Assembly: GCA_019828565.1 (NCBI GenBank) | Contig: JAHDYR010000035.1 | Coordinates: forward strand, 78,572-142,571 | Direction of reading: 5' to 3' | DNA length: 64,000 bases | Source of the DNA: Carpediemonas membranifera BICM | Lineage: Eukaryota > Protista > Fornicata | In this document: in pieces, positions 1 through 64,000 of the stretch | Numbering within the stretch: position 1 is the first letter of the stretch | How the letters are laid out: each line of letters opens with the position of its first letter | Notes under the pieces: model-generated | What the model saw: only the letters and a program-made list of their open reading frames with translations | What the model was told of the DNA's origin: nothing | The model's database searches: none | Program-made: the position numbers and the translations under genes

Positions 1-644
1 TCTCTGGGCCTGCCAGTCCGTCTCTCTCTCTCAATCTCCCGCGTCTTAAGCTGGTTGACATCGACATGCACCGGGGGTGCATAGCGAAGCTGGTTGACAC
101 TGAGCCCGACCTGCTTGAGAGCCTCCGAGAAGGTGCTCGGCGCTACATGAGACAGTGCGGATGAGGCCTTTGAGAATACTATCCAGGCAGCGAGCTCTTC
201 GGGAAGCTGAAGAGCTCGCTCACTGATGTCAATATCGCGGGCGGAAATAGCTGTCATGCCCGTGTGGCTGATGATAAGAGCCAGCACATTGTAGGGGAAG
301 ACTAGTCGGACAATAGCTTCCAATGCGACAGGCTCAAACTGCCCAAGCGGCTTGACATTGTCTCTGCCGGAGTTTCGGAATGAGTTGACGGCACTGAGAG
401 TGACAGCAGCGGTTGCCTTGTTCAATGATGCAGCAAAACCGGGCACAAGCGATCTAACATCCTCGGACCGGATCACGGAGAGCGCTTCGTCCTCGGTACT
501 CCCTCGCTCACGTTGTACGAATTGAACGAACCGCGAAAGGTTGTTTGCGGCCGCTTTCCGGGAAGATTTCTTACTGATGGTGCACAACCAAGCATTCTTC
601 ACAGCTTCCATGGTTGTTTCCATCTCCTGCGGGCTTCCTTCCAT
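1..644 (-). CDS. Partial ORF running off the window edge; tyrosine-recombinase-like fold, apparently catalytically dead
   Basis: My translation from the ATG at 644 is open to position 1: MEGSPQEMETTMEAVKNAW...SSRKAAANNLSRFVQFV...SLNKATAAVTLSAVNSF (integrase core-binding-like)...LALIISHTGMTAISARDIDI (box I-like, no Arg)...ALKQVGLSVNQLRY (box II-like, no His). Confidence 0.35.
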   Translation of the reverse strand, partial: MEGSPQEMETTMEAVKNAWLCTISKKSSRKAAANNLSRFVQFVQRERGSTEDEALSVIRSEDVRSLVPGFAASLNKATAAVTLSAVNSFRNSGRDNVKPLGQFEPVALEAIVRLVFPYNVLALIISHTGMTAISARDIDISERALQLPEELAAWIVFSKASSALSHVAPSTFSEALKQVGLSVNQLRYAPPVHVDVNQLKTREIERERRTGRPR

Positions 645-1501
645 CGATATACGGATTTCAGACTTTCGTCATGCACAAAAATTCGAATCTCTCCAAATGC
701 CCAAAACAGTGGTCAAACCGTGTTCAGGGGTACAAAAGAGTGCCATAGGCACGTTCTTGCATTTCAAAATATTCTAGAGGTCGTTCATAAATTCTCAGAT
801 GGCCAACAGTACGAAAGTCTGAAATCCATTTATCATGAGACCCGACAAATTTGAAATCCATTTATCGGGTGGATACATCACTGTAGAGGGTATTCATGGA
901 TATAGGTGCCTTTTTCGGTGCCGAGGGGAGTCAAAATTTGAGGTCGTGCAGGCAGAAAGTCTGAATTCCGTTTATCTCACCACTGCTTAGTGTTCATGGC
1001 AGACAACGGCTTCCTGGCTACGCCTGGAGTGTAAGGATTCGCTTGCCTCTGTGTTGTCGCATCAGCTTCGCTGAAAACGGGGGAACTGACCCGCGCATTC
1101 GCGCACTTTATGCTCGCAACGAGATTGAAATGGCGAACTTAAGAATAGAAAGAATACTGGCGGCTTTAACGTAGTAGGCATGTGCACAACATTAAGAATC
1201 ATCAGTAAGCGGGCGCAGAGCATCATTAAAGCAACAATTATCTCTAAACAACATCAAGTACCAAAAGTCCATCAGGACCATACAATATGAACTATAAATA
1301 AACCACAGAGCAGTATAGATGATTTGAGAGTACCAGGCATGGCCAGAATACCGTAATTATCGTCCGTTGATCCACGTGACCTCCATCTTGGTCGGTATCC
1401 AGAGAACCTCCGTCAGACGCTTGCAACGGAACATTTAGGGGGAGCATCCTGAATGGGGCCAGATTTGAGGGACCCTTGGTCTGACATGCCATGACCGAGT
1501 A

Positions 1502-1520
1502 CTCTAGGGGCCTCCACAGT
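1502..1520 (+). repeat. Left target-site duplication of LINE A (CTCTAGGGGCCTCCACAGT)
   Basis: Identical 19-mer at 9761-9779, directly after the (TTTC)n tail. Confidence 0.95.
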
Positions 1521-2080
1521 CCACCAATGTTTTCAGCTAAGTGTTCTCACTTACAACAGGGGTGGATGAAGACCAACAGGCCTGTACTAGAATAGATAGA
1601 ACAGTGCCCCATCGAGCTCAAAAGGAGCGACTATGGCCCCTGTCCAACGAACCAGAAGGTTACATTCAGGGTGCACCGCCGGTTATGAGTGGGAGCTCCA
1701 TAGCCACAGGGACTAGAGAACGAACAATATGGAGCTTAGATTTACAGGGAAAGAGACGGAGAGCGCAGGGAAGGATGTCGGAGCATCGATGGAATGGAAT
1801 TTTCGCCAGCTCAGAGGGAAGGAAGGATCACCGGCGAACAACAGCAGGGGGCCCAGATAGAGGCCGCGAACACACTACGAATGGCGTAACAACGGCCAAA
1901 ATCCAGGGACGGTGTGGCATGAAAATGGCGATGCATTTTTAGAACCGCGCCATTTCGCCGCGAGCCCCAAAACAAACGATCAGGGAAAAATGAGAAAACA
2001 GGGAGGTCCGTGCGGGGACAGTACCTGCGCAGGGCCATGCTGACCGATTTTCGCGTCGATGCATTTGCCAAGCTTTTTTC

Positions 2081-5000
2081 ATGCAGGGAAAAGAGAACAA
2101 CCAGATGAGAGTGGAGATACCAGATAAGATCAGGGAATCCGCTCAAAAAGAGTGGGACACGATTAGAGAGCTACTAACGGACTACTTGATGGAAGAGAAG
2201 GGCACCAGAACGCTACTACTGCGTCGCGCAGAAGATTTTTCAGGGAGATCGTTCGGAGCTAGCTCCAGAAGCACGAAAAGAGGTGATACTGAATGCGAGG
2301 AGAGTGCTACGTGCCGCAGGGATCACCAACAACAGAGACGAGATCCTCCGTAACCCCAACGGAATCCTAGGGCTTCGAGACATCTTCTACGCAATGACAG
2401 AGGCCTTAGACCCGAGAGAGGACGAAGAACGGCGCCTAGCAGAGGCCAAGGAGAACGTCACCATCCAACCAGGGCACAGGGACATGAGCAAGTGGCCTTC
2501 CGACCACAAGATCGAAGAGGCCATCCTCCAACCGAGAGAACAGAGCAACATCGAGTGGGACAGTGAGAGAGACAGCATTGAGGGCAGAGAGACGGGCACA
2601 TTCACGCTCACATCAGGGTATGGAGATGAGAAAGCCGTCGAGGCCATCGCAGGAGAGGAGGTGTGGGACCCCACTAACCAGGGCCTGGTCACCAGGATCG
2701 CTATGGAGCAGGACGATGGCACCTACAAGGTCCTCATCGACATCAGAGATTGCAGAGCATGGCAGATCACCAGATTCATGGAGGAAGGCAGGGACATCCT
2801 CAGGTTGCAGGCCCCGGAGGCGCCGGCGGTCTGGCAGGCAGCTTGGTGCAAGACAGGAGTCAACACGGAGGGCAGAGGCGCAATAAGGGCACAAGGACAG
2901 GAGACGCCGCTCAGCAACAAGCTCGTCTTCTCTGACGTCAGGGCCAGGGTGATCAATGCCACCAGCCGCCGCCAAAAGAGGGACAGGGAAGAAGAGTCAG
3001 ACAACGAGAGCGGCGCACAGACCAGCCAAGAGGAAGACCCCAAACCCAAGGTCGTGTTGACACAAGCGGAAGGAGTGAGCGCCAGAAGGGGCCTTGGAGC
3101 CGAGCTTGATCAGCAGGAAGAAGAGAGCATACCCCGAGCATCAGAGGGAAGTGCATCAGCAGGGAGCCTACCGGAGGCATTGCAGAGTCAGGGTCAGAAG
3201 AAGCTCATCCTCGGTTCTATCGACTTCGAGTGTGGAGATCCTGGGAGTGAGAGGGCAGGGATCAGTGCGGTGCCGACAGAGGGGGGGCTCGTGCTAGTGG
3301 ACGTCGAGACGGGGGAGGTCGTTGGCCATGGCCACGGCCTCTTCTATGAGCCCAACCTGCCGGCCAACAAGGTGGACCAGAGCAGATACGCGACGTGGGC
3401 AGTGACGGGGATTCCCCCAGCGACGTTCGTGGAAGTGGACACAGGGGAGGTGCCGATGGACTATCAGCAGCACTTCAGCAGATTTAGAGAGTGGGCCACG
3501 CGGCTCGCAGCCAAGCTGAGAGACAGAGAGACCAGGGAGAACTGGAAGCTAGTCCTTCATGCCAAGGGCGTCCACATGGAGAAGTTCCTCCTGACGAACG
3601 AGGTCAACGGGCTCAACAGGGACACCAGGGACTTCTTTAGAATGAGGCTGGTGGACGATAGCGAGCTGGCCGACGCCATCGAGGAGCTCGCCCCGGATAA
3701 GGCAAGAGAGTACAGGGCAAACTACGAGATCAAGAACTACAGGGAGATGGCAGATATATGGGCCAGCCAATGGCAGCGCAGGGAGCTCCCGAAGGGGGCC
3801 TGTCCGTACCACAGGCACACTGCAGGGTGCTACCATTGTGCGCTGGCAGATGCAACGTTGTTCGCGGCGAAGGTGTGGGGCATGATGCTGAAGAAGATGA
3901 GCACGCCGGATCTGGAGAGTGCGATGGGTAACGCTTTCAACAGCATGTATGACACGGTCAGGGACGCAGGGATCAGAGACGATCTCTGCGGAGGCAACGG
4001 AGTAGCGTACAGGCGTGAGACCTTCAACATCTTCGGAGGGCACCCGTACGGCAACAGCAGGGACCTAAGCAGGGAAGAGGGCGACCGCATCCTAGTGGTC
4101 CCGGACAACGATCACTGCTATGGGATCGGCTTCGGATTCAGCGAGGTCATTAAGGGTATGAAGGGCATCTATTGGCCCCAACCACGGTCATGGAGAGAGG
4201 AGTCATCACGAGAGTCCCCATATGGTCGATCCATGAGAACACGACCCACATTCAGAGACTGATGTTGCAGGGAAGAGCTGGCAGGGCAGTTACTAGGGAC
4301 GAGGACATCGTCACCATCGCGATGGTCTACAGCTGGTGGCCCTCAAGGGAGGATACTGCTCATCAGGGTCAGCCGGGAGTCCACGACCTGGCAGAGAGCG
4401 TCAGACGCGAGGAGAAAGCCATAGCGAACGTCAGGGCACCCCCAGGGTATAGCGCAACCATCAGAGCGGCCTTCATCCGAGAGACTGGGGCTGTATCAGG
4501 GTCAGAGAGGCAGGGACGACACTGGGACGGATGAAGAAGGTGGGGACCCGTATGGTGTCCACGACCATCCCGCCAGAGGATAACTGCAAGATCACCCAGA
4601 GGCCGACGGTTAAGTACATCCCGTCAAGAGATGGAAAGGAGGAGAGACCCTACACGGTCGATTAGTACTGGCCGGCAACCCAGTCAGAGACGAGAGGAGC
4701 CAGTTGCTCGATCCAATAGCCCTTCCTCTCGACTGTTGCCGGAGAGAAGTGCTCGGCCTGCTCCTCGAGGAAGGAGCGGTACTCGTCGGTGTCGTCCTCT
4801 TCCGGGTCTCTGGCTGCCAGGAACGCGGTGATGTAGCCCGCTACCGTTCTCTTGGACTCATCTCTTCGCATGTGTGCAAGGCTGGGGTGGTTGCGGACGC
4901 GCTCGAAAACGTCGGGAAGGCGAGGGCTAGCAGGCGAACTGTGCCGTTCGGGCGCTGCGTGTATTTGAGAGCAGCCTGGTCCTCGGCGGCGAGCTGACTG

Positions 5001-5218
5001 TGGTGTACCGAGAAGGTCAACTTGCAGGTTGCTCTGGACTTGAGGAGGCGGAGCTCTGGCGCGACTGTGTATGGTACGACGAGGAAAAGTGATGCCGGCC
5101 AGGCTCTTGGGGGGAACGTAGTCGGGGTCCCTGGGGTCGACATCAACAACAGGGGATGGCAACCGAGAACCAGAGCGATGATGGCAGTGACAGTGGCAAC
5201 TCAACGGAGACCGATTAA
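2081..5218 (+). CDS. LINE A ORF1 (main frame 2283-4262; frameshifts near 2240 and 4172; interrupted by a DIRS fragment); DEDDh/Maelstrom-like nuclease domain at about 3201-3880
   Basis: Motifs SIDFEC...PTEGG...TGIPPATFV...AKGVHME...CPYHRH...HCALAD. The 4172-4534 frame aligns with LINE C ORF1 (GIGFGF...QGRAG...WWPSRE). The acidic C-terminus (stop at 5216-5218) resembles the LINE C ORF1 end. Confidence 0.8.
4670..5140 (-). mobile_element. Antisense fragment of a DIRS-type element (MT C-terminus plus YR N-terminus) inside LINE A ORF1
   Basis: RDESKRTVAGYITAFL...RKGYWIEQLAPLVSDW matches RNESSRRTAAGWVAKFL...RKGYWICEAAPLVSDW of ORF 21656-22474. The overlapping frame LFLVVP...VRLLALAFPT matches the pol C-termini of the DIRS elements in this window. 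Confidence 0.85.
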
Positions 5219-5283
5219 GCAGGGTAAAGTGGTATTCTTTGAGAGTGATAGTGACAGTTGTGAGTTCTTTTCTTTTAATCCAA

Positions 5284-5536
5284 CCCTGGCTCCCACCCAG
5301 GGTCCGGCATTAGCTGAAATGCACTGCCGGTGGGCTGTGGCGGCAGCCAAAGGGGGGGTCACGCCAATGCGCCCCCTCCTAAGTATCCCTGCCCGAAGGT
5401 AAGGATGGTCACCAGGGTAACCCATAGTTGGCCCGCCATGGGTAACCGGAGCCGGCACGAAGGCCCCGTGACGGGACAAGGGCAGATTGCAGGGAATTTC
5501 CGAAAATTCGCAGGATAGGAAAGACGGAGTACAAGA
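5284..5536 (+). promoter_or_regulatory. Conserved structured inter-ORF RNA element of LINE A (candidate IRES, ribozyme or promoter)
   Basis: Serial hairpins CCCTGG/CCAGGG, CCGGCA/TGCCGG, GGCTG/CAGCC, GGGGG/CCCCC. Homologous segments at 51468-51733 and 59275-59673 show compensatory changes. Confidence 0.65.
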
Positions 5537-8500
5537 ATGGAAACGATCAAGATAGCGAGCCTGAACACTGAGGGACACATCGGGAAGGGAAAGGACTTCA
5601 CGGCCTCAATGGCAACGGCTATAAGGATGAAACTGAGCGACACAGATGCAGTATGCATCCAAGAAACGTGGAGGACGGCGAATACGAGGGTACACAACTT
5701 CATAGACTTCGACTACGCAATGGCAGGGAAGGAAACAGAGGAGGAGCTAGCTATGGACAACGAGAGGAGGAAGAAAGAAGCCCAAAGCCAGCGCCGAATA
5801 GATGCCCAGCTGGGCATAGCAGGGAGCAGTAGCCGGACGCCCAGGACGAGGGGTACTAGAGAAGGAGTGGGCACAATCATCAACCCAAGAGCAAGAGGGA
5901 GCTGGGACGTAGGCATCACAGATAGCTTATCAGGGAGGATACAGGTGAGCATACTCAGAACCCATAGGGACATCCTGGTGATCAACGTGTATGGCCCACC
6001 GGTCGGCCACGGAAGGGAGGAGAAGGACGAGTTCAGGGACGGAATAAGGAGCATTATGGAGATGAAAGGAGAGATGGAAACAATCATCATAGGGGACTGG
6101 AACCTCGACCCCAAAAGGATAGCCACAATGGCAAGATGGAAGGACCTGATCAGGGACTATAAGCTGGGAGCAGTGATCCCCATGGAAGGTACCCTCACCA
6201 AGGGAACTACCACTCCGGACTTCGCGCTGGTATCATCAGGGATCAGAGGAGCAAGGATAGAAGTACTGGATGCTAGTCGACTCGGAGTCTGGGGGTCAGC
6301 CCACAACATGATAAGACTGGAATGGAGGGAACAACGGATCCAACGGACTACAAAGAGAGAGGAAGTCCTAGACATACCGGGCGTCAGAGTGTGGAACATG
6401 AGGAAGAAGGCTGAACGCACATCAGTCAGAAGACTGCACCGTTTTAAGAGCCTGGATGAGTGGGAGGAGGATATCAGGAAGGATATGGGCGAGCCGTCAG
6501 GTCACCCAGGCAGTGGAGACAGGGAAGAGGTCATCAAAGAAAAGGTGTGGTCGGAGCTCCGGCACACACCATGGACAGAAGAGGGAAACAAGACCAGAAG
6601 TGAGATCATGAAGCGTGAGCTACAGGCCTTCTGGGGAAAACGCAGGGAAGAGTGGATCCAGGACCTCAGCCGGAGCGCGAAGGAAGGATACAAAGCATCC
6701 AGGTCCATGGTGGAAGCAGCGGTAAGAAGATGGTGGTGTGAAAACCAGTTCAAGGGCATGCCAGAGAGCATACTGAAGGACGGGAAGATTACCACCAACA
6801 AGGAAGAAATAGGTAAGATCCTCCTACAACAGTATGCAGGAGTGAGCAGGGGCAGGGAACCGGAGTGGAAGGATAGAGGCAATGGAAAGAGGGAGGACGA
6901 ATTTAAGGAGAGAGAAATACGAGAAGCGATCAGAAGGACAAAGAGGGACACTGCACCGGGACCGGACCACACTACAGGGGACATGCTCAGGGACACAGAT
7001 GACCAGGGGATCGCTCAGATAACTAGGCTCATGAACAGGGTATACAGGGAGGGCAAGATCCCGACAACATGGAAGTATGCTACAGTCTCGGCCATCCACA
7101 AGACAGGGAAGCCCAGAGTGAAGCCGGAGTCGTACAGACCCATCTCGCTAACACCACTACTGTATAGGGTGTATGGTAGGCTCCTGAAGAGAAGATTAGA
7201 AGCAGCCACATGGCACCTCATCCCAAGAGAGCAAGCAGGGTTCCAATCGGATAAGGACGTAATACAACAGATACAATACATCGTGCAGAGACACCAGGAA
7301 GGGGGGGAGACCACGTCGATCTTCCTAGACATAGAGAAAGCCTATGACACCGTCCCGAGGGACATCCTCATGGATAAGCTGCAGGGAATGGGGGTCGAAG
7401 ACCACCTCATCAGGGCAATACAGAGTACACTAGAAGAGACATGGATCTCGGTGAAGGGGGCAGGGTCATGGGAGAGAACAAACAGGGGAGTGAAGCAAGG
7501 ATGTGTCCTAGCGCCGACCCTGTTCGTTTTGTTCATGGCAAACTGGCCTCACCTGGTCAGGAAGAAGCATCAGGGACAAGAGTACGATATCAGGGAACCA
7601 CCAACGGAGTTACCAAGAGCCCGGGACACGCTGCCGGCCACCCTAACCATGTTCGTGGACGATACAGCGGTCACAGGGGAGACACCGGAAAAGAGCAAGA
7701 TAGTGGCGAACCTAGTCATAGAAGTTATCAAGGAGCACCTCATGAGGGCAAATGCACAAAAGAGTGAGATGATCAGTGTAGACAGGGCAGCAGTGGCGAG
7801 AGTGGGGGAGTTACCCTAATGGCAAAAGAGGAAGCTAAGTACCTAGGTCTCTGGATAGCCAGCGGAAAAGACCCACTGGCAGCCTGTATCAGAAAGAAGC
7901 GGGAGCAGAGCGAAAGGTACAAGAAGCTAGTGAGAAGAGTGGGATGGACCAGAGGCAACATGCCGGCGCTAGCCAGCAGGCTCCTCCTCGAAGTTTACAT
8001 ATGGCCGAGGATAATGTTTGGAGTGGAGGTGTGGGGCTACGCAGCAGGGGGGAACAAGATATGGACGGATTGGCAGGGCATCATGGCCGGAACAGGCCCA
8101 GGTGGGGGCTCGGTCATGCGCATCTTGAACGGATGGATGGACCTGCAAGCCCACCTGGAGATGCTAGCAGTCAAGAGGATCGTGACAAGCAGGGGCCAGG
8201 ATATACCAATCAGAGACAGGGTCTGGAAGGAGGGATCGATTATGTGGAAAGCCAGGGACTCAGTGAACGCACTCCTCAGAGGAACAAGAGAGGGAGCAAC
8301 GAATGCAGGGAAGATAGACTTTGGTAGGGAGATGGTAAGAATGAACTGGACCAGGAGGTGCAAGAGCAAGACAGCGGTGGGGCTCATGGAAGTCCTAGGA
8401 CCCAAACGTATGGGAAAGTGCATGGCGGGGAAACCGGCCATAAGTAGGAAGACAGGGAAGTGGCAGTCAAGGGCAGAGTGGAAAAGGATAGTGTCGGTGG

Positions 8501-8986
8501 CAGCGAATGTCAGCCCGTCTCCATCATCAGCGGAAAGGGGAGAAGGCCCAGAGCGAGCGCTGGCGGACCTGGCGATGGGTGAGGAACTCAAACACAAGAT
8601 ACAAAGGAGGTGCCCCCTGTGCACAAAGGAGAGCGAGATAGAGTTACTGTGGCAAATAGCGAGAGAGCAGCCAAACCAAGCCAGGAAGCAGGCACTAATC
8701 AGGGGAGTGGGTAAGGGGTCAGCCGCTGGGATCGGCGGCCCACATTATGTGTGAGTGCCCAGAGGTTGAAAGAGGAGATGACTGGGAAAAGATATGGAAG
8801 ACAGCTAAGGAGAGGACCAGGGAATTGCAAGTCAGAAGAGGCCCGAATGGGAGGTGGTATGAGAAGAGGCCAATCTTAGAGGTGCAACAACTAGTGTTAA
8901 CAGGGTCGGAAGAGATATGGGAAGGACTGCGAGCTGGGCTGAGAGCCCTGGCAAAGGTCTATGATAGCTATAGAATAGATGGATAG
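5537..8986 (+). CDS. LINE A ORF2: AP endonuclease, reverse transcriptase and C-terminal CCHC (frameshifts in G-runs near 7805 and 8702)
   Basis: APE: SLNTEG, CIQET, INVYGP, GDWN, PDF, SAH. RT: APGPD, YRPISL, LDIEKAYD, GVKQG, FVDD, KYLG. C-terminal CPLC...HIMCEC. Copy B is in frame at both shift sites. Confidence 0.95.
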
Positions 8987-9760
8987 ATAAGGAACACCAC
9001 ATCCAGAAAGGGGGCAGGGAAGCATAGACTCTGGGATCAAGGGGAGACCCCCCATGTTTCCCAGGGAGAGGGCAGGGCCAGGGACAGAGGAAATCCATCA
9101 ATTGGATGGTTGCACCACTCGCGGTGAACCTAAGGAAACTGCAGGGACTGAGCATGGGATACGGGGGGACATGACGTCCCCGCCGCCCTTGTGAACGATA
9201 GAGGGACGCTGGGAAGTGTAGCACAAGAGAACTATCATAAGGGGTACTAGGCCTTGCAGATCTAGAGTCTGTGTTAGCCCTAACCCACGCCGCCTAACAG
9301 GGGGTAGATGAGAGGGACTTAGTTGCTTTCCCCGCCCACGGGTAGGCCACTTAACAGGGTCGTGGGGGCACTGAACAGGGAATCTGGAAAGAGGAGAGGG
9401 TGCCATGCTTGAACGACCCCGTAGGGACTGCAGGGAATCAGGGAGTGCTATAGAGAAGGTCTTGCAGGACAAACCTGCCTGTGGAAGCACCGAGGACAGA
9501 CCCCCAGGCTCCCTGGAAGCTGCCGGGTTTACAGGGAGACAGGAAAGCGCTCAGCGCACGGAGATGGCGAAGGCCTATGGGGGGAAGTGAAATCGGGAGT
9601 GAGCGGAAGCAGTAGCACCGAATCGCTCGTTGGACGCAGCTGACAAGTTCAATCGCAGGGAGGAGGCAGCGCCCCGGGGAACTCGGCTCCAGTAATAAGG
9701 GAGATCAGCCTAAGTAACCGGGGCCCGATACCAGGCACCATAAATTTTCTTTCTTTCTTT

Positions 9761-9779
9761 CTCTAGGGGCCTCCACAGT
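9761..9779 (+). repeat. Right target-site duplication of LINE A
   Basis: Identical to 1502-1520. Confidence 0.95.
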
Positions 9780-10200
9780 GCGTCCCGAGGTACGTTATAG
9801 CACCACAGACCTTCCCCCAAAAGCTGACTCCTGGACCCCTTGGCCGGAGCTCGCCGAAACGTGAAAATCGGCGATGATTTCTCCGTATAACTTCATAGGG
9901 GGTTATATGGGGCTCGTTTTAGCCGCAGATAACGTCTCTTGGCCATATTAAATTTGTGAAAGGCCCCGGCTCGCTGGCCGGACGATTTAATCAGCATCGG
10001 CGAGAATGGACGTGTGGGTAGGGCTAGGGGTGTGATGACGGCTGGTGGTAGTCACGGTGTGAGTGCTTACAAGCCGCAGGCGATATACATAAACTTTTAG
10101 TAACCATTTAACGTCTCTTGGCGATATACGATGCTAGACTTGTTCACTTGGCTGGAAGAAGCCACTGAGTTCGATAAGAAGGAGCTAATGACCAAGATCA

Positions 10201-11850
10201 ATGCAGCTGCAAGCGCTAAAGGCAAATGCGACGTCCTTCGCGCGCTTTTTGCTGCCTAGGCGCGATTTACTCGCTACTGTGATCAAGGAACGTACGTTAC
10301 TGAGCGAAATTGTTTACACAGGTGTTAATCTCAAGCGTATTGCCACGTTCTTCCGCCTCACGCGCCAGGAGACGGAAGATATGAAGAAGGACCTTAAGGC
10401 GCAGTTTATGGCGACGATGAAATTGAATGAGGGTGAAAGGGTCACAGGGGAACACAAGAAAACACTGAAGCAGGTCCTCGGCGGGGATACCTTCACGCAC
10501 CTGTACGACGGCGAGGTGGAGAGCGCGCGTATTCGGGTGAAGAAGAGCATTCGTGAGGCTAGAATGAAGACAAACGCTAGGCTTGAGTGTGAACTCGCGA
10601 AGGAGGAGGACGAGGACATCAGGGATTGTACTCGGGTTCAGATGATGAAGCTGGCCGATGAGGAAGACCGAAAGGAGTTGGAAAAGGAGATGGAATACAC
10701 GCGCGAGTCCAAGTATGACGTGGTATGGGAGCGAGTGTACGATGAGATCTGCGGTACTCGTCGTGTGCGGGCCCGCAGGGATAACGCCCCCTGTCCCGGC
10801 GAGGATCACGCCGACCACGTGCTTCAGCGCTATCTCTGGGCCGACCAGATCGATACTCAGGCGCTTACTGGCGAGAAGACGTTGACCACGAGACTCCCTG
10901 CTGAAGCTCGAGTCGTACGTCGCGTGACAGCCAGTCTGATCTCTGCTCAGAAGACGGAGATCCAATCTCTCAAGGAGCAGGTCGAGCGGCTGAAGAAGCA
11001 GGTGACTGACGAGAGAAGAGACCATTTTCTTGAGTGCAGGCGTATCCATCATGAGCATGACGTTGGGTACCTTGCTTCCTGCGATGTTTCGTTCGCCGCC
11101 AGCCCCATGCCGCCACAGTCTGGCACGCTCTCCAGGACTTCCTGCCCCCGACGCGCTACGAACGAGCCCGAGGCCTCCATGTCTGTGAAGCGCAAGGCCC
11201 TCTTCATCACGCCCGAGAAGGCCAGGCCTGAGGACTCAGAGGAGGAGACAGAGGAGGAGCAGGAGGAGGCGAAGGAGAAGAGGGGTGAGGCAGAAGAGGA
11301 GACGGTGAACACATGCGACGCCTGCATCCAGACTGAGCCGGAGACTCAGACTCGCATCACCTCTGAGGCCGCGGTGCAGACGTGCATCAACGTGGAGGCT
11401 CTCACGACTAACTGTACCGCGATTCATGTCAAGAGTGACGGCAACTGCGTTGCATATTGTCTCCAAGCCATTGAGTTGGGTGGCCGAGTTGATGGCGACT
11501 TCGAAAAGTGGCAGCGTGGCCTCTGCCAGTCAGTGAAGGCCAAGTACTGGTCTAAGAAGAATGTCACGGAGCGTAGCCTGACAGATCCGGACTCCGGCTA
11601 CTATAACTCGAACGCCATCCGAGTCTGGGCGAGGAAGCAGAAGCGGAACATCCTTGTTGTCCAGTCATACGACGGATACAACGGCATGCAAGGCATCTCC
11701 GCCATCTTATACCTGTTTGATGGCACCACCATGCTTGCACCCGATGCAGACTTGTGGGGGTTGACAGATAATTTCGCTATTGTCATCGAAGGCGATCCGG
11801 CTCACGCCACGCTGTACCAGAAGAAGTGCGAGGTCGTTGAGATTGAATAA
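10201..11850 (+). CDS. Coiled-coil/acidic protein with a C-terminal OTU-like cysteine protease domain
   Basis: 549-aa ORF; IHVKSDGNCVAYCL...IEGDPAHATLY fits the OTU DGNC...H catalytic pattern. The true start is uncertain. Confidence 0.6.
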   Translation: MQLQALKANATSFARFLLPRRDLLATVIKERTLLSEIVYTGVNLKRIATFFRLTRQETEDMKKDLKAQFMATMKLNEGERVTGEHKKTLKQVLGGDTFTHLYDGEVESARIRVKKSIREARMKTNARLECELAKEEDEDIRDCTRVQMMKLADEEDRKELEKEMEYTRESKYDVVWERVYDEICGTRRVRARRDNAPCPGEDHADHVLQRYLWADQIDTQALTGEKTLTTRLPAEARVVRRVTASLISAQKTEIQSLKEQVERLKKQVTDERRDHFLECRRIHHEHDVGYLASCDVSFAASPMPPQSGTLSRTSCPRRATNEPEASMSVKRKALFITPEKARPEDSEEETEEEQEEAKEKRGEAEEETVNTCDACIQTEPETQTRITSEAAVQTCINVEALTTNCTAIHVKSDGNCVAYCLQAIELGGRVDGDFEKWQRGLCQSVKAKYWSKKNVTERSLTDPDSGYYNSNAIRVWARKQKRNILVVQSYDGYNGMQGISAILYLFDGTTMLAPDADLWGLTDNFAIVIEGDPAHATLYQKKCEVVEIE

Positions 11851-11985
11851 AGATTTGGATATGCCTTTGTAGTGCGTTCGACTGTGTACGTTTAGGAGAA
11901 GGCTGAGACGGAGAAGAAGGAGGACAAGGAGGTGGAGACAGAGGAGAAGAAGGGTAAGTAGGCAGACGAGGAGGAGCCTGACACG

Positions 11986-12611
11986 GTGGTGCGTGGGCCG
12001 GAAGATGACGACAATATGTCAGTCGTGTCGATCAGTGACAACGAGCATGAGCCTGAGCTGGTCTTCGACGTACAAACCGCGATCGACAGGATCCTGACCT
12101 GCCCTGCCAAGGAGATTCACCGTGACGGAGCCTGCATCGCTCATTCGCTCAACGACATTAAGCACGGCCAAGTACTGGGTAAGAATCGAATCAAACATTT
12201 CAAAAAAATCATCTGAGAGAACACGCCGAGGAATCCATGGCCAAAAAGGCCGAGGGCCAGGTCAGGGGCACATGGTGGGACCCTTCCGAGCTGTTCAACG
12301 GCCAGGGCTGGCTGACAGGCACTGCTATCTCGGCTTGGACGCATCTCGAGAAGGAGAAGGTCATGGTCCTGCAGCGCAGAGAAGAGGAAGATGGTCGCAT
12401 AGTCAACTCAGCGACTGTTTACGACAACGGAAGGGTCTACCCTCAGGATTTCAGAAGTCTGACTCAACTCAGTGATGCCATCAGGGAGACGGGCCACGAG
12501 AAGGTCATTGTCATTACGGGTAATCATGCCACGGTGTATCTCGTGGCGGAGCTTCTGTCAGATGGCACTGGTGAAGAGAGTGTGCCGAAGACAAGGAAGG
12601 GGAGGAAGTAA
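11986..12611 (+). pseudogene. Second OTU-like unit, frameshifted in an A-run near 12205
   Basis: EIHRDGACIAHSL (ORF 11986-12216) plus VIVITGNHATVY (ORF 12237-12611); paralogous to the domain in 10201-11850. Confidence 0.55.
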
Positions 12612-13458
12612 ATGGTTTGATGTGTTCGGCTGTCTTTCATCTGTGAAATGAGAACAGGCGTGAGTGTCATGGACACAGATGGCCCGGACAGCGTTGCCTC
12701 CGTCTTGGCATTTGTTGAGGACAACACAGCTGTAAACGACAATAAGATGAAACAGAAGTAGCAAGCAATGTTTAATAACGTATGAACAGTCCTTTTGATG
12801 TTGTTTAGTGATTTTTGTGCATTAACGACCGAGAACAGTGGAGTGCAACGCAGATGTTGGTTATTGATGGTAGATGGCGCGCTTTTGACGACAGCTGGTT
12901 GCTTTTGCAGTATAAAGAACCGCATAGCTGCCACTAGTTCCTTCCAATAATGCTTTCCCGCCATTTTGAGGTTGGAATGAAATTCCAAGCACCGTGCACT
13001 TTATGTAATTGCCCAATATCAACGCCACCCCCGCCCCCAGCGCCTCCACGCCCCACGCCAACGCCACCTCCGCCCCCCTGGCGCTCAGTTCAGGAGATGT
13101 CCGGTCGATAAGCCATAAACTGCACGGATCCACAAACGTGGATTGGCCTGAACGACAGCGCTGAGGCCCAAACAGGTGGTGAGACATTAAAAAGACTCAT
13201 TTGCAATCCATTTACTCAGTCCTCACCCTCTTACCACTTGTCTCGATCTCTGAATCATCCTCTATTGTGTTGTCCGCATGCTTCTGCTTTTCGGGCGACT
13301 CTACATGAGTCACCCTTGCAGTGGACGTGGTTGTGGAGCACCCCCAGTGTCTCCACGTCCGCCACCAGCGCCAGATCCGCCACCATGCCCTACATCAGCA
13401 CATTTGTGTATTTACTTTGTAAATTACTTTGTAAATTTGTCCTATTGCTATTGAAGCA

Positions 13459-16023
13459 ATGCGTTTCGAGAACTGGGAAGTCGTCATCACCTATGGGGCG
13501 GACAGTTCTCTTGGATCTATCATCACCGCTGTCTTAGACGAGTTTCTGCTCCGAAACCGCGACAAATCGTTTCGTTTAGACAGCAAGGAGCAGTGCTTGC
13601 GCATTCTCCGAGATTTCCTGACGTCATGTCCACTGAGGGTGACACATAGTGATGCTACGTTACGTAGTGCAGTCGTTAATGCTGATTGGAGCGCATTGAT
13701 GAGGAATCACAGCACTGCTCATGTGACTGTTACGCGAGTCGACAACGAGGCGAAGACGAAGAGCCTATACACGGCCATGGCAATTATCTGTGCCGTCGAG
13801 TTAGGGAAGAATCGCTACGACCGACTCCGCCATGCATTTGTTTCAATGGCCTCCGACATGGGAGTTCGCCTTGGAATTCACACTCCACCGGTGGTAGACA
13901 GTCTCCAGAATCTTGGGTATGACCTGCTGTCCATCCCAGCCATACGATCTGTTATATCAGACCCAACACTGATCGAGGACGTCAACGCGTTCACTCCTGA
14001 GCAGCCCGATGTCTCTGGGCGTGATGGGGTGTCTAACCAAGAGCTTCAATGTCAAGCAGGAGCCGGTTTCACGCGTAGCGTGGAAGTCGCGGAGGCTTTT
14101 TACGTCCTATATGACCCAACCACCCACACCGACCTGCAAGAGACTCTCGATGAACACGACTGCCTCTTCGCTCACCACTTCGAGAAGATATCGGGGGAGT
14201 CACGGCTATACATTTCGCATGATGATCCATCCAAGCTGCCGGAGATTCAGAGATTATGCCGGAACATGGGCATCATTCCGCGTGGAACAAAGAAATCTCA
14301 CCGGATGGTGATCAGCGCTCTGTCCTATGACCCTGTCGCCCAGATTAAGTTCATGCTGAAGTTCCCCGACCGAGTTCAGCGCGATATCAAGTCAAGCAAG
14401 TTCGTTCAATCCGTCACTATTAACCCGGAGAGCCGACAGGAGGCTTATGGTCTTGAGATGCTCCTATGGTTTGATGGATATCGGGCCGACTGTACGGCGG
14501 TCAAATATCGCATAATTGATCGCGAGGGAGCAGCCCTACCACAGAAGATTACCCCACCCATGACGCTTCTTACATTTCAGGGCACAGAGAAGCTCATTCC
14601 TTCGTTCTTTGATGATGTACAGCGGCTAATGAACAAGCTCATTGGTATCCCCTTCGCATGTGGTGACAGTTCGTTGCTCCCACGCAGCCGTGTTGTCATC
14701 AGCCTGCTCGGGATCTGCGGCGATCACAAAGCGTTGCAGATTGTTAGTGGCGTCAAGCGGGGACGATACTACCGCTCTCCATTCTCCTCCCTACACATGG
14801 GAAAGGTCGCAAGCGACCCGTTTGCCAATCGTTGCGATCGCTGGACAATCGCAGATAGCATCCGTCTTCGTGACGCTGGTGGCGTGAAAGACATGACACG
14901 GTTTGGGTCCCGCGATGGTCACCGAGATGTCTGCTGTCTGACCTATGCCAACGAGATAGATGGCCCACTTCACGTGCTCACAAAGTACGCTGATGTCACG
15001 TTCATTCCACCTGTCATGCATGTGAGTCACTATCTTATGAAGGACTTCTGGACGCTGCTTGGCCTTGTCAAGGTTCAACACGCTGGTCAGAACGTGCACA
15101 CACTTGAGCAGATTGAAAAGCTGTTCACGCGGACAACTGGCTGCAACGAGCAGAGCTGGAACAGACGAAAGCTCGCGACACTAGTCAACGAGCACCTTGA
15201 GGAGTTTGACCAGTCACTCCAGCCCTTCATACTCCTTACAGCCAAGTTACAGGCGTTGTATTACTCCTCTGACCACGTGACACACCAGACAATCGCTTTC
15301 CATCACGCGGCGTCCTTTTCTACGTTCATCATGTTCCATGTCTTGACGTTGTTCTATGACCTTCCATCGAGTCGCTCCTCGGTTGCTACGACGCTCAATG
15401 ATGGTCTCAGACTGACTTACTCTCCCAAGTTTACCGGCTCGCTATATCTGAATGCAGTGGTGTCAGTTCTGCCCAAGGTTCACTCGAAACTGCGGCTTCC
15501 GATGTTCTATTTGCTTGAGGAGTACTTCGAACGTGATTTCCTCATCAATGCCCAGTTGCGAGTGGACAAGCATCGATCTTGGGTTCTCGGCTTCCTGGCT
15601 CAGAAGACAATGGTCGGTCGTGTCCTTGCTCACTACACCCGCCGTGGCTCATCGAGAAAGCATGGTATGGTGTTGCCGATTGCAAGGCAGTGTAAGTCTG
15701 TCACATTCTGCTCGTGTCTATTTGATGCCGACCGGTGTGCCGCCTGGAGAAATCGTCTATTAACTAAGGTACCCAACTGGGATAGGGAGGCGAGCCAACA
15801 GTCGCTGAATGCGCTGTTTAGTGGATGGGTCAAGGGTATCTGTGAGGAGCCGGAGGAGATCCGGGAACTCATCACTGTTGACGAGACAGCCAAGACGATT
15901 TGTGTAAGGACGGCGGACAGTGGTCTGGATGAGACTCTCTGCATCTGCAATCTGTGCAACAGTGAGCAGCGAGCGGAGGAGCTGATGAGGAGGACTGGGC
16001 ACAATCTTCGCCCGAGAAGATAG
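13459..16023 (+). CDS. Putative DDE transposase of RAG1/Transib/Chapaev type
   Basis: Intact 854-aa ORF with LWFDG, ICGDHKAL, IPPVMH and LEEYFE in the order and approximate spacing of the RAG1/Transib D, D, H and E motifs. No TIRs found. Confidence 0.5.
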   Translation: MRFENWEVVITYGADSSLGSIITAVLDEFLLRNRDKSFRLDSKEQCLRILRDFLTSCPLRVTHSDATLRSAVVNADWSALMRNHSTAHVTVTRVDNEAKTKSLYTAMAIICAVELGKNRYDRLRHAFVSMASDMGVRLGIHTPPVVDSLQNLGYDLLSIPAIRSVISDPTLIEDVNAFTPEQPDVSGRDGVSNQELQCQAGAGFTRSVEVAEAFYVLYDPTTHTDLQETLDEHDCLFAHHFEKISGESRLYISHDDPSKLPEIQRLCRNMGIIPRGTKKSHRMVISALSYDPVAQIKFMLKFPDRVQRDIKSSKFVQSVTINPESRQEAYGLEMLLWFDGYRADCTAVKYRIIDREGAALPQKITPPMTLLTFQGTEKLIPSFFDDVQRLMNKLIGIPFACGDSSLLPRSRVVISLLGICGDHKALQIVSGVKRGRYYRSPFSSLHMGKVASDPFANRCDRWTIADSIRLRDAGGVKDMTRFGSRDGHRDVCCLTYANEIDGPLHVLTKYADVTFIPPVMHVSHYLMKDFWTLLGLVKVQHAGQNVHTLEQIEKLFTRTTGCNEQSWNRRKLATLVNEHLEEFDQSLQPFILLTAKLQALYYSSDHVTHQTIAFHHAASFSTFIMFHVLTLFYDLPSSRSSVATTLNDGLRLTYSPKFTGSLYLNAVVSVLPKVHSKLRLPMFYLLEEYFERDFLINAQLRVDKHRSWVLGFLAQKTMVGRVLAHYTRRGSSRKHGMVLPIARQCKSVTFCSCLFDADRCAAWRNRLLTKVPNWDREASQQSLNALFSGWVKGICEEPEEIRELITVDETAKTICVRTADSGLDETLCICNLCNSEQRAEELMRRTGHNLRPRR

Positions 16024-17043
16024 ATAGATGGATAATCGGAGTATGTATAGAAAGGGTTCTTTATGTTTACACTATCTTCACCAATCTACAGTCAATTACG
16101 TCTATTGCGAGCGAAGAACAGCTTTCAGTAAGAAATTTGAGGCAACTGTCAGGTAATTCTTAGTAACGTCGTCGGCAATGGCGTAATAGTCATCCATTTC
16201 AGTCAAGTGACTCAGCTTAACGCGCATTTGCTTGATTTCGGCGATAAACTCGGCCCGCTTCATTCGTTTGTCATAAAGTGCATTCCGGCCATATCACAAG
16301 TTTTCTTCATCACAAGGCACGCACGGGGGTGTAAGCGGGACCGAGGCTACCACCACAGCCTCTTCTGAGCCGATGGATACCTTTTGTTGATTTGCCAGAA
16401 TTGACCAAACGACGAGGAATGCTTGATATGCCGCGTATGGATGATTTGAAGAAGAACTGAAGGTGAAAGACAAAGATCATAGAAATACACATCATGCGGC
16501 TCACTTTTTGGAGACATTGGAGGTAAATTAGCTTTTAGGATCGTTTTTCGTTTGCCAGGCAAAGTTTTGAGTGTTTTCTCGAGAATACTCGATGCCGTAT
16601 GCAATCTTGCTGCTATTTGATGCAGAACAAAGGTTGTTATGTGACACAGATGTTCTCACTTGCTTTCGGCCTTCTTTGTTGGCGAGCAAAAGCAAACTTC
16701 TTTGGGAGCAATTCCCAAAAATCGCATCTTTACGCACCCAGGAAATTTTATCTCGGCATACTGGACCAGTGGGGGAGGCACGGCAGTCTATCCCGACCCT
16801 AGATGAACCATGAGACAGTTTTTCGACGAGAGTTTGTGCGATGCCACTGACTTCGCGAGTGAAGGTCTTCAGCATGTTGTACGGATGTCTAAACGATGCC
16901 TTGTGCAAGTGCAAGGCGTAATACGCTGTAGTTTAATTGTTTGAGCGCGTTCATTTTTTCTTGCAATCGTCCTTTTTTCATGTATTCCGGGACTTATTCC
17001 GGGACTTAAAGTCCCGGTTAAAGTACCAGAAAAAACAGCATGA

Positions 17044-18771
17044 CACAAACAGTTCTCATGGACGCACGAGGCCCAGTCAGCCTTTGATACCATCATATCC
17101 CGCCTCACGTCTGCCCCGACTCTTGTACACTATAACCCGAGAGCCAAGCTGAAACTCATCACTGACGCGGCCGACTACGGTGTGGGAGGAGTCCTGCTTC
17201 AGGACGACAAACCTCTGATGTACCTGTCCAAAGCACTCACCGGCGCCCAAAAGCGTTGGCCCACGATCGAGAAAGAGATGTATGCGGTAGTTTATTGCCT
17301 GTCCAAAGCCGAACGCTATCTCCGCTGGGCACACTTCACAATTGCCACTGACCACCACAATCTCACTCGAATGCACCAAAGTGCTAACGCCAAGGTGGCA
17401 AGATGGAGCCTCCTCCTTGAACAGTTCAGCTATGACGTGATCCATGTACCAGGTATCGCAAACGGTGCCGCTGATGGACTATCCCGAGTGTGCACAGCCT
17501 TGACCAACTCCGAGGAGAACCCACACGCAGCCTCTATCAAGGAGCACCATACACTCGGCGGCCTACATCTCTCTGTGAACAGAACAGTACAGCAGCTGCG
17601 CGCCAATGGCCACGCCTGGCCCAGCATGAGACAAGCTGTCGCAGATGTCATATCACACTGCCCCGTCTGCCAGAAGACTGTCCCGACCAGACCGATGTCG
17701 TCATTTGACCTGACCCTCCAGGCACCATTCCCTATGGATACACTCTGCATTGATACGATGGGACCCTACCCCATCGACGGCGAGTTCCAACACATCCTAG
17801 TTATGGTAGACTTGTTCTCCAGATACGTCGAGATGACCCCTATCCGATCGAAAACAGCCGAGGAAGCAGCCTCGTGCGTGGTTAATCATTGGTTCCTGCG
17901 CCACGGAGTTCCAAGGAGGATTATCACAGACAGCGGGTCTCAGTTTAAGAACAACACCTTCGCCAGGCTTTGCGACCGCCATGCCGTCGATCTTCATTTC
18001 ACCGCACCATACCATCACCAGAGCAATGGTATTGTGGAGAGAGTTAACCGCGAGATCAACGCTCATATGATTGCGAGGAGATTGGAGATCAAGCATCTTG
18101 ATCGCTGGTCCCAGCACATCCCTTTCGTGCAAGCAATACTCAATTCCGCGAGACACGCGTCACTTGGCGTGTCCCCGAACGAGATTGTCTTCGGCCGCGA
18201 GCTTGTCCTAGGAAACCCTGCTTCTGATACACCTCTCAACCTGAGACGAGCAGCCGAAGCCGCCATAGCCACCGCTAAGTCGAAACAGGCTGAACGTGTA
18301 CAAGCCGTGCTGTCCCAAGCCACTGGACGCATCACCCCCACTCTGCCTGAGTACATCCTACTGAGCTATCCATCCTTTAGACCAACCAAGACAGTAGCAC
18401 GGTACCGTGGCCCACTACGCGTCACCGGGTATGAGTGCAATGAGTTCAACACCCCTGCAACTCTCATTGTAGAAGACCTGAACACCCACAAGTCACTGCG
18501 AGTCCACACCTCCAGATGCCATCCTTTTGAGCGAGGCTCGTTGACACTGAGGGAGCTGAAGGCCCTAGCCGCGACCGACAGCGACGAGTTCATAGTTTCA
18601 GAGGTCTCAGCCCACAGAAAGACCAAGTCTGGCTATGAGTTTGAAGTGCAATGGGCAGGCTTTGAGCCTGAAGAGGCCTCATGGCTCCCATGGTCCGAGG
18701 TTAGATCCCTCGAGGCTATCGACAAGTACTTCACTCAGCATCCTGAGCTAGAAGGAAAAATTAAACGCTAA
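17044..18771 (+). mobile_element. Ty3/Gypsy pol fragment: RNase H, integrase, chromodomain (no LTRs seen)
   Basis: Frame open from 17044 (FSWTHEAQSAF...LITDAADYGVGG, EKEMYA, TDHHNL, ADGLSR). IN HHCC and D-D-E (CIDT, ITDSG, VERVN), then RGPL, and chromo FIVSEVSAHR...FEVQWAGF...SWLP. Confidence 0.92.
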
Positions 18772-19501
18772 CAGCACAGCAATTGCGGTCATTGAGCCTT
18801 TCAAAGACACTGATGTTGTTATTTAGATGTTTCGACAAGGTTTTGAGCCGTCACTTGCAGCTTTCCGCCAACAGAAGGAAAAATCGGCCAGAACTCGCCA
18901 ACGAAGCGTTGTTGAGGCTCAATAACACGTGATTTGAAGGTAACATACTGATAGCTGCTTAGTACTACCTTCATTGTACAAATACCGATTCTCATCCCCA
19001 AATGCCTCAAAGAATTACGCTACGCATTTATGCAAAAGTATAAGCGCAAAGAGAGCTCCAATACCTCCAAAGAAAAAAGAAGAGGGAGGCACTGTTGCTA
19101 TCATACCCTACCACGGCCATAGATAGCAATATCGCAAGATATATTTATAGATACAGAATTAGATACAGATATTTGGTTTCGGCCATTTATGCATATGTGG
19201 TCTAAACCCCCTATTAAACACTCTTCGTTTACGCACTTGCAATTGCCGTACAGCCAACGGGAATTCACTTAGGCCGTATATCGGAGAGGCCATGCGTAAT
19301 CATCCCACGCAATTGCGGCGCACAGCGCGCACACTATTGGAGCACTAAGCCACAACCCATAAAATCCATCGAACCGGTGAGCAGTCACAGAGACGCCCGG
19401 TACCGCAGCGCGCAAAGAGCCGCTGGGTCAGCTAGCATTGAGCAGCTGTGTGGACGGCAGGTCCTTGGGTAAGAGTGTATATGTTGTGTGGCCAGCAAAA
19501 T

Positions 19502-19661
19502 CTGGCGTTACATCGCGCTGACAGGTTACCTCGGGTAACGGGCCGTGAGCGGAGGGCAATGAGATCGCCTCGCTCCGGCATGGTGATGCGCCGACCAGGC
19601 GAGCCGCGCAGTTTATGCGGGCAGAATGGTAGAAAATTCGGAACATCCAGATCCGACGGCA
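19502..19661 (+). repeat. Split direct repeat A1
   Basis: Identical to 23183-23342. Confidence 0.95.
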
Positions 19662-20230
19662 ACGAGGCTCAATAACCTAGAAGCCACAATCGCTACCATC
19701 TCGCAACAGCTTGCAAAGCTTAATCCGCCTCCTCCGCCGCCCGAGACCGAGCCGCCGAAGGAATCCCAAATTGATTTCTTCCCTGAACAAGATGAAGCGG
19801 ATATTGACCAAACACTGGCAGAAATGGATGCATACGGCGAGCTTCCGACAAAGAGACCACTTAAGGCGGAAGCAAAGTGGCTTCGCCGCGTGATGGTGAT
19901 CGTCAACGCCCTCGACGACGAGCCGCTCAAAGCAAGACTCCTGGTGGAACTCCAAGCACGCCGTACCCTTCTGGACCTCAAGGACGACAACTGGTCGGAC
20001 GCAACCTGCGAACTGTTTCTCGACTTGTTCAACACGTCCCAGACCAAAACCCCCCGTGCCATCTCCTACTGCGCAGCCAAAGCCAGAGCCAAGGGTAAGA
20101 GAAAGGACCAGCCCCCCGAACAAAGGGGGGGTTTCACAAGAAGCACAAGAAGTAGCCCTTGCCACAGATGTTCAGTTCCCGTCAATGAACAAAAAGTGGC
20201 CGGTGTGGGCAAGACTCGGTGCCTCCCCCG
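19626..20230 (+). CDS. YR element 1 gag-like region (frame stays open far beyond; end is nominal)
   Basis: N-terminal part of ORF 19626-22202; resembles the gag-like ORFs at 23639 and 27226 (E..WL...L.L.R..LL.IKD). Confidence 0.65.
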
Positions 20231-22202
20231 AGGTAGTAAGCTGGCTGCGGGATGGCGTCCCTATCCACCTCACCTCTGCGCCCCCTCCACCAGAACCGCA
20301 AAGGCGAGTGGACCCCCGCCTACTCCCGAAGATCGAAGAGCTAGTCGCCAAGGGCGTCCTCTCCCCGTGCCCGATAGACGAACTGCGTCACAGCGCACCC
20401 CTGTTCGCGGTGTCGAAGGGCAAAGACGATGTCCGCCCCGTGCACGACCTCCGAGCCCTGAACGAGTTGACAGCAGAGCTGAGGGTGTTTCGTCTGTTCG
20501 GCATCAGACGGGCGGTCCGCAATCTGCACAAGAACGACTACATGATCAAGATAGACCTAGCATCGGGATACCACCAACTTGGCGTCGCCTCGCGAGACTC
20601 CCCCCTCCTAGGCGTGGTCCTACCGGACGGCCGCGCATTCAGGTACAACACACTCGGCTTCGGATGGACAGCGGCGCCGTACGTGTTCCAGAGCACGACC
20701 ATACAGCTTGCAAAGATCATCGCACACAGGTTCGGGGTGACCATCGCGGTCTATCTCGACGACTTCTTAGTGTCCCATGCCTCCCCATCGTACCTAGCTT
20801 CGGTCACCCCGCAGATCATCGACCTCATGCTATCGCTGGGGGCGATACCGGGCCTCAACAAGTGCGTCCTCACGCCGACCCAGCAGGTAGACTACCTAGG
20901 TGTCCACATAGACACCGCAAGCGAGTCCCTAAGAATCTCAAAAGACAAGGCCGAGACCTACACGGCCACGATCGCCAAGGCCCTCCGGGTCGGGTCCATC
21001 ACAGCTTCAGACTGGCAGAAGCTCCTAGGCCGTCTGTCATTCTTCGCAGGGACCACACAGTTCGCCCGCCTCGCACTCAGACCACTGCAGGCCACCCCTA
21101 CAACGGAGACCGTCCACCTCTCCAGCCAAATCCGCAGGCAGCTGGCGGCGTGGCAAGTCCTCCTCCGCGATCGCCCACCCAAGAGGTTCGCCGAAGCAAG
21201 AGCGGACTGGGAAATACGCGATACGCTCCAGATTTCTGTCACCTCAGACGCATCAACGTCCGGCTGGGGAGCATGCCTGTTCAATGGGGAGAAGGGAGCG
21301 GCATCACAGGGTGCCTTCCCCCCTCATCTCAAGGGGGAACACATTGGCGTCAAGGAGCTCTTCGCGATCGCTCAGGCGATCAATCTCGTGCCCCAGCAGG
21401 AGTCACGCTCCTCTCTCACAGTCTTTGCCGACAACTCAGCTGCCATCAGCTGGGTAAACAGACGGGGATCGCCGAACCTCCCCCAGCCGCACACCAGATC
21501 CTACAGGACATCTACAACACGGCAGAAACCAAGCGCCTCGACGTCCACTGCTTCCATATTGCCGGACACCTGAACGTCCAGGCGGACAGGCTCTCCAGGT
21601 TCGCCAAGCTCGACTGGTCGTCACCCCGAGAAGTCTTGGAAACCATCATGCGCAAGTGGGGGCCGGTCGAGATCGACGTCACAGCACGCCCCGACAAGGT
21701 TCTGGCATTACCAGGCTTTGCAGAACTAGCCTGGTCAATCCACGACAACGGCTTCCAGATGGACTGGAGGGGAGTCAGGATTTATATAGCTCCTCCTATA
21801 GCCCTTCTTGGAGTGACGTGTCGTCGCCTCCAGACAATACGCGCCTCGACCCAGACTGGGAACCCTCGACACTGGAGATCAGCGGCGATAGTCCTGTGCC
21901 CGGACCTCAACTCGCCCGAGGTCCGAGCCATCAAACGTTTGACACCCCTCAAGTTGTACCTCAGAGTCCAGGCGAAACACCTCCTGCAGTCCGAGCTAGC
22001 CTGGACAGCGACAGACAAGGGCAAGATCCGCTTCGTGGCGCTTATCCTGAGGACCCGTTCCAAGCCCTCCTCGCTGACGACCGACTATCACATTTCAGAA
22101 ACGAATCGTCGCGCCGCACAGCAGCGGGCTGGGTCGCCAAATTCCTCCAATCCCGCAACGCGAGCCACTCACACGCGCAACAGCTCAAAGAGTTCCTTCT
22201 GA
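20056..22202 (+). CDS. YR element 1 pol: RT, RNase H, MT-like (frameshift in a C-run near 21480)
   Basis: RPVHDLRALN, KIDLASGYHQ, LGFGW, VYLDD, TSDAS; continues in the other frame as HIAGHLNVQADRLSR...DW...IAPP. Confidence 0.9.
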
Positions 22203-22961
22203 CCGAGGGTACCACGTCGGGCCCACAGTCGATACACAGGAAAGGCTACTGGATTTGCGAGGCCGCCCCACTCGTGTCTGACTGGCGCCCCCCGACCGCT
22301 GCCAAGCAGATAATCGCCGCCGCCCGGAACGTCGCCTCTGTAGAAGGCCTGACCGGGGGCGCGAAGCCTGTCACGTCCGCGAGAGTCCGCAGGGTCATAG
22401 ACAGACGTCGGAAGTCACCCCAAGCCTTCCAGGCCGCCCTCTTTTTCTGCTCTCTGCTTTATCACCGTGAGTAGAGGCGCAGAGATCTTTGGGCTCAGAC
22501 GAAGAGACGTCGAGTTCGACGCTGATGGCAATGCCCTCCTTCTGTTCGCGAGAACTAAGACTGCCACAGGCGTCCGCAAGCTGGTACCAAACCAATCGTG
22601 GGCCCGCTTTAACCCAGCAAGGGCCCTGAAGGCATGGGTCCCCACGGCAACGCGCCGCGACGACGACCTCATCTGGCGGGCGATCACCTCAACCGGTGGT
22701 ATTTCACTATCGAAGCCGCTACCGGCGTCAACCCTCCGCCACTGGATCCACCAGGCGTACGGCACCGACATTTCGTGGCACTCATTCCGCAAGGGCGCCA
22801 CCACGGAGTTGGCGGTAGCCCACACGAGTACCGAAGTCCTCCTGTCCATGGGGACGTGGGCCTCCACGAAAAGCATGCTGAGATATATGGGCAACGGGGT
22901 CCGCACACACCCGGGGGTCCAGGGACACCTGGCCTCCATCCTTCTCCAACCACCACTTTAA
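21656..22961 (+). CDS. YR element 1 tyrosine recombinase (frameshift in a T-run near 22445)
   Basis: SRGAEI, TKT, HSFRKGA, GTW and RY give the R-K-HxxR-W-Y catalytic set. Confidence 0.9.
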
Positions 22962-23138
22962 ATCTCTGACGGGAGCTAGTGGCTGGGAGAGCTAGGTAGG
23001 GTGGGGCTGACACGCGTTACAACGGCAGATGTAAGCCACAACAGACATTCTTTGACGCGGTCTCTCGAGGAGACGGTCGGTTTGGGCTCGCAAGCGTGCC
23101 TGCAAGCCATTCCACAATGCTCGTTGCCGGTGGGATAT

Positions 23139-23342
23139 CCCCGTTGGGTAGAGCAAGTATGTCTAGAGGCTAGGACAGCTAGCTGGCGTTACATCGCGCT
23201 GACAGGTTACCTCGGGTAACGGGCCGTGAGCGGAGGGCAATGAGATCGCCTCGCTCCGGCATGGTGATGCGCCGACCAGGCGAGCCGCGCAGTTTATGCG
23301 GGCAGAATGGTAGAAAATTCGGAACATCCAGATCCGACGGCA
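23139..23342 (+). repeat. Internal B1 (23139-23187) / A2 (23183-23342) junction sharing a CTGGC core
   Basis: B1 equals 23440-23488; A2 equals 19502-19661. Confidence 0.93.
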
Positions 23343-23439
23343 CGATACTGGTCAAGACCGGTATATCCGCCCAGTAGGTAAGCTGGCCGGAGTCCCCTGA
23401 TCGTTTACACTAGCTCTCTTCTTTAATAAACGATCGCCC

Positions 23440-23488
23440 CCCCGTTGGGTAGAGCAAGTATGTCTAGAGGCTAGGACAGCTAGCTGGC
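23440..23488 (+). repeat. Split direct repeat B2 (right end of YR element 1)
   Basis: Identical to 23139-23187. Confidence 0.93.
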
Positions 23489-23526
23489 TTCTCTGGCGTG
23501 CATTTTTGGCACTCGGAAACAAAATC

Positions 23527-23597
23527 TGCATCAGCCGGGATTCGAACCCGGGTCCACACGATGGCAACGTGCGATGATACCCCTACACCACTGATGC
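23527..23597 (-). tRNA. tRNA-Gly (GCC)
   Basis: Reverse complement GCATCAGTGGTGTAGGGGTATCATCGCACGTTGCCATCGTGTGGACCCGGGTTCGAATCCCGGCTGATGCA: 7-bp acceptor stem, anticodon loop TTGCCAT, T-loop TTCGAAT, followed by GATTTT. Confidence 0.97.
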
Positions 23598-23638
23598 TTG
23601 AGACGTCAGCTCCGGCGTGAGATAATGGAGCATGGGCG

Positions 23639-24133
23639 ATGGATCTGCCTGATTCGATTTATTCGAGCCGAACGAATCGGGATCGAATCAATTACGGCCA
23701 GATGGCTGAAGAAACCGAGAACAACACCGGGGACCGCACGCCTGAAGCAGAGAAGATCCCAGATCCGCAGAAGCGCATCAACGAACTAACAGGCGAGTTA
23801 TTGACGCTTCGAGATTTAATGTCGCTGGAGTGGCGCCACCCGGACTCACTAGCCATGCGTAACGAGTCCGAATGGCTGCAGATGCTCTACAGGGACATCG
23901 TCCTCCACCCGAGCTGGACAACCGAGACGATCAAGCTTCAGCTAATGCTCCGTCATGAGCTTCTCCTCATTAAGGACATCAATGGCTTTCACTACGCCGA
24001 CGCAGTCAAGGACTACGTCAGAGCCCGACGTTCCAGGATCCGTGATTCCGAGAGCCTCACCGTCCTCATCGCAGAGGCCCGCTCCAGTGCCAGAGTCGCC
24101 CCCAAGAGCGATAAGCGCCCCAGAAAAAACTAA
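23639..24133 (+). CDS. YR element 2 gag-like ORF
   Basis: SLAMRNESEWLQMLYR...LMLRHELLLIKDINGF aligns with SSSMREEADWIERIYR...LYARHRSLDIKDRYGY (ORF 27226-27807). Confidence 0.75.
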   Translation: MDLPDSIYSSRTNRDRINYGQMAEETENNTGDRTPEAEKIPDPQKRINELTGELLTLRDLMSLEWRHPDSLAMRNESEWLQMLYRDIVLHPSWTTETIKLQLMLRHELLLIKDINGFHYADAVKDYVRARRSRIRDSESLTVLIAEARSSARVAPKSDKRPRKN

Positions 24134-26095
24134 TTGTGCAAGACCATCAATCAACCGAACCACCACTCCCCACAACCCGTCGAGCGGGTTCTCTCCGCCA
24201 CTCAGTGGCCGCGTGGCGGCGCTTGGGAGCGCCATCCGACGTGGTCTCTTGGGTTGGCGACGGCATACCATCGAACTGACACAACAACCGAGCAATCCTC
24301 GAATATTCCATCTCCCAGAGAAGGACTTAGCCAAGCTCGATCCGCTGGTGCGCGAAATGCTCTCATCGGGTGCCATACACCGCGTCTCATCACCACCGAA
24401 GCTCACATGTCCTCTCTTTCCAGTCCCGAAGGGTACAGACAAATGGAGAGCAGTCCACAACCTCATACCGCTCAACAAGGTCTCCAAAGAGCGCCGTACG
24501 TTCCGCTTGTTCGGTGCCAAGAGAGCAGTTTTAAGCCTTGCGCCAGGAGACATGATGATGTCGCTAGATCTCCATGCAGGCTACCACCACGTGTCCATTC
24601 ACCCATCATCGCAGTCCCTCCTAGGCTTTATTCACCGCGGCGTCCACTATCAGTTCACAGTCCTCCCATTCGGATGGTCCGCGGCGCCATTCTACTTCCA
24701 GAAGATCATGATTACCGTAGCGAAGATTATCAAGCGCCATTGCCGCGGTGTAGGAGTTGCCGTCTATCTGGACGACCTTCTATTCTTCGGGAAGAAGAAG
24801 GCCCTTCTGCGCGAGCGCCAGCGCCTCCTGGACATCATGAATCAGCTAGGCTTTATCATCAACCACGACAAGTCAGTCCTAGAGCCCACCACAGTCCTGA
24901 CATACCTCGGCATGCGCATCGACTCAGCTGCTCGGGTCATTTCCCTAGACTCGAAGAAGCGCAGCAGATACCGCCAATTGGTCGAGAGTGCGCTGATTGA
25001 AGGCAATATGAGCAACAAGAGGTGGCAATCCCTCATCGGGAAGCTATCCTTCGCATCTCTGTGCTTCCCCGACGGCCGCGCATGGCTGAGACCTCTTCAG
25101 ACAGCCACCGAGACGGAGAAAGGCTTTACGAAAGCCGTCCTCAAGGCCCTATCGTACTGGAAGCAACTGCTGAGCAGCGAAGATCATCCTCCCCGCTCCT
25201 TCGACTCCCCTGATCAGCATGTGGGGCGCAAGCCCGGCAATCGACATCCACATCCAGTCGGACGCCTCAGAAAAGGGCTTAGCTGCCATTATCAGGGACG
25301 GCTGCAAGCAGACGATCGTATCCTCCTCCGTCTCCCCCAACAGCCCGCTCCAGAACGAGTCCATTGCGGTGAAAGAGTTCTTTGCGGCGACGAACGCCGT
25401 GGAGACGCTCCTTCCACATCTAACGGACAGGGGAGATCACCGTATTCATCGACAACAGCAACGCCTGCGCCTGGCTGAACAAGCAGGGATCAACGCGAGC
25501 CCCGCCGATGATCCAGGACGCTTTTCTCACCCTCTTTTCCCGCTTGGCCGCCTGCCAGATCACACTGAGAGCCCAGCACGTCAGCGGGCACCTCAATGTC
25601 TCCGCAGATGCTCTGTCGAGATACCAGCGACTGGAATGGCGGACACCACGAGGGATCCTCGCTGCCATACTGGAGGAGTGGGGCCCTCTCGAGGTCGACG
25701 TGACTGGTGGGAGGGACAAGGAGTTACTACTTCCCGGCTTCGTCGAGCGTTCGCTCACGCTGGCCGAGAGCGGCATGAGCTCGGAGTGGCGCAGCAAGAG
25801 AGTCTTCGCAGCACCACCATACGCCCTTCTTCCAGCCGTAGCCAACCGACTGGCCCTCATTCGCGCCTCACCAGCCTCACATCCGAGGCATACCAAGTCT
25901 GCAGTGGTCGTGGTGATGCCCGACGTCCAGTCCGAGGCGGTACGCCGCATCAAGGGCCTCTCCCCCTTCAAGAGAACGTTCAGGGTCTACGCGGAGGACA
26001 TGAAGGACTCAGAGCTCCAGAACATCCTCGTGGGGGAAAAGCCGCGGCTCCTCGCCGTCTTCGTGCCGACGACGCCGCTTTCAACGCAGTACTAG
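23955..26095 (+). CDS. YR element 2 pol: RT, RNase H, MT-like (two frameshifts)
   Basis: LDLHAGYHH, LPFGW, VYLDD; QSDAS, VKEF; HVSGHLNVSADALSR; FAAPPY. Confidence 0.9.
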
Positions 26096-26975
26096 GTCTA
26101 GACGAGCTCAAAGGCTACGTGGCAACGACCAGGCGTGACACGGCGGGTGTCGTCTCCCAGTTCCTGACCTTCCGAGAGGCCAACCCGGCATCGGACCGCG
26201 ACACATTCCTGGCGTGGCTCGCTCGCGAGGCTGAGCTAGTAGGCCCAGACCGTCTGGCGCACCGGGGCTCGCTGGTGGTAAGGTTTGCACCCCTGGTATC
26301 AACGTGGGCACCCCCAGCTGCTCAAAAGGCATTCATCACCGAAGCGAAGCGCGCTACAGTCCCCAGGCCGCAACGCAAGGTCCCAGTGCGGGCTGCACGC
26401 ATCCACCGCCTGATCCCCAAACTCGCCGGCCGCGACGAGGAGTTCCACCAAGCCTTCTTATTCGGCGTCGTTGCCTACGCAACAATGTCGAGGCGCAGTG
26501 AGATCCTACCCCTCACTCCTCGGGATATCAGGGTGAAAGCAGGACTCGGCGTCTCTATCACCATCGACTCCACCAAGACAGGGCTTCGCGCAGTTAAGAA
26601 GTTCATCCCGTGGGTCGAAGGCGCGCTCAATCCGGCAGGGATGCTCATGGCTCACCTGCAGCGCTGGTGCCAGGACAGAGACGCCACCATCTGAAGTCCC
26701 CCAACCTCGATGGGTCGAGGCTGGACCGAGGGCCGTTGCCCCCCGCTATGCTCCAAGACAAGCTGAAGCAGGTCTTTGGAGACCCAGTTGGATCCCATAG
26801 CTTCCGTCGCGGGGCCGCAGCGGACGCTGTACTTCGCGGAATGCCCACTCCAGTGGTCATGGCCCTCTGTACTTGGAAGTCCGAGAGTTCCCTCCAGAGC
26901 TACATCGCCGAAGCGGTGCGGCTCGACCAGGAGACAGCTGTGACGAGGTGCGAATGGTTCGCGCACCTCGAATAG
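26050..26975 (+). CDS. YR element 2 tyrosine recombinase (frameshift near 26692)
   Basis: SRRSEI, TKT, HSFRRGAA, CTW, SY. Confidence 0.9.
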
Positions 26976-27225
26976 CAGTCGTCTCCTTCCTTTACTCGTA
27001 CGGGTACGAGTGGTCCATAAAGATTGAATGGTCACCATCGGGATGGTGTAGGCGTGCGGGCGGGAAGCCCCAGGAGAATTCATAAGTGAATGTGAGTGTC
27101 TGCCTAGTCAGACACCGACACCAACGGCGACGTGACAATTCCGCGACGGGGCGGAGACACGCCAAGTGCGGCGTCCTGGGCAAGCCTCCGAGATCCGGGA
27201 GATCCGAGGTGAATCTTTATGAGAT

Positions 27226-27807
27226 TTGATGGGCGATTTGATTGATGATTCGTTTGGCGGGAGGAGATCGAATCAGGCAGAAGGAGAGATGGAAGGAGAA
27301 GCAGAAGAAGTCAGAGCCCCTGACGAGCAGGGGAACGTCCAACCAGTCGAAGAAGATGAGCTTAAGGTCCTACGCAAGGAACTACTCCTCATGAACGCTC
27401 GTGTGCAGGAGCTGCAGAGGAACGCCCGCAACGAGGGCTGGTCCAAGCCTCAGTCCTCCTCAATGCGCGAGGAAGCTGATTGGATCGAGCGCATATACCG
27501 TATGATGCGCTACGAGGAGCCGATCGACATCGACGTCATCTTGCTCGAGCTCTACGCACGCCACCGATCTCTCGACATCAAGGACCGTTACGGCTACCAG
27601 GCAGCCGCAGCTGTGAGCATCGCTTCAAAGGCTTTCATCGCCACCCCGCCGAGAGACGCCCAACACGCCGATGTTGCCACACGCCAACTGGAGCTCGAGC
27701 AGCGCATTCTTCACACGCTGGCAAAATTTCCCCGTCTGGCCCAGGCTCAGCAAGAGCGCTCCGCCTTCAAGGCGGGCAAGCCCGGACCGAAAAGAAGCCG
27801 CCAGTAA
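27226..27807 (+). CDS. YR element 3 gag-like ORF
   Basis: Coiled-coil N-terminus; homologous to ORF 23639-24133. Confidence 0.75.
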   Translation: MMGDLIDDSFGGRRSNQAEGEMEGEAEEVRAPDEQGNVQPVEEDELKVLRKELLLMNARVQELQRNARNEGWSKPQSSSMREEADWIERIYRMMRYEEPIDIDVILLELYARHRSLDIKDRYGYQAAAAVSIASKAFIATPPRDAQHADVATRQLELEQRILHTLAKFPRLAQAQQERSAFKAGKPGPKRSRQ

Positions 27808-29765
27808 CAAGCCATCTTCAAGATCTCTCTCACCACCTCTCACACTCGCACATCCCTCCTCAACGTCTCTCTCCTCCTCCGAGACTCCTCACATTTCCCA
27901 CGATAGCCCGTCATCAGCTCTGGTCCGCCTCGGGAGCGCCCTCAGACGTGGTCTCGTGGATCGAGGCAGGCGTCCCGATCGAGATCACCGGGTCGCCACG
28001 TCAGCCCAAGCCCCGACCCCTATCGCCCGCGGCCTCCGAGTGCCTCCGACCACTCATGCAGGAGCTCGTCAAGTCCCAAGTCGTGCGCATCTGCAGTCGC
28101 AGGCCTCGTCTAGTCTCCCCCATATTCACTACTCCAAAGTCCGACGGCTCCCCACGACTGATACACGATCTCAGAACGTTGAACGACGTCACGAAGGAGC
28201 GGAGGGTGTTCCGCCTTTTTGGCCTCAAGCGCCTCTTGGAGATCGCAGCCCCGGACGACAGCGCAGTGAAGCTAGACCTACGCTCAGGCTACTACCAACT
28301 CGGCGTGAAGCCATCGGACAGAACGCTTCTCGGCTTTGCCTACGCCGGCCAGTTCTACCAGTTCCAGGTGCTTCCATTCGGCTGGACAGCAGCGCCTTAT
28401 GTGTTTCAGCGCGTCATGATATCCGCCGCGTCCATCATATCCCACCGCTTCGGGGTGAAGGTAGCTGTATATCTGGACGACTGGGCCGTCCTAGCACCGC
28501 AGAGCCACCTCAAGCGTGTAGTCCCCGGTATCGTCAAGTGCATGCAGCAGCTAGGCCTCATCCTCAACCTGGCCAAGTCAATGCTGACTCCTGGCAGGGT
28601 GATAGAGTACCTAGGCTTCAGGGTCGACCTGTCCGCGAGACGCATCACTATCACGCAGGCGAAAGCCACCAAGTACGCGGCGAAACTGGACGAAGCTCTA
28701 CTCGTGCCACCATCAGGGCTGGAGTGGCAGTCCCTCCTAGGCAAGCTCTCGTTCGCGTCTATCGCATGGCAGGACGGCAGGGCATGGCTTCGACCCCTTC
28801 AGGTCTCCGCAGCCCCCAACACTCCCCAAGCAGAACGAGCTCTGCAAGAGTGGGCCAGACGAATGAGGAACGTGCCTCATCGGTCGTTCGACAGCCTTAT
28901 GACCCTGTGGGGCATGCATCCGGCGACAGATGTCACCGTTATATCAGACGCGTCGGACGAGGGGATGGGAGCTGTCATCCGGCAGCCGGGTGCCCCCGAT
29001 ATACAGCTGTCCCTTCCCGTGCCACCCTCACTGGCACACTTGCATATCACCGCCAAGGAGTTCCTGGCCTCGGTGACCGCTGTGCGCCGTCTGCTCGAGT
29101 CCTCGGGCTTAGACCTGCAGGGCAGGGAGATAACGGTGTTCTCCGACTCGACGGCGGCAGTTGGTTGGCTCAACAAGCAGGCCTCCACTCGCGCGCCACC
29201 AGAGGTGGTCTCCGAGTCGCTGTCCTTCTTCACGCTCCTATCGGAGAGAGGCGTCAGCTTGAGGGCTCGACACACCGCAGGCCACCTGAATATAGCCGCC
29301 GACTCGCTGTCAAGGTTCACCAAGACGGACTGGCAAACCCCGGCGGGCGTGCTCCGCCGCATGTTAGACTCGTGGGGGCCGGCCGAGGTCGACTTGACTG
29401 GTCACCCCACGAAGGAGCTGCTCCTCCCGTCGTACACCAGCCGCTCCGTGCCGTTCTCCGGAGACGGTCTGAACCAGAACTGGTGCGGTCGGAGAGTCTT
29501 CCTTGCGCCCCCCTGGGCCATGGTCCCAAAGGTGCTAGCCAAGCTCTACCGTATCATAGAGCCTCTAGGAGACCGAGACCCTCGACAACTACGCTCCGTA
29601 ACGTTTCTGGTCTTGCCGGACATCAGGTCCGCTCCTATAAAAAGGCTGGCGCCCGAGAAGATGTACTTCTCAATCCCAGCACAGCCAGGGTCAGAGCTGC
29701 CAGGCGCCAATGGAAAGCACAGACTAGTCGCCCTGTGCCTTCCGACGCGTTTGTCACAGGCCTAA
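27480..29765 (+). CDS. YR element 3 pol: RT, RNase H, MT-like (uninterrupted)
   Basis: RLIHDLRTLN, LDLRSGYYQ, LPFGW, VYLDD, ISDAS, AKEF, HTAGHLNIAADSLSR, FLAPPW. Confidence 0.93.
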   Translation: MDRAHIPYDALRGADRHRRHLARALRTPPISRHQGPLRLPGSRSCEHRFKGFHRHPAERRPTRRCCHTPTGARAAHSSHAGKISPSGPGSARALRLQGGQARTEKKPPVTSHLQDLSHHLSHSHIPPQRLSPPPRLLTFPTIARHQLWSASGAPSDVVSWIEAGVPIEITGSPRQPKPRPLSPAASECLRPLMQELVKSQVVRICSRRPRLVSPIFTTPKSDGSPRLIHDLRTLNDVTKERRVFRLFGLKRLLEIAAPDDSAVKLDLRSGYYQLGVKPSDRTLLGFAYAGQFYQFQVLPFGWTAAPYVFQRVMISAASIISHRFGVKVAVYLDDWAVLAPQSHLKRVVPGIVKCMQQLGLILNLAKSMLTPGRVIEYLGFRVDLSARRITITQAKATKYAAKLDEALLVPPSGLEWQSLLGKLSFASIAWQDGRAWLRPLQVSAAPNTPQAERALQEWARRMRNVPHRSFDSLMTLWGMHPATDVTVISDASDEGMGAVIRQPGAPDIQLSLPVPPSLAHLHITAKEFLASVTAVRRLLESSGLDLQGREITVFSDSTAAVGWLNKQASTRAPPEVVSESLSFFTLLSERGVSLRARHTAGHLNIAADSLSRFTKTDWQTPAGVLRRMLDSWGPAEVDLTGHPTKELLLPSYTSRSVPFSGDGLNQNWCGRRVFLAPPWAMVPKVLAKLYRIIEPLGDRDPRQLRSVTFLVLPDIRSAPIKRLAPEKMYFSIPAQPGSELPGANGKHRLVALCLPTRLSQA

Positions 29766-29978
29766 GCGAGCATGCGATGTTCGGTGGCCTCGCCCGGGCC
29801 ACACGGCAAGACTACGCGAGGACCCTTGCGGGCTTCCTGGCCTACGCGTCCACACTCCCCCCGGTCGAGGCAGCCAAGCGCTGGGCTGACGAACAGGCCC
29901 AAACCGCTGGAAAGGACCGCATCATGGCCAAGGCCGGGGTGATAGTCAGGTTTGCCCACCGCGTGCTTCCAGACACCT

Positions 29979-30060
29979 TGTCGGTTGAAATCATTTACAG
30001 TAAACCGCAGCGGGGTAAAAGTGGTCAAAACTGGACGGAGCAGTTTATAGACCGGTGACA
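29979..30060 (-). repeat. 3' LTR (82 bp)
   Basis: Identical to 34256-34337. Confidence 0.97.
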
Positions 30061-30118
30061 CTACCTCCCTTTTTGATGAGAAAACCCCCAACCTGCAAGG
30101 AACGGGGGAAAAAGATGG

Positions 30119-33100
30119 TTAGTAGAGTTTCAGGTTCTTCCTCGCCTTACGGGCCAACCTCTTCATCTCCTCGAGGTGTTTCACTCCCGAGAGTGGTTCT
30201 TCCGTTATGTTTTCGAATCCTACCCACTTGATGGCGGCTGTCCCTTCTTTCCAGTCTACCGATACTACTCGCTCTACCTCCCATTTTTTCTGGTCGAAGC
30301 TTGCAAGTTGAATCATCATCGTGTCCGTTACGGCATCCGTGTCGAACATCATGAGTTTTTCAATGTGGGTTGATCTGGTCGATCCGTCGAGTATCGACTG
30401 CAGGACTATTCTGTTATTATCAAGTACATCGAGTACCTTCCATGGGCCCCTGTTGCGCGCGTCTAGCTTCTGAGGGGCCTCATCTTTCCAGAGGACGTAG
30501 TCACCCGGCTTCAGTTCGGTGTTGACTATTGTCTTTTGGCCCGGGCCCACACTCTCTCTGGCAGTGGTCTCCCAGGGCGTTAAGGGCCAGCTCCAGGTCC
30601 TTTTTGAACTCTGGGAAATCTCTGATCGGAGAGTTGTTGTCGTTCGTCCACCAGCTTGTAAACATGTTGTGCTCATGGCCAAATATCAGCTCGTGCGGGG
30701 AGAACTTCGTGGCCGTATGTGTCGTGCCGTTGATAATCATCTGGACCGTCGGTAGGAGTCCGCACCACTGGTCTTTGTAGGCTATTGCCAGGACAAGCCA
30801 CCGTAGGTGTCTTCCAATCTCCGCATTCCTTCTCTCCACGAGACCATTGCTCTGTGGATGAAACGGGATGGTGAAGTGGTGTGCGACTTTCAATGACGTT
30901 GTGAGTTGTTCAACTATCGAGTTCGCGTACTCCGGGCCGCCGTCGGACAGAATCTCCGCCGGTATCCCGTGTCGCGTGAAAACGTGGTCCCATAGGGCCC
31001 TGGCGGAGGTCTCGGCGTCGATCGATGCGACTGCGACGAGCTCGGTGTATCTTGTAAACATGTCTACAGCCACAATGATGTAGCGAGCGCCCAGCGAATC
31101 CGTTGGGAGAGGGCCAATTGTGTCGACTGCCACTGTCTCCCATGGTCTGGTGCGTCTTGTCTGGCCCTTTTGGGCGATAAAGTAGTCCTTGATGCGAGTC
31201 TTCAGACAAATGGGGCACGTCTTGATGTGCTTTTTGACGTCCAAGAGCATCCCCGGCCAAAAATGCAGACGTGGCGAGTGCTTGGAACGTTGAATTTGCT
31301 CCCGTATGAAATTGGTGAGCGGTCCGAAGGGCCTTGTCGCGTGTCTCTCCCTTGGGGATAATCGGCACTCCGTCCTTGAAGTAGATCGAGTTTTCGATGG
31401 ATACTCCCTCTAGTTTCTCCCAGCCGACTCGAGTTGACTCAGGTGCCATGGCCTGGGCAGCCTGGATCAACTCAAGGGTCAGCCCTGGGCCGGCGTCCTC
31501 CGCCTCTAGCAGGTTCAGCTGCGGCCCGAGGTCCCCCTCGGGGAAGGATACGCGACAGCATGTCTGCCATCTTGTTTGTCTCTCCAGCAATATGCTCGAT
31601 CGTAATGTTGTAGTCCGACAAGACAGACGTCCACCTGAGGAGTTTCTTGGAAAGCTCCTTCCTCTGCATGAGATATACCAGATTCTGGTGGTCGGTGCGG
31701 ATCTGTATGTTGTCCTTGAGGCGGAAAAGTTGAGCCATGTCAGGTCTCGTGAGACAAAAGATGATAGCATGAAGCTCTTGTTCGTAGGTCGGCCACCTAG
31801 TCTGGGTTGGCGTATGACACTTTGCGAAGAGCGAGACGATCTCTCGGTTGCCGGAGTCGTCTTCTTGGAACAGAATGCCCCCTAGTCCGTCGTTCGACGC
31901 GTCCGTCTCGAGGGTCCACTTCTTTGAGAAGTCGGGGAAATGGAGGACTGTGTCTGAGCTGAGTCTCTCCTTGAACGTTGTAAACGCCTCTTCTTGTTTG
32001 GGGTTCCAAGTTATGTTCTTTGAGTTCTCCTGTGCCGTTAGCATCTCGTTGAGAGGTTTGAGGATTCGTGATGAGTCCGGGACGAACTGGGCGACATAGT
32101 TGAATGATCCCAGTGTCCTCTGAAGCTCCTTTGCGGTGGACGGGAGCGGTATGGCGTTTACCGCCTCTACCTTCTCTGGGGCAAGTTGTTTCCCCTTCTC
32201 CGAGACAATATACCCGACGGCCTCGACGTGGGCTGAGCCTATCGTGCACTTCGGGCCTTTAAGGCGCAGTGAATAATGTCTACAGATCCTGAAGACGGTT
32301 TTGATCAGGGTGAGAAACTGGGCCTCGGTCTTGGCGTAAATCAAGATGTCGTCAAGATAGATGTCCACCCCTTTGTGGAGGACCTCGGCGAACGCCTTCT
32401 GCATGGCGCGTTGGAATCTCGCCGGGGCGTTCATCAGGCCGAATGGACATCTGGTGAACTCGCAGTATGCGTCTGGAGTGACAAAAGCGGTTTTGGGGAT
32501 ATCTTCCTCGTGCATCCGCATCTGGTAGTAGCCTTGTCTGAGGTCTAGGCCTGCAAAGTATTTGCAGCCTGATGCTCGGTCTACAAACTCGCGCGTGTTA
32601 GGCAGGGGGAAGTTATCCCTCACTGTCTTGGAGTTTAACTCCTTGTAGTCAATGCAAAGACGGATCTTGGTCGATCCTTTGTGGCCCTGCCTGACTACTA
32701 CGATCGGCGAGCTGTACGGCCCAGTCGAGTCCTGGATTATCCCGTCTCGCCTGAGTTGTTCTAGCTCTGTCGACACCAGGCCTTGGGTCACTGGGTCGAG
32801 TCTGCGAGCGCGGCATTGTACCATTGCCCGCTCGTCTATCAGTTCAATCGACATGGGTTCCAGTCGAGACCCTTCCTTGGGTAGTTCTTCCTCGAAGATA
32901 TCGTCAAATGAGTTGATTATCTCGAGAATCTCGGGTCGGATCTTCGACTCCGGGACGTGGACACCACAGTAGTCGTCGGTTATCGCCATGTTTGCGTCCT
33001 CCGTGAGATATTCATGGTAGAACGGCAGCCAGTCCTCGTCCTCCTCAATTGAGGAGAGCTTGTGCAGGTTAAGGTTGAGTGTGCCATCGCCAATGAGTGC

Positions 33101-34234
33101 GAGTGACCTCAGCAAGTCACACCCGATGAGAGCCTTGAAGAACTCACCGGGGAGTACGTAGTACTTCCATGTAACCTCCAACGGTGTGACACCTAGTGCT
33201 GGGAATGCTGCCTTAAATGTGACTGCTTGATCTGTCACGAGGGAGCGTCCGTCTCCTAGCGTGACCTTGATCTTTTCCTCGAGAGAGGTCTGCACTGTGT
33301 CCTTGGGTAGGGTACGTAGTGCCTTCGAACTAATGAAGCTTCGGCTTGCACCAGTGTCTACAACGAACGAGTAAGTTTTGCCTTTTACAGTAGCGGGGGT
33401 CGTCAGTGGACCCTTCCCGCCCTTCTCGTTAGTCGACGCGCTGTCGGCGTTGTTGTTCTCGCTGTAGCGGGGGTGCTTATCGCATCTGAAGTCCATGTGG
33501 GGACCGCCACAGAAACGACAGGGGCGCGACGGCTTCTTGGGTCCGTCGGCCGGCGGGCGCTTGGCCGCGTCCGGGCGGTACTGGGCCTTCCTGGCCTGGG
33601 CCGGGGCCTTGGGTCCGCCGGCCGGGGTTTGCGAGAGGGGTTGATCATGGTCATACGCCCTAGCAGCCCTAAGAGCCACCGCTACGGTGTCCTCGAAGGT
33701 CTTGACGTTGTGGAGAGCAAGCAAGGTCTGTGCCTTCTTGCGGAATGCTGTCGGGTTCAGGGACTCCCTGAAGAGCCGTGCAGCCAGCTTATCAAAGCTT
33801 GCGAGCAGTTCGTCGGCATTGGGGTTGTCGTCGATGGGTTCCAAGAACCCTTCTGGGTCTGGCGTCTTGGAGTAGAGCTCGATGCGCTTGCGGAATGCTG
33901 CCGCTTGTAGTCTCGTGCCAGCTTCGAAGTTGCGTGCGGTGCTCGGCACCATGGGGAAACGAAGGTCTTGGAGCTCTTCGACGAGTGCTAAGATGGAGTG
34001 GGGAAGGAGCCGCTGGCGACACCATTCGGTGAAGTTCTTGTGAGTGTAGTTCTTGTCGGATGTGTCTATGCCTTCGGCCTTGAGTTCGAGGGCAAATGAC
34101 TCCTCAATGAGGACGGACAGTGGGATGCTTGGGTTTTGTATAGTAAAAATCGTTGCTCGGCGCTCAAACTCCTCAAGAGTCTCTAGTGTTAGATTTGAAG
34201 GAGAAAGCTCAGGAATTTGAACAGTTAACGACAT
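30119..34234 (-). CDS. Gypsy gag-pol polyprotein (Gag CCHC, protease, RT, RNase H, integrase, chromodomain) with about 3 frameshifts
   Basis: CRFCGGPHMDFRC; VVDTGAS; LCIDYKELN, YLDD; ETDAS, DMLSR; IN VAVDT/LSDGG/VERRN; GPWKV; chromo WEVERVV...IKWVGF. ORF pieces 31472-34240, 30910-31770, 30501-31250, 30119-30682. Confidence 0.95.
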
Positions 34235-34255
34235 CAGCACAGCTAATACTAGTAT

Positions 34256-34337
34256 TGTCGGTTGAAATCATTTACAGTAAACCGCAGCGGGGTAAAAGTG
34301 GTCAAAACTGGACGGAGCAGTTTATAGACCGGTGACA
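34256..34337 (-). repeat. 5' LTR (82 bp)
   Basis: Identical to 29979-30060; contains CTATAAA near its 5' end on the minus strand. Confidence 0.97.
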
Positions 34338-35243
34338 ACCTACGCCCTCGCCGAGGACTTCTGGCCAATCGTAGCAGAAGCAGCTACGGCCTCGACGACA
34401 GCAGCACACGGCCCCGCGGCACCTGTCAGGCTCAAGTGGATCAATGCAGTCCTCACCCGGACACCCGAGGACCTCATGTGCCACCAGTGGCGGCAGATAA
34501 TGACATTCGCGCTGACGTGTTATGCCTCCGTGTCGCGCCCTGGTGAGGTCCTGGCCCTATCACGCAGGGACATCATCGAGACCCCCGACGGCATCGTCAT
34601 CACCATCCGGCGGACTAAGACCGGCATGACCAACGTCCGAAAGATGATTCCTCTCGCGCAGGGCGACCCCTGTCGCCAGCGACCTGGCTACATGACCACC
34701 TGGCCGCCATAGGGGACGTTGATGTACTTGAGCCTATCTGGCGGACGACGGACCAGTACGGCAACCTCGCTCCCGGTCACCGCCCGGTGGCATTCTCCGA
34801 GCTGGCGGACAGCTTCAAAAGCCAGTTCGGACATGGCGCAAGGCTCCACGGCCTTTGTCGAGGTGCAGCAGCGGACATGATCTTGGCGGGCGTCCCAGTA
34901 GTCGTAGTGATGGCAAAGGGAACATGGAAGGATTCTAACTCACTATTGAGGTATATTGAGGACACTATTCGGTTAGATAGAGTAACATCAAGGGTTTGCT
35001 TCACGCATCCCTCTGTTCGTGAGCTGTGAGAGGCTGAACAGATCTAAATGAGAGAGAAAAATGCGAATCCGCGCGAGGATTATGTTATAGGAGAAAATGA
35101 GTAGCAAGGTAACTAGCTAGGGCTCCACATCGCCACCATATGGGTCATCGGCAGTTTTGGTGACATAAACTGCACCCCAGAGAAAGAGGGAAGAGTGTGG
35201 TTGGACGACCGGGACAGGCCCCATGGAGTGGTCAGACAGGTAA

Positions 35244-35846
35244 GTGTATCACTGTCTGCCTTCAGACTGCGAACCGCTGGAGGCTGCGGCTAGGTCAGCC
35301 GGGGCACACGCGACCCCGCCCCTCACTCAGGCAATTGCCTTTGGCCTGGTGACGTTTGCGACAGTGTCGCGAGCAGGCGAGATCAGGGCACTCAAGACAG
35401 AGGATGAGAGGCACGGCGGAGCAGACGGCGCGCTGGAGATTACGATACGACACACAAAGACAAGGGATGAAGCGACGCTGAAGTTGGTTCCCTCAGCCGA
35501 CGACCAGCTGCGGTCACCAGCCTGGTGGCTCGCCAAGCACATGAGTAACCTACCAGATGAAGGCCCCTTGTGGCGTTCGTACACCCATAGCCAGGCAACA
35601 CTACGAGAGAGCCGGTCTGCGTTGAAGGGGGCACTGGAGCCGTGGGCGCGATTCGAAATGATGATGGACCTCGAGGAAGTATTCAAGGCCACCGGGTATT
35701 CCTTCCGCCGCGGCGCCACAGTACATCTGGTTGAATCTGGAACTCCAATGGAAGTGATGCAAGCCTTGGGGGGATGGCGGGCGCAAGACTCAGTACAAAC
35801 GTACATCAGTGAAGCAATACGACTGTCCAGAAGCGCATGGAGCTGA
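35244..35846 (+). CDS. Tyrosine recombinase catalytic domain of a further DIRS-type element (N-terminus missing)
   Basis: SRAGEI, TKT, YSFRRGA, GGW, TY. Confidence 0.88.
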   Translation: MYHCLPSDCEPLEAAARSAGAHATPPLTQAIAFGLVTFATVSRAGEIRALKTEDERHGGADGALEITIRHTKTRDEATLKLVPSADDQLRSPAWWLAKHMSNLPDEGPLWRSYTHSQATLRESRSALKGALEPWARFEMMMDLEEVFKATGYSFRRGATVHLVESGTPMEVMQALGGWRAQDSVQTYISEAIRLSRSAWS

Positions 35847-36186
35847 GCTAACTGTAGATAGAAGATATAGAAGATAAGAAGAGCACAATGTGTACAAATG
35901 AGTGTTAAACATAAGAACAGAAGCGAAGACAGAGACCAAAGAACCATTATGCCCAGTTGCAAAGTCAAGGTCATGTTGGAAAAACTAACGTCAGAAGAGG
36001 AGGGGCTGATGACCATATAGGGTCTATAGAACTCGGTAAGGGGAGTCTCAATTATATTTTGATTTTATGATGGCGGGATACATTAATTGGAGACTTCGAC
36101 TGTAGTCGACTAACAGTCGGCATATCATCGATATGTAAGCTATCACGCCTCGGGCGTGGCTCACGCCCTGACACTGCTGGGTCAGG

Positions 36187-38780
36187 GTGTGTCAGAACAG
36201 AAGGATTCCGGGGACACGAGAAAGATGGTCAAAATATTTTGAAAATCTCGAAAGACATGATTGTGGATACGGTCTTGATCCGTCCCGATCGCGAGCAGAT
36301 CGTATCCCTCCAGCAGAAACCGTGAGGATGGCCGAAGGCGACGCGGATAACGCTGATCCGCCGCCTGTCACCATGGAGAGCCTTGCTGAGCTCATACAAC
36401 AGCAGCAGAACGTCATTACGGCACTCCGTTCGGAGGTTTCATCGGTTAAGGACAGTACACGGGACCCGAGACGCCCGTCTCGGATAGGAGCCGTTGCTAA
36501 GGAGTACGACCACCTCCGCGAGACACTTGCCGACATCAGAGGTATCCTCAACAACCCGGAGATGACGCACGTCACCCAGATCGAAGCCGCGATCGAGGCG
36601 GTCTTCGAGCGCAGACTCGAGTTCCTACGGCTATATGACAGCCACTCCGACACCGCTGCGCGCTACTTCATGGCTATTTCGCGAGAAGAACGAGACCCGC
36701 AACGCTTCGTAGTGCTGGCCGCCAAGGCGGCCAAGACCACCCCACCGCCTCCTCGACCCAAGCGGTTCCAGAGAGGCTTCGGCGGCTTCAGCCGCAACTC
36801 TCCCCGCTTCAACAACAACAAACGTCGTGCCCCGGCAAGCGACCTCGGACCGGGGCGGGCCCAGTAGAGGCCAGAGAAGGGTTAAGCCTGAACCCGATGA
36901 CTATAAAAGGCTCGATATACTTCGAAGAGTTTGATTGCAATGGAAAGAGAAGAAGCACAAGAAGATCAGCAAGACACCTCCACCCCGTGTATACAGGGGC
37001 TGACGGGCTCGATGAGCCGTCGGTGGATGAGGTGGGAGGCCCTCGGGGCCAGCAGGGAGGTGGTGCAGCTGTTACGAGAGGGAGAAAGGTCACCCCGGCA
37101 GCACCGGCGCTCAATGCGCACCTCCAGAAGGAGACAGACACGATGAAGGCTCTACTAGAGGAGCTACTGCAACAGAAAGCAATAGAGAAGGGCGAGGCGA
37201 CGACAATATGCCCCCTGTTCACATTAGAGAAGAAGATCGCAGGCAGATACCGTCTGATACACGACCTGAGACCGGTCAATGCATACCAAGAGGACCTAAC
37301 ATTCAGGCTGAAGGGCCTAGCAGAGATACAGCATGGCGTTCCGAGAAACTCGTGGGGAATAACATTGGATATGAAGTCCGGGTACTACCAGCTCCTAGTG
37401 GAGGAGAACTCACGACAGGAACTCGGATTCTCGTTCGAGGGAGAACAATACAGATGGAGAGGACTCCCTTTTGGCCTTTCAACGGCGCCACGGCAGTTTC
37501 AGTCGGTTACGTCACAGATGGCGAAGATCTTGCGCTCACTTCTCGAAGGACTGATAATATACGTGTATCTGGACGATCTGCTCATAATCAGTCGCTCGAG
37601 AGAGTCGTTGAGCGCCCAGGTCCCACGGATCTTAGAGATCTTGGACTCACTTGGAGTCGTCCTATCGAGAGAGAAGTGCCACTTGACCCCGTCCCAGAGG
37701 GTAACTTACTTGGGCGTGATAGTCGACTTGCGCGAGATGACGATGTCGCTGCCAGAGGAGAAGAGGGCTCAGTACAGCAGACTCATAGCCAACCTGCAAC
37801 TCAAGAGACACACAAAGCGGGACCTTCAGACCCTTCACGGAAAGCTCCTCTTCTGCCGGTTCGCACTGGGGACGCGGGCACTTGTCCGGCTCAGAGAGCT
37901 GCAGGTCAGGATCGCTGGCTGCGACGGCCGAGTGCGGTACCCAAAGTCCAGCCTGCCCCAGGACCTACGAACGGGCCTGCGGTGGTGGGCCAGACAGCAA
38001 TCATCCGATCCGGCATGGTACTTCGGCCCAAGAGGCCAGGTACTTCGTATGGAGACCGACGCGTCGGACGATGCGTTCGGCGCGACGTTGTTTGTCGAAG
38101 ACACGTCCCTCAACATCCAGGGCAGGTTCTCAGAGGCACAATGCTCCAAGAGCATCAACGCGAAGGAGCTATGGGCAATGGAGGAAGGCCTGCGGAGATG
38201 GACGAGCGACATTCAGGAGAGGGACCTACTCCTGCCGGGGACAACACATCAGCGCTTTCATGGGTCCTGAAGTCAAGCACCAGAGCTCCCCGACACATCA
38301 GAAGGACGATTGTGGAGCTTCACGACTACTTGTTCGAGATTGGCTGCAGGATAAGAACCAAGCACATTCCAGGGAGATACAACACGACTGCCGACGGGCT
38401 GTCCAGGTACCGGAAGCTGGACTGGAACTCACCCGCGGCGATGCTCCAGAGCGCGCTGGAACGATGGGGGTCAGTAGACCGATCACTCTTCTGCGCGGAG
38501 AGATTCCTGCCGGAGGACCACGACTTCCAGACGGACGCATTTACACGCAATTGGTCAGAGATGAGGTCATTGGCGGTCCCACCAGTCAGCCTACTGGACA
38601 AGGTCATCGCCAGGGCGGAGGAGATCGCCACGTCAGACGAGACGCACCCCGCACTGCAGCAGAGAGGCCTATTAGTCATCGCACCACAGCGCAGGACGAA
38701 CTCCCCCGGCTCTCTTCCCCCCGGGCGCTCTCCCTGCCGCTCTCCTGCCGCTCTCCACCGCCGTTCTCCTCCCGGCGCTT
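36187..38780 (+). mobile_element. YR element 4: gag-like ORF (36187-36867) plus RT/RNase H/MT-like pol (about 36931-38780, frameshifted), truncated before the YR
   Basis: WEALGASREVV; RLIHDLRPVN, LDMKSGYYQ, LPFGL, VYLDD, ETDAS, AKEL; HIPGRYNTTADGLSR; DAFTRNW...AVPP. Confidence 0.9.
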
Positions 38781-38899
38781 GTTCCTTGGCCGCTCGCTCT
38801 CTATATTGAAGTTAAATGGTGTTTATTACTCCTATTGATGGTAATAAGGCCTCATCAGTGCTTCGCACGGCTAACAACTAACGCCACAAGCTGAAACTG

Positions 38900-39525
38900 A
38901 TGATTCACTACGTTAAACGAGAAAGTGAGAGAACCGTTTGTTGATATTGTTATATAGGCTGTATTTGCGCACCAAACGCTCCTGTTACTGTCTTAATTGC
39001 CGATATCGTAGTGGCAAATTGGCCACTATTTCGCAGAATAATGCAACACTTCTCTATGCTGACCACAGAGCTCGATACCTCACCGGCGGAAGCTTTTATG
39101 GCGTATTACACGCTTAACTCACTTCAGACTGAAAGGATTTATTCGTCCTCGCTTCAGTCACTGAAGTCCTGCACCTTTGTGAGAGTCTGCTGCTGGGCAT
39201 CACGTCAATTGAAGAGTTAGATTTAGCCTTTTTTGCGCTGGCGAAGAGGGATGCTTCGCTTAGAGACAGGGGCGACAACATGATTCAATTCACTGACACT
39301 CAACTAGACTATGCCATCGAGAAGGTCACATTGCCGGATGGGCAGAACGGCTCAACCTGTCGCGTGAAGTGGATAGGCTACCATCACCCAACAACATGTC
39401 CGGCCACAGAGGAGCTGAAACGTTTTGCAAGAGAGGTGGAAGAAACGGCAGGTCCTGCGCGTGCTCACAAGCGTGCCACCAAAAACTACTTCACAGGTAC
39501 TCCGAGAACATTGGCTGAACTGTAA
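38900..39525 (+). pseudogene. Degenerate Gypsy integrase/chromodomain remnant
   Basis: YAIEKV...RVKWIGY...EELKRFARE resembles the chromodomain end of ORF 30119-30682; upstream NWP...Q...TSPAEAF resembles an integrase C-terminal region. Confidence 0.55.
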
Positions 39526-39789
39526 ATCGTTTAAACAATTACGTACAGCTTTCATGACTTTCATGACTCCGCCGCGGCGGGGCTCTCACGACCACGCCCC
39601 TGCCGGCACTATGATCGTTAACAAGGCCGCTGTCGAGAGCGACGATGAGTTCTTCCTCTTCTCATGGGCCGCGCCCTCTTCACCAACAAGGCCGTCCACT
39701 ATCACTGCTCGGGAACACCCTTCCCCCAGCATTACCCTTCAGGACGGTGTTAATCATAACAACATATTGGATCATGTAGTTTTATTTAC

Positions 39790-40457
39790 AGCTTCAGTCA
39801 TTCCATCTATCGTCAGGTGTATCCAGATCGGACAGAGAGATGGGTCTTTTCAGACTCTGCATCCCCGCTTCGTGCAGGATGCGGTTCGCGTGCCTGACTG
39901 TCATGGGGGGACTACCCCAGAGCGAATCAAAGGTCCTTGGACATCCGGATAAGGGTCTCAAAGGCAGGGTGATCCACGGCAGCCTCTTGCATCAACTCCT
40001 GTAGCTCGGGTAGGTCCAAGTCACGTAGGTCTGCGACATACGATCCCAGCCGGCAGAGAGCAACGACCAGGGCGAGCTGGCGGTGTGACTCGGCAATGTC
40101 GTACTTCAGAGCTCTCGTGAGCTTGTCGTACTCCTCTTTAGTCAGCACCTGGCGTGCCGGAAGCGTGTGAGTCCTTATCCTGCAAATTAGGTCGGTTTCG
40201 GCACCAGCAGTGCGAAGAAGGCGAACGAGAGCCTTTTGAGGCATCGAGATGGACTTGTACCGTCCAAAACGGCGACAGAAGGACAGAGAGTCCAGAAACT
40301 GTTCGAATACGTCACTATTTTGTCGGATCTCTGTGCAAATAACAACATCAGCATCCTCGTCGTCGCATTCAAGGTAAACGCACAGTTTTTGATATGTCTG
40401 CTTGTATTGTTCCTTCGTAGAGCGCTTCAGTCCCTCTAGAGCGTGCTTCAGCAGCAT
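39790..40457 (-). pseudogene. Catalytically dead tyrosine-recombinase-like ORF
   Basis: STKEQYKQTYQKL...FEQFLDSL...VLTKEEYDKL...LCRLGSYVADLRDL; after a frame change PMTVRHANRILHEAG...ISLSDL (my translation). Integrase-like layout without the catalytic R or HxxR. Confidence 0.4.
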
Positions 40458-43319
40458 TTCGATCGAGATTAAAAATCACCTGAATTCTAGCTCTGTTCTG
40501 GCCGCTGCAGGCACCGCTGGGCGCAATAGAGCTCGGAGCGTCATTGTCTGCCAAAAAGACCTATTTGCTCCCGGTGAAAATTGAACCCACGATCAGGAGA
40601 CTGGGTAGCAAAGACTCTTCCCTCTATGCCATGACTTATGGGAAATCCGCCCTTATTAATCTCCCTGCAGGCAATATAGTCCATTTTGGAGGTATGAGCG
40701 ACTGGGAGGGGGAGTTTGGGGGACATTTACGGTATGACTGGAGTCTACTCGGGCAGACTATTATAACGAGGCTCAGATCAGACCTCTACGGCAGCTATAC
40801 GAGGAGAAACGAGCCACTCAGCGTGCTAGCGGCCCATGGCCGCAGCAGCGCCCAGCCAAGCTCAGCTATAGGGTCACCTGAGGCCCCAAATGACGTGCTG
40901 ATCAGGTCGACTCCCATCTATTGACTTGGTAATTGCAGTGGTCGTCTGAACGCGATGTCCTAATAACCGACTTGCTCGGAGCGGTTCGGCGATGACTCCG
41001 TTGTATTCCACGCCTTCTTCTGATGCCGAAACATGCAGTTCTTTAGAGTCAACGCGCGTCCTGTGTGGTCTCTTATGACAAAAGAACTTTAGTGGTCAAA
41101 GGGGATTCGACACCCCTGTGTCGAATCCCGGGATATAAATATCATATCTTCCTCCCAGGGGTCCCTATACTCCTTGGTAAGGGATACCGAACCGACACTT
41201 CCCCCCCCATGCCCGCATGGGCATCACTTGCGGGGCGTGCCGCCCGAAAATTCCGTGTCGCGTCACGACATCAGTACGAACGGCACTGCCTGTCATGGTT
41301 CTGGAAGCCGCCAATGCCAGTGAGAGCTGGTCATCCGGTACCGTTGCGGGGACGTTCTTACGTCTCTCGCCGGGGTCCGTAGCTCAACCCATGGGTTGGC
41401 CGGAGTGTGCCAGGGTATCTGATCCCTCTAGGGGGTCAACCCTGGGACACAGTCCGTCGCATGATGCCGCAGCAAAGCATGCCGGTAACAATCTGTGTAA
41501 CCTGGTCAAAGTACTTCCCTAAGGGCTCATCCCCACCGAGTGACTGTCAATCGAAACGGAATCAGGGTCGCCAAACCCCGTCATCTAGCTGGCTGGGCTA
41601 GCCGTGTTCAACGGTAGGTCGGCGGTTCTGCCAACGGGAAACAATGGTATTGAGCATGCTCTGTGTAAGACTTGGGTACGTACTAAGCTTCTAGCGCCCT
41701 TCTGGATCAAATCTGGAAATATATATCTCCTTTCATGTAAACCGTAAATCGATGAGCACAATGAATGCGAGAATCGAATACTGGGCAGTAAGTTCCCTTC
41801 ATTCTATCTAACACACAGTACGGTGCTCAAAAATGGCCTCTAGAGGCCTCAACGAGGCCTCAATCGCGAGTTCTGGCCTTTTTGAGTTTTCATTGGCCAT
41901 CGAGCAACCAATACAACTAACAACATCAGTACGAGGGAAAACAAGGCGTTTCGGGGCTGTTGTGGAGTAAATAGAAGTGTTTGGCGCTGCCATTTGGTCT
42001 CTAAATCGTTCGGTTCGATGAATTAGGCGAATCATGGCCAAAAACGGGGAAGTTTCGCTACCGGTCGAATTCGAGGCCGCAGGTGGCGGCCCCGGTCTCA
42101 GCCGCAGGCAAAGACCTAAAAATTCCAACCGACACACAATTGGCGCTCAATGAGCCAAATAGAGCATTTCTTCAACGTCCTTCTGCACTTTACACGGATA
42201 TCATTCACAAATTTGGCCTAGTTGGCGCCCTCACGTCCCTCAATGATCGATCTTCACCATTTTGTAAGTTCTTCGCGCCATACGGCGTAACCGCTGCTCG
42301 TCAAGCCAAAACACTACAACGTTACATTCCCCTTTATATTTCCACTCGTTCCTCCGTGATTCAGCGACCTCTGGTGAACTTCACCTCCCACTGTCGTTTC
42401 GCCGCCGACGCTTTTACGGCCGCCACATACGGCTTTCAGGCTTCGAAGGAGCGGAGGGAGTAGGCCTCGAGTCTGAGCCCGAGAGCCCCATCGCTGGCGA
42501 GCCTGAAAGCTTCGCCGATTACGTTGACATCTTATGGCGCCACTACCATAACTTCATAGATGGATCTGATGAACTCGTGTGGCGTCTGGGGGAGGGTACC
42601 CTGAACGAGGCAGGTAGCCACCCCGGAAACTTCCGGGCTGCCTGGCAGCTGTCGCGTGTGGCCACGACCCTTCGCACCTGGGCCAGTCGCGGACACATCG
42701 CACGAGACAACGACCGTCTGATCGCTAGTCGGTTCTTAAAAGCCTACCTCGGGCTCACCCGCCTTTGGGCTACCGCCCGCTGCCCCGACGGTTGGGGTAT
42801 ACCTCACACTACGCCTGACATCGTATGGCGCGCCGTGATGCAGGGCGCTCATCCGGCCCTGCACCGGCTCTTGGTCGGCGCCGAGGCCCACGGCCTCATG
42901 GTCGAATACGGCCAGGCCTTCGTGTCGGTAAGCCGACACGAGATCGAGAAGGCGTGGGTCAGGCACTCAGGGGCCCCGACCGTGGACGCCCGCTTGGACT
43001 GTGCTCTGGCTGGACTTGAACTCGAGTTTCCGGCTGATCTAGGCCTGTTCTACGGGGAGGACGTGACGTTGGAGACCCTGCTCACGCTCCAGCCCTCCGA
43101 TCCTGGGCGGCCAAACATCTGAGGCGGGTGGTGCCGTTGCCCTGGTCGACAGAGTTGTAGGTGTTGAGTCACCTTACGGCACCGGGGGCGAGGCCTCTAG
43201 TCAGGATACCTCGGCACCCACGCAACCGAGCTCGAGCTCGGACAGCAGCCCTGCTGCTGTCATCAGGGCCACCTTTGACGAGTGGGTCCCCGACGCCATG
43301 CGCGCCGACCACTGGACCA

Positions 43320-46300
43320 GAAAGAAAGAAAATTTATGGTGCCTGGTATCGGGCCCCGGTTACTTAGGCTGATCTCCCTTATTACTGGAGCCGAGTTCCC
43401 CGGGGCGCTGCCTCCTCCCTGCGATTGAACTTGTCAGCTGCGTCCAACGAGCGATTCGGTGCTACTGCTTCCGCTCACTCCCGATTTCACTTCCCCCCAT
43501 AGGCCTTCGCCATCTCCGTGCGCTGCGCGCTTTCCTGTCTCCCTGTAAACCCGGCAGCTTCCAGGGAGCCTGGGGGTCTGTCCTCGGTGCTTCCACAGGC
43601 AGTTTTGTCCTGCAAGACCTTCTCTATAGCACTCCCTGATTCCCTGCAGTCCCTACGGGGTCGTTCAAGCATGGCACCCTCTCATCTTTCCAGATTCCCT
43701 GTTCAGTGCCCCCACGACCCTGTTAAGTGGCCTACCCGTGGGCGGGGAAAGCAACTAAGTCCCTCTCATCTACCCCTGTTAGGCGGCGTGGGCTAGGGCT
43801 AACACAGACTCTAGATCTGCAAGGCCTAGTACCCCTTATGATAGTTCTCTTGTGCTACACTTCCCAGCGTCCCTCTATCGTTCACAAGGGCGGCGGGGAC
43901 GTCATGTCCCCCGTATCCCATGCTCAGTCCCTGCAGTTTCCTTAGGTTCACCGCGAGTGGTGCAACCATCCAATTGATGGATTTCCTCTGTCCCTGGCCC
44001 TGCCCTCTCCCTGGGAAACATGGGGGGTCTCCCCTTGATCCCAGAGTCTATGCTTCCCTGCCCCCTTTCTGGATGTGGTGTTCCTTATCTATCCATCTAT
44101 TCTATAGCTATCATAGACCTTTGCCAGGGCTCTCAGCCCAGCTCGCAGTCCTTCCCATATCTCTTCCGACCCTGTTAACACTAGTTGTTGCACCTCTAAG
44201 ATTGGCCTCTTCTCATACCACCCATTCGGGCCTCTTCTGACTTGCAATTCCCTGGTCCTCTCCTTAGCTGTCTTCCATATCTTTTCCCAGTCATCTCCTC
44301 TTTCAACCTCTGGGCACTCACACATAATGTGGGCCGCCGATCCCAGCGGCTGACCCCTTACCCACTCCCTGATTAGTGCCTGCTTCCTGGCTTGGTTTGG
44401 CTGCTCTCTCGCTATTTGCCACAGTAACTCTATCTCGCTCTCCTTTGTGCACAGGGGGCACCTCCTTTGTATCTTGTGTTTGAGTTCCTCACCCATCGCC
44501 AGGTCCGCCAGCGCTCGCTCTGGGCCTTCTCCCCTTTCCGCTGATGATGGAGACGGGCTGACATTCGCTGCCACCGACACTATCCTTTTCCACTCTGCCC
44601 TTGACTGCCACTTCCCTGTCTTCCTACTTATGGCCGGTTTCCCCGCCATGCACTTTCCCATACGTTTGGGTCCTAGGACTTCCATGAGCCCCACCGCTGT
44701 CTTGCTCTTGCACCTCCTGGTCCAGTTCATTCTTACCATCTCCCTACCAAAGTCTATCTTCCCTGCATTCGTTGCTCCCTCTCTTGTTCCTCTGAGGAGT
44801 GCGTTCACTGAGTCCCTGGCTTTCCACATAATCGATCCCTCCTTCCAGACCCTGTCTCTGATTGGTATATCCTGGCCCCTGCTTGTCACGATCCTCTTGA
44901 CTGCTAGAATCTCCAGGTGGGCTTGCAGGTCCATCCATCCGTTCAAGATGCGCATGACCGAGCCCCCACCTGGGCCTGTTCCGGCCATGATGCCCTGCCA
45001 ATCCGTCCATATCTTGTTCCCCCCTGCTGCGTAGCCCCACACCTCCACTCCAAACATTATCCTCGGCCATATGTAAACTTCGAGGAGGATCCTGCTGGCT
45101 AGCGCCGGCATGTTGCCTCTGGTCCATCCCACTCTTCTCACTAGCTTCTTGTACCTTTCGCTCTGCTCCCGCTTCTTTCTGATACAGGCTGCCAGTGGGT
45201 CTTTTCCGCTGGCTATCCAGAGACCTAGGTACTTAGCTTCCTCTTTTGCCATTAGGGTAACTCCCCCCACTCTCGCCACTGCTGCCCTGTCTACACTGAT
45301 CATCTCACTCTTTTGTGCATTTGCCCTCATGAGGTGCTCCTTGATAACTTCTATGACTAGGTTCGCCACTATCTTACTCTTTTCCGGTGTCTCCCCTGTG
45401 ACCGCTGTATCGTCCACGAACATGGTTAGGGTGGCCGGCAGCGTGTCCCGGACTCTTGGTAACTCCGTTGGTGGTTCCCTGATATCGTACTCTTGTCCCT
45501 GATGCTTCTTCCTGACCAGGTGAGGCCAGTTTGCCATGAACAAAACGAACAGGGTCGGCGCTAGGACACATCCTTGCTTCACTCCCCTGTTTGTTCTCTC
45601 CCATGACCCTGCCCCCTTCACCGAGATCCATGTCTCTTCTAGTGTACTCTGTATTGCCCTGATGAGGTGGTCTTCGACCCCCATTCCCTGCAGCTTATCC
45701 ATGAGGATGTCCCTCGGGACGGTGTCATAGGCTTTCTCTATGTCTAGGAAGATCGACGTGGTCTCCCCCCCTTCCTGGTGTCTCTGCACGATGTATTGTA
45801 TCTGTTGTATTACGTCCTTATCCGATTGGAACCCCTGCTTGCTCTCTTGGGATGAGGTGCCATGTGGCTGCTTCTAATCTTCTCTTCAGGAGCCTACCAT
45901 ACACCCTATACAGTAGTGGTGTTAGCGAGATGGGTCTGTACGACTCCGGCTTCACTCTGGGCTTCCCTGTCTTGTGGATGGCCGAGACTGTAGCATACTT
46001 CCATGTTGTCGGGATCTTGCCCTCCCTGTATACCCTGTTCATGAGCCTAGTTATCTGAGCGATCCCCTGGTCATCTGTGTCCCTGAGCATGTCCCCTGTA
46101 GTGTGGTCCGGTCCCGGTGCAGTGTCCCTCTTTATCCTTCTGATCGCTTCTCGTATTTCTCTCTCCTTAAATTCGTCCTCCCTCTTTCCATTGCCTCTAT
46201 CCTTCCACTCCGGTTCCCTGCCCCTGCTCACTCCCTGCATACTGTTGTAGGAGGATCTTACCTATTTCTTCCTTGTTGGTGGTAATCTTCCCGTCCTTCA

Positions 46301-47478
46301 GTATGCTCTCTGGCATGCCCTTGAACTGGTTTTCACACCACCATCTTCTTACCGCTGCTTCCACCATGGACCTGGATGCTTTGTATCCTTCCTTCGCGCT
46401 CCCGCTGAGGTCCTGGATCCACTCTTCCCTGCGTTTTCCCCCAGAAGGCCTGTAGCTCACGCTTCATGATCTCACTTCTGGTCTTGTTTCCCTCTTCTGT
46501 CCATGGTGTGTGCCGGAGTTCCGACCACACCTTTTCTTTGATGACCTCTTCCCTGTCTCCACTGCCTGGGTGACCTGACGGCTCGCCCATATCCTTCCTG
46601 ATATCCTCCTCCCACTCATCCAGGCTCTTAAAACGGTGCAGTCTTCTGACTGATGTGCGTTCAGCCTTCTTCCTCATGTTCCACACTCTGACGCCCGGTA
46701 TGTCTAGGACTTCCTCTCTCTTTGTAGTCCGTTGGATCCGTTGTTCCCTCCATTCCAGTCTTATCATGTTGTGGGCTGACCCCCAGACTCCGAGTCGACT
46801 AGCATCCAGTACTTCTATCCTTGCTCCTCTGATCCCTGATGATACCAGCGCGAAGTCCGGAGTGGTAGTTCCCTTGGTGAGGGTACCTTCCATGGGGATC
46901 ACTGCTCCCAGCTTATAGTCCCTGATCAGGTCCTTCCATCTTGCCATTGTGGCTATCCTTCTGGGGTCGAGGTTCCAGTCCCCTATGATGATTGTTTCCA
47001 TCTCTCCTTTCATCTCCAGAATGCTCCTTATTCCGTCCCTGAACTCGTCCTTCTCCTCCCTTCCGTGGCCGACCGGTGGGCCATACACGTTGATCACCAG
47101 GATGTCCCTATGGGTTCTGAGTATGCTCACCTGTATCCTCCCTGATAAGCTATCTGTGATGCCTACGTCCCAGCTCCCTCTTGCTCTTGGGTTGATGATT
47201 GTGCCCACTCCTTCTCTAGTACCCCTCGTCCTGGGCGTCCGGCTACTGCTCCCTGCTATGCCCAGCTGGGCATCTATTCGGCGCTGGCTTTGGGCTTCTT
47301 TCTTCCTCCTCTCGTTGTCCATAGCAAGCTCCTCCTCTGTTTCCTTCCCTGCCATTGCGTAGTCGAAGTCTATGAAGTTGTGTACCCTCGTATTCGCCGT
47401 CCTCCACGTTTCTTGGATGCATACTGCATCTGTGTCGCTCAGTTTCATCCTTATAGCCGTTGCCATTGAGGCCGTGAA
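43320..47478 (-). mobile_element. LINE B: 5'-truncated copy of LINE A (ORF2, 3' UTR, TTTC tail)
   Basis: Near-identical to about 5596-9760. 16-bp TSD with one mismatch: GCCGACCACTGGACCA at 43304-43319 and GCCGAACACTGGACCA at 47479-47494. Confidence 0.96.
44089..47478 (-). CDS. LINE B ORF2 (APE-RT), frameshifted
   Basis: ORF pieces 46333-47487, 46197-46460, 45818-46240 and 44089-45789 match LINE A ORF2. Confidence 0.93.
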
Positions 47479-47505
47479 GCCGAACACTGGACCACTCCAG
47501 AGCAG

Positions 47506-49119
47506 GTGACGGCCACCCTGTGCGACCCAGCCCTCGTCCGGGCCCTTATGAACGAGTCCAACTGTGGGTCGGCCACGGGTCGATTCAGCCAGAGTCGGCT
47601 CCGGCAGCTCTGTGAGGCATTGAGGGGCTTTGTCCCCGAGACCGTCAGGTCGACACTGCCAGTCCTGCCCAACGGCGGTAGGATCTTCACCAAGCTGCCC
47701 CCGGTGGTTGCCAAAATCGCCCAGGCCTGCTTCGGGTCAGTCCCGCAGCGGGCGCCCCGGGTGACCTGGGCACCTGATGGGGCCGCGCGCCAGCGCAGTG
47801 TCCCCGAGCCGTTCTTGCCAGCTCACAGCGCCATGTTTGTGGGGAAGTTGCTCCCCACGAAGAGGGCCAGACTGGCATGGGCGAAGAGCTTTGTCGCGCT
47901 GCTCAATGAGTACGCCGCAGCCCCGGCCCACGGGAAGCCCGACGTTGTCCGCCGCATCTTGACCTTCGCGCAGGGTCTCTATGCTCCTCCGGAGCGGACC
48001 ACCGAGCAGCCCCGGCTGAAAGCCAGTGCGCGCGCACTCAGGTTGGGACAACGAGGCTTCTATTCTCGCGCCACGCAAGCTCTCTCCGCCGGAGAGTTCG
48101 CTGGGGATCGCGCGTGGGTGGAGGCCAGGCTCTGTGAGAGCCAGGTGCAGCCGTCTGGTAGTCGGCTGGCAGCAGTGTCGGGTCCCGCGTCCACACTGAA
48201 CCACTGCCAAATAACTGTCCCTGCGGTGAAGAAGGCACTTAAGAGCCTCAACGCCGAGTCCGCACCGGGTCCTTCAGGCCTATCTTACCTTCATCTGAAG
48301 GCGACGGGCCGGGCCATCGGGTGGAATGAACTCGCCGCGGCTCTTGTGCCCCTGCTCGAGGATATGCTCGAGGGCGTCGCCTGCCTGGAGCCATTTTCCC
48401 ACTGCATACTTGTGCCGATCCCGAAGAAGGATGGCAAGCCGCGCCCCGTCTCAATAGGCGACAGCCTTCGTCGTCTCGCAGCGAAGGTGGCAGTTCGTCA
48501 GGCTGCTGCCCGGCTGCAGGACGACAAGGCGTTGCCGGGTCAGTATGGCCTCGGCGAGAAGTGCGGGCTCAAGGAGCTAACCAATCTTGTGAGGGAGCAT
48601 CGTGGCGGCGGTCAGGTGATCGCTTTGGATCTTACCAACGCATATGGATGCATGAGTAGATCTCACCTTCGCGATGCGACAGCTGCATACTGCCCGTCGC
48701 TTTCCGAGTACCTCGAACTGATGTTGCTTAATCCAATGCTGTTCTCAGCAACCGGGATGGTCCTCAGATCACTCGAAGGAATTACGCAAGGAGATCCTAC
48801 GAGCCCGCTGCTGTTCAGTTGCGGCATGAAGCCCCTTTTGGACGATCTTCGGACCGAGTTTCCAAACTACGCATTTTATGCCTATCAGGATGATGTCTAC
48901 TGCCTGATGCCCAAGGACGCTACAGAGAGTGAGACGAACACGGTCATCATGACCGCGACGTCCAATTTCGCCAGAGTCGGGTTGAAGGTCAACGAGAAGA
49001 AGACTGTCATCGCCGGGCTGGGCCTAGTGGCCAGTGAATCCTCGCTTGCGCCGCGCGGCGAGGCTTTCAAGGTCCTGGGCACGCCGGTGGGGCCGGCTGC
49101 GTACGTCAAGGTGTTGTAA
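47506..49119 (+). CDS. CRE-clade reverse transcriptase (no RLE domain retained)
   Basis: SAPGPSG, LVPIPKKDGKPRPVSIGDSLRRL, QYGLG, LDLTNAYG, GITQGDPTSPLLF, AYQDD, GLKVNEKKT, VLGTPVG. Confidence 0.88.
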   Translation: MTATLCDPALVRALMNESNCGSATGRFSQSRLRQLCEALRGFVPETVRSTLPVLPNGGRIFTKLPPVVAKIAQACFGSVPQRAPRVTWAPDGAARQRSVPEPFLPAHSAMFVGKLLPTKRARLAWAKSFVALLNEYAAAPAHGKPDVVRRILTFAQGLYAPPERTTEQPRLKASARALRLGQRGFYSRATQALSAGEFAGDRAWVEARLCESQVQPSGSRLAAVSGPASTLNHCQITVPAVKKALKSLNAESAPGPSGLSYLHLKATGRAIGWNELAAALVPLLEDMLEGVACLEPFSHCILVPIPKKDGKPRPVSIGDSLRRLAAKVAVRQAAARLQDDKALPGQYGLGEKCGLKELTNLVREHRGGGQVIALDLTNAYGCMSRSHLRDATAAYCPSLSEYLELMLLNPMLFSATGMVLRSLEGITQGDPTSPLLFSCGMKPLLDDLRTEFPNYAFYAYQDDVYCLMPKDATESETNTVIMTATSNFARVGLKVNEKKTVIAGLGLVASESSLAPRGEAFKVLGTPVGPAAYVKVL

Positions 49120-49283
49120 CGATGCGCTAATTTATTTCGACACACTGGTGTCGTCTCGGACCAAGTAGGACCACGACGACACCCATAAAATATATAAATA
49201 TTAATACGGTATTGCGACACTACCCCTCCCCCCCACCGAGAGTATTAAAGCCACTTTGCAAATTGTGTCAGAAACCCATCCGA

Positions 49284-49343
49284 TGGTCGAGGATCTTCCT
49301 TCAGGGTGGAACCGGGTTCGACCCCCGGAGTCACCATATTTTT
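49284..49343 (+). other. tRNA-like 3' half / Pol III B-box followed by a T-run
   Basis: CCGGG-TTCGACC-CCCGG T-arm, then AGTCACCA and TATTTTT. No matching 5' acceptor strand found. Confidence 0.3.
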
Positions 49344-49949
49344 CACTGAATGGGTCTTAACCTGCACGACCCAGCGATGAGTCGAAAAGAAGGAGGAGGC
49401 GAAGGACGAAAAAAAAATGGAAAGGGTGTACTCGATATGCCCTTGCAGCGGCCTACCTCCACCTCCTGTCTGAGGTCTGAGTACTTCGTGTGGTGGCCGA
49501 AACACGAGTCGATGGCGAAAGAGTGAACGGGGAAGATGATCGCAACGAGAGCTGAACCCGAGGGAAATGGGGAGATATATAAAGGTGATTGTACTGCTGT
49601 AGCACTAGGTTCTCACGGGCATTGGTTCCCCCGCAATGCGCAAAAATTTGGAATCAATCGATTAACTGGGGAGGTTTGGACCGAAATTCCCCGCAAAAGA
49701 GGTGTAACAAGCATGTGTAGAGCGATATTGGGCGGAAGAATTACTTCCTGGAGGGTAATTGAGCATAATTGGCTGCTCGCCGATTGAGTTGCCTAATACT
49801 GCGGCTAGGACCGGGCCCGCCACCTGCGACGAATACGAGCCAGAGTCGGCTCTAGTGCAGGGTTCTCGCGCAAATATTGGTCTAGGGCCTCCAGCTGGTC
49901 GGTGTCTCTGGTAAAACTAATCCAAGAGTCTTCGCTCGGCTCGTAGCCC

Positions 49950-52900
49950 AGCACACGGCGGGGTGCTATCACTGCGCACTGGCGGACAGCACACTGTTCG
50001 CAATCAGAGTTCTAGCACTGTTCAGAGGCACCAACGGCATCGGTGAGTTAGAGGACGCCCTCAGACTGCTGCAGCCAGCCATTGAGGAAGAGGTCAGAGC
50101 AGCCAGAGAAAGCAGTGACATCGTAGCAGGGCTGGGGTTCCAGCCGAGGCACACAGCGTTCCAGGAGTTTGGCCCCCACCCAGCGTTCAGAGAGATCAGA
50201 GACGGGCACCAGGGCAACAGGTTCCTCGTAGTGCCAGACAGAGAACACAGGTTCGGCATTGGCTTCGGATTTGCAGAGGTAGCGATGGGGATGAAGGGCC
50301 TGCTCCTATCCCCTGACGCCTTCACTGACAGAGACAACAGAGTCACTAGGAACCCTATCTGGACACTGGAAGAGGAGCTAGACAACCCAGAGCAACTCAG
50401 AGCGGTCCAGGGCCGAGCCGGCCTTGGAGCGCACAACGAAGAGAACATGGTCACACTGTCACAGCTCGTCAACTGGTGGCCCAGCAGAGAGCGCATCGCC
50501 CGGCAAGAGACCACGACAGAGAGGTGGGTCACCAAGTTGACAGAGAGGCCAGACGGTCGGTCGACCAGGAAGTCAGGCGCCCTACTGGCAGAGAGATCGG
50601 ACATCCCACCCACAGAGAAGCCATACACCTGGCCGACAGAGAGGCCAGACGTCCGGCTGACTATGAGGTCAGACGCCCCATCGCCAGAGAAGCTGACCAA
50701 CCCACCGAAAGAGACATCAGACACCCTGACGACAGAGAGGCTGGGCGCCTCATCGACAGAGAAATCAGACGTCCTGAAATCTATGAACGCGACACGGAGC
50801 TCGAACGTCTGGAAGCCAGGGCCAACAGAGCAGAACAGGACGGTCTCCGGATCAGACCCGACTTCGAAGAGGCAGAGAGGCGCCAGCGGGAGAGAAACGA
50901 GTGGTTTAGAGAACATCTTGGAACAGCCAGAGACAACCGCAGAGGCAACCACTCCTCAGCAGCCGGCAAGCGAGGCAGCCAAGGCAGAGACGACCTATCC
51001 GAGTCAGGAAAGAGGAGCAGACACAGTGATGACACCGCTGGGACGGTAAGAAGCAGACTACCAGACCAGCAGGACGCCGAGAAACAGAGGCTCCTACTTC
51101 AACTGGCAGAGGCACAGCGAGAAATCTCAGCCCTCAAGGCCGCCCGGCAGAGACCCGCAGACCTGGCAGGCACTGAACCCGACCCCCTTGTCAGACCACC
51201 GATTGAGATGGTCAAGAACAGAGACGCCGCGGTAGTGCCCCGTCGCAGGAACAAGAGCAGGAGAACCAGGACCACCAGACAGATGGACCCCATGGAGATG
51301 ATGACACAGTTCATGTCCTTCATGGCCAACATGCAAGGTGGTCAGGCCCGCGACCCTGAACCGTATGATGATGCCAGTGAAAGTGAGGTCTCGGAGGAGT
51401 AAGTGGATCAGAGATAAAGCAGTATTCTTTCAGAAACTAGTGTATCAGACTTTCTTTCTTTATATAACCCTGGCTCCCACCCAGGGCCTGGCATTAGCCC
51501 ACGGGCACTGCCAGTAGGTTGCAGGCGGCAGCCAAAGGGGGTCACGCCACTGCGCCCCCTCCTAAGTATCCATGCCCGAGGGCGAATCGGTCACCAAGAA
51601 GCACGGAGGCTGGCCCGCCAAGGGTTACCAAGACCGGCATCGAGGCCCCTTGACGGGACAGAGACACAGTGAACCCTTAGCCCCTGCAGAAATTCTCAGA
51701 ATTCGCAGGATAAGGATCAGAGCATAGTACAACATGGAAACGTTCAAGATCTTAAGCCTGAACACTCAGGGGCACATAGGACGAGGAAAGGACTTCACGG
51801 CATCAATAGCAACAGCAATTCAAACCAAACTCAGAGACATTGAAGCGGTTTGTATACAAGAGACATGGAGAACAGCAAACACAAGAGTCCACAGCTTCAT
51901 AGACTTCCAGTACGCTTTAGCAGGCAGAGAAACAGAGGAAACACTAGCAACAACGAACGAAAAGCGGAAAAGAGAGACCAGGTGCCAGCATCGCGTGAAC
52001 AGACAACTGGGAATCACAGGTGACGACCCCCTACACCCAAGTGGCACGGGACCAGAGAAGGCATCGGCACAATCGTAAGCCCGCATGCCAGAGCAACATG
52101 GGATGTCGGCATCACTGACAGCCTGTCAGGAAGAGTGCAGGCGAGTATTATGAGGACGAGCAGAGACATCATGGTAATCACAGTGTATGCACCCACTTCA
52201 GATAAAGGGAAGACAGTGAAAGATCAGTTCAGAGACAACATCCAAGAGATACTGGACATGAAAGGGGACATGGAAGCAATCATCATTGGGGACTGGAACA
52301 TGGCCCCAGGGCCGGCACACGGAACCACCAGGTGGAAGGATGTTATGGACAAACACAAACTCAGAGCAATCATACCAGAGAGGGGCACATTATCCAGTGG
52401 CAACACCACACCGGACTTCGCAATGGTCTCAGAGGGAATCAGGAAAGCAGAGATTCAAGTGGTCAGCTCGACAGTGCTGGGAGTATGGGGGTCGGCCCAC
52501 GAAGGGGTCAAGCTTGCCTGGGAAAAACCCCGATACAGAGCCAACAGAGACGATGACAGTGGCCTGGAAATGCCAGGAGTGCACACATGGAATATGAAAG
52601 GGAGGGAGGGCCACACAACAATCAAGGAGCTAGACAGAAACGGATCGATAGATCAGTGGGAGGAGACAATCAGAGCCTGCCTGGGGGAACCAGCCGGGGA
52701 GAAGAGAGCCAAGCCACGAGAGCAGATAGTACAAGACAGCGCATGGGCCGACCTCCATGAAACAGAATGGTCAGAAGCAGGCAACAAGGTGAGGACGAGA
52801 CTAATGAACAGCGAACTGAAGAAGTACTGGGACAAACGCAGAGAAGAGTGGATAGCCGACCTCAGCAAGAGCACAAGAGAGGGATACAAAGCATCGAGAT

Positions 52901-53090
52901 CAATGGTAGAGGCTGCAGTCAGAAGATGGTGGTGCGACAACCAGTACAAAGGGATGCCTGGCAGCCTGCTCAAGGACGGAATGATCACCACGGACAAGGC
53001 CACGATCAGCGAAATCCTGCTTAAGCAGTACGCGAAGGTAAGTAGAGGCAGAGAACCAGAGTGGAAGGAGTGGCCTGGCATAGCAGTTGA
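49950..53090 (+). mobile_element. LINE C: internal fragment of a sister family of LINE A (ORF1 C-half, inter-ORF RNA, APE part of ORF2)
   Basis: Starts at HTAGCYHCALADSTLF (about 49952-50000); ORF1 pieces 50231-51049 and 50476-51402; ORF2 51734-53112 (SLNTQG, CIQET, GDWN, WGSAH), strongly similar to LINE A. Confidence 0.9.
51468..51733 (+). promoter_or_regulatory. Conserved structured inter-ORF RNA element of LINE C
   Basis: Aligns with 5284-5536; stem CCGGCA/TGCCGG becomes CTGGCA/TGCCAG. Confidence 0.65.
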
Positions 53091-55629
53091 AATGTCCGGT
53101 ATGGGAAGTTGACGAAACCAACCGGAAAAAGGCCAAAAGCTGGCAATCGGGATTTATCGGATCTCATTGAAAGCTATTCGAGCTCGAAGCGAGCGACGGT
53201 GCCCCGCGGCGCCAGCATCCACCAAATGGTAATTTCAGGACCAAGAGTTCGTCTGCTCTGGGGCACGAGAGCAGAAATGGGAAGTATTCTCCTAACCCAC
53301 TAGCCATAGGGCACATTGGGGAAGCAAATTGCTCCCCGGAGGAGATCGTCCGTTGCGAAGCAGGTTAGCGCCAGAGCGGGCCGGCAGAGGACAACTGGCT
53401 GCTCCAGGTGAGGTGATGCGCACCTCACCTGGAGCCCACTCCCCTGCCCTGTATACCTCGCCGTGCGCCAAGCTATGTCGAGCAACAGATGATCGTCCTC
53501 GTGTGCCCAAAAATGCACAGAGGCAAAAACCACCCAAAAGGGAATAAGTTAGCCTCGGTAGGAAAGCGTTGACAGAATACACAGTACTCTAACAACAAAC
53601 AAAACCTACCGCCCATGCTCCTGGGACCCACAAGGGGACCAGACGCAACTAAACGCTCCTCGCACAAACCCACAAGGGAAATCAACGCGAACAAGCGTAC
53701 TGCGCCACCTTTATGATTGAAACCCCTACCGTAACCGGTACCCGCAGTAGGCCCCAGAGGCACTGCGACACGATTGCCTCAGACAACTTAACTGGGGCCA
53801 TATGGCAAAGTAACCCGAGAGCACCGGGACCGGCGGCCAATAGGCTCTCACTGGGAGGCCACTGGGCCACACTACTCCGGCGCCCGTGCTCTCATGCCGC
53901 CCAAGACCGGGCTTGTGGACGTCATCGCCACGAGAGCCGGGATCGCCGCCCGCCGCCGGCATAGGCAACAGGGCCACCACAACAGGCCCCCAGTACACCA
54001 GCCATACCGGACAACAGACCGGGAGCGCTGAGAGAGCTGCGCATATGTACATCCCGTCAGCAGTCTGCAAAATCACTCTGGTACCGATTCCAACGTGTAG
54101 ATTTCGAGATATTGCTCGTTTCATCCTTTTGCCTTAACCTGCGTCGCAAAGAAGTCGAAATCAGTGGTTAGACCGCACTGGACCTCTTGCAGGCTCTCTG
54201 CATACGCGCTTTAGTATGCAATGAAGGTATTCACTTTCCCGTAAATTGTTTAAATTCAATGAATACTTCATTTTCGGTCCGGAAGAAATAGATAATCTAG
54301 GGTTTTTAGGCCCTAGATTATCTAGAAAAAATCGTAGATTATCTGCCGACTTTCACAGTATGACCGGGCTGCGACCACAAGATACAGGACGAGGGGCGTG
54401 AATGGCAACCAGCTGGTGCAGCCGGGCGTCTATGCGAGCACGAAGGCGCTTATAGACCCGCATTTGGCCCCTCAGCTCAGCGTCGAAACCCCGAGCCGAC
54501 TTAGACTCGTGGGGACTCAGGTCCTCGTCACGGTAATTCTGAGCCAGGTAGGAAAAGGCAGCGGCACGCTCCCGCCACCGGCTGGCCAGGACGTCCACCT
54601 GGGCAAAATCGTCAGCTATGGTCCGCAGGAAATGCGCCTCCCAACCCCGAGGAGTCGCCGGGCCAGGAGTCGGGGATTCCCGAGAAGGAGCGGTGAAGCC
54701 CCTGCCGCCACAAGGCAAGGGACTACCCTGGGGCCCGGAGGGGAATATGGGATCCCCCGTCGGAGTGCGAAGAGGGCCCTGCTTCCCGGGAAAGAGGCGG
54801 CGCCCCCGAAATCGGAGTCCAGGCCGTACTCGGGCCAAGGACTCGATAGGGATCGGAGTGCATAACCCCTGGTAATGCACCTCCCCCTCTGGGGACCGCT
54901 GGGCAGCGGAGGCGCCGGCCGAATGGCCAGGAGGAGGCGTGAAGGTGGAAGGAGAGATGGAACGGACGCATGGGGAATAAGGGACAGCAGCCCCGTGTGG
55001 GGCGATGCTCCCTGTCCCTGCAATAAGGTTCCCTTTTGGGTTTTCGCCAGACATGTTTTTGTGTGGAAACAAGGTCCGCAACAAACCTCGCATACCTCGC
55101 CCCTGAACCATCCGCCCTGAGGAAGGGAAAGGAGCCATACAAGACCAGGACATCGCTGGCTGGCGCCCCTTGGAACCTCCACCAGACCTCCTCAAGCCCC
55201 TCCAAGAAGCTGGCAAAAGTGCACTTCCCGCCTTTTGCCACTCCAAATGGAAACAGGGGAATATCCCAACAGGGACATGCCAGATAGGGAAGAAAGCATG
55301 ATTTATGGCTTATTCGCCCTTAAGGCTGCACCCAGAAGGGATCTCAGGAAAACCAGAAGGGAAAAAAGCAAATACGTCCATTATCCAGCTCGGCAACGCG
55401 ATAGGATACGACAAGATTGTAGACCCAGAACAGGGAAGCTTTTACAGCAAAGGAAGGCCCAGGGGAGCTCCGGAAAAGCCGGGCCAAGAAGCTGTTTGCA
55501 TCACTTCCCCTCCTGAGACGGTACACAAAAGCCGCCCAACAGCCATACTGGCTATTCATTGAAGGGAACCGGCTGGACCTAGAGCAGGCGGAGACACTAA
55601 GCCGGCTTCGCCCAGGGTCCCCCAAATTT

Positions 55630-58600
55630 GTGTTCTACCCCAGAGTCCAGGCGGACTACTCCAAGTACGTAGCACATCCCCACCGGACGAGCCAGACGGC
55701 ACCAGCTAGTGAGCAACACACCCCATCACTTCTCCCCGTGGAGGAGGGCCTTGATCTCGGCCGAATCCATAACCGGGACTTTTTCGAGACCACGCCACAC
55801 AATGACCTCGAACAGCTCCCCAAAGCGTCCCAGACGCCTTGGATTGCGCAAACACCACCCCCAAATGGGATCAAGGAGTCGTTAACGCCACTGGGCAAGC
55901 AACTGGCCACACCGGACGAATGGGACTGCATCAGAGCCTCAGCAGATGCGGCTATTCCCACAAGGGACGTTGCCATGGTCTTCACCAGAGATGACGCAAC
56001 GGACTTCACTGCCCGAACGGGAAAGGTCGCAAGGACGCTCCTCCTAGAGCTCGTGGCAACATCGCTGCAAGCTGCAGGACATTCTTCGATCTCAGGCAAC
56101 GGCATCCAGACCAAGTACGGGATGGAGGCTGCAATGTGGCTCCTCCATGCCGCCGGACACGCCATCTCCGCGGGAGCTGCAGCCAGAGGGCTCCCCCTCA
56201 CTAGGACGCGAAAACAAGAAGCTCTGGGCCGACCTAGGCTGGGAACTAGCCAAAGGGCAAGGCTACCACGCCCCCTCACCCCCCCGGAGGGAGGTTTCCG
56301 CAGACCAGACGGCACGCCCATCCAGATCTGGACCCAGGGCCCCGTCGAGGAGATCCTCATCTACAGCAGAACCGAGGGTGTGATGAGGCCAGTCTTCCCA
56401 CCCCCACCCCCTGGAAGAAGAGCCTTCGGCAGCAGAGGCAGACCTGAGGGAGGAGGTCAGAGACCTCATCCAACGGTGGTCAGTCCCCGGCTTCCCCGAA
56501 CTCTGGTCGGCATGGGATAAGACCAGGCGTCTCTGGCCCCCACCCGCGAGGATTGCCCGCGAACTGGTGTCTGCCTCCTTTCTGACGCGCAACATCACTA
56601 ACTACTGGCTCACAACGGGGCAGACCCAAGTTATAGAGCCCGTACGGGACGGGGCATCTCATGGAGCCCTGGGTACTAACGAAGAAGAAACCCCCTGGGC
56701 CCGAGCGGCAGCAGGACTTCCGGCCCTGATGACACACCCACCACGCCAAACAAGGGCACATGCGGGCCCAGCATGGGAGCTAGCCCGCCTCGTTCCAATA
56801 TCACCCAACGAGCCAACACCACCAGGCAGTTGATCGCTATGGTGGACTTTGAGGAAGGAAGAGCCAGATCCAACCAAGGAGACGAGGCCATCATTTGCGA
56901 AGGGGCGGCACTGATTTTCGACCCAGCCAACGAGCAAATCCTCTACTACATGCACGGGATGCTTGGGGAAGACATCACAGTGGATGCCCTGGACCAATGT
57001 CTGTGGGCCACGCACTACATCCATGGCTGCCCACCAGCTACGTTTGTCGACGTCACCACGGGCAAAGCCCCCCAAGGGATACGAAGCAGACTTCCCCCAC
57101 GCCAAGCGATGGTGCACCGAGATGGCTACAGAGCTGAAGAGACTGGAAGACGACTCGGGGCCACAGAAGACCCACGTCCACATCGTGGCTAAGGGAGTCG
57201 AGGCTGAGAGAAGCATCCTGACCAGTGAGAAGTTCGTCCCAGACGGGAACCTCCGCACCTGGCTAAGCTTACGCCTCATGGATGAAACTGACCTCAACAC
57301 GATCTTCCCCAACATCCTCGACACGCTGACCTGGTTCTACCCCCAATAGTGGGGAGAAGAGCCTCACCGGCCTCCCCTCCCGACCCCAGTCCGAACTGGG
57401 CCGGACCTGGACCAGAAGGTACCAACAGCGCCCGGAGGCAAAAAGTGGCGTGCCCCTATCACAAGCACGCACCCCACCACTGCCACTGCGCCCTAGCAGA
57501 TGTCTCCATATTCTACGCCAGACTAGCAACAGCGTTCTGGATGAGAGACAACCCAGGCTGGGACTGGGGGCAGGTAGAAGCCCACCCTCACAGCCCTAGG
57601 AAGCATGCTCATGGGCAGGGAGTCGCCGTACCATGATGAATACAAGGACCTGGCGACCAAAGTCAACGCCAGACACGGCCCCGGCACCGTGGCGGCCGGT
57701 CGCCTAACCCCATTGTCCCAACAAGTCAACCTCTTTGGCACCAAGAACCCCAAACGGGGCCAGATTATCATGACCAACTGGGAGGAAAACGATTTCAGCT
57801 CCGGAAAGGGTATCACCAGAGCCCTGGAAGGAACAGCCGTGATCATCGGAAACCCAGAATCGCTCGCGAGAGTAGGCGAACTAGCGCGACCCATCCTCCT
57901 GGAAATCCACTCGGAGTGGAACGGGCGCCGCCGCGCTGTCCAAGACGGTTTCCCTTGGGCGAACCTGAGGGCGGAGCCCACGGAAATAGACGCGGAAAAG
58001 ATGCTTACTCTAGACGTCAGCGACACCAAAAGGATGACCCTATCCCAAGCGGCGTCTTTGATGCCCGTCCACAAATTCGACATAGCTGGAGGCCACATGG
58101 GCAGAGAAGCCAGGAAGAAGATCTTCAACTACTTCACGGAGGTCCCAGCCGACGATCGAGAACTCCTGGCCAACATGTGTGTCGACCCGGAGACAGGCTC
58201 CATCAACTTCCTCCCCTCGTTCCTCCCCCGGGACTGGGGTATCACGGATGAACCAGCAGAAAGAGGGAAGAGGCGAGTGGGCACCTTGAGGAGCGCCTCC
58301 TGGATAGGCAAACTCGCCCTGGCGGGCTCAGGCGTGGAACACCCAAAAGGGGGGAAGCCATGGGACACGCTGAACTGTGTTTTCCCGGAAGGCGCCAGCA
58401 CTAACGCCAAGAACAGACTGAGGACCGAGAGGAAGCAGGCGCTTCGAACAAAGGTGAGACGAAGGGCTACTGAACTCGCCAAGATGCTCCACAGGAGGAC
58501 GGAGGTCTACATGCCGAATGGCGGCATAGGGGGCCTATATGGCCCTCCACGCGGGCAAATTGTCACTGAACAACCGCAAAGTAGCAGGACAGAGCGAACA

Positions 58601-59100
58601 GAGCCCGGGCCCCCTCCAACTAAGAGCTGTGCCCCCCCCCATACCCCCCAACCCATCAGCCAAGACCCGCCAGGTCAGACAGGTGGACCAAGAGGACCTG
58701 CAGCCCAAAAAGAGCACGACAGGAGGACACCGACCTGGGCAGAGGCATAGCGGCCCTGCTGGACCAAGCCATGGCCCGGCGAGAAGCAGAGGTCAGACAA
58801 CAGCTGGAAGAAGCTGCAGCCAGAACCATCAACGAGCTCAAGGCCAAAAAGCCAGGAGCTGGAGGAAGAACGGGAAGCCCGGAGAGCAGCCCAAGCTGCG
58901 TTGGACGAGATGCGGAAGGACCTCAGGAAGACAACGGAGAAGTGCTCGTCTCTAACCGAAGAGAACGAGGACTTACTCAGCCGCGCGGCCCGACTCTCGG
59001 CAACCAACGAAGCCCCTCAGCTTCACCCCTAGCAGCCAAGATGGATAACTTCAGGTCTGACCTGAGAAGGAAGAGAGACGAGGAGAAGGAAGGAGAGTAG
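55630..59100 (+). pseudogene. LINE D ORF1 (frameshifted); DEDDh/Maelstrom-like domain at about 56830-57530
   Basis: MVDFEE...ICEGA...HGCPPATFVDVTTG (ORF 56773-57192); AKGVEAE (56963-57349); ACPYHKH...HCALAD (57349-57636). Confidence 0.75.
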
Positions 59101-59274
59101 AAACAATCATAAGTAAGAGGTGCAGAGGGTAGTGTGATATAAGTCTGAGCTAAAAGTACATATATGAACCAGCATGTATGGCCAGGCTGTGACTAGTAGG
59201 GCCTTAAAGTCCAAATGGACACCGGCGAACCATTCCGGCGGGAGCAAAAATGCAACACATTCTTTTTCAACAAA

Positions 59275-59673
59275 CCCCTGTGCTCCCACAGGGGCCGGGG
59301 GCAGGGTTACCAAAAGGTAAAAAGAGCCCTGCCTGTCCGGCAGGCTGTAAATCCAGCCTTGGGAGGGGCAACAACCACTGTCGCTCCCACCTAAGCTCGT
59401 TAGGTAATGGTTCTGCCATGCGGCGAGGAAGGAAGCTAAGCGGAGACCGGCAGCAATGCCGACAAGCATCGTGAGGCCCCGACTGTGAAAGGGAATGGTA
59501 TGCCCTAGGCCGGGAACTAAGGGAATACAGGCACAAGCCTGCCCAAAAGGAAACGACTGCTCGGTTAGAGGCCTCAGCAACCCACCAAAAGGTACGCCCA
59601 AAAAGGGAATGTCTACAAAGAGCAGATTAGTGCGCGCAGGGTAACTCCCGCAGTTTATGTCAGAACAACCTGA
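59275..59673 (+). promoter_or_regulatory. Structured inter-ORF RNA element of LINE D
   Basis: CCCCTGTG/CACAGGGG, CCGG...CCGG, AGGCTG/CAGCCT, GGGAG/CTCCC then CCTAAG: same hairpin order as in A and C. Confidence 0.5.
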
Positions 59674-62600
59674 ATGAGAATAATATCGCTAAACAGCGAA
59701 GGGCACCTAGCGGGCGCAAACGATTACAGCGGATCCATAGCTTTATCCATCCGCAAGAGGATAAGGACTGATGCGATCCTCCTCCAGGAAACCAAGCGGT
59801 ACGGTAATACCACCATCCCTTGCTGGGTAGATCTCCAGTACGCCTGTGCAGGAGAGGTCAAGCCATTAGAGGCAACGCGCAAGCGACCCACAAAGGGACT
59901 GGCCACACTGATTAGCCCGCAATCCAAAGCGGAATGGGACGTAGGCGTGTCCGACGGGACGAACCCACGAATCCAAGTAAGCATCCTCAAAGCATCGAGG
60001 GCCACGGCAGTCATCAATATCTACGCTCCCGATAGTGGATGTGCACGACCCGAGATTGAGGGAGTTCGACCGGATGCTAGAGCAAACCGTCGCGAACTAT
60101 GAGGGGTGTGACATCATCATCATCGGGGACTGGAACAGGAGGCCAGGGAAACTCAGGCAAGCAACTGCGATGACCCTCCAGCGATGGAACCTCACCCCAA
60201 TAGCACCAACTGCACTGACGTACGGGACTAACTCCCGAACGTCCACAATAGACTATGCAGCGGTAACAGGGGGTATCCAAAACCCGGTTGTTAGGGTAAT
60301 AGACAAGACCACAATCGGGCACTGGGGGTCGGCACACAAAAGCCATAGAGCTCACCTGGGATAGCAACCCGACAGGGAAACCAGAGATATCAAAGAGACT
60401 GGAAATCCCACGGATCGATACGTGGCTGGTCAAACCCAGGAGAACAGGGCCCAAGCTAGAAGAGTGGCCACCACTAGACAGCAAAAATACCAGTGGACGA
60501 GATGGAGACTCTCATAAGGAAATGGTTGTCCACCGGGTTTGCTACCTCCAGAAGGCACCCATTCGCTGTAGAAAACCAGGAACGTATCCCTAGTGAGGTA
60601 TGGGAACGGCTGGCCAAAGCCTCCACCTGGAGCAAAAACCGCCGCCAAAGATATCAAAAAGTCCCTCAACGGAGCACTGAGCAGATCATGGAGGACCTTC
60701 CAACATGACTGGAATGAGCAGGTTGAGGTTGGATCCCGTGATGGGTACAAAACGACAAAAAGGATCCTCGCAAACCAAGTGTTCCGCTTCTGGAACGAGA
60801 AGCAGCACGCCGGTCTCCCGGTGATGCTGAAGGCTGGAAACAAGATTCTAGCAAGGCAGAGGGAGATTGCAGACTCCCTCCAGGAGCAGTACGCGAAGGT
60901 AAGCTCCGGGAAGGAACCCACCTGGGAACCCACCTGGGAAACCGAGCCGGAAACGGACATGGAGGACCATCCGCCATCGCTTGAAGAAGTGACAGCGGCG
61001 GTCAAGTCCATAAGGAAGTCCTCGGCCGGAGGCCCGGACGGGATTATTGGAGATTGTCTGAGGGACCTCCCCCGAGTCAGCGTACGAGGCAATCACAGTC
61101 CTGCTCGCGAAAGTATACGACAGCGGGACCATGCCAACCACATGGAAGTATGCAGCGGTGTCGCCTATCCACAAGGTTGGGAAGGACAAGCTCACGCCCA
61201 GCTCGTACAGACCGATCTCCCCTCACCCCCTCCCTATACAGAGCCTACGGGAGGATACTGAAATGGCGCCTCAGGCCGACGGTGGAGAAGTTCATCCCCA
61301 GAGAGCAAGTTGGGTTCATGAAAGGGAAAACTGTAGTGGATCACATAGCCCTCCTAGCCCAACTCCACCAGTCCGGAAACCGTACCAGCGTCCTACTTGA
61401 CATAGCAAAAGCATATGATACGGTCCCAAGGGACCTGCTGGTGAACAAGTTGACGCTCATGGGGGTACACCCAAGACTGACGAGGGCCATCCGAAATACA
61501 CTTACAGAAACGTACATCTCGGTACGAGGGGCAAGCACATGGTCCAGAACAAACATGGGGGTCAAGCAAGGATGTGTGGTGGCCCCCACTCTGTTCATTC
61601 TCTTCACAGCTAACTGGCTAAGCCAGGCGGCACTGTACCTCCGGCATAGAGAGATCCCGGACCCCTGCCTCCCTCCAACGGACGATAGGCCCAAAAACTG
61701 CCCTCATTGCAATGTTTGTAGATGATACAAGCATCTCAGCCGAGACCCCGCAGCTCGCCGAAGAAGGCACAGACGCAGTGGTCAGGGTAATTGAAGCCCA
61801 TGGACTCCAGACCAGCCCAGGCAAAAGTGTGGTGATAAGTACCGACGTAACTGCAGCGGTCAGCATCCAAGGAACTCCCACACTGGCGTCAGACTCAGCA
61901 AGGTATCTGGGACTCTGGCTAGCCAGCGGGAAGAATCCGTTGGCAGCATGCATCAAAAATGAAGACGTCACAATCCCGGAAATACCTAGCCCTGGCAAGG
62001 AGAGCAGGGTGGACCAAAGGATCCACCCCGGCCGCCACCTCGGAATCCATCCTCAGAACCTTCCTCTGGCCCAAGATCGAGTTCGGGATCGAGATCTGGG
62101 GCCAAGCGCTCAGGGGAAGAGCCATCTGGAACAACTGGCGCGGCCTAATGGCAGGCACAGGACCAGGGGGAGGAGGAGCCGCCCGTGTACTAATGGGATG
62201 GATGTGCTGGGAGGCAGATATGGGGGCAGAGAGCGGGGAGGCTCTATGAGTCTGCGCACGACCCGGACCGTCCGACCCCCCTAGGGAATCTGGACTGGGC
62301 GACAGCGGAGAGAGGGATCGGTCTTACATCGCCTCTACCAATGGCGACGGAGCGTCCTCCAGGGCACACAGGGAGGAGATTCCCGCCAGGGAAAGAGCAA
62401 AGAGGGGAGGCTGGACCCCTCACAGCAGAAGAACTACTGCACACCGGGAGCCGAACGGCCAAAGGGGTGGCAACAGTACTAGCCCCGGAAGTCATCCTCA
62501 GCATGCAGCAAGGGAAGAGACCCAAGAAACCAGGAATGATCAAGGGGTGAGATGATAACCAGACGGGAAGTCAAGAGAGTAATCATGACTGCATCCAACA

Positions 62601-63058
62601 CACTCCCCTCCCCAGCAACAGTGGCAGAAGCAGAGCCATACTTGGGAGCGCGATCGGCCAGCCCCCAGGCCCTCCTGAGCAGGATCAAGCGGTGTTGCCC
62701 CCTATGTACCCTGGACTCAGAAGGTGACACCATTACTCGCCTGTACACTGTCACCAGAACCGCGGCGGAAACCACCAAAATCCTCTCAGAATGGGCATAC
62801 AACCAGCCCCTGGGAACACAAAGCCACATCATCTGCCAATGCAAGGCGGTAGAACGCCCAGAAGGATGGAATGACATCCTGGCGGAGGCGCATCTACGCA
62901 CACAGTACCACGCCCTAAGGCAAGGGCAGGAGGCGGAGTGGTACAACTCAAGGGCAATCCTGGAAATGCTCTGGCTCCTCCGCAGCGAGGACCATACCGT
63001 CAGAGAGGGACTGCAGAACGGCAGACGTGCCCTTCTGAACCTCCGGAAAGACGGGTAA
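59674..63058 (+). pseudogene. LINE D ORF2 (APE-RT-CCHC), many frameshifts
   Basis: SLNSEG, LLQET, INIYAP, GDWN, TIDY, WGSAH; GGPDG, YRPIS, LDIAKAYD, GVKQG, FVDD. Confidence 0.9.
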
Positions 63059-64000
63059 GTACACCATCCCAGAATCCTATGACCTCTGGGACCAGGGGTC
63101 AAACTGGGACCCAACCCCCGCCCTCAACCGAAGCGGGAGCGCTCCTGGGATCAGCGGGGACGCAAGCCCCACGTATCCCGGTAGCACCCAGCCGCGGAAG
63201 GGGGACTCAACCCCGAACACTAATCTCGCTAACATACAAACGCTCACCCATACTGGGAACGTAGACAACATTCAGCCGGCAGAACCGGCACACTCTTCAC
63301 ACGTATAAGAAATAACCCAGAGCCATAGGGCGGGGCACGTATGCACATGTATACACGTACGTGCGAGGTATCGGGGGCGCAGCAGCCAAACAGGAGGGTA
63401 ACCATAAGGCAACAATACCACCTGGGCGGCACCTGGACCAAATCAGAGCTGCGCCGAACGGCCCGGCACCCAAAACTTGGAACCAGCCGGAAGCTAGGGA
63501 AGAAGCCCTATAGGGAACAAATCCTTGAGGAGGGGATCCATGCCGAAACGGAAAGTGTGGAAGAGCCCGAACGCAGCCGTGAATCATATAGCTACCCAGC
63601 GATGATCGGTGGGTTTCATAACTGGCCCAATTGCGTGGTACGGCAAACGCCAAGCCCGAAACCGCTTCGGCGGGTGCCTGAAAAATTGCAAACTGGGTCG
63701 AATGGTATGGAGAACATATCCCTGAGAGGAGCCCTGTAGGGGAAACCGAGCAGAAGGCCCCGAGTGGCGGGTGTGCAGAACTGAGGCCTTGCGGTGCCAG
63801 GCAAATTGAGCCGAAGGACAAGAGTAAGACCTGGGTTGCGGTGGTGGATTCTGCTGCGGGCCCAGCTAATAATATCCCGTGAAAATTGCTTCCTATTAAT
63901 CAAATACCCCAAGCTCTTTCTTCTGCCAAAACCTAACTAACTACTACGTCCTTCATATAATACGCCGCTCACCCTAAAATTAACTTATAATAGCGCGTAG

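Follow-up and report, generated by a model that had tools for sequence, protein, structure and literature searches.

How ORF2 is translated in bicistronic LINEs is a long-open question, and for mouse L1 an IRES between the two ORFs has reportedly been claimed. Mammalian L1 and silkworm SART1, like the elements described here, have bicistronic non-LTR RNAs in which ORF2 is the downstream cistron. According to PMC5972666 and PMC2881922, their ORF2 is reached by termination-reinitiation, with an overlapping stop and start in SART1 and a 63-nt spacer in L1; moreover, the RNA structure of SART1 lies 3' of the start, whereas that of the present spacer lies 5'. In Giardia, mRNA leaders measure 0 to 14 nt and longer ones cut recruitment, according to PMC3388326. 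The giardiavirus IRES is described in PMC2757703 as AUG-centred, with a pseudoknot and stem-loops, and the EMCV and CrPV IRESs as inactive in Giardia. These facts need not apply to Carpediemonas.

The window, by which we mean the whole stretch of 64,000 nt that was analysed, is eukaryotic DNA dense in retroelements. It carries three distantly related families of APE-RT LINEs, termed A, C and D, each with a spacer between ORF1 and ORF2. As in APE-type non-LTR elements, we observed an ORF1, an ORF2 with APE and RT, a target-site duplication, a simple-repeat 3' tail and 5'-truncated copies. Element A is a single 8.2-kb insertion, in which one 19-bp target-site duplication (1502-1520 and 9761-9779) brackets ORF1, spacer and ORF2. 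A minus-strand copy of A, termed B, is 99.4% identical to it and is without the spacer because its 5' end is truncated 59 nt inside ORF2. Identity to the A ORF2 was 56-67% for C; for D it was 28-34% across the endonuclease, rising to 53-61% across the RT core. Among proteins labelled as those of the free-living fornicate Carpediemonas membranifera, P0001 matched the C ORF2 and the start of P0002 was identical (100%) to the N-terminus of the A ORF2, while P0010 represents a fourth LINE family with its ORF2 AUG at the endonuclease N-terminus. The close matches in the protein searches came from C. membranifera only (2 of 8, 6 of 6 and 1 of 1).

Within ORF1 of A, positions 4637-5170 hold an inverted, foreign coding fragment on the minus strand, about 30% identical to 21804-22322 and 26128-26307 of the window. 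Another family-A ORF1, P0015, diverges from A across this region, and the fragment apparently replaces the ORF1 C-terminus present in P0015. The source-database name of P0015, "Splicing factor U2AF", is likely wrong, since the protein is a LINE ORF1 product without a Pfam match. Instead of poly(A), the 3' ends of A and B (9742-9762; 43319-43335, minus strand) carry ATAAA and then (TTTC)n, and near 63917 D may have a comparable end. The target-site duplication of A at 1502-1520 resembles the sequence at the truncated 5' end of C (around 49866), with TCTAGGG...CCTCCA common to both; the B site is unlike them. These likenesses suggest a possible target-site preference.

Other elements of the window include three RT elements (19587-22474, 27480-30058 and 36639-38838), some with RNase H, whose long ORFs overlap in two frames and whose second overlapping ORF gave no Pfam match; we presume that they may be DIRS-like. 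Among such elements lies a tRNA gene (23527-23597, minus strand), with a second T-arm-like hairpin at 23656-23692; two repeats adjoin this gene, one of 160 bp (19502/23183) and one of 49 bp (23139/23440). A Gypsy-like LTR element with identical 83-bp repeats occupies 29978-34337 on the minus strand, and a chromodomain integrase lies at 17044-18771. An ORF of 862 codons (13435-16023) had no Pfam match and is preceded by a U/A-rich tandem repeat (13412-13437).

The first-pass annotation had reported that the noncoding spacer is more conserved between A and C than the adjacent end of ORF1. That baseline is confounded, because A 4637-5170 is foreign and P0015 differs there, but the conclusion holds when ORF2 serves as the baseline. 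Between A and C, 91 of 103 sites were identical in the 5' domain (5284-5388), 61 of 91 in the middle part (5389-5480) and 34 of 56 in the 3' part (5481-5536), giving 186 of 250 for the entire spacer. For ORF2, the corresponding values were 35 of 109 at four-fold sites, 318 of 441 (72%) at codon position 1 and 336 of 441 (76%) at position 2. In conservation, the 5' domain surpassed the four-fold sites (Fisher p 1e-17) and, with a Fisher p of 0.001, even the coding positions within the endonuclease region. By this comparison, the spacer is under purifying selection.

A covariance model built from A and C only matched D 59260-59395 with an E value of 1.6e-6, the next match being at 0.1. Since this model retrieved the D 5' domain, the D spacer is homologous to those of A and C, as had been proposed when it was singled out as a third copy. 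The three-sequence covariance model detected no further spacer copy in the window. The view of the spacer as a conserved, structured, cis-acting RNA is supported, and its features are collected in Table 1.

Table 1. Coordinates of the spacer features in LINEs A, C and D (positions in the window).
Feature	Position	Strand	Remarks
LINE A, full length	1521..9760	+	ORF1, spacer, APE-RT ORF2, ~1 kb 3' UTR, ATAAA+(TTTC)n tail
A ORF1 stop	5216..5218	+	65 nt before H1, as in C; 318 nt before ORF2 AUG
A linker	5219..5283	+	TAAAG and GTATTCTTT blocks common to C
A UUCUUUU tract	5265-5276	+	within linker, directly 5' of H1
A H1, C-rich loop	5284..5302	+	GCUCCCAC present in 3/3 copies; alternative pairing to 5' strand of H4 possible
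A H2, internal loop	5304..5330	+	one two-sided change in C
A H3	5333..5348	+	two one-sided G-U-compatible changes in C
A H4	5352-5377	+	two two-sided changes in D
A CCUAAG, invariant	5378-5383	+	directly after H4
A H5	5390..5401	+	4-bp stem, 4-nt loop; new here
A H6	5428..5479	+	long interrupted helix; GGCCCC in 3' strand; new here
A terminal hairpin, CGCAGGRUA motif, purine-rich linker, ORF2 AUG	5488..5539	+	motif 5509-5517; AUG 5537-5539
A ORF2	5537..8754	+	AP-endonuclease-like domain and reverse transcriptase; frameshift near 7770-7819
C spacer	51400..51736	+	ORF1 stop 51400-51402; U tract 51451-51461
C helices H1; H2; H3; H4	51468-51486; 51488-51514; 51517-51533; 51536-51560	+	
C CCUAAG; H5; H6; terminal hairpin; motif; AUG	51561-51566; 51573-51584; 51610-51661; 51683-51709; 51704; 51734	+	
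D spacer	59098..59676	+	ORF1 stop 59098-59100; U tract 59260-59268
D helices H1; extended H2; H3; H4	59276-59293; 59295-59340; 59342-59359; 59360-59389	+	
D CCUAAG; H5; AGGCCCC; motif; AUG	59390-59395; 59414-59425; 59474-59480; 59635; 59674	+	extra hairpins

Separate local folds of A, C and D yielded H1 to H4 in the same order, with core helix probabilities of 0.84-0.99, so that the hairpin order proposed earlier emerged independently from each copy. The compensatory change in H2 of C (C-G to U-A) and the G-U variant in H3 were both confirmed, and H1 to H4, CCTAAG and GGCCCC lie where the first-pass annotation had placed them. Its description of the D stems as different in sequence was not borne out: in the mapped cores, H1, H2 and H3 of D are those of A, and two-sided changes are confined to two pairs of H4. 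H5, recognised by motif in all three copies, is absent from the minimum-energy folds of C and D. H6 shows two two-sided changes relative to C, and its counterpart in D is uncertain. A kissing loop had also been suggested between GGCG in the H3 loop and CGCC in the H4 loop. Five base pairs of it are possible in A and four in C, where the bases are invariant, but D allows only 1 bp, which rules it out as a general interaction. A pairing common to A, C and D joins the H1 loop to the 5' strand of H4 and competes with H4; at -11.2, -9.7 and -10.5 kcal/mol, compared to -15.8, -12.9 and -12.8 kcal/mol for H4, it is 2-5 kcal/mol weaker.

In A, C and D alike, the UUUC tract that immediately precedes H1 proved the closest plus-strand look-alike of the (TTTC)n tail of A and B. 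The U tract of D (59259-59270) can pair with 59486-59497 in a 12-bp duplex just past GGCCCC-GAC that encloses H1-H6; at the same site, A and C form about 5 bp at most. A short stretch of D (59430-59449), absent from A and C and without an Rfam 5S match, resembles the internal-promoter boxes of 5S rRNA. The UCCCA loop of H1 (5289-5298; 51473-51482) likewise resembles the C-rich loop bound by KH-domain (PCBP) proteins in enterovirus cloverleaves.

The folding energy of the whole spacer was ordinary in all three copies (z -0.12, -0.81 and -1.57). For the 5' domain, z was -5.3 in D, the only clearly significant value, -1.9 in A and -1.1 in C. The reverse complements folded equally well or better (z -3.1, -0.9 and -4.9 for the 5' domains, and -3.8 for the 3' half of C). 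The plus strand is favoured because five variable pairs are G-U on that strand and mismatches on the minus strand.

Aligning A with C leaves every one of the 46 proposed pairs intact, three of them with two-sided and four with one-sided changes; this structure was chosen on the tested sequences themselves, and 64 of 500 shuffles did as well. Other tests were less prone to this bias. When the A fold was scored in C, 1 of 30 pairs was broken (null mean 4.4, p 0.03; p 0.07 with a stricter null), and 1 of 29 was broken when the C fold was scored in A (p 0.03-0.04). Cross-scoring of H6 between A and C broke 1 of 16 pairs (p 0.03-0.06), and extension of the A fold to 5407 broke 4 of 38 (p 0.13-0.21). 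Across A, C and D there are five two-sided pair changes, three between A and C and two in H4 of D. Thus, the earlier claim of a covarying RNA stands insofar as two-sided changes exist, and falls short of significance by strict standards (p 0.03-0.2); with two or three sequences in the alignment, covariation is suggestive only.

We then considered the position of the ORF2 start. The ORF1 stop lies 318 (A), 331 (C) and 573 nt (D) upstream of the ORF2 AUG, with 4, 1 and 12 upstream AUGs in between, respectively. The 5' side is variable, with 65, 65 and 175 nt from the ORF1 stop to H1, whereas the 3' side is near-fixed, with 28, 30 and 39 nt from CGCAGGRUA to the AUG. All three occurrences of CGCAGGRUA in the window lie just before an ORF2 AUG; the motif was picked post hoc and has an expectation of 1.2 per 128 kb. 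In the P0010 family, seen in a contig of sequencing run X1, a purine-rich run led by AGGAAA precedes the AUG by 19 nt, and its equivalent in A does so by 20 nt. The A spacer was not spanned by contigs from runs X1 to X3, a result that counts neither for nor against it. Ahead of the AUG, 6 (A), 2 (C) and 0 (D) in-frame codons are open. The frame of the single upstream AUG of C ends 6 nt before ORF2, uORFs of A end 18 nt before it, and a uORF of D ends in an AUGA overlap; reinitiation after a short uORF is a possible route on this arrangement. Two further candidates around the AUG were rejected. Closure of the U tract onto the AUG region gave no specific helix (ranks 26/291, 47/294 and 20/320), and the hairpins 3' of the AUG are in different register in C and D and weak in A.

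Our best reading, with a probability of roughly 0.45, is that the spacer is an AUG-directed internal ribosome entry element for ORF2. Internal entry is suggested by a spacing that is near-fixed to the AUG and variable to the ORF1 stop, with stable helices and upstream AUGs in between, as well as by the short leaders of Giardia and the AUG-centred giardiavirus IRES. In keeping with the functional class of IRESs, the spacer has conserved structure 5' of the start as well as upstream AUGs, a barrier to scanning. Plain termination-reinitiation is unlikely, because a gap of 318-573 nt with upstream AUGs stands against an overlap or a 63-nt spacer; the stop-start distances depart in the same way from the class of TURBS, SART1 and L1.

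Beyond a spacer that is conserved and predicted to fold, we infer each step as follows. The spacer RNA would fold into at least six helices within the full-length two-gene LINE RNA. LINE insertion requires a full-length RNA template, and since one 19-bp duplication surrounds A, such an RNA served as its insertion template. The same transcript would yield ORF1 by cap-dependent translation. Host proteins or the small subunit would attach to the 5' domain with its UUUC tract, C-rich H1 loop, H2 to H4 and CCUAAG; H5, H6 and the terminal hairpin would hand the subunit to an AUG located 20-30 nt beyond the final helix, so that the upstream AUGs in the spacer would be bypassed rather than scanned through. 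Speculatively, the H1 loop may act as a switch by pairing with the 5' strand of H4. That this is a new virus-like class of intergenic IRES carried by LINEs, 250-400 nt long, multi-helix and with a conformational switch, is a rather doubtful proposal that we make with greater reserve. Such an IRES would have been conserved among families that are close to saturation at neutral sites, and would let a bicistronic retrotransposon make its reverse transcriptase in a fornicate with ribosomes that hardly scan.

Unlikely, in our estimate, is a platform for the retrotransposition particle, on which ORF2p or ORF1p would bind the structure in cis and select full-length RNA or complete integration. Strong conservation of both sequence and structure and the invariant single-stranded motifs would fit such a platform, and the R2 protein binds a 5' pseudoknot and the 3' UTR (PMC6765202). 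The RT-loading role suggested in the first-pass annotation is conceivable. However, binding leaves the near-fixed AUG spacing unexplained and does not account for translation of ORF2 over 318-573 nt with upstream AUGs. Moreover, a search in A and D for motifs or pairings common to the spacer and the 3' end gave chance levels (P 0.27-0.99).

Somewhat less likely still is a processing or subgenomic boundary, at which the TAAAG/UUUC linker would end an ORF1-only RNA or mark an internal start, the structure being either a switch for read-through or the 5' leader that protects a separate ORF2 RNA. The (TTTC)n look-alikes directly 5' of H1 are consistent with a boundary, as are the equal length (65 nt) and common blocks of the linker in A and C, the alternative H1-loop/H4 pairing available in all three copies, and a U/A-rich stretch that also precedes an unnamed host-like ORF. 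No ORF2-only insertion starting at H1 was found in the window, however: A, C and D retain ORF1, and B begins 59 nt inside ORF2, not at H1. An ORF2 RNA would still require cap-independent or non-scanning initiation past the upstream AUGs.

A ribozyme of an undescribed self-cleaving or branching class that releases an ORF2 RNA appears improbable. Compact helices with invariant unpaired CCUAAG and CUCC would suit it, and PMC6765202 describes ribozymes as common in non-LTR elements; there, those of LINEs and R2 sit at the 5' end. The three spacers had no Rfam match at the gathering score, with 0, 5 and 3 weak ones at E<=10, so that the scan proposed in the first-pass annotation returned no family at or near threshold. 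Among descriptors of our own, HDV gave one loose match in the A linker and none in C or D, hammerhead and pistol none in A, C or D, and twister two motif matches in D only. This agrees with the earlier remark that the HDV and hammerhead consensus is lacking, and with no descriptor match common to the three copies it speaks against assigning the proposed self-cleaving ribozyme to a known class. A circularly permuted HDV or pistol fold, considered by eye, was rejected as the P2 partner is absent. Efficient self-cleavage fits poorly because A is a single insertion spanning ORF1, spacer and ORF2; cleavage would cut the insertion template, yet all three spacer-bearing copies are joined to ORF1.

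We consider very improbable a structured, mostly retained spliceosomal intron whose splicing would bring the ORF1 stop near the ORF2 AUG for reinitiation. GCAG/G (the bar marking the splice point) does occur 24-35 nt before the AUG in all three copies, and the ORF1 stop of C and D coincides with GTAAG or is closely followed by it, A having GTAAAG, but the CTRAY branch point is present in none of the three, the pyrimidine tract sits at the end opposite to the one expected and the window holds no intron-less copy; a splice consensus for Carpediemonas was not found in the literature. Just as remote is conservation due to a concealed coding frame or to DNA motifs of a promoter or enhancer, with incidental hairpins: the AATT boxes in the terminal hairpins of A and C have look-alikes close to LTRs and other gene starts of the window and folding energy favours neither strand, but D is without AATT boxes, the five two-sided changes and the D z of -5.3 require pairing, and the coding frame named earlier as an alternative was not found, none being open in all of A, C and D, whose spacer lengths differ modulo 3. 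Internal entry and these rivals are not all mutually exclusive, by analogy with the R2 5' RNA, which has several roles.

Relatives of the spacer were also sought elsewhere. Protein-guided scans, whose patterns were tailored to A and C, covered 138 viral and 599 metagenome stretches and confirmed none of either. Exact-match DNA patterns gave 7 and 0 viral, 45 metagenome and 24 prokaryote loci, and with the three-sequence model all 76 were at chance (best E 0.43 for 52 loci; E 0.04 and 10 bits for 24). As the protein scans were narrow and the DNA patterns exact-match only, these results argue weakly for restriction to the C. membranifera genome. Literature listings and the starts of abstracts contained no description of the spacer element or of Carpediemonas LINEs, and Carpediemonas translation factors were not found in them. 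The strings "transpos" and "retrotranspos" are absent from the accessible text of PMC8516963 (main text and 10 supplements, one scanned file aside). Structured cis-elements in non-LTR RNAs are known already; the fold and internal position described here are uncatalogued.

Compared to known systems, the spacer resembles the dicistrovirus IGR IRES (type VI: CrPV, TSV and HalV; defining features as given in bioRxiv 10.1101/2020.10.20.347120) in that a structured stretch of a few hundred bases separates the two ORFs of one RNA and is predicted to drive the second. In contrast to that IRES, it has no common PKI-like pseudoknot and no evidence of PKII/PKIII nesting, and the AUG at which its ORF2 starts is conserved and follows the last motif by 20-39 nt; the Rfam model of that IRES did not match the spacer either. 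Around the start, we counted 7 H-type pseudoknot candidates in A, 0 in C and 2 in D, none of them common. A non-AUG, Met-tRNA-independent start has no counterpart at sequence level, since in four families (A, C, D and P0010) the ORF2 AUG is the start of the endonuclease domain. Thus, the earlier suggestion of an intergenic IRES by dicistrovirus logic survives in internal entry; the lack of a common start pseudoknot, the conserved AUG and an almost closed frame before it indicate that the spacer is not a dicistrovirus IGR IRES.

The giardiavirus IRES is similar in its fornicate host, its AUG start, its several stem-loops and an AUG beside a stem-loop. Unlike the spacer, it occupies the 5' end of its viral RNA and requires 264 nt of coding region and pseudoknots, according to PMC2757703. 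The R2 and L1Tc 5' RNAs are likewise conserved structured RNAs 5' of an RT ORF with a proposed help in translation and protein binding, through an HDV-like ribozyme, IRES-like activity and a pseudoknot bound by protein; they are placed at the element 5' end with an HDV fold in PMC6765202, whereas the spacer is internal and fails the HDV test. In the L1 and SART1 cases, reinitiation proceeds without a conserved upstream fold, and the structure of the present spacer makes internal entry directly testable. The spacer could supply a cap-independent element for metamonads. Whatever its function, it is an uncatalogued structured RNA under selection stronger than that on the endonuclease-coding region of the LINE itself.

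Follow-up and report, generated by a model that had tools for sequence, protein, structure and literature searches.

The ORF1 proteins of LINEs are RNA chaperones, with few enzyme additions such as an esterase or a PHD domain. The ORF1 protein of L1 forms an oligomer through a coiled coil and coats RNA. CR1, L2 and RTEX LINEs also combine an enzyme with a coiled coil in ORF1, but this is an SGNH esterase (PMC5408684), unrelated to the nuclease described here. The same source also describes 3'-5' exonucleases in retroelements, i.e., in bdelloid LTR retrotransposons and Athena elements. These are RNase D-like DEDDy enzymes encoded by additional, free-standing ORFs of LTR and Penelope-like elements and gained more than once; a DEED variant is present, and two families there have a Cys-His-Cys motif. 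An ECHC zinc site has been described for Maelstrom and the arenaviral exonuclease (ExoN), but not for other DEDDh exonucleases such as ERI1/3'hExo, ERI2, ERI3, RNase T and DnaQ. In Bombyx Maelstrom, E137 is located on strand beta-2 and the zinc region has the spacing C290-H293-C302-R306 (PMC4408791), and a six-residue EHHCHC set is given for the MAEL domain in PMC2628886. RNA degradation in the presence of Mg or Mn has been found for an Entamoeba MAEL protein that has both motifs; animal MAEL domains without activity no longer have the catalytic residues (PMC4408791). Trypanosome RIF4 prefers dsRNA and is required for RNAi (PMC3359990), and the arenaviral ExoN suppresses innate signalling.

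The window, i.e., the whole stretch of 64,000 nt from Carpediemonas membranifera BICM that was analyzed and to which all positions refer, contains LINE units designated A, B, C and D. LINE A (1521–9760, plus strand) is a whole unit with 19-bp target-site duplications (1502–1520 and 9761–9779) and a (CTTT)n tail. LINE B (43320–47479, minus strand) is a 5'-truncated copy of A (99.4%) without ORF1; it has the same tail and a 10-bp target-site duplication. LINE C is missing its 5' part, and its nuclease is reduced to the last motif (49949–50035, plus strand); protein P0015, identical to the window's C at 479 of 483 positions, represents a complete copy of family C. The ORF2 of LINE D (59674–63058, plus strand) has 13 frameshifts and no stop. 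It encodes an APE endonuclease (Pfam Exo_endo_phos_2, E 6.5e-4), a reverse transcriptase (RVT_1, E 2.6e-19) and a C-terminal Cys/His motif, and is 41% identical to the ORF2 of LINE A over 1,078 columns (RVT_1 in A, E 1e-31). An ORF2 with these two enzymes is that of an APE-type LINE, and A and B show further LINE hallmarks in the target-site duplication and the 3' repeat tail, with 5' truncation in B. There are no long terminal repeats, the longest direct repeat within 53,000–64,000 being 34 nt, and self-comparison of the window shows no terminal repeats around LINE A. Alignment of the A and D UTRs, both 5' and 3', scores no higher than that of shuffled sequences. The catalytic motif of the reverse transcriptase is F-V-D-D in both A (5537–8983) and D (59674–63058); most LINEs have Y-A-D-D. 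Both ORF2s end in a C-x2-C...H-x3-C motif, and of the 7,993 candidates that a search with ORF2 scored, three were listed at E ≤ 1e-20.

The ORF1 of LINE D has a region of approximately 230 residues (56830–57530, plus strand) similar to a domain in LINE A ORF1. The earlier note had proposed it as a diverged nuclease domain read across three frames, and its motifs are found on the plus strand where that note had placed them: VDFEE (56842–56856), ICEG (56893–56904), HGCPP (57022–57036), AKGVEAE (57188–57208), LRLMD (57269–57283), CPYH (57451–57462) and HCHCALAD (57478–57501). A frameshift-aware alignment gives a continuous domain in four segments joined by three +1 shifts, with no in-frame stops and 31–36% identity to four reference domains. 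With the unbroken frame 2190–4259 of LINE A ORF1 as query, tblastn matches residues 310–493 to 56731–57295 (E 6e-14) and residues 535–562 to 57442–57525 (E 8e-5). Alignment outside HCALAD is better than chance: none of 1000 shuffles reached the observed score in any of 18 comparisons (six homologues with three pieces of D), with z values of 6.7–30.8. A profile of relatives has 13 rows and no D sequence, although one row, P0013, is of a D-like family. Among 1,478 six-frame segments it matched the D pieces at E 1e-27, 1e-14, 3e-9 and 0.47, and the best unrelated segment had E 2.6. Because both the shuffle tests and the D-free profile single out the D pieces, the similarity is real and extends beyond HCALAD, and homology of the LINE D domain to that of LINE A is confirmed.

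The fold was modeled on the unbroken LINE A copy of the domain (3198–3899, plus strand); the structure search used the version folded with an alignment, and the version without one had a pLDDT of 37. The model predicts the DnaQ-like RNase H fold of DEDDh 3'-5' exonucleases. The predicted catalytic ExoI motif D-x-E (56845–56853) is on the first strand of the model, with the Asp present in eight and the Glu in nine of nine full domains, LINE D among them. The predicted first zinc ligand, the E of ECHC, is a Glu on strand 2 (56899–56901; model strand 25–35), also in nine of nine. The putative ExoII acid (57206–57208) follows strand 4 and is Glu, not Asp, in all nine alignment rows, i.e., of the DEED type; in LINE A it is residue 128, located by the alignment at the start of model helix 126–133 after strand 116–121. 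Predicted zinc ligands C-x2-H-x8-C (57451–57501) overlap ExoIII H-x4-D, which is found in nine of nine full domains. Residues and spacing of the predicted ligands fit Bombyx E137, C290, H293 and C302; the structural alignment pairs range 1–233 with 112–321, where C214 falls on C302 if the alignment is ungapped. Of the EHHCHC set, E, C, H and C are invariant; the two further His are present in D and vary among relatives. The term nuclease used in the earlier note is thus backed by the predicted fold and residues.

A structure search with the LINE A model gave a tie between Maelstrom, ERI1, ERI2, DinG-exo and RNase T. The Pfam Maelstrom model matched none of 13 domain sequences at E ≤ 5 and none of 13 full proteins at E ≤ 0.5. 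The link to Maelstrom rests on the zinc motif, since the structural matches are tied and the Pfam model is unmatched; neither Pfam nor NCBIfam has a family for the domain. Weak matches of the A domain to RAG1 among PDB sequences (phmmer, E 0.06) are attributed to chance, as the fold search points elsewhere. DNA-acting DEDDh enzymes are within 1–2 Z units of the top match, in keeping with a domain that acts on DNA at insertion, at 3' flaps or mispaired primer ends, as TREX1, RNase T or DnaQ would. Such a role is quite improbable, as the ECHC-type enzymes in the sources cited here act on RNA and the domain is in ORF1, apart from the endonuclease and reverse transcriptase.

The predicted domain resembles the MAEL domain (Entamoeba EHI_192630, trypanosome RIF4) in its DEDDh fold, in the strand-2 Glu and in a C-x2-H-x8-C motif that runs into the last catalytic position, and it keeps the catalytic residues as the protist forms do. 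It differs in being encoded in a retrotransposon ORF1 and not in a host gene, in the Glu at the putative ExoII position, and in its low identity to solved MAEL domains (7–11%). Pfam detects no HMG box, whether in the window's ORF1 pieces or in 13 relatives; the absence of an HMG match, together with the retained catalytic residues, also sets the domain apart from animal Maelstrom. The predicted combination of DEDDh residues and ECHC zinc finger is shared with the arenavirus nucleoprotein exonuclease, but the latter has a lower Z than MAEL or ERI1 and is C-terminal, whereas the LINE domain is central in ORF1. Arenavirus nucleoprotein gave no significant sequence match (best E 1.6 among PDB sequences; no Pfam match), and a language-model feature score of 0.87 for an arenavirus-type comparison is a lead only. 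In contrast to the bdelloid and Athena enzymes, the LINE domain is of the predicted DEDDh type and lies within a non-LTR ORF1.

All catalytic residues are kept in eight of nine full domains across 23–79% identity. Because D-E-E-H-D is intact and protist MAEL proteins are active, the ORF1 nuclease is probably an active RNase dependent on Mg or Mn, by analogy with those proteins. This retention, set against the loss of catalytic residues in inactive animal MAEL domains, makes it unlikely that the domain serves the ORF1 coat chiefly as a structural module for binding RNA, with weak or incidental catalysis, in the place that an RRM or zinc knuckle has in other LINEs and in the manner of animal Maelstrom. 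A structural module would accord with the absence of any Pfam RRM or zinc knuckle in the window ORF1 pieces and 13 relatives, and with the loss of one catalytic residue each in P0002 (the first Asp) and the fragment P0007 (the His); Bombyx MAEL also binds ssRNA without cutting it (PMC4408791).

Relatives of the domain were found as 13 proteins at E ≤ 0.001 (phmmer, 1.84 billion representatives), and a profile search among longer proteins, which scored 7,993 candidates, listed seven, including two not found before. Carpediemonas membranifera is the label of P0001, which shares 99% identity with LINE A, and also of P0002, P0003, P0004, P0007, P0009, P0013, P0014, P0015 and P0018. P0005, P0006, P0008, P0010, P0011, P0012 and P0017 are from contigs of 3.8–12 kb, and these two sources account for all relatives past the thresholds. 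P0001 has been deposited as 'Splicing factor U2AF', apparently a mis-annotation. A word-index search of proteins of 128–410 aa confirmed none of 2,571 candidates, and none of 30 pattern matches in viral contigs was confirmed. In a scan of metagenome contigs, three of 111 pattern matches were confirmed (L001, L002 and L003, the last of which ends within the nuclease domain). L001 and L002 have an intact ORF1 of 1129 and 1233 aa, respectively, and an ORF2-type endonuclease ORF 0.3–0.4 kb farther on the same strand. These downstream ORFs are homologous to the window's ORF2 endonuclease in pairwise comparison (E 9e-15 and 6e-22), although Pfam does not recognize the endonuclease pieces. A DDE_3 (Tc1/mariner-type) transposase fragment (E 1e-9) is upstream of the LINE in L002 (3–386, plus strand).

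The nuclease is linked to ORF2 in these elements. The 19-bp duplication around LINE A occurs exactly twice in the window and, because this single duplication encloses both ORFs, ORF1 and ORF2 were mobilized together with the spacer between them. The order is the same in A, C, D, L001 and L002, and P0014 (another A ORF1) and P0020 (an ORF2 start) have consecutive locus tags on one contig. These points, together with the trees below, largely refute an alternative in which the nuclease ORF belongs to the host or to a separate element and came to sit next to the LINE by accident or through one recent capture; this alternative is now highly improbable. In its favor, the spacer opens with a T/C tract that resembles the element's tail, no target-site duplication of LINE D was found in the window, and the evidence for linkage to ORF2 does not extend to P0010, P0011, P0017, P0008, P0012 and four C. 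membranifera fragments. A 9-bp repeat (53600 and 63927) considered as the LINE D duplication is within chance expectation.

Identities between nuclease domains are 52% (A–C), 30% (A–D), 33% (C–D), 34% (D–L001) and 34% (D–L002), and those between endonucleases are 62% (A–C), 37% (A–D), 27% (D–L001) and 32% (D–L002). The endonuclease was compared in place of the reverse transcriptase because C, L001 and L002 end before the latter. Nuclease and endonuclease give the same best tree of the 15 possible for five taxa, ((A,C),D,(L001,L002)); all 14 alternatives are rejected by the endonuclease and 13 by the nuclease, which leaves D+L002. These are unrooted five-taxon trees, and kinship alone yields such agreement. 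The proposal in the earlier note that the domain is an old component and not a one-off capture is borne out: D is equally far from A/C (30–33%) and from L001/L002 (34%), which belong to another assembly, an intact ORF1 precedes the endonuclease ORF in L001 and L002, both domains share the best tree, and one duplication encloses the LINE A ORFs. The nuclease is present in every family whose ORF1 was seen. The sequence comparisons support the domain as an old component of the LINE clade, and a recent one-off capture does not fit. They likewise support the LINE D stretch as the central ORF1 domain of an APE-type LINE, with the nuclease inherited with the lineage. The nearest look-alikes in language-model features (0.87–0.92) are proteins of 150–250 aa, mostly from arthropods where taxa are recorded; these arthropod-rich clusters could be further ECHC-type nucleases.

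The ORF1 of LINE D spans about 55.86–59.10 kb, i.e., approximately 3.2 kb, less than the 3.5 kb or more given in the earlier note. Nor is it otherwise dissimilar to that of LINE A, as had been stated. A block of approximately 180 residues after the nuclease (57700–58250, plus strand), which has no Pfam family and ends in F-L-P-R-D-W-G, is homologous across families: hhalign gives E 2e-6 over 160 columns, and a separate comparison scores 25.4 bits where the best of 300 shuffles reached 3.8; E is only 0.047 against a longer profile. The N-terminal region (55864–56680, plus strand) is like that of P0013 (tblastn E 3e-37). Its resemblance to A-type families is marginal (hhalign E 0.0017, with 18 of 300 shuffles as good); for the P0013 block one of 300 shuffles was as good. 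The C-terminal end (58700–59100, plus strand; stop at 59098–59100) is a frameshifted, charged helical stretch that is likely a coiled coil, and the C-ends of P0005, P0010 and P0011 weakly match coiled-coil families. The order in ORF1 is N-terminal block, linker, nuclease, conserved block, low-complexity stretch and charged helical end. Because the block beyond the nuclease is homologous across families, it looks as though the entire ORF1, and not the nuclease alone, has been inherited. The end of LINE A ORF1 has been replaced by a minus-strand piece (4662–5150) related to ORFs of DIRS-like elements; it resembles ORFs beside tyrosine-recombinase genes at 22052–22285 (E 2e-15) and 26128–26310 (E 3e-6). 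In P0001 and P0014, which are other genomic copies, ORF1 continues at this place.

The three frameshifts in the LINE D nuclease are 0–8 nt from homopolymer runs on the plus strand: C6 (57068–57073), C5 (57340–57344) and A5 (57440–57444), respectively. In ORF2, nine of the 13 frameshifts are within 6 nt of a run of at least four (background 0.234, P 6e-4). Under neutral decay at assumed ratios of 5–10 substitutions per indel, 3.5–7 stops would be expected and the probability of none is 0.03–0.001; at an assumed ratio of 3 it is 0.12. Between A and B there are 14 substitutions and eight indels, and every indel is in a G run. LINE D looks less decayed than its raw reading frames imply; to judge from the sequence, the frameshifts are likely assembly errors, but they may be true slippage.

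With respect to function, we tentatively favor, at somewhat short of an even chance, a model-based prediction in which the ORF1 nuclease is a zinc-stabilized DEDDh 3'-5' exoribonuclease that blunts host RNA silencing. By analogy with L1, the ORF1 protein would oligomerize via the C-terminal coiled coil and coat the element RNA, and this would bring an active RNase to that RNA. The substrates of the enzyme would be dsRNA or duplexes of small RNAs derived from transcripts of the element, and loss of those RNAs would blunt silencing. If the element's RNA is packaged together with an RNase, something must protect it, and conservation over so long a time would be expected of a central replication function no less than of a gene in an arms race. 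Retention at approximately 30% identity also suits a core function in which the exoribonuclease trims the element's own transcript, removing read-through 3' flank or host tails back to the (CUUU)n end, such that target-primed reverse transcription would start at a fixed point. LINEs A and B terminate at the same position in a short (CTTT)n tail that adjoins the target-site duplication, neither has a poly(A) or has brought flanking sequence along, and the 3'-end trimming enzymes ERI1/3'hExo are among the tied structural matches. However, these are two 3' ends with 99.4% identity, many LINEs have microsatellite tails but no exonuclease, and enzymes that serve reverse transcription usually reside in ORF2; both the trimming and the fixed start are rather unlikely. 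As to the origin of the silencing suppressor, it is conceivable, if doubtful, that a LINE lineage of free-living metamonads captured a catalytically active ancestor of Maelstrom, an RNA-silencing nuclease of the host, into its ORF1 coat protein. If so, the retrotransposon would have its own equivalent of the arenavirus nucleoprotein exonuclease, and ECHC nucleases would occur in a third setting besides host genes and RNA viruses.

An ORF1 with a Maelstrom-type nuclease, shared by a whole LINE lineage, would be new as an architecture. Searches of openly accessible literature, among it PMC2628886 and bioRxiv 10.64898/2026.05.21.726589, revealed no LINE described with a domain of this type. The Maelstrom type is a kind of nuclease that hosts use against transposons, and the ORF1 nuclease is a testable candidate for a counter-silencing enzyme encoded by a retrotransposon. 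The LINE nucleases would add a third group to the ECHC exonucleases of Maelstrom and arenavirus nucleoprotein, which bears on their origin. Database entries for such proteins read 'hypothetical protein' or carry a wrong name, and Pfam misses them.

The spacer between the ORFs of LINE D (59260–59673, plus strand) has a T/C tract followed by a series of GC-rich hairpins, which is found in the same order in A (5263–5536) and C (51452–51733); the spacers of L001 and L002 are at 5232–5600 and 6312–6700. An RNAalifold structure of three sequences has 18 of 57 pairs changed on both sides. Single-strand z values are only -0.6 (A), -2.5 (D) and -0.7 (L001), and Rfam has no match for the LINE D spacer and nothing at E ≤ 1 in 54–64 kb. 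The hairpins are a candidate signal for ORF2 translation or RNA processing.

Other elements are present in the window. Over its whole length Rfam detects a tRNA gene alone (23527–23597, minus strand, 56 bits), which adjoins a DIRS-like element. Several such elements, identified from translations, have overlapping frames (19587–30060 and 35244–38838) with a reverse transcriptase, an RNase H-like part and a tyrosine-recombinase-like ORF. Pieces of Ty3/gypsy-type LTR retrotransposons (17044–18771, plus strand; 30119–34267, minus strand) contain protease, reverse transcriptase, RNase H, integrase and a chromodomain-like end, and a terminal repeat of this type may be represented by the direct repeat of 83 nt found at 29978 and 34255. 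A different reverse-transcriptase ORF that resembles site-specific non-LTR elements (47470–49119, minus strand) abuts the 5' end of LINE B. Two ORFs of 862 and 552 aa (13435–16023 and 10192–11850, plus strand) have no Pfam family at curated cut-offs; the former, with many Cys/His pairs, is a possible DNA transposase.
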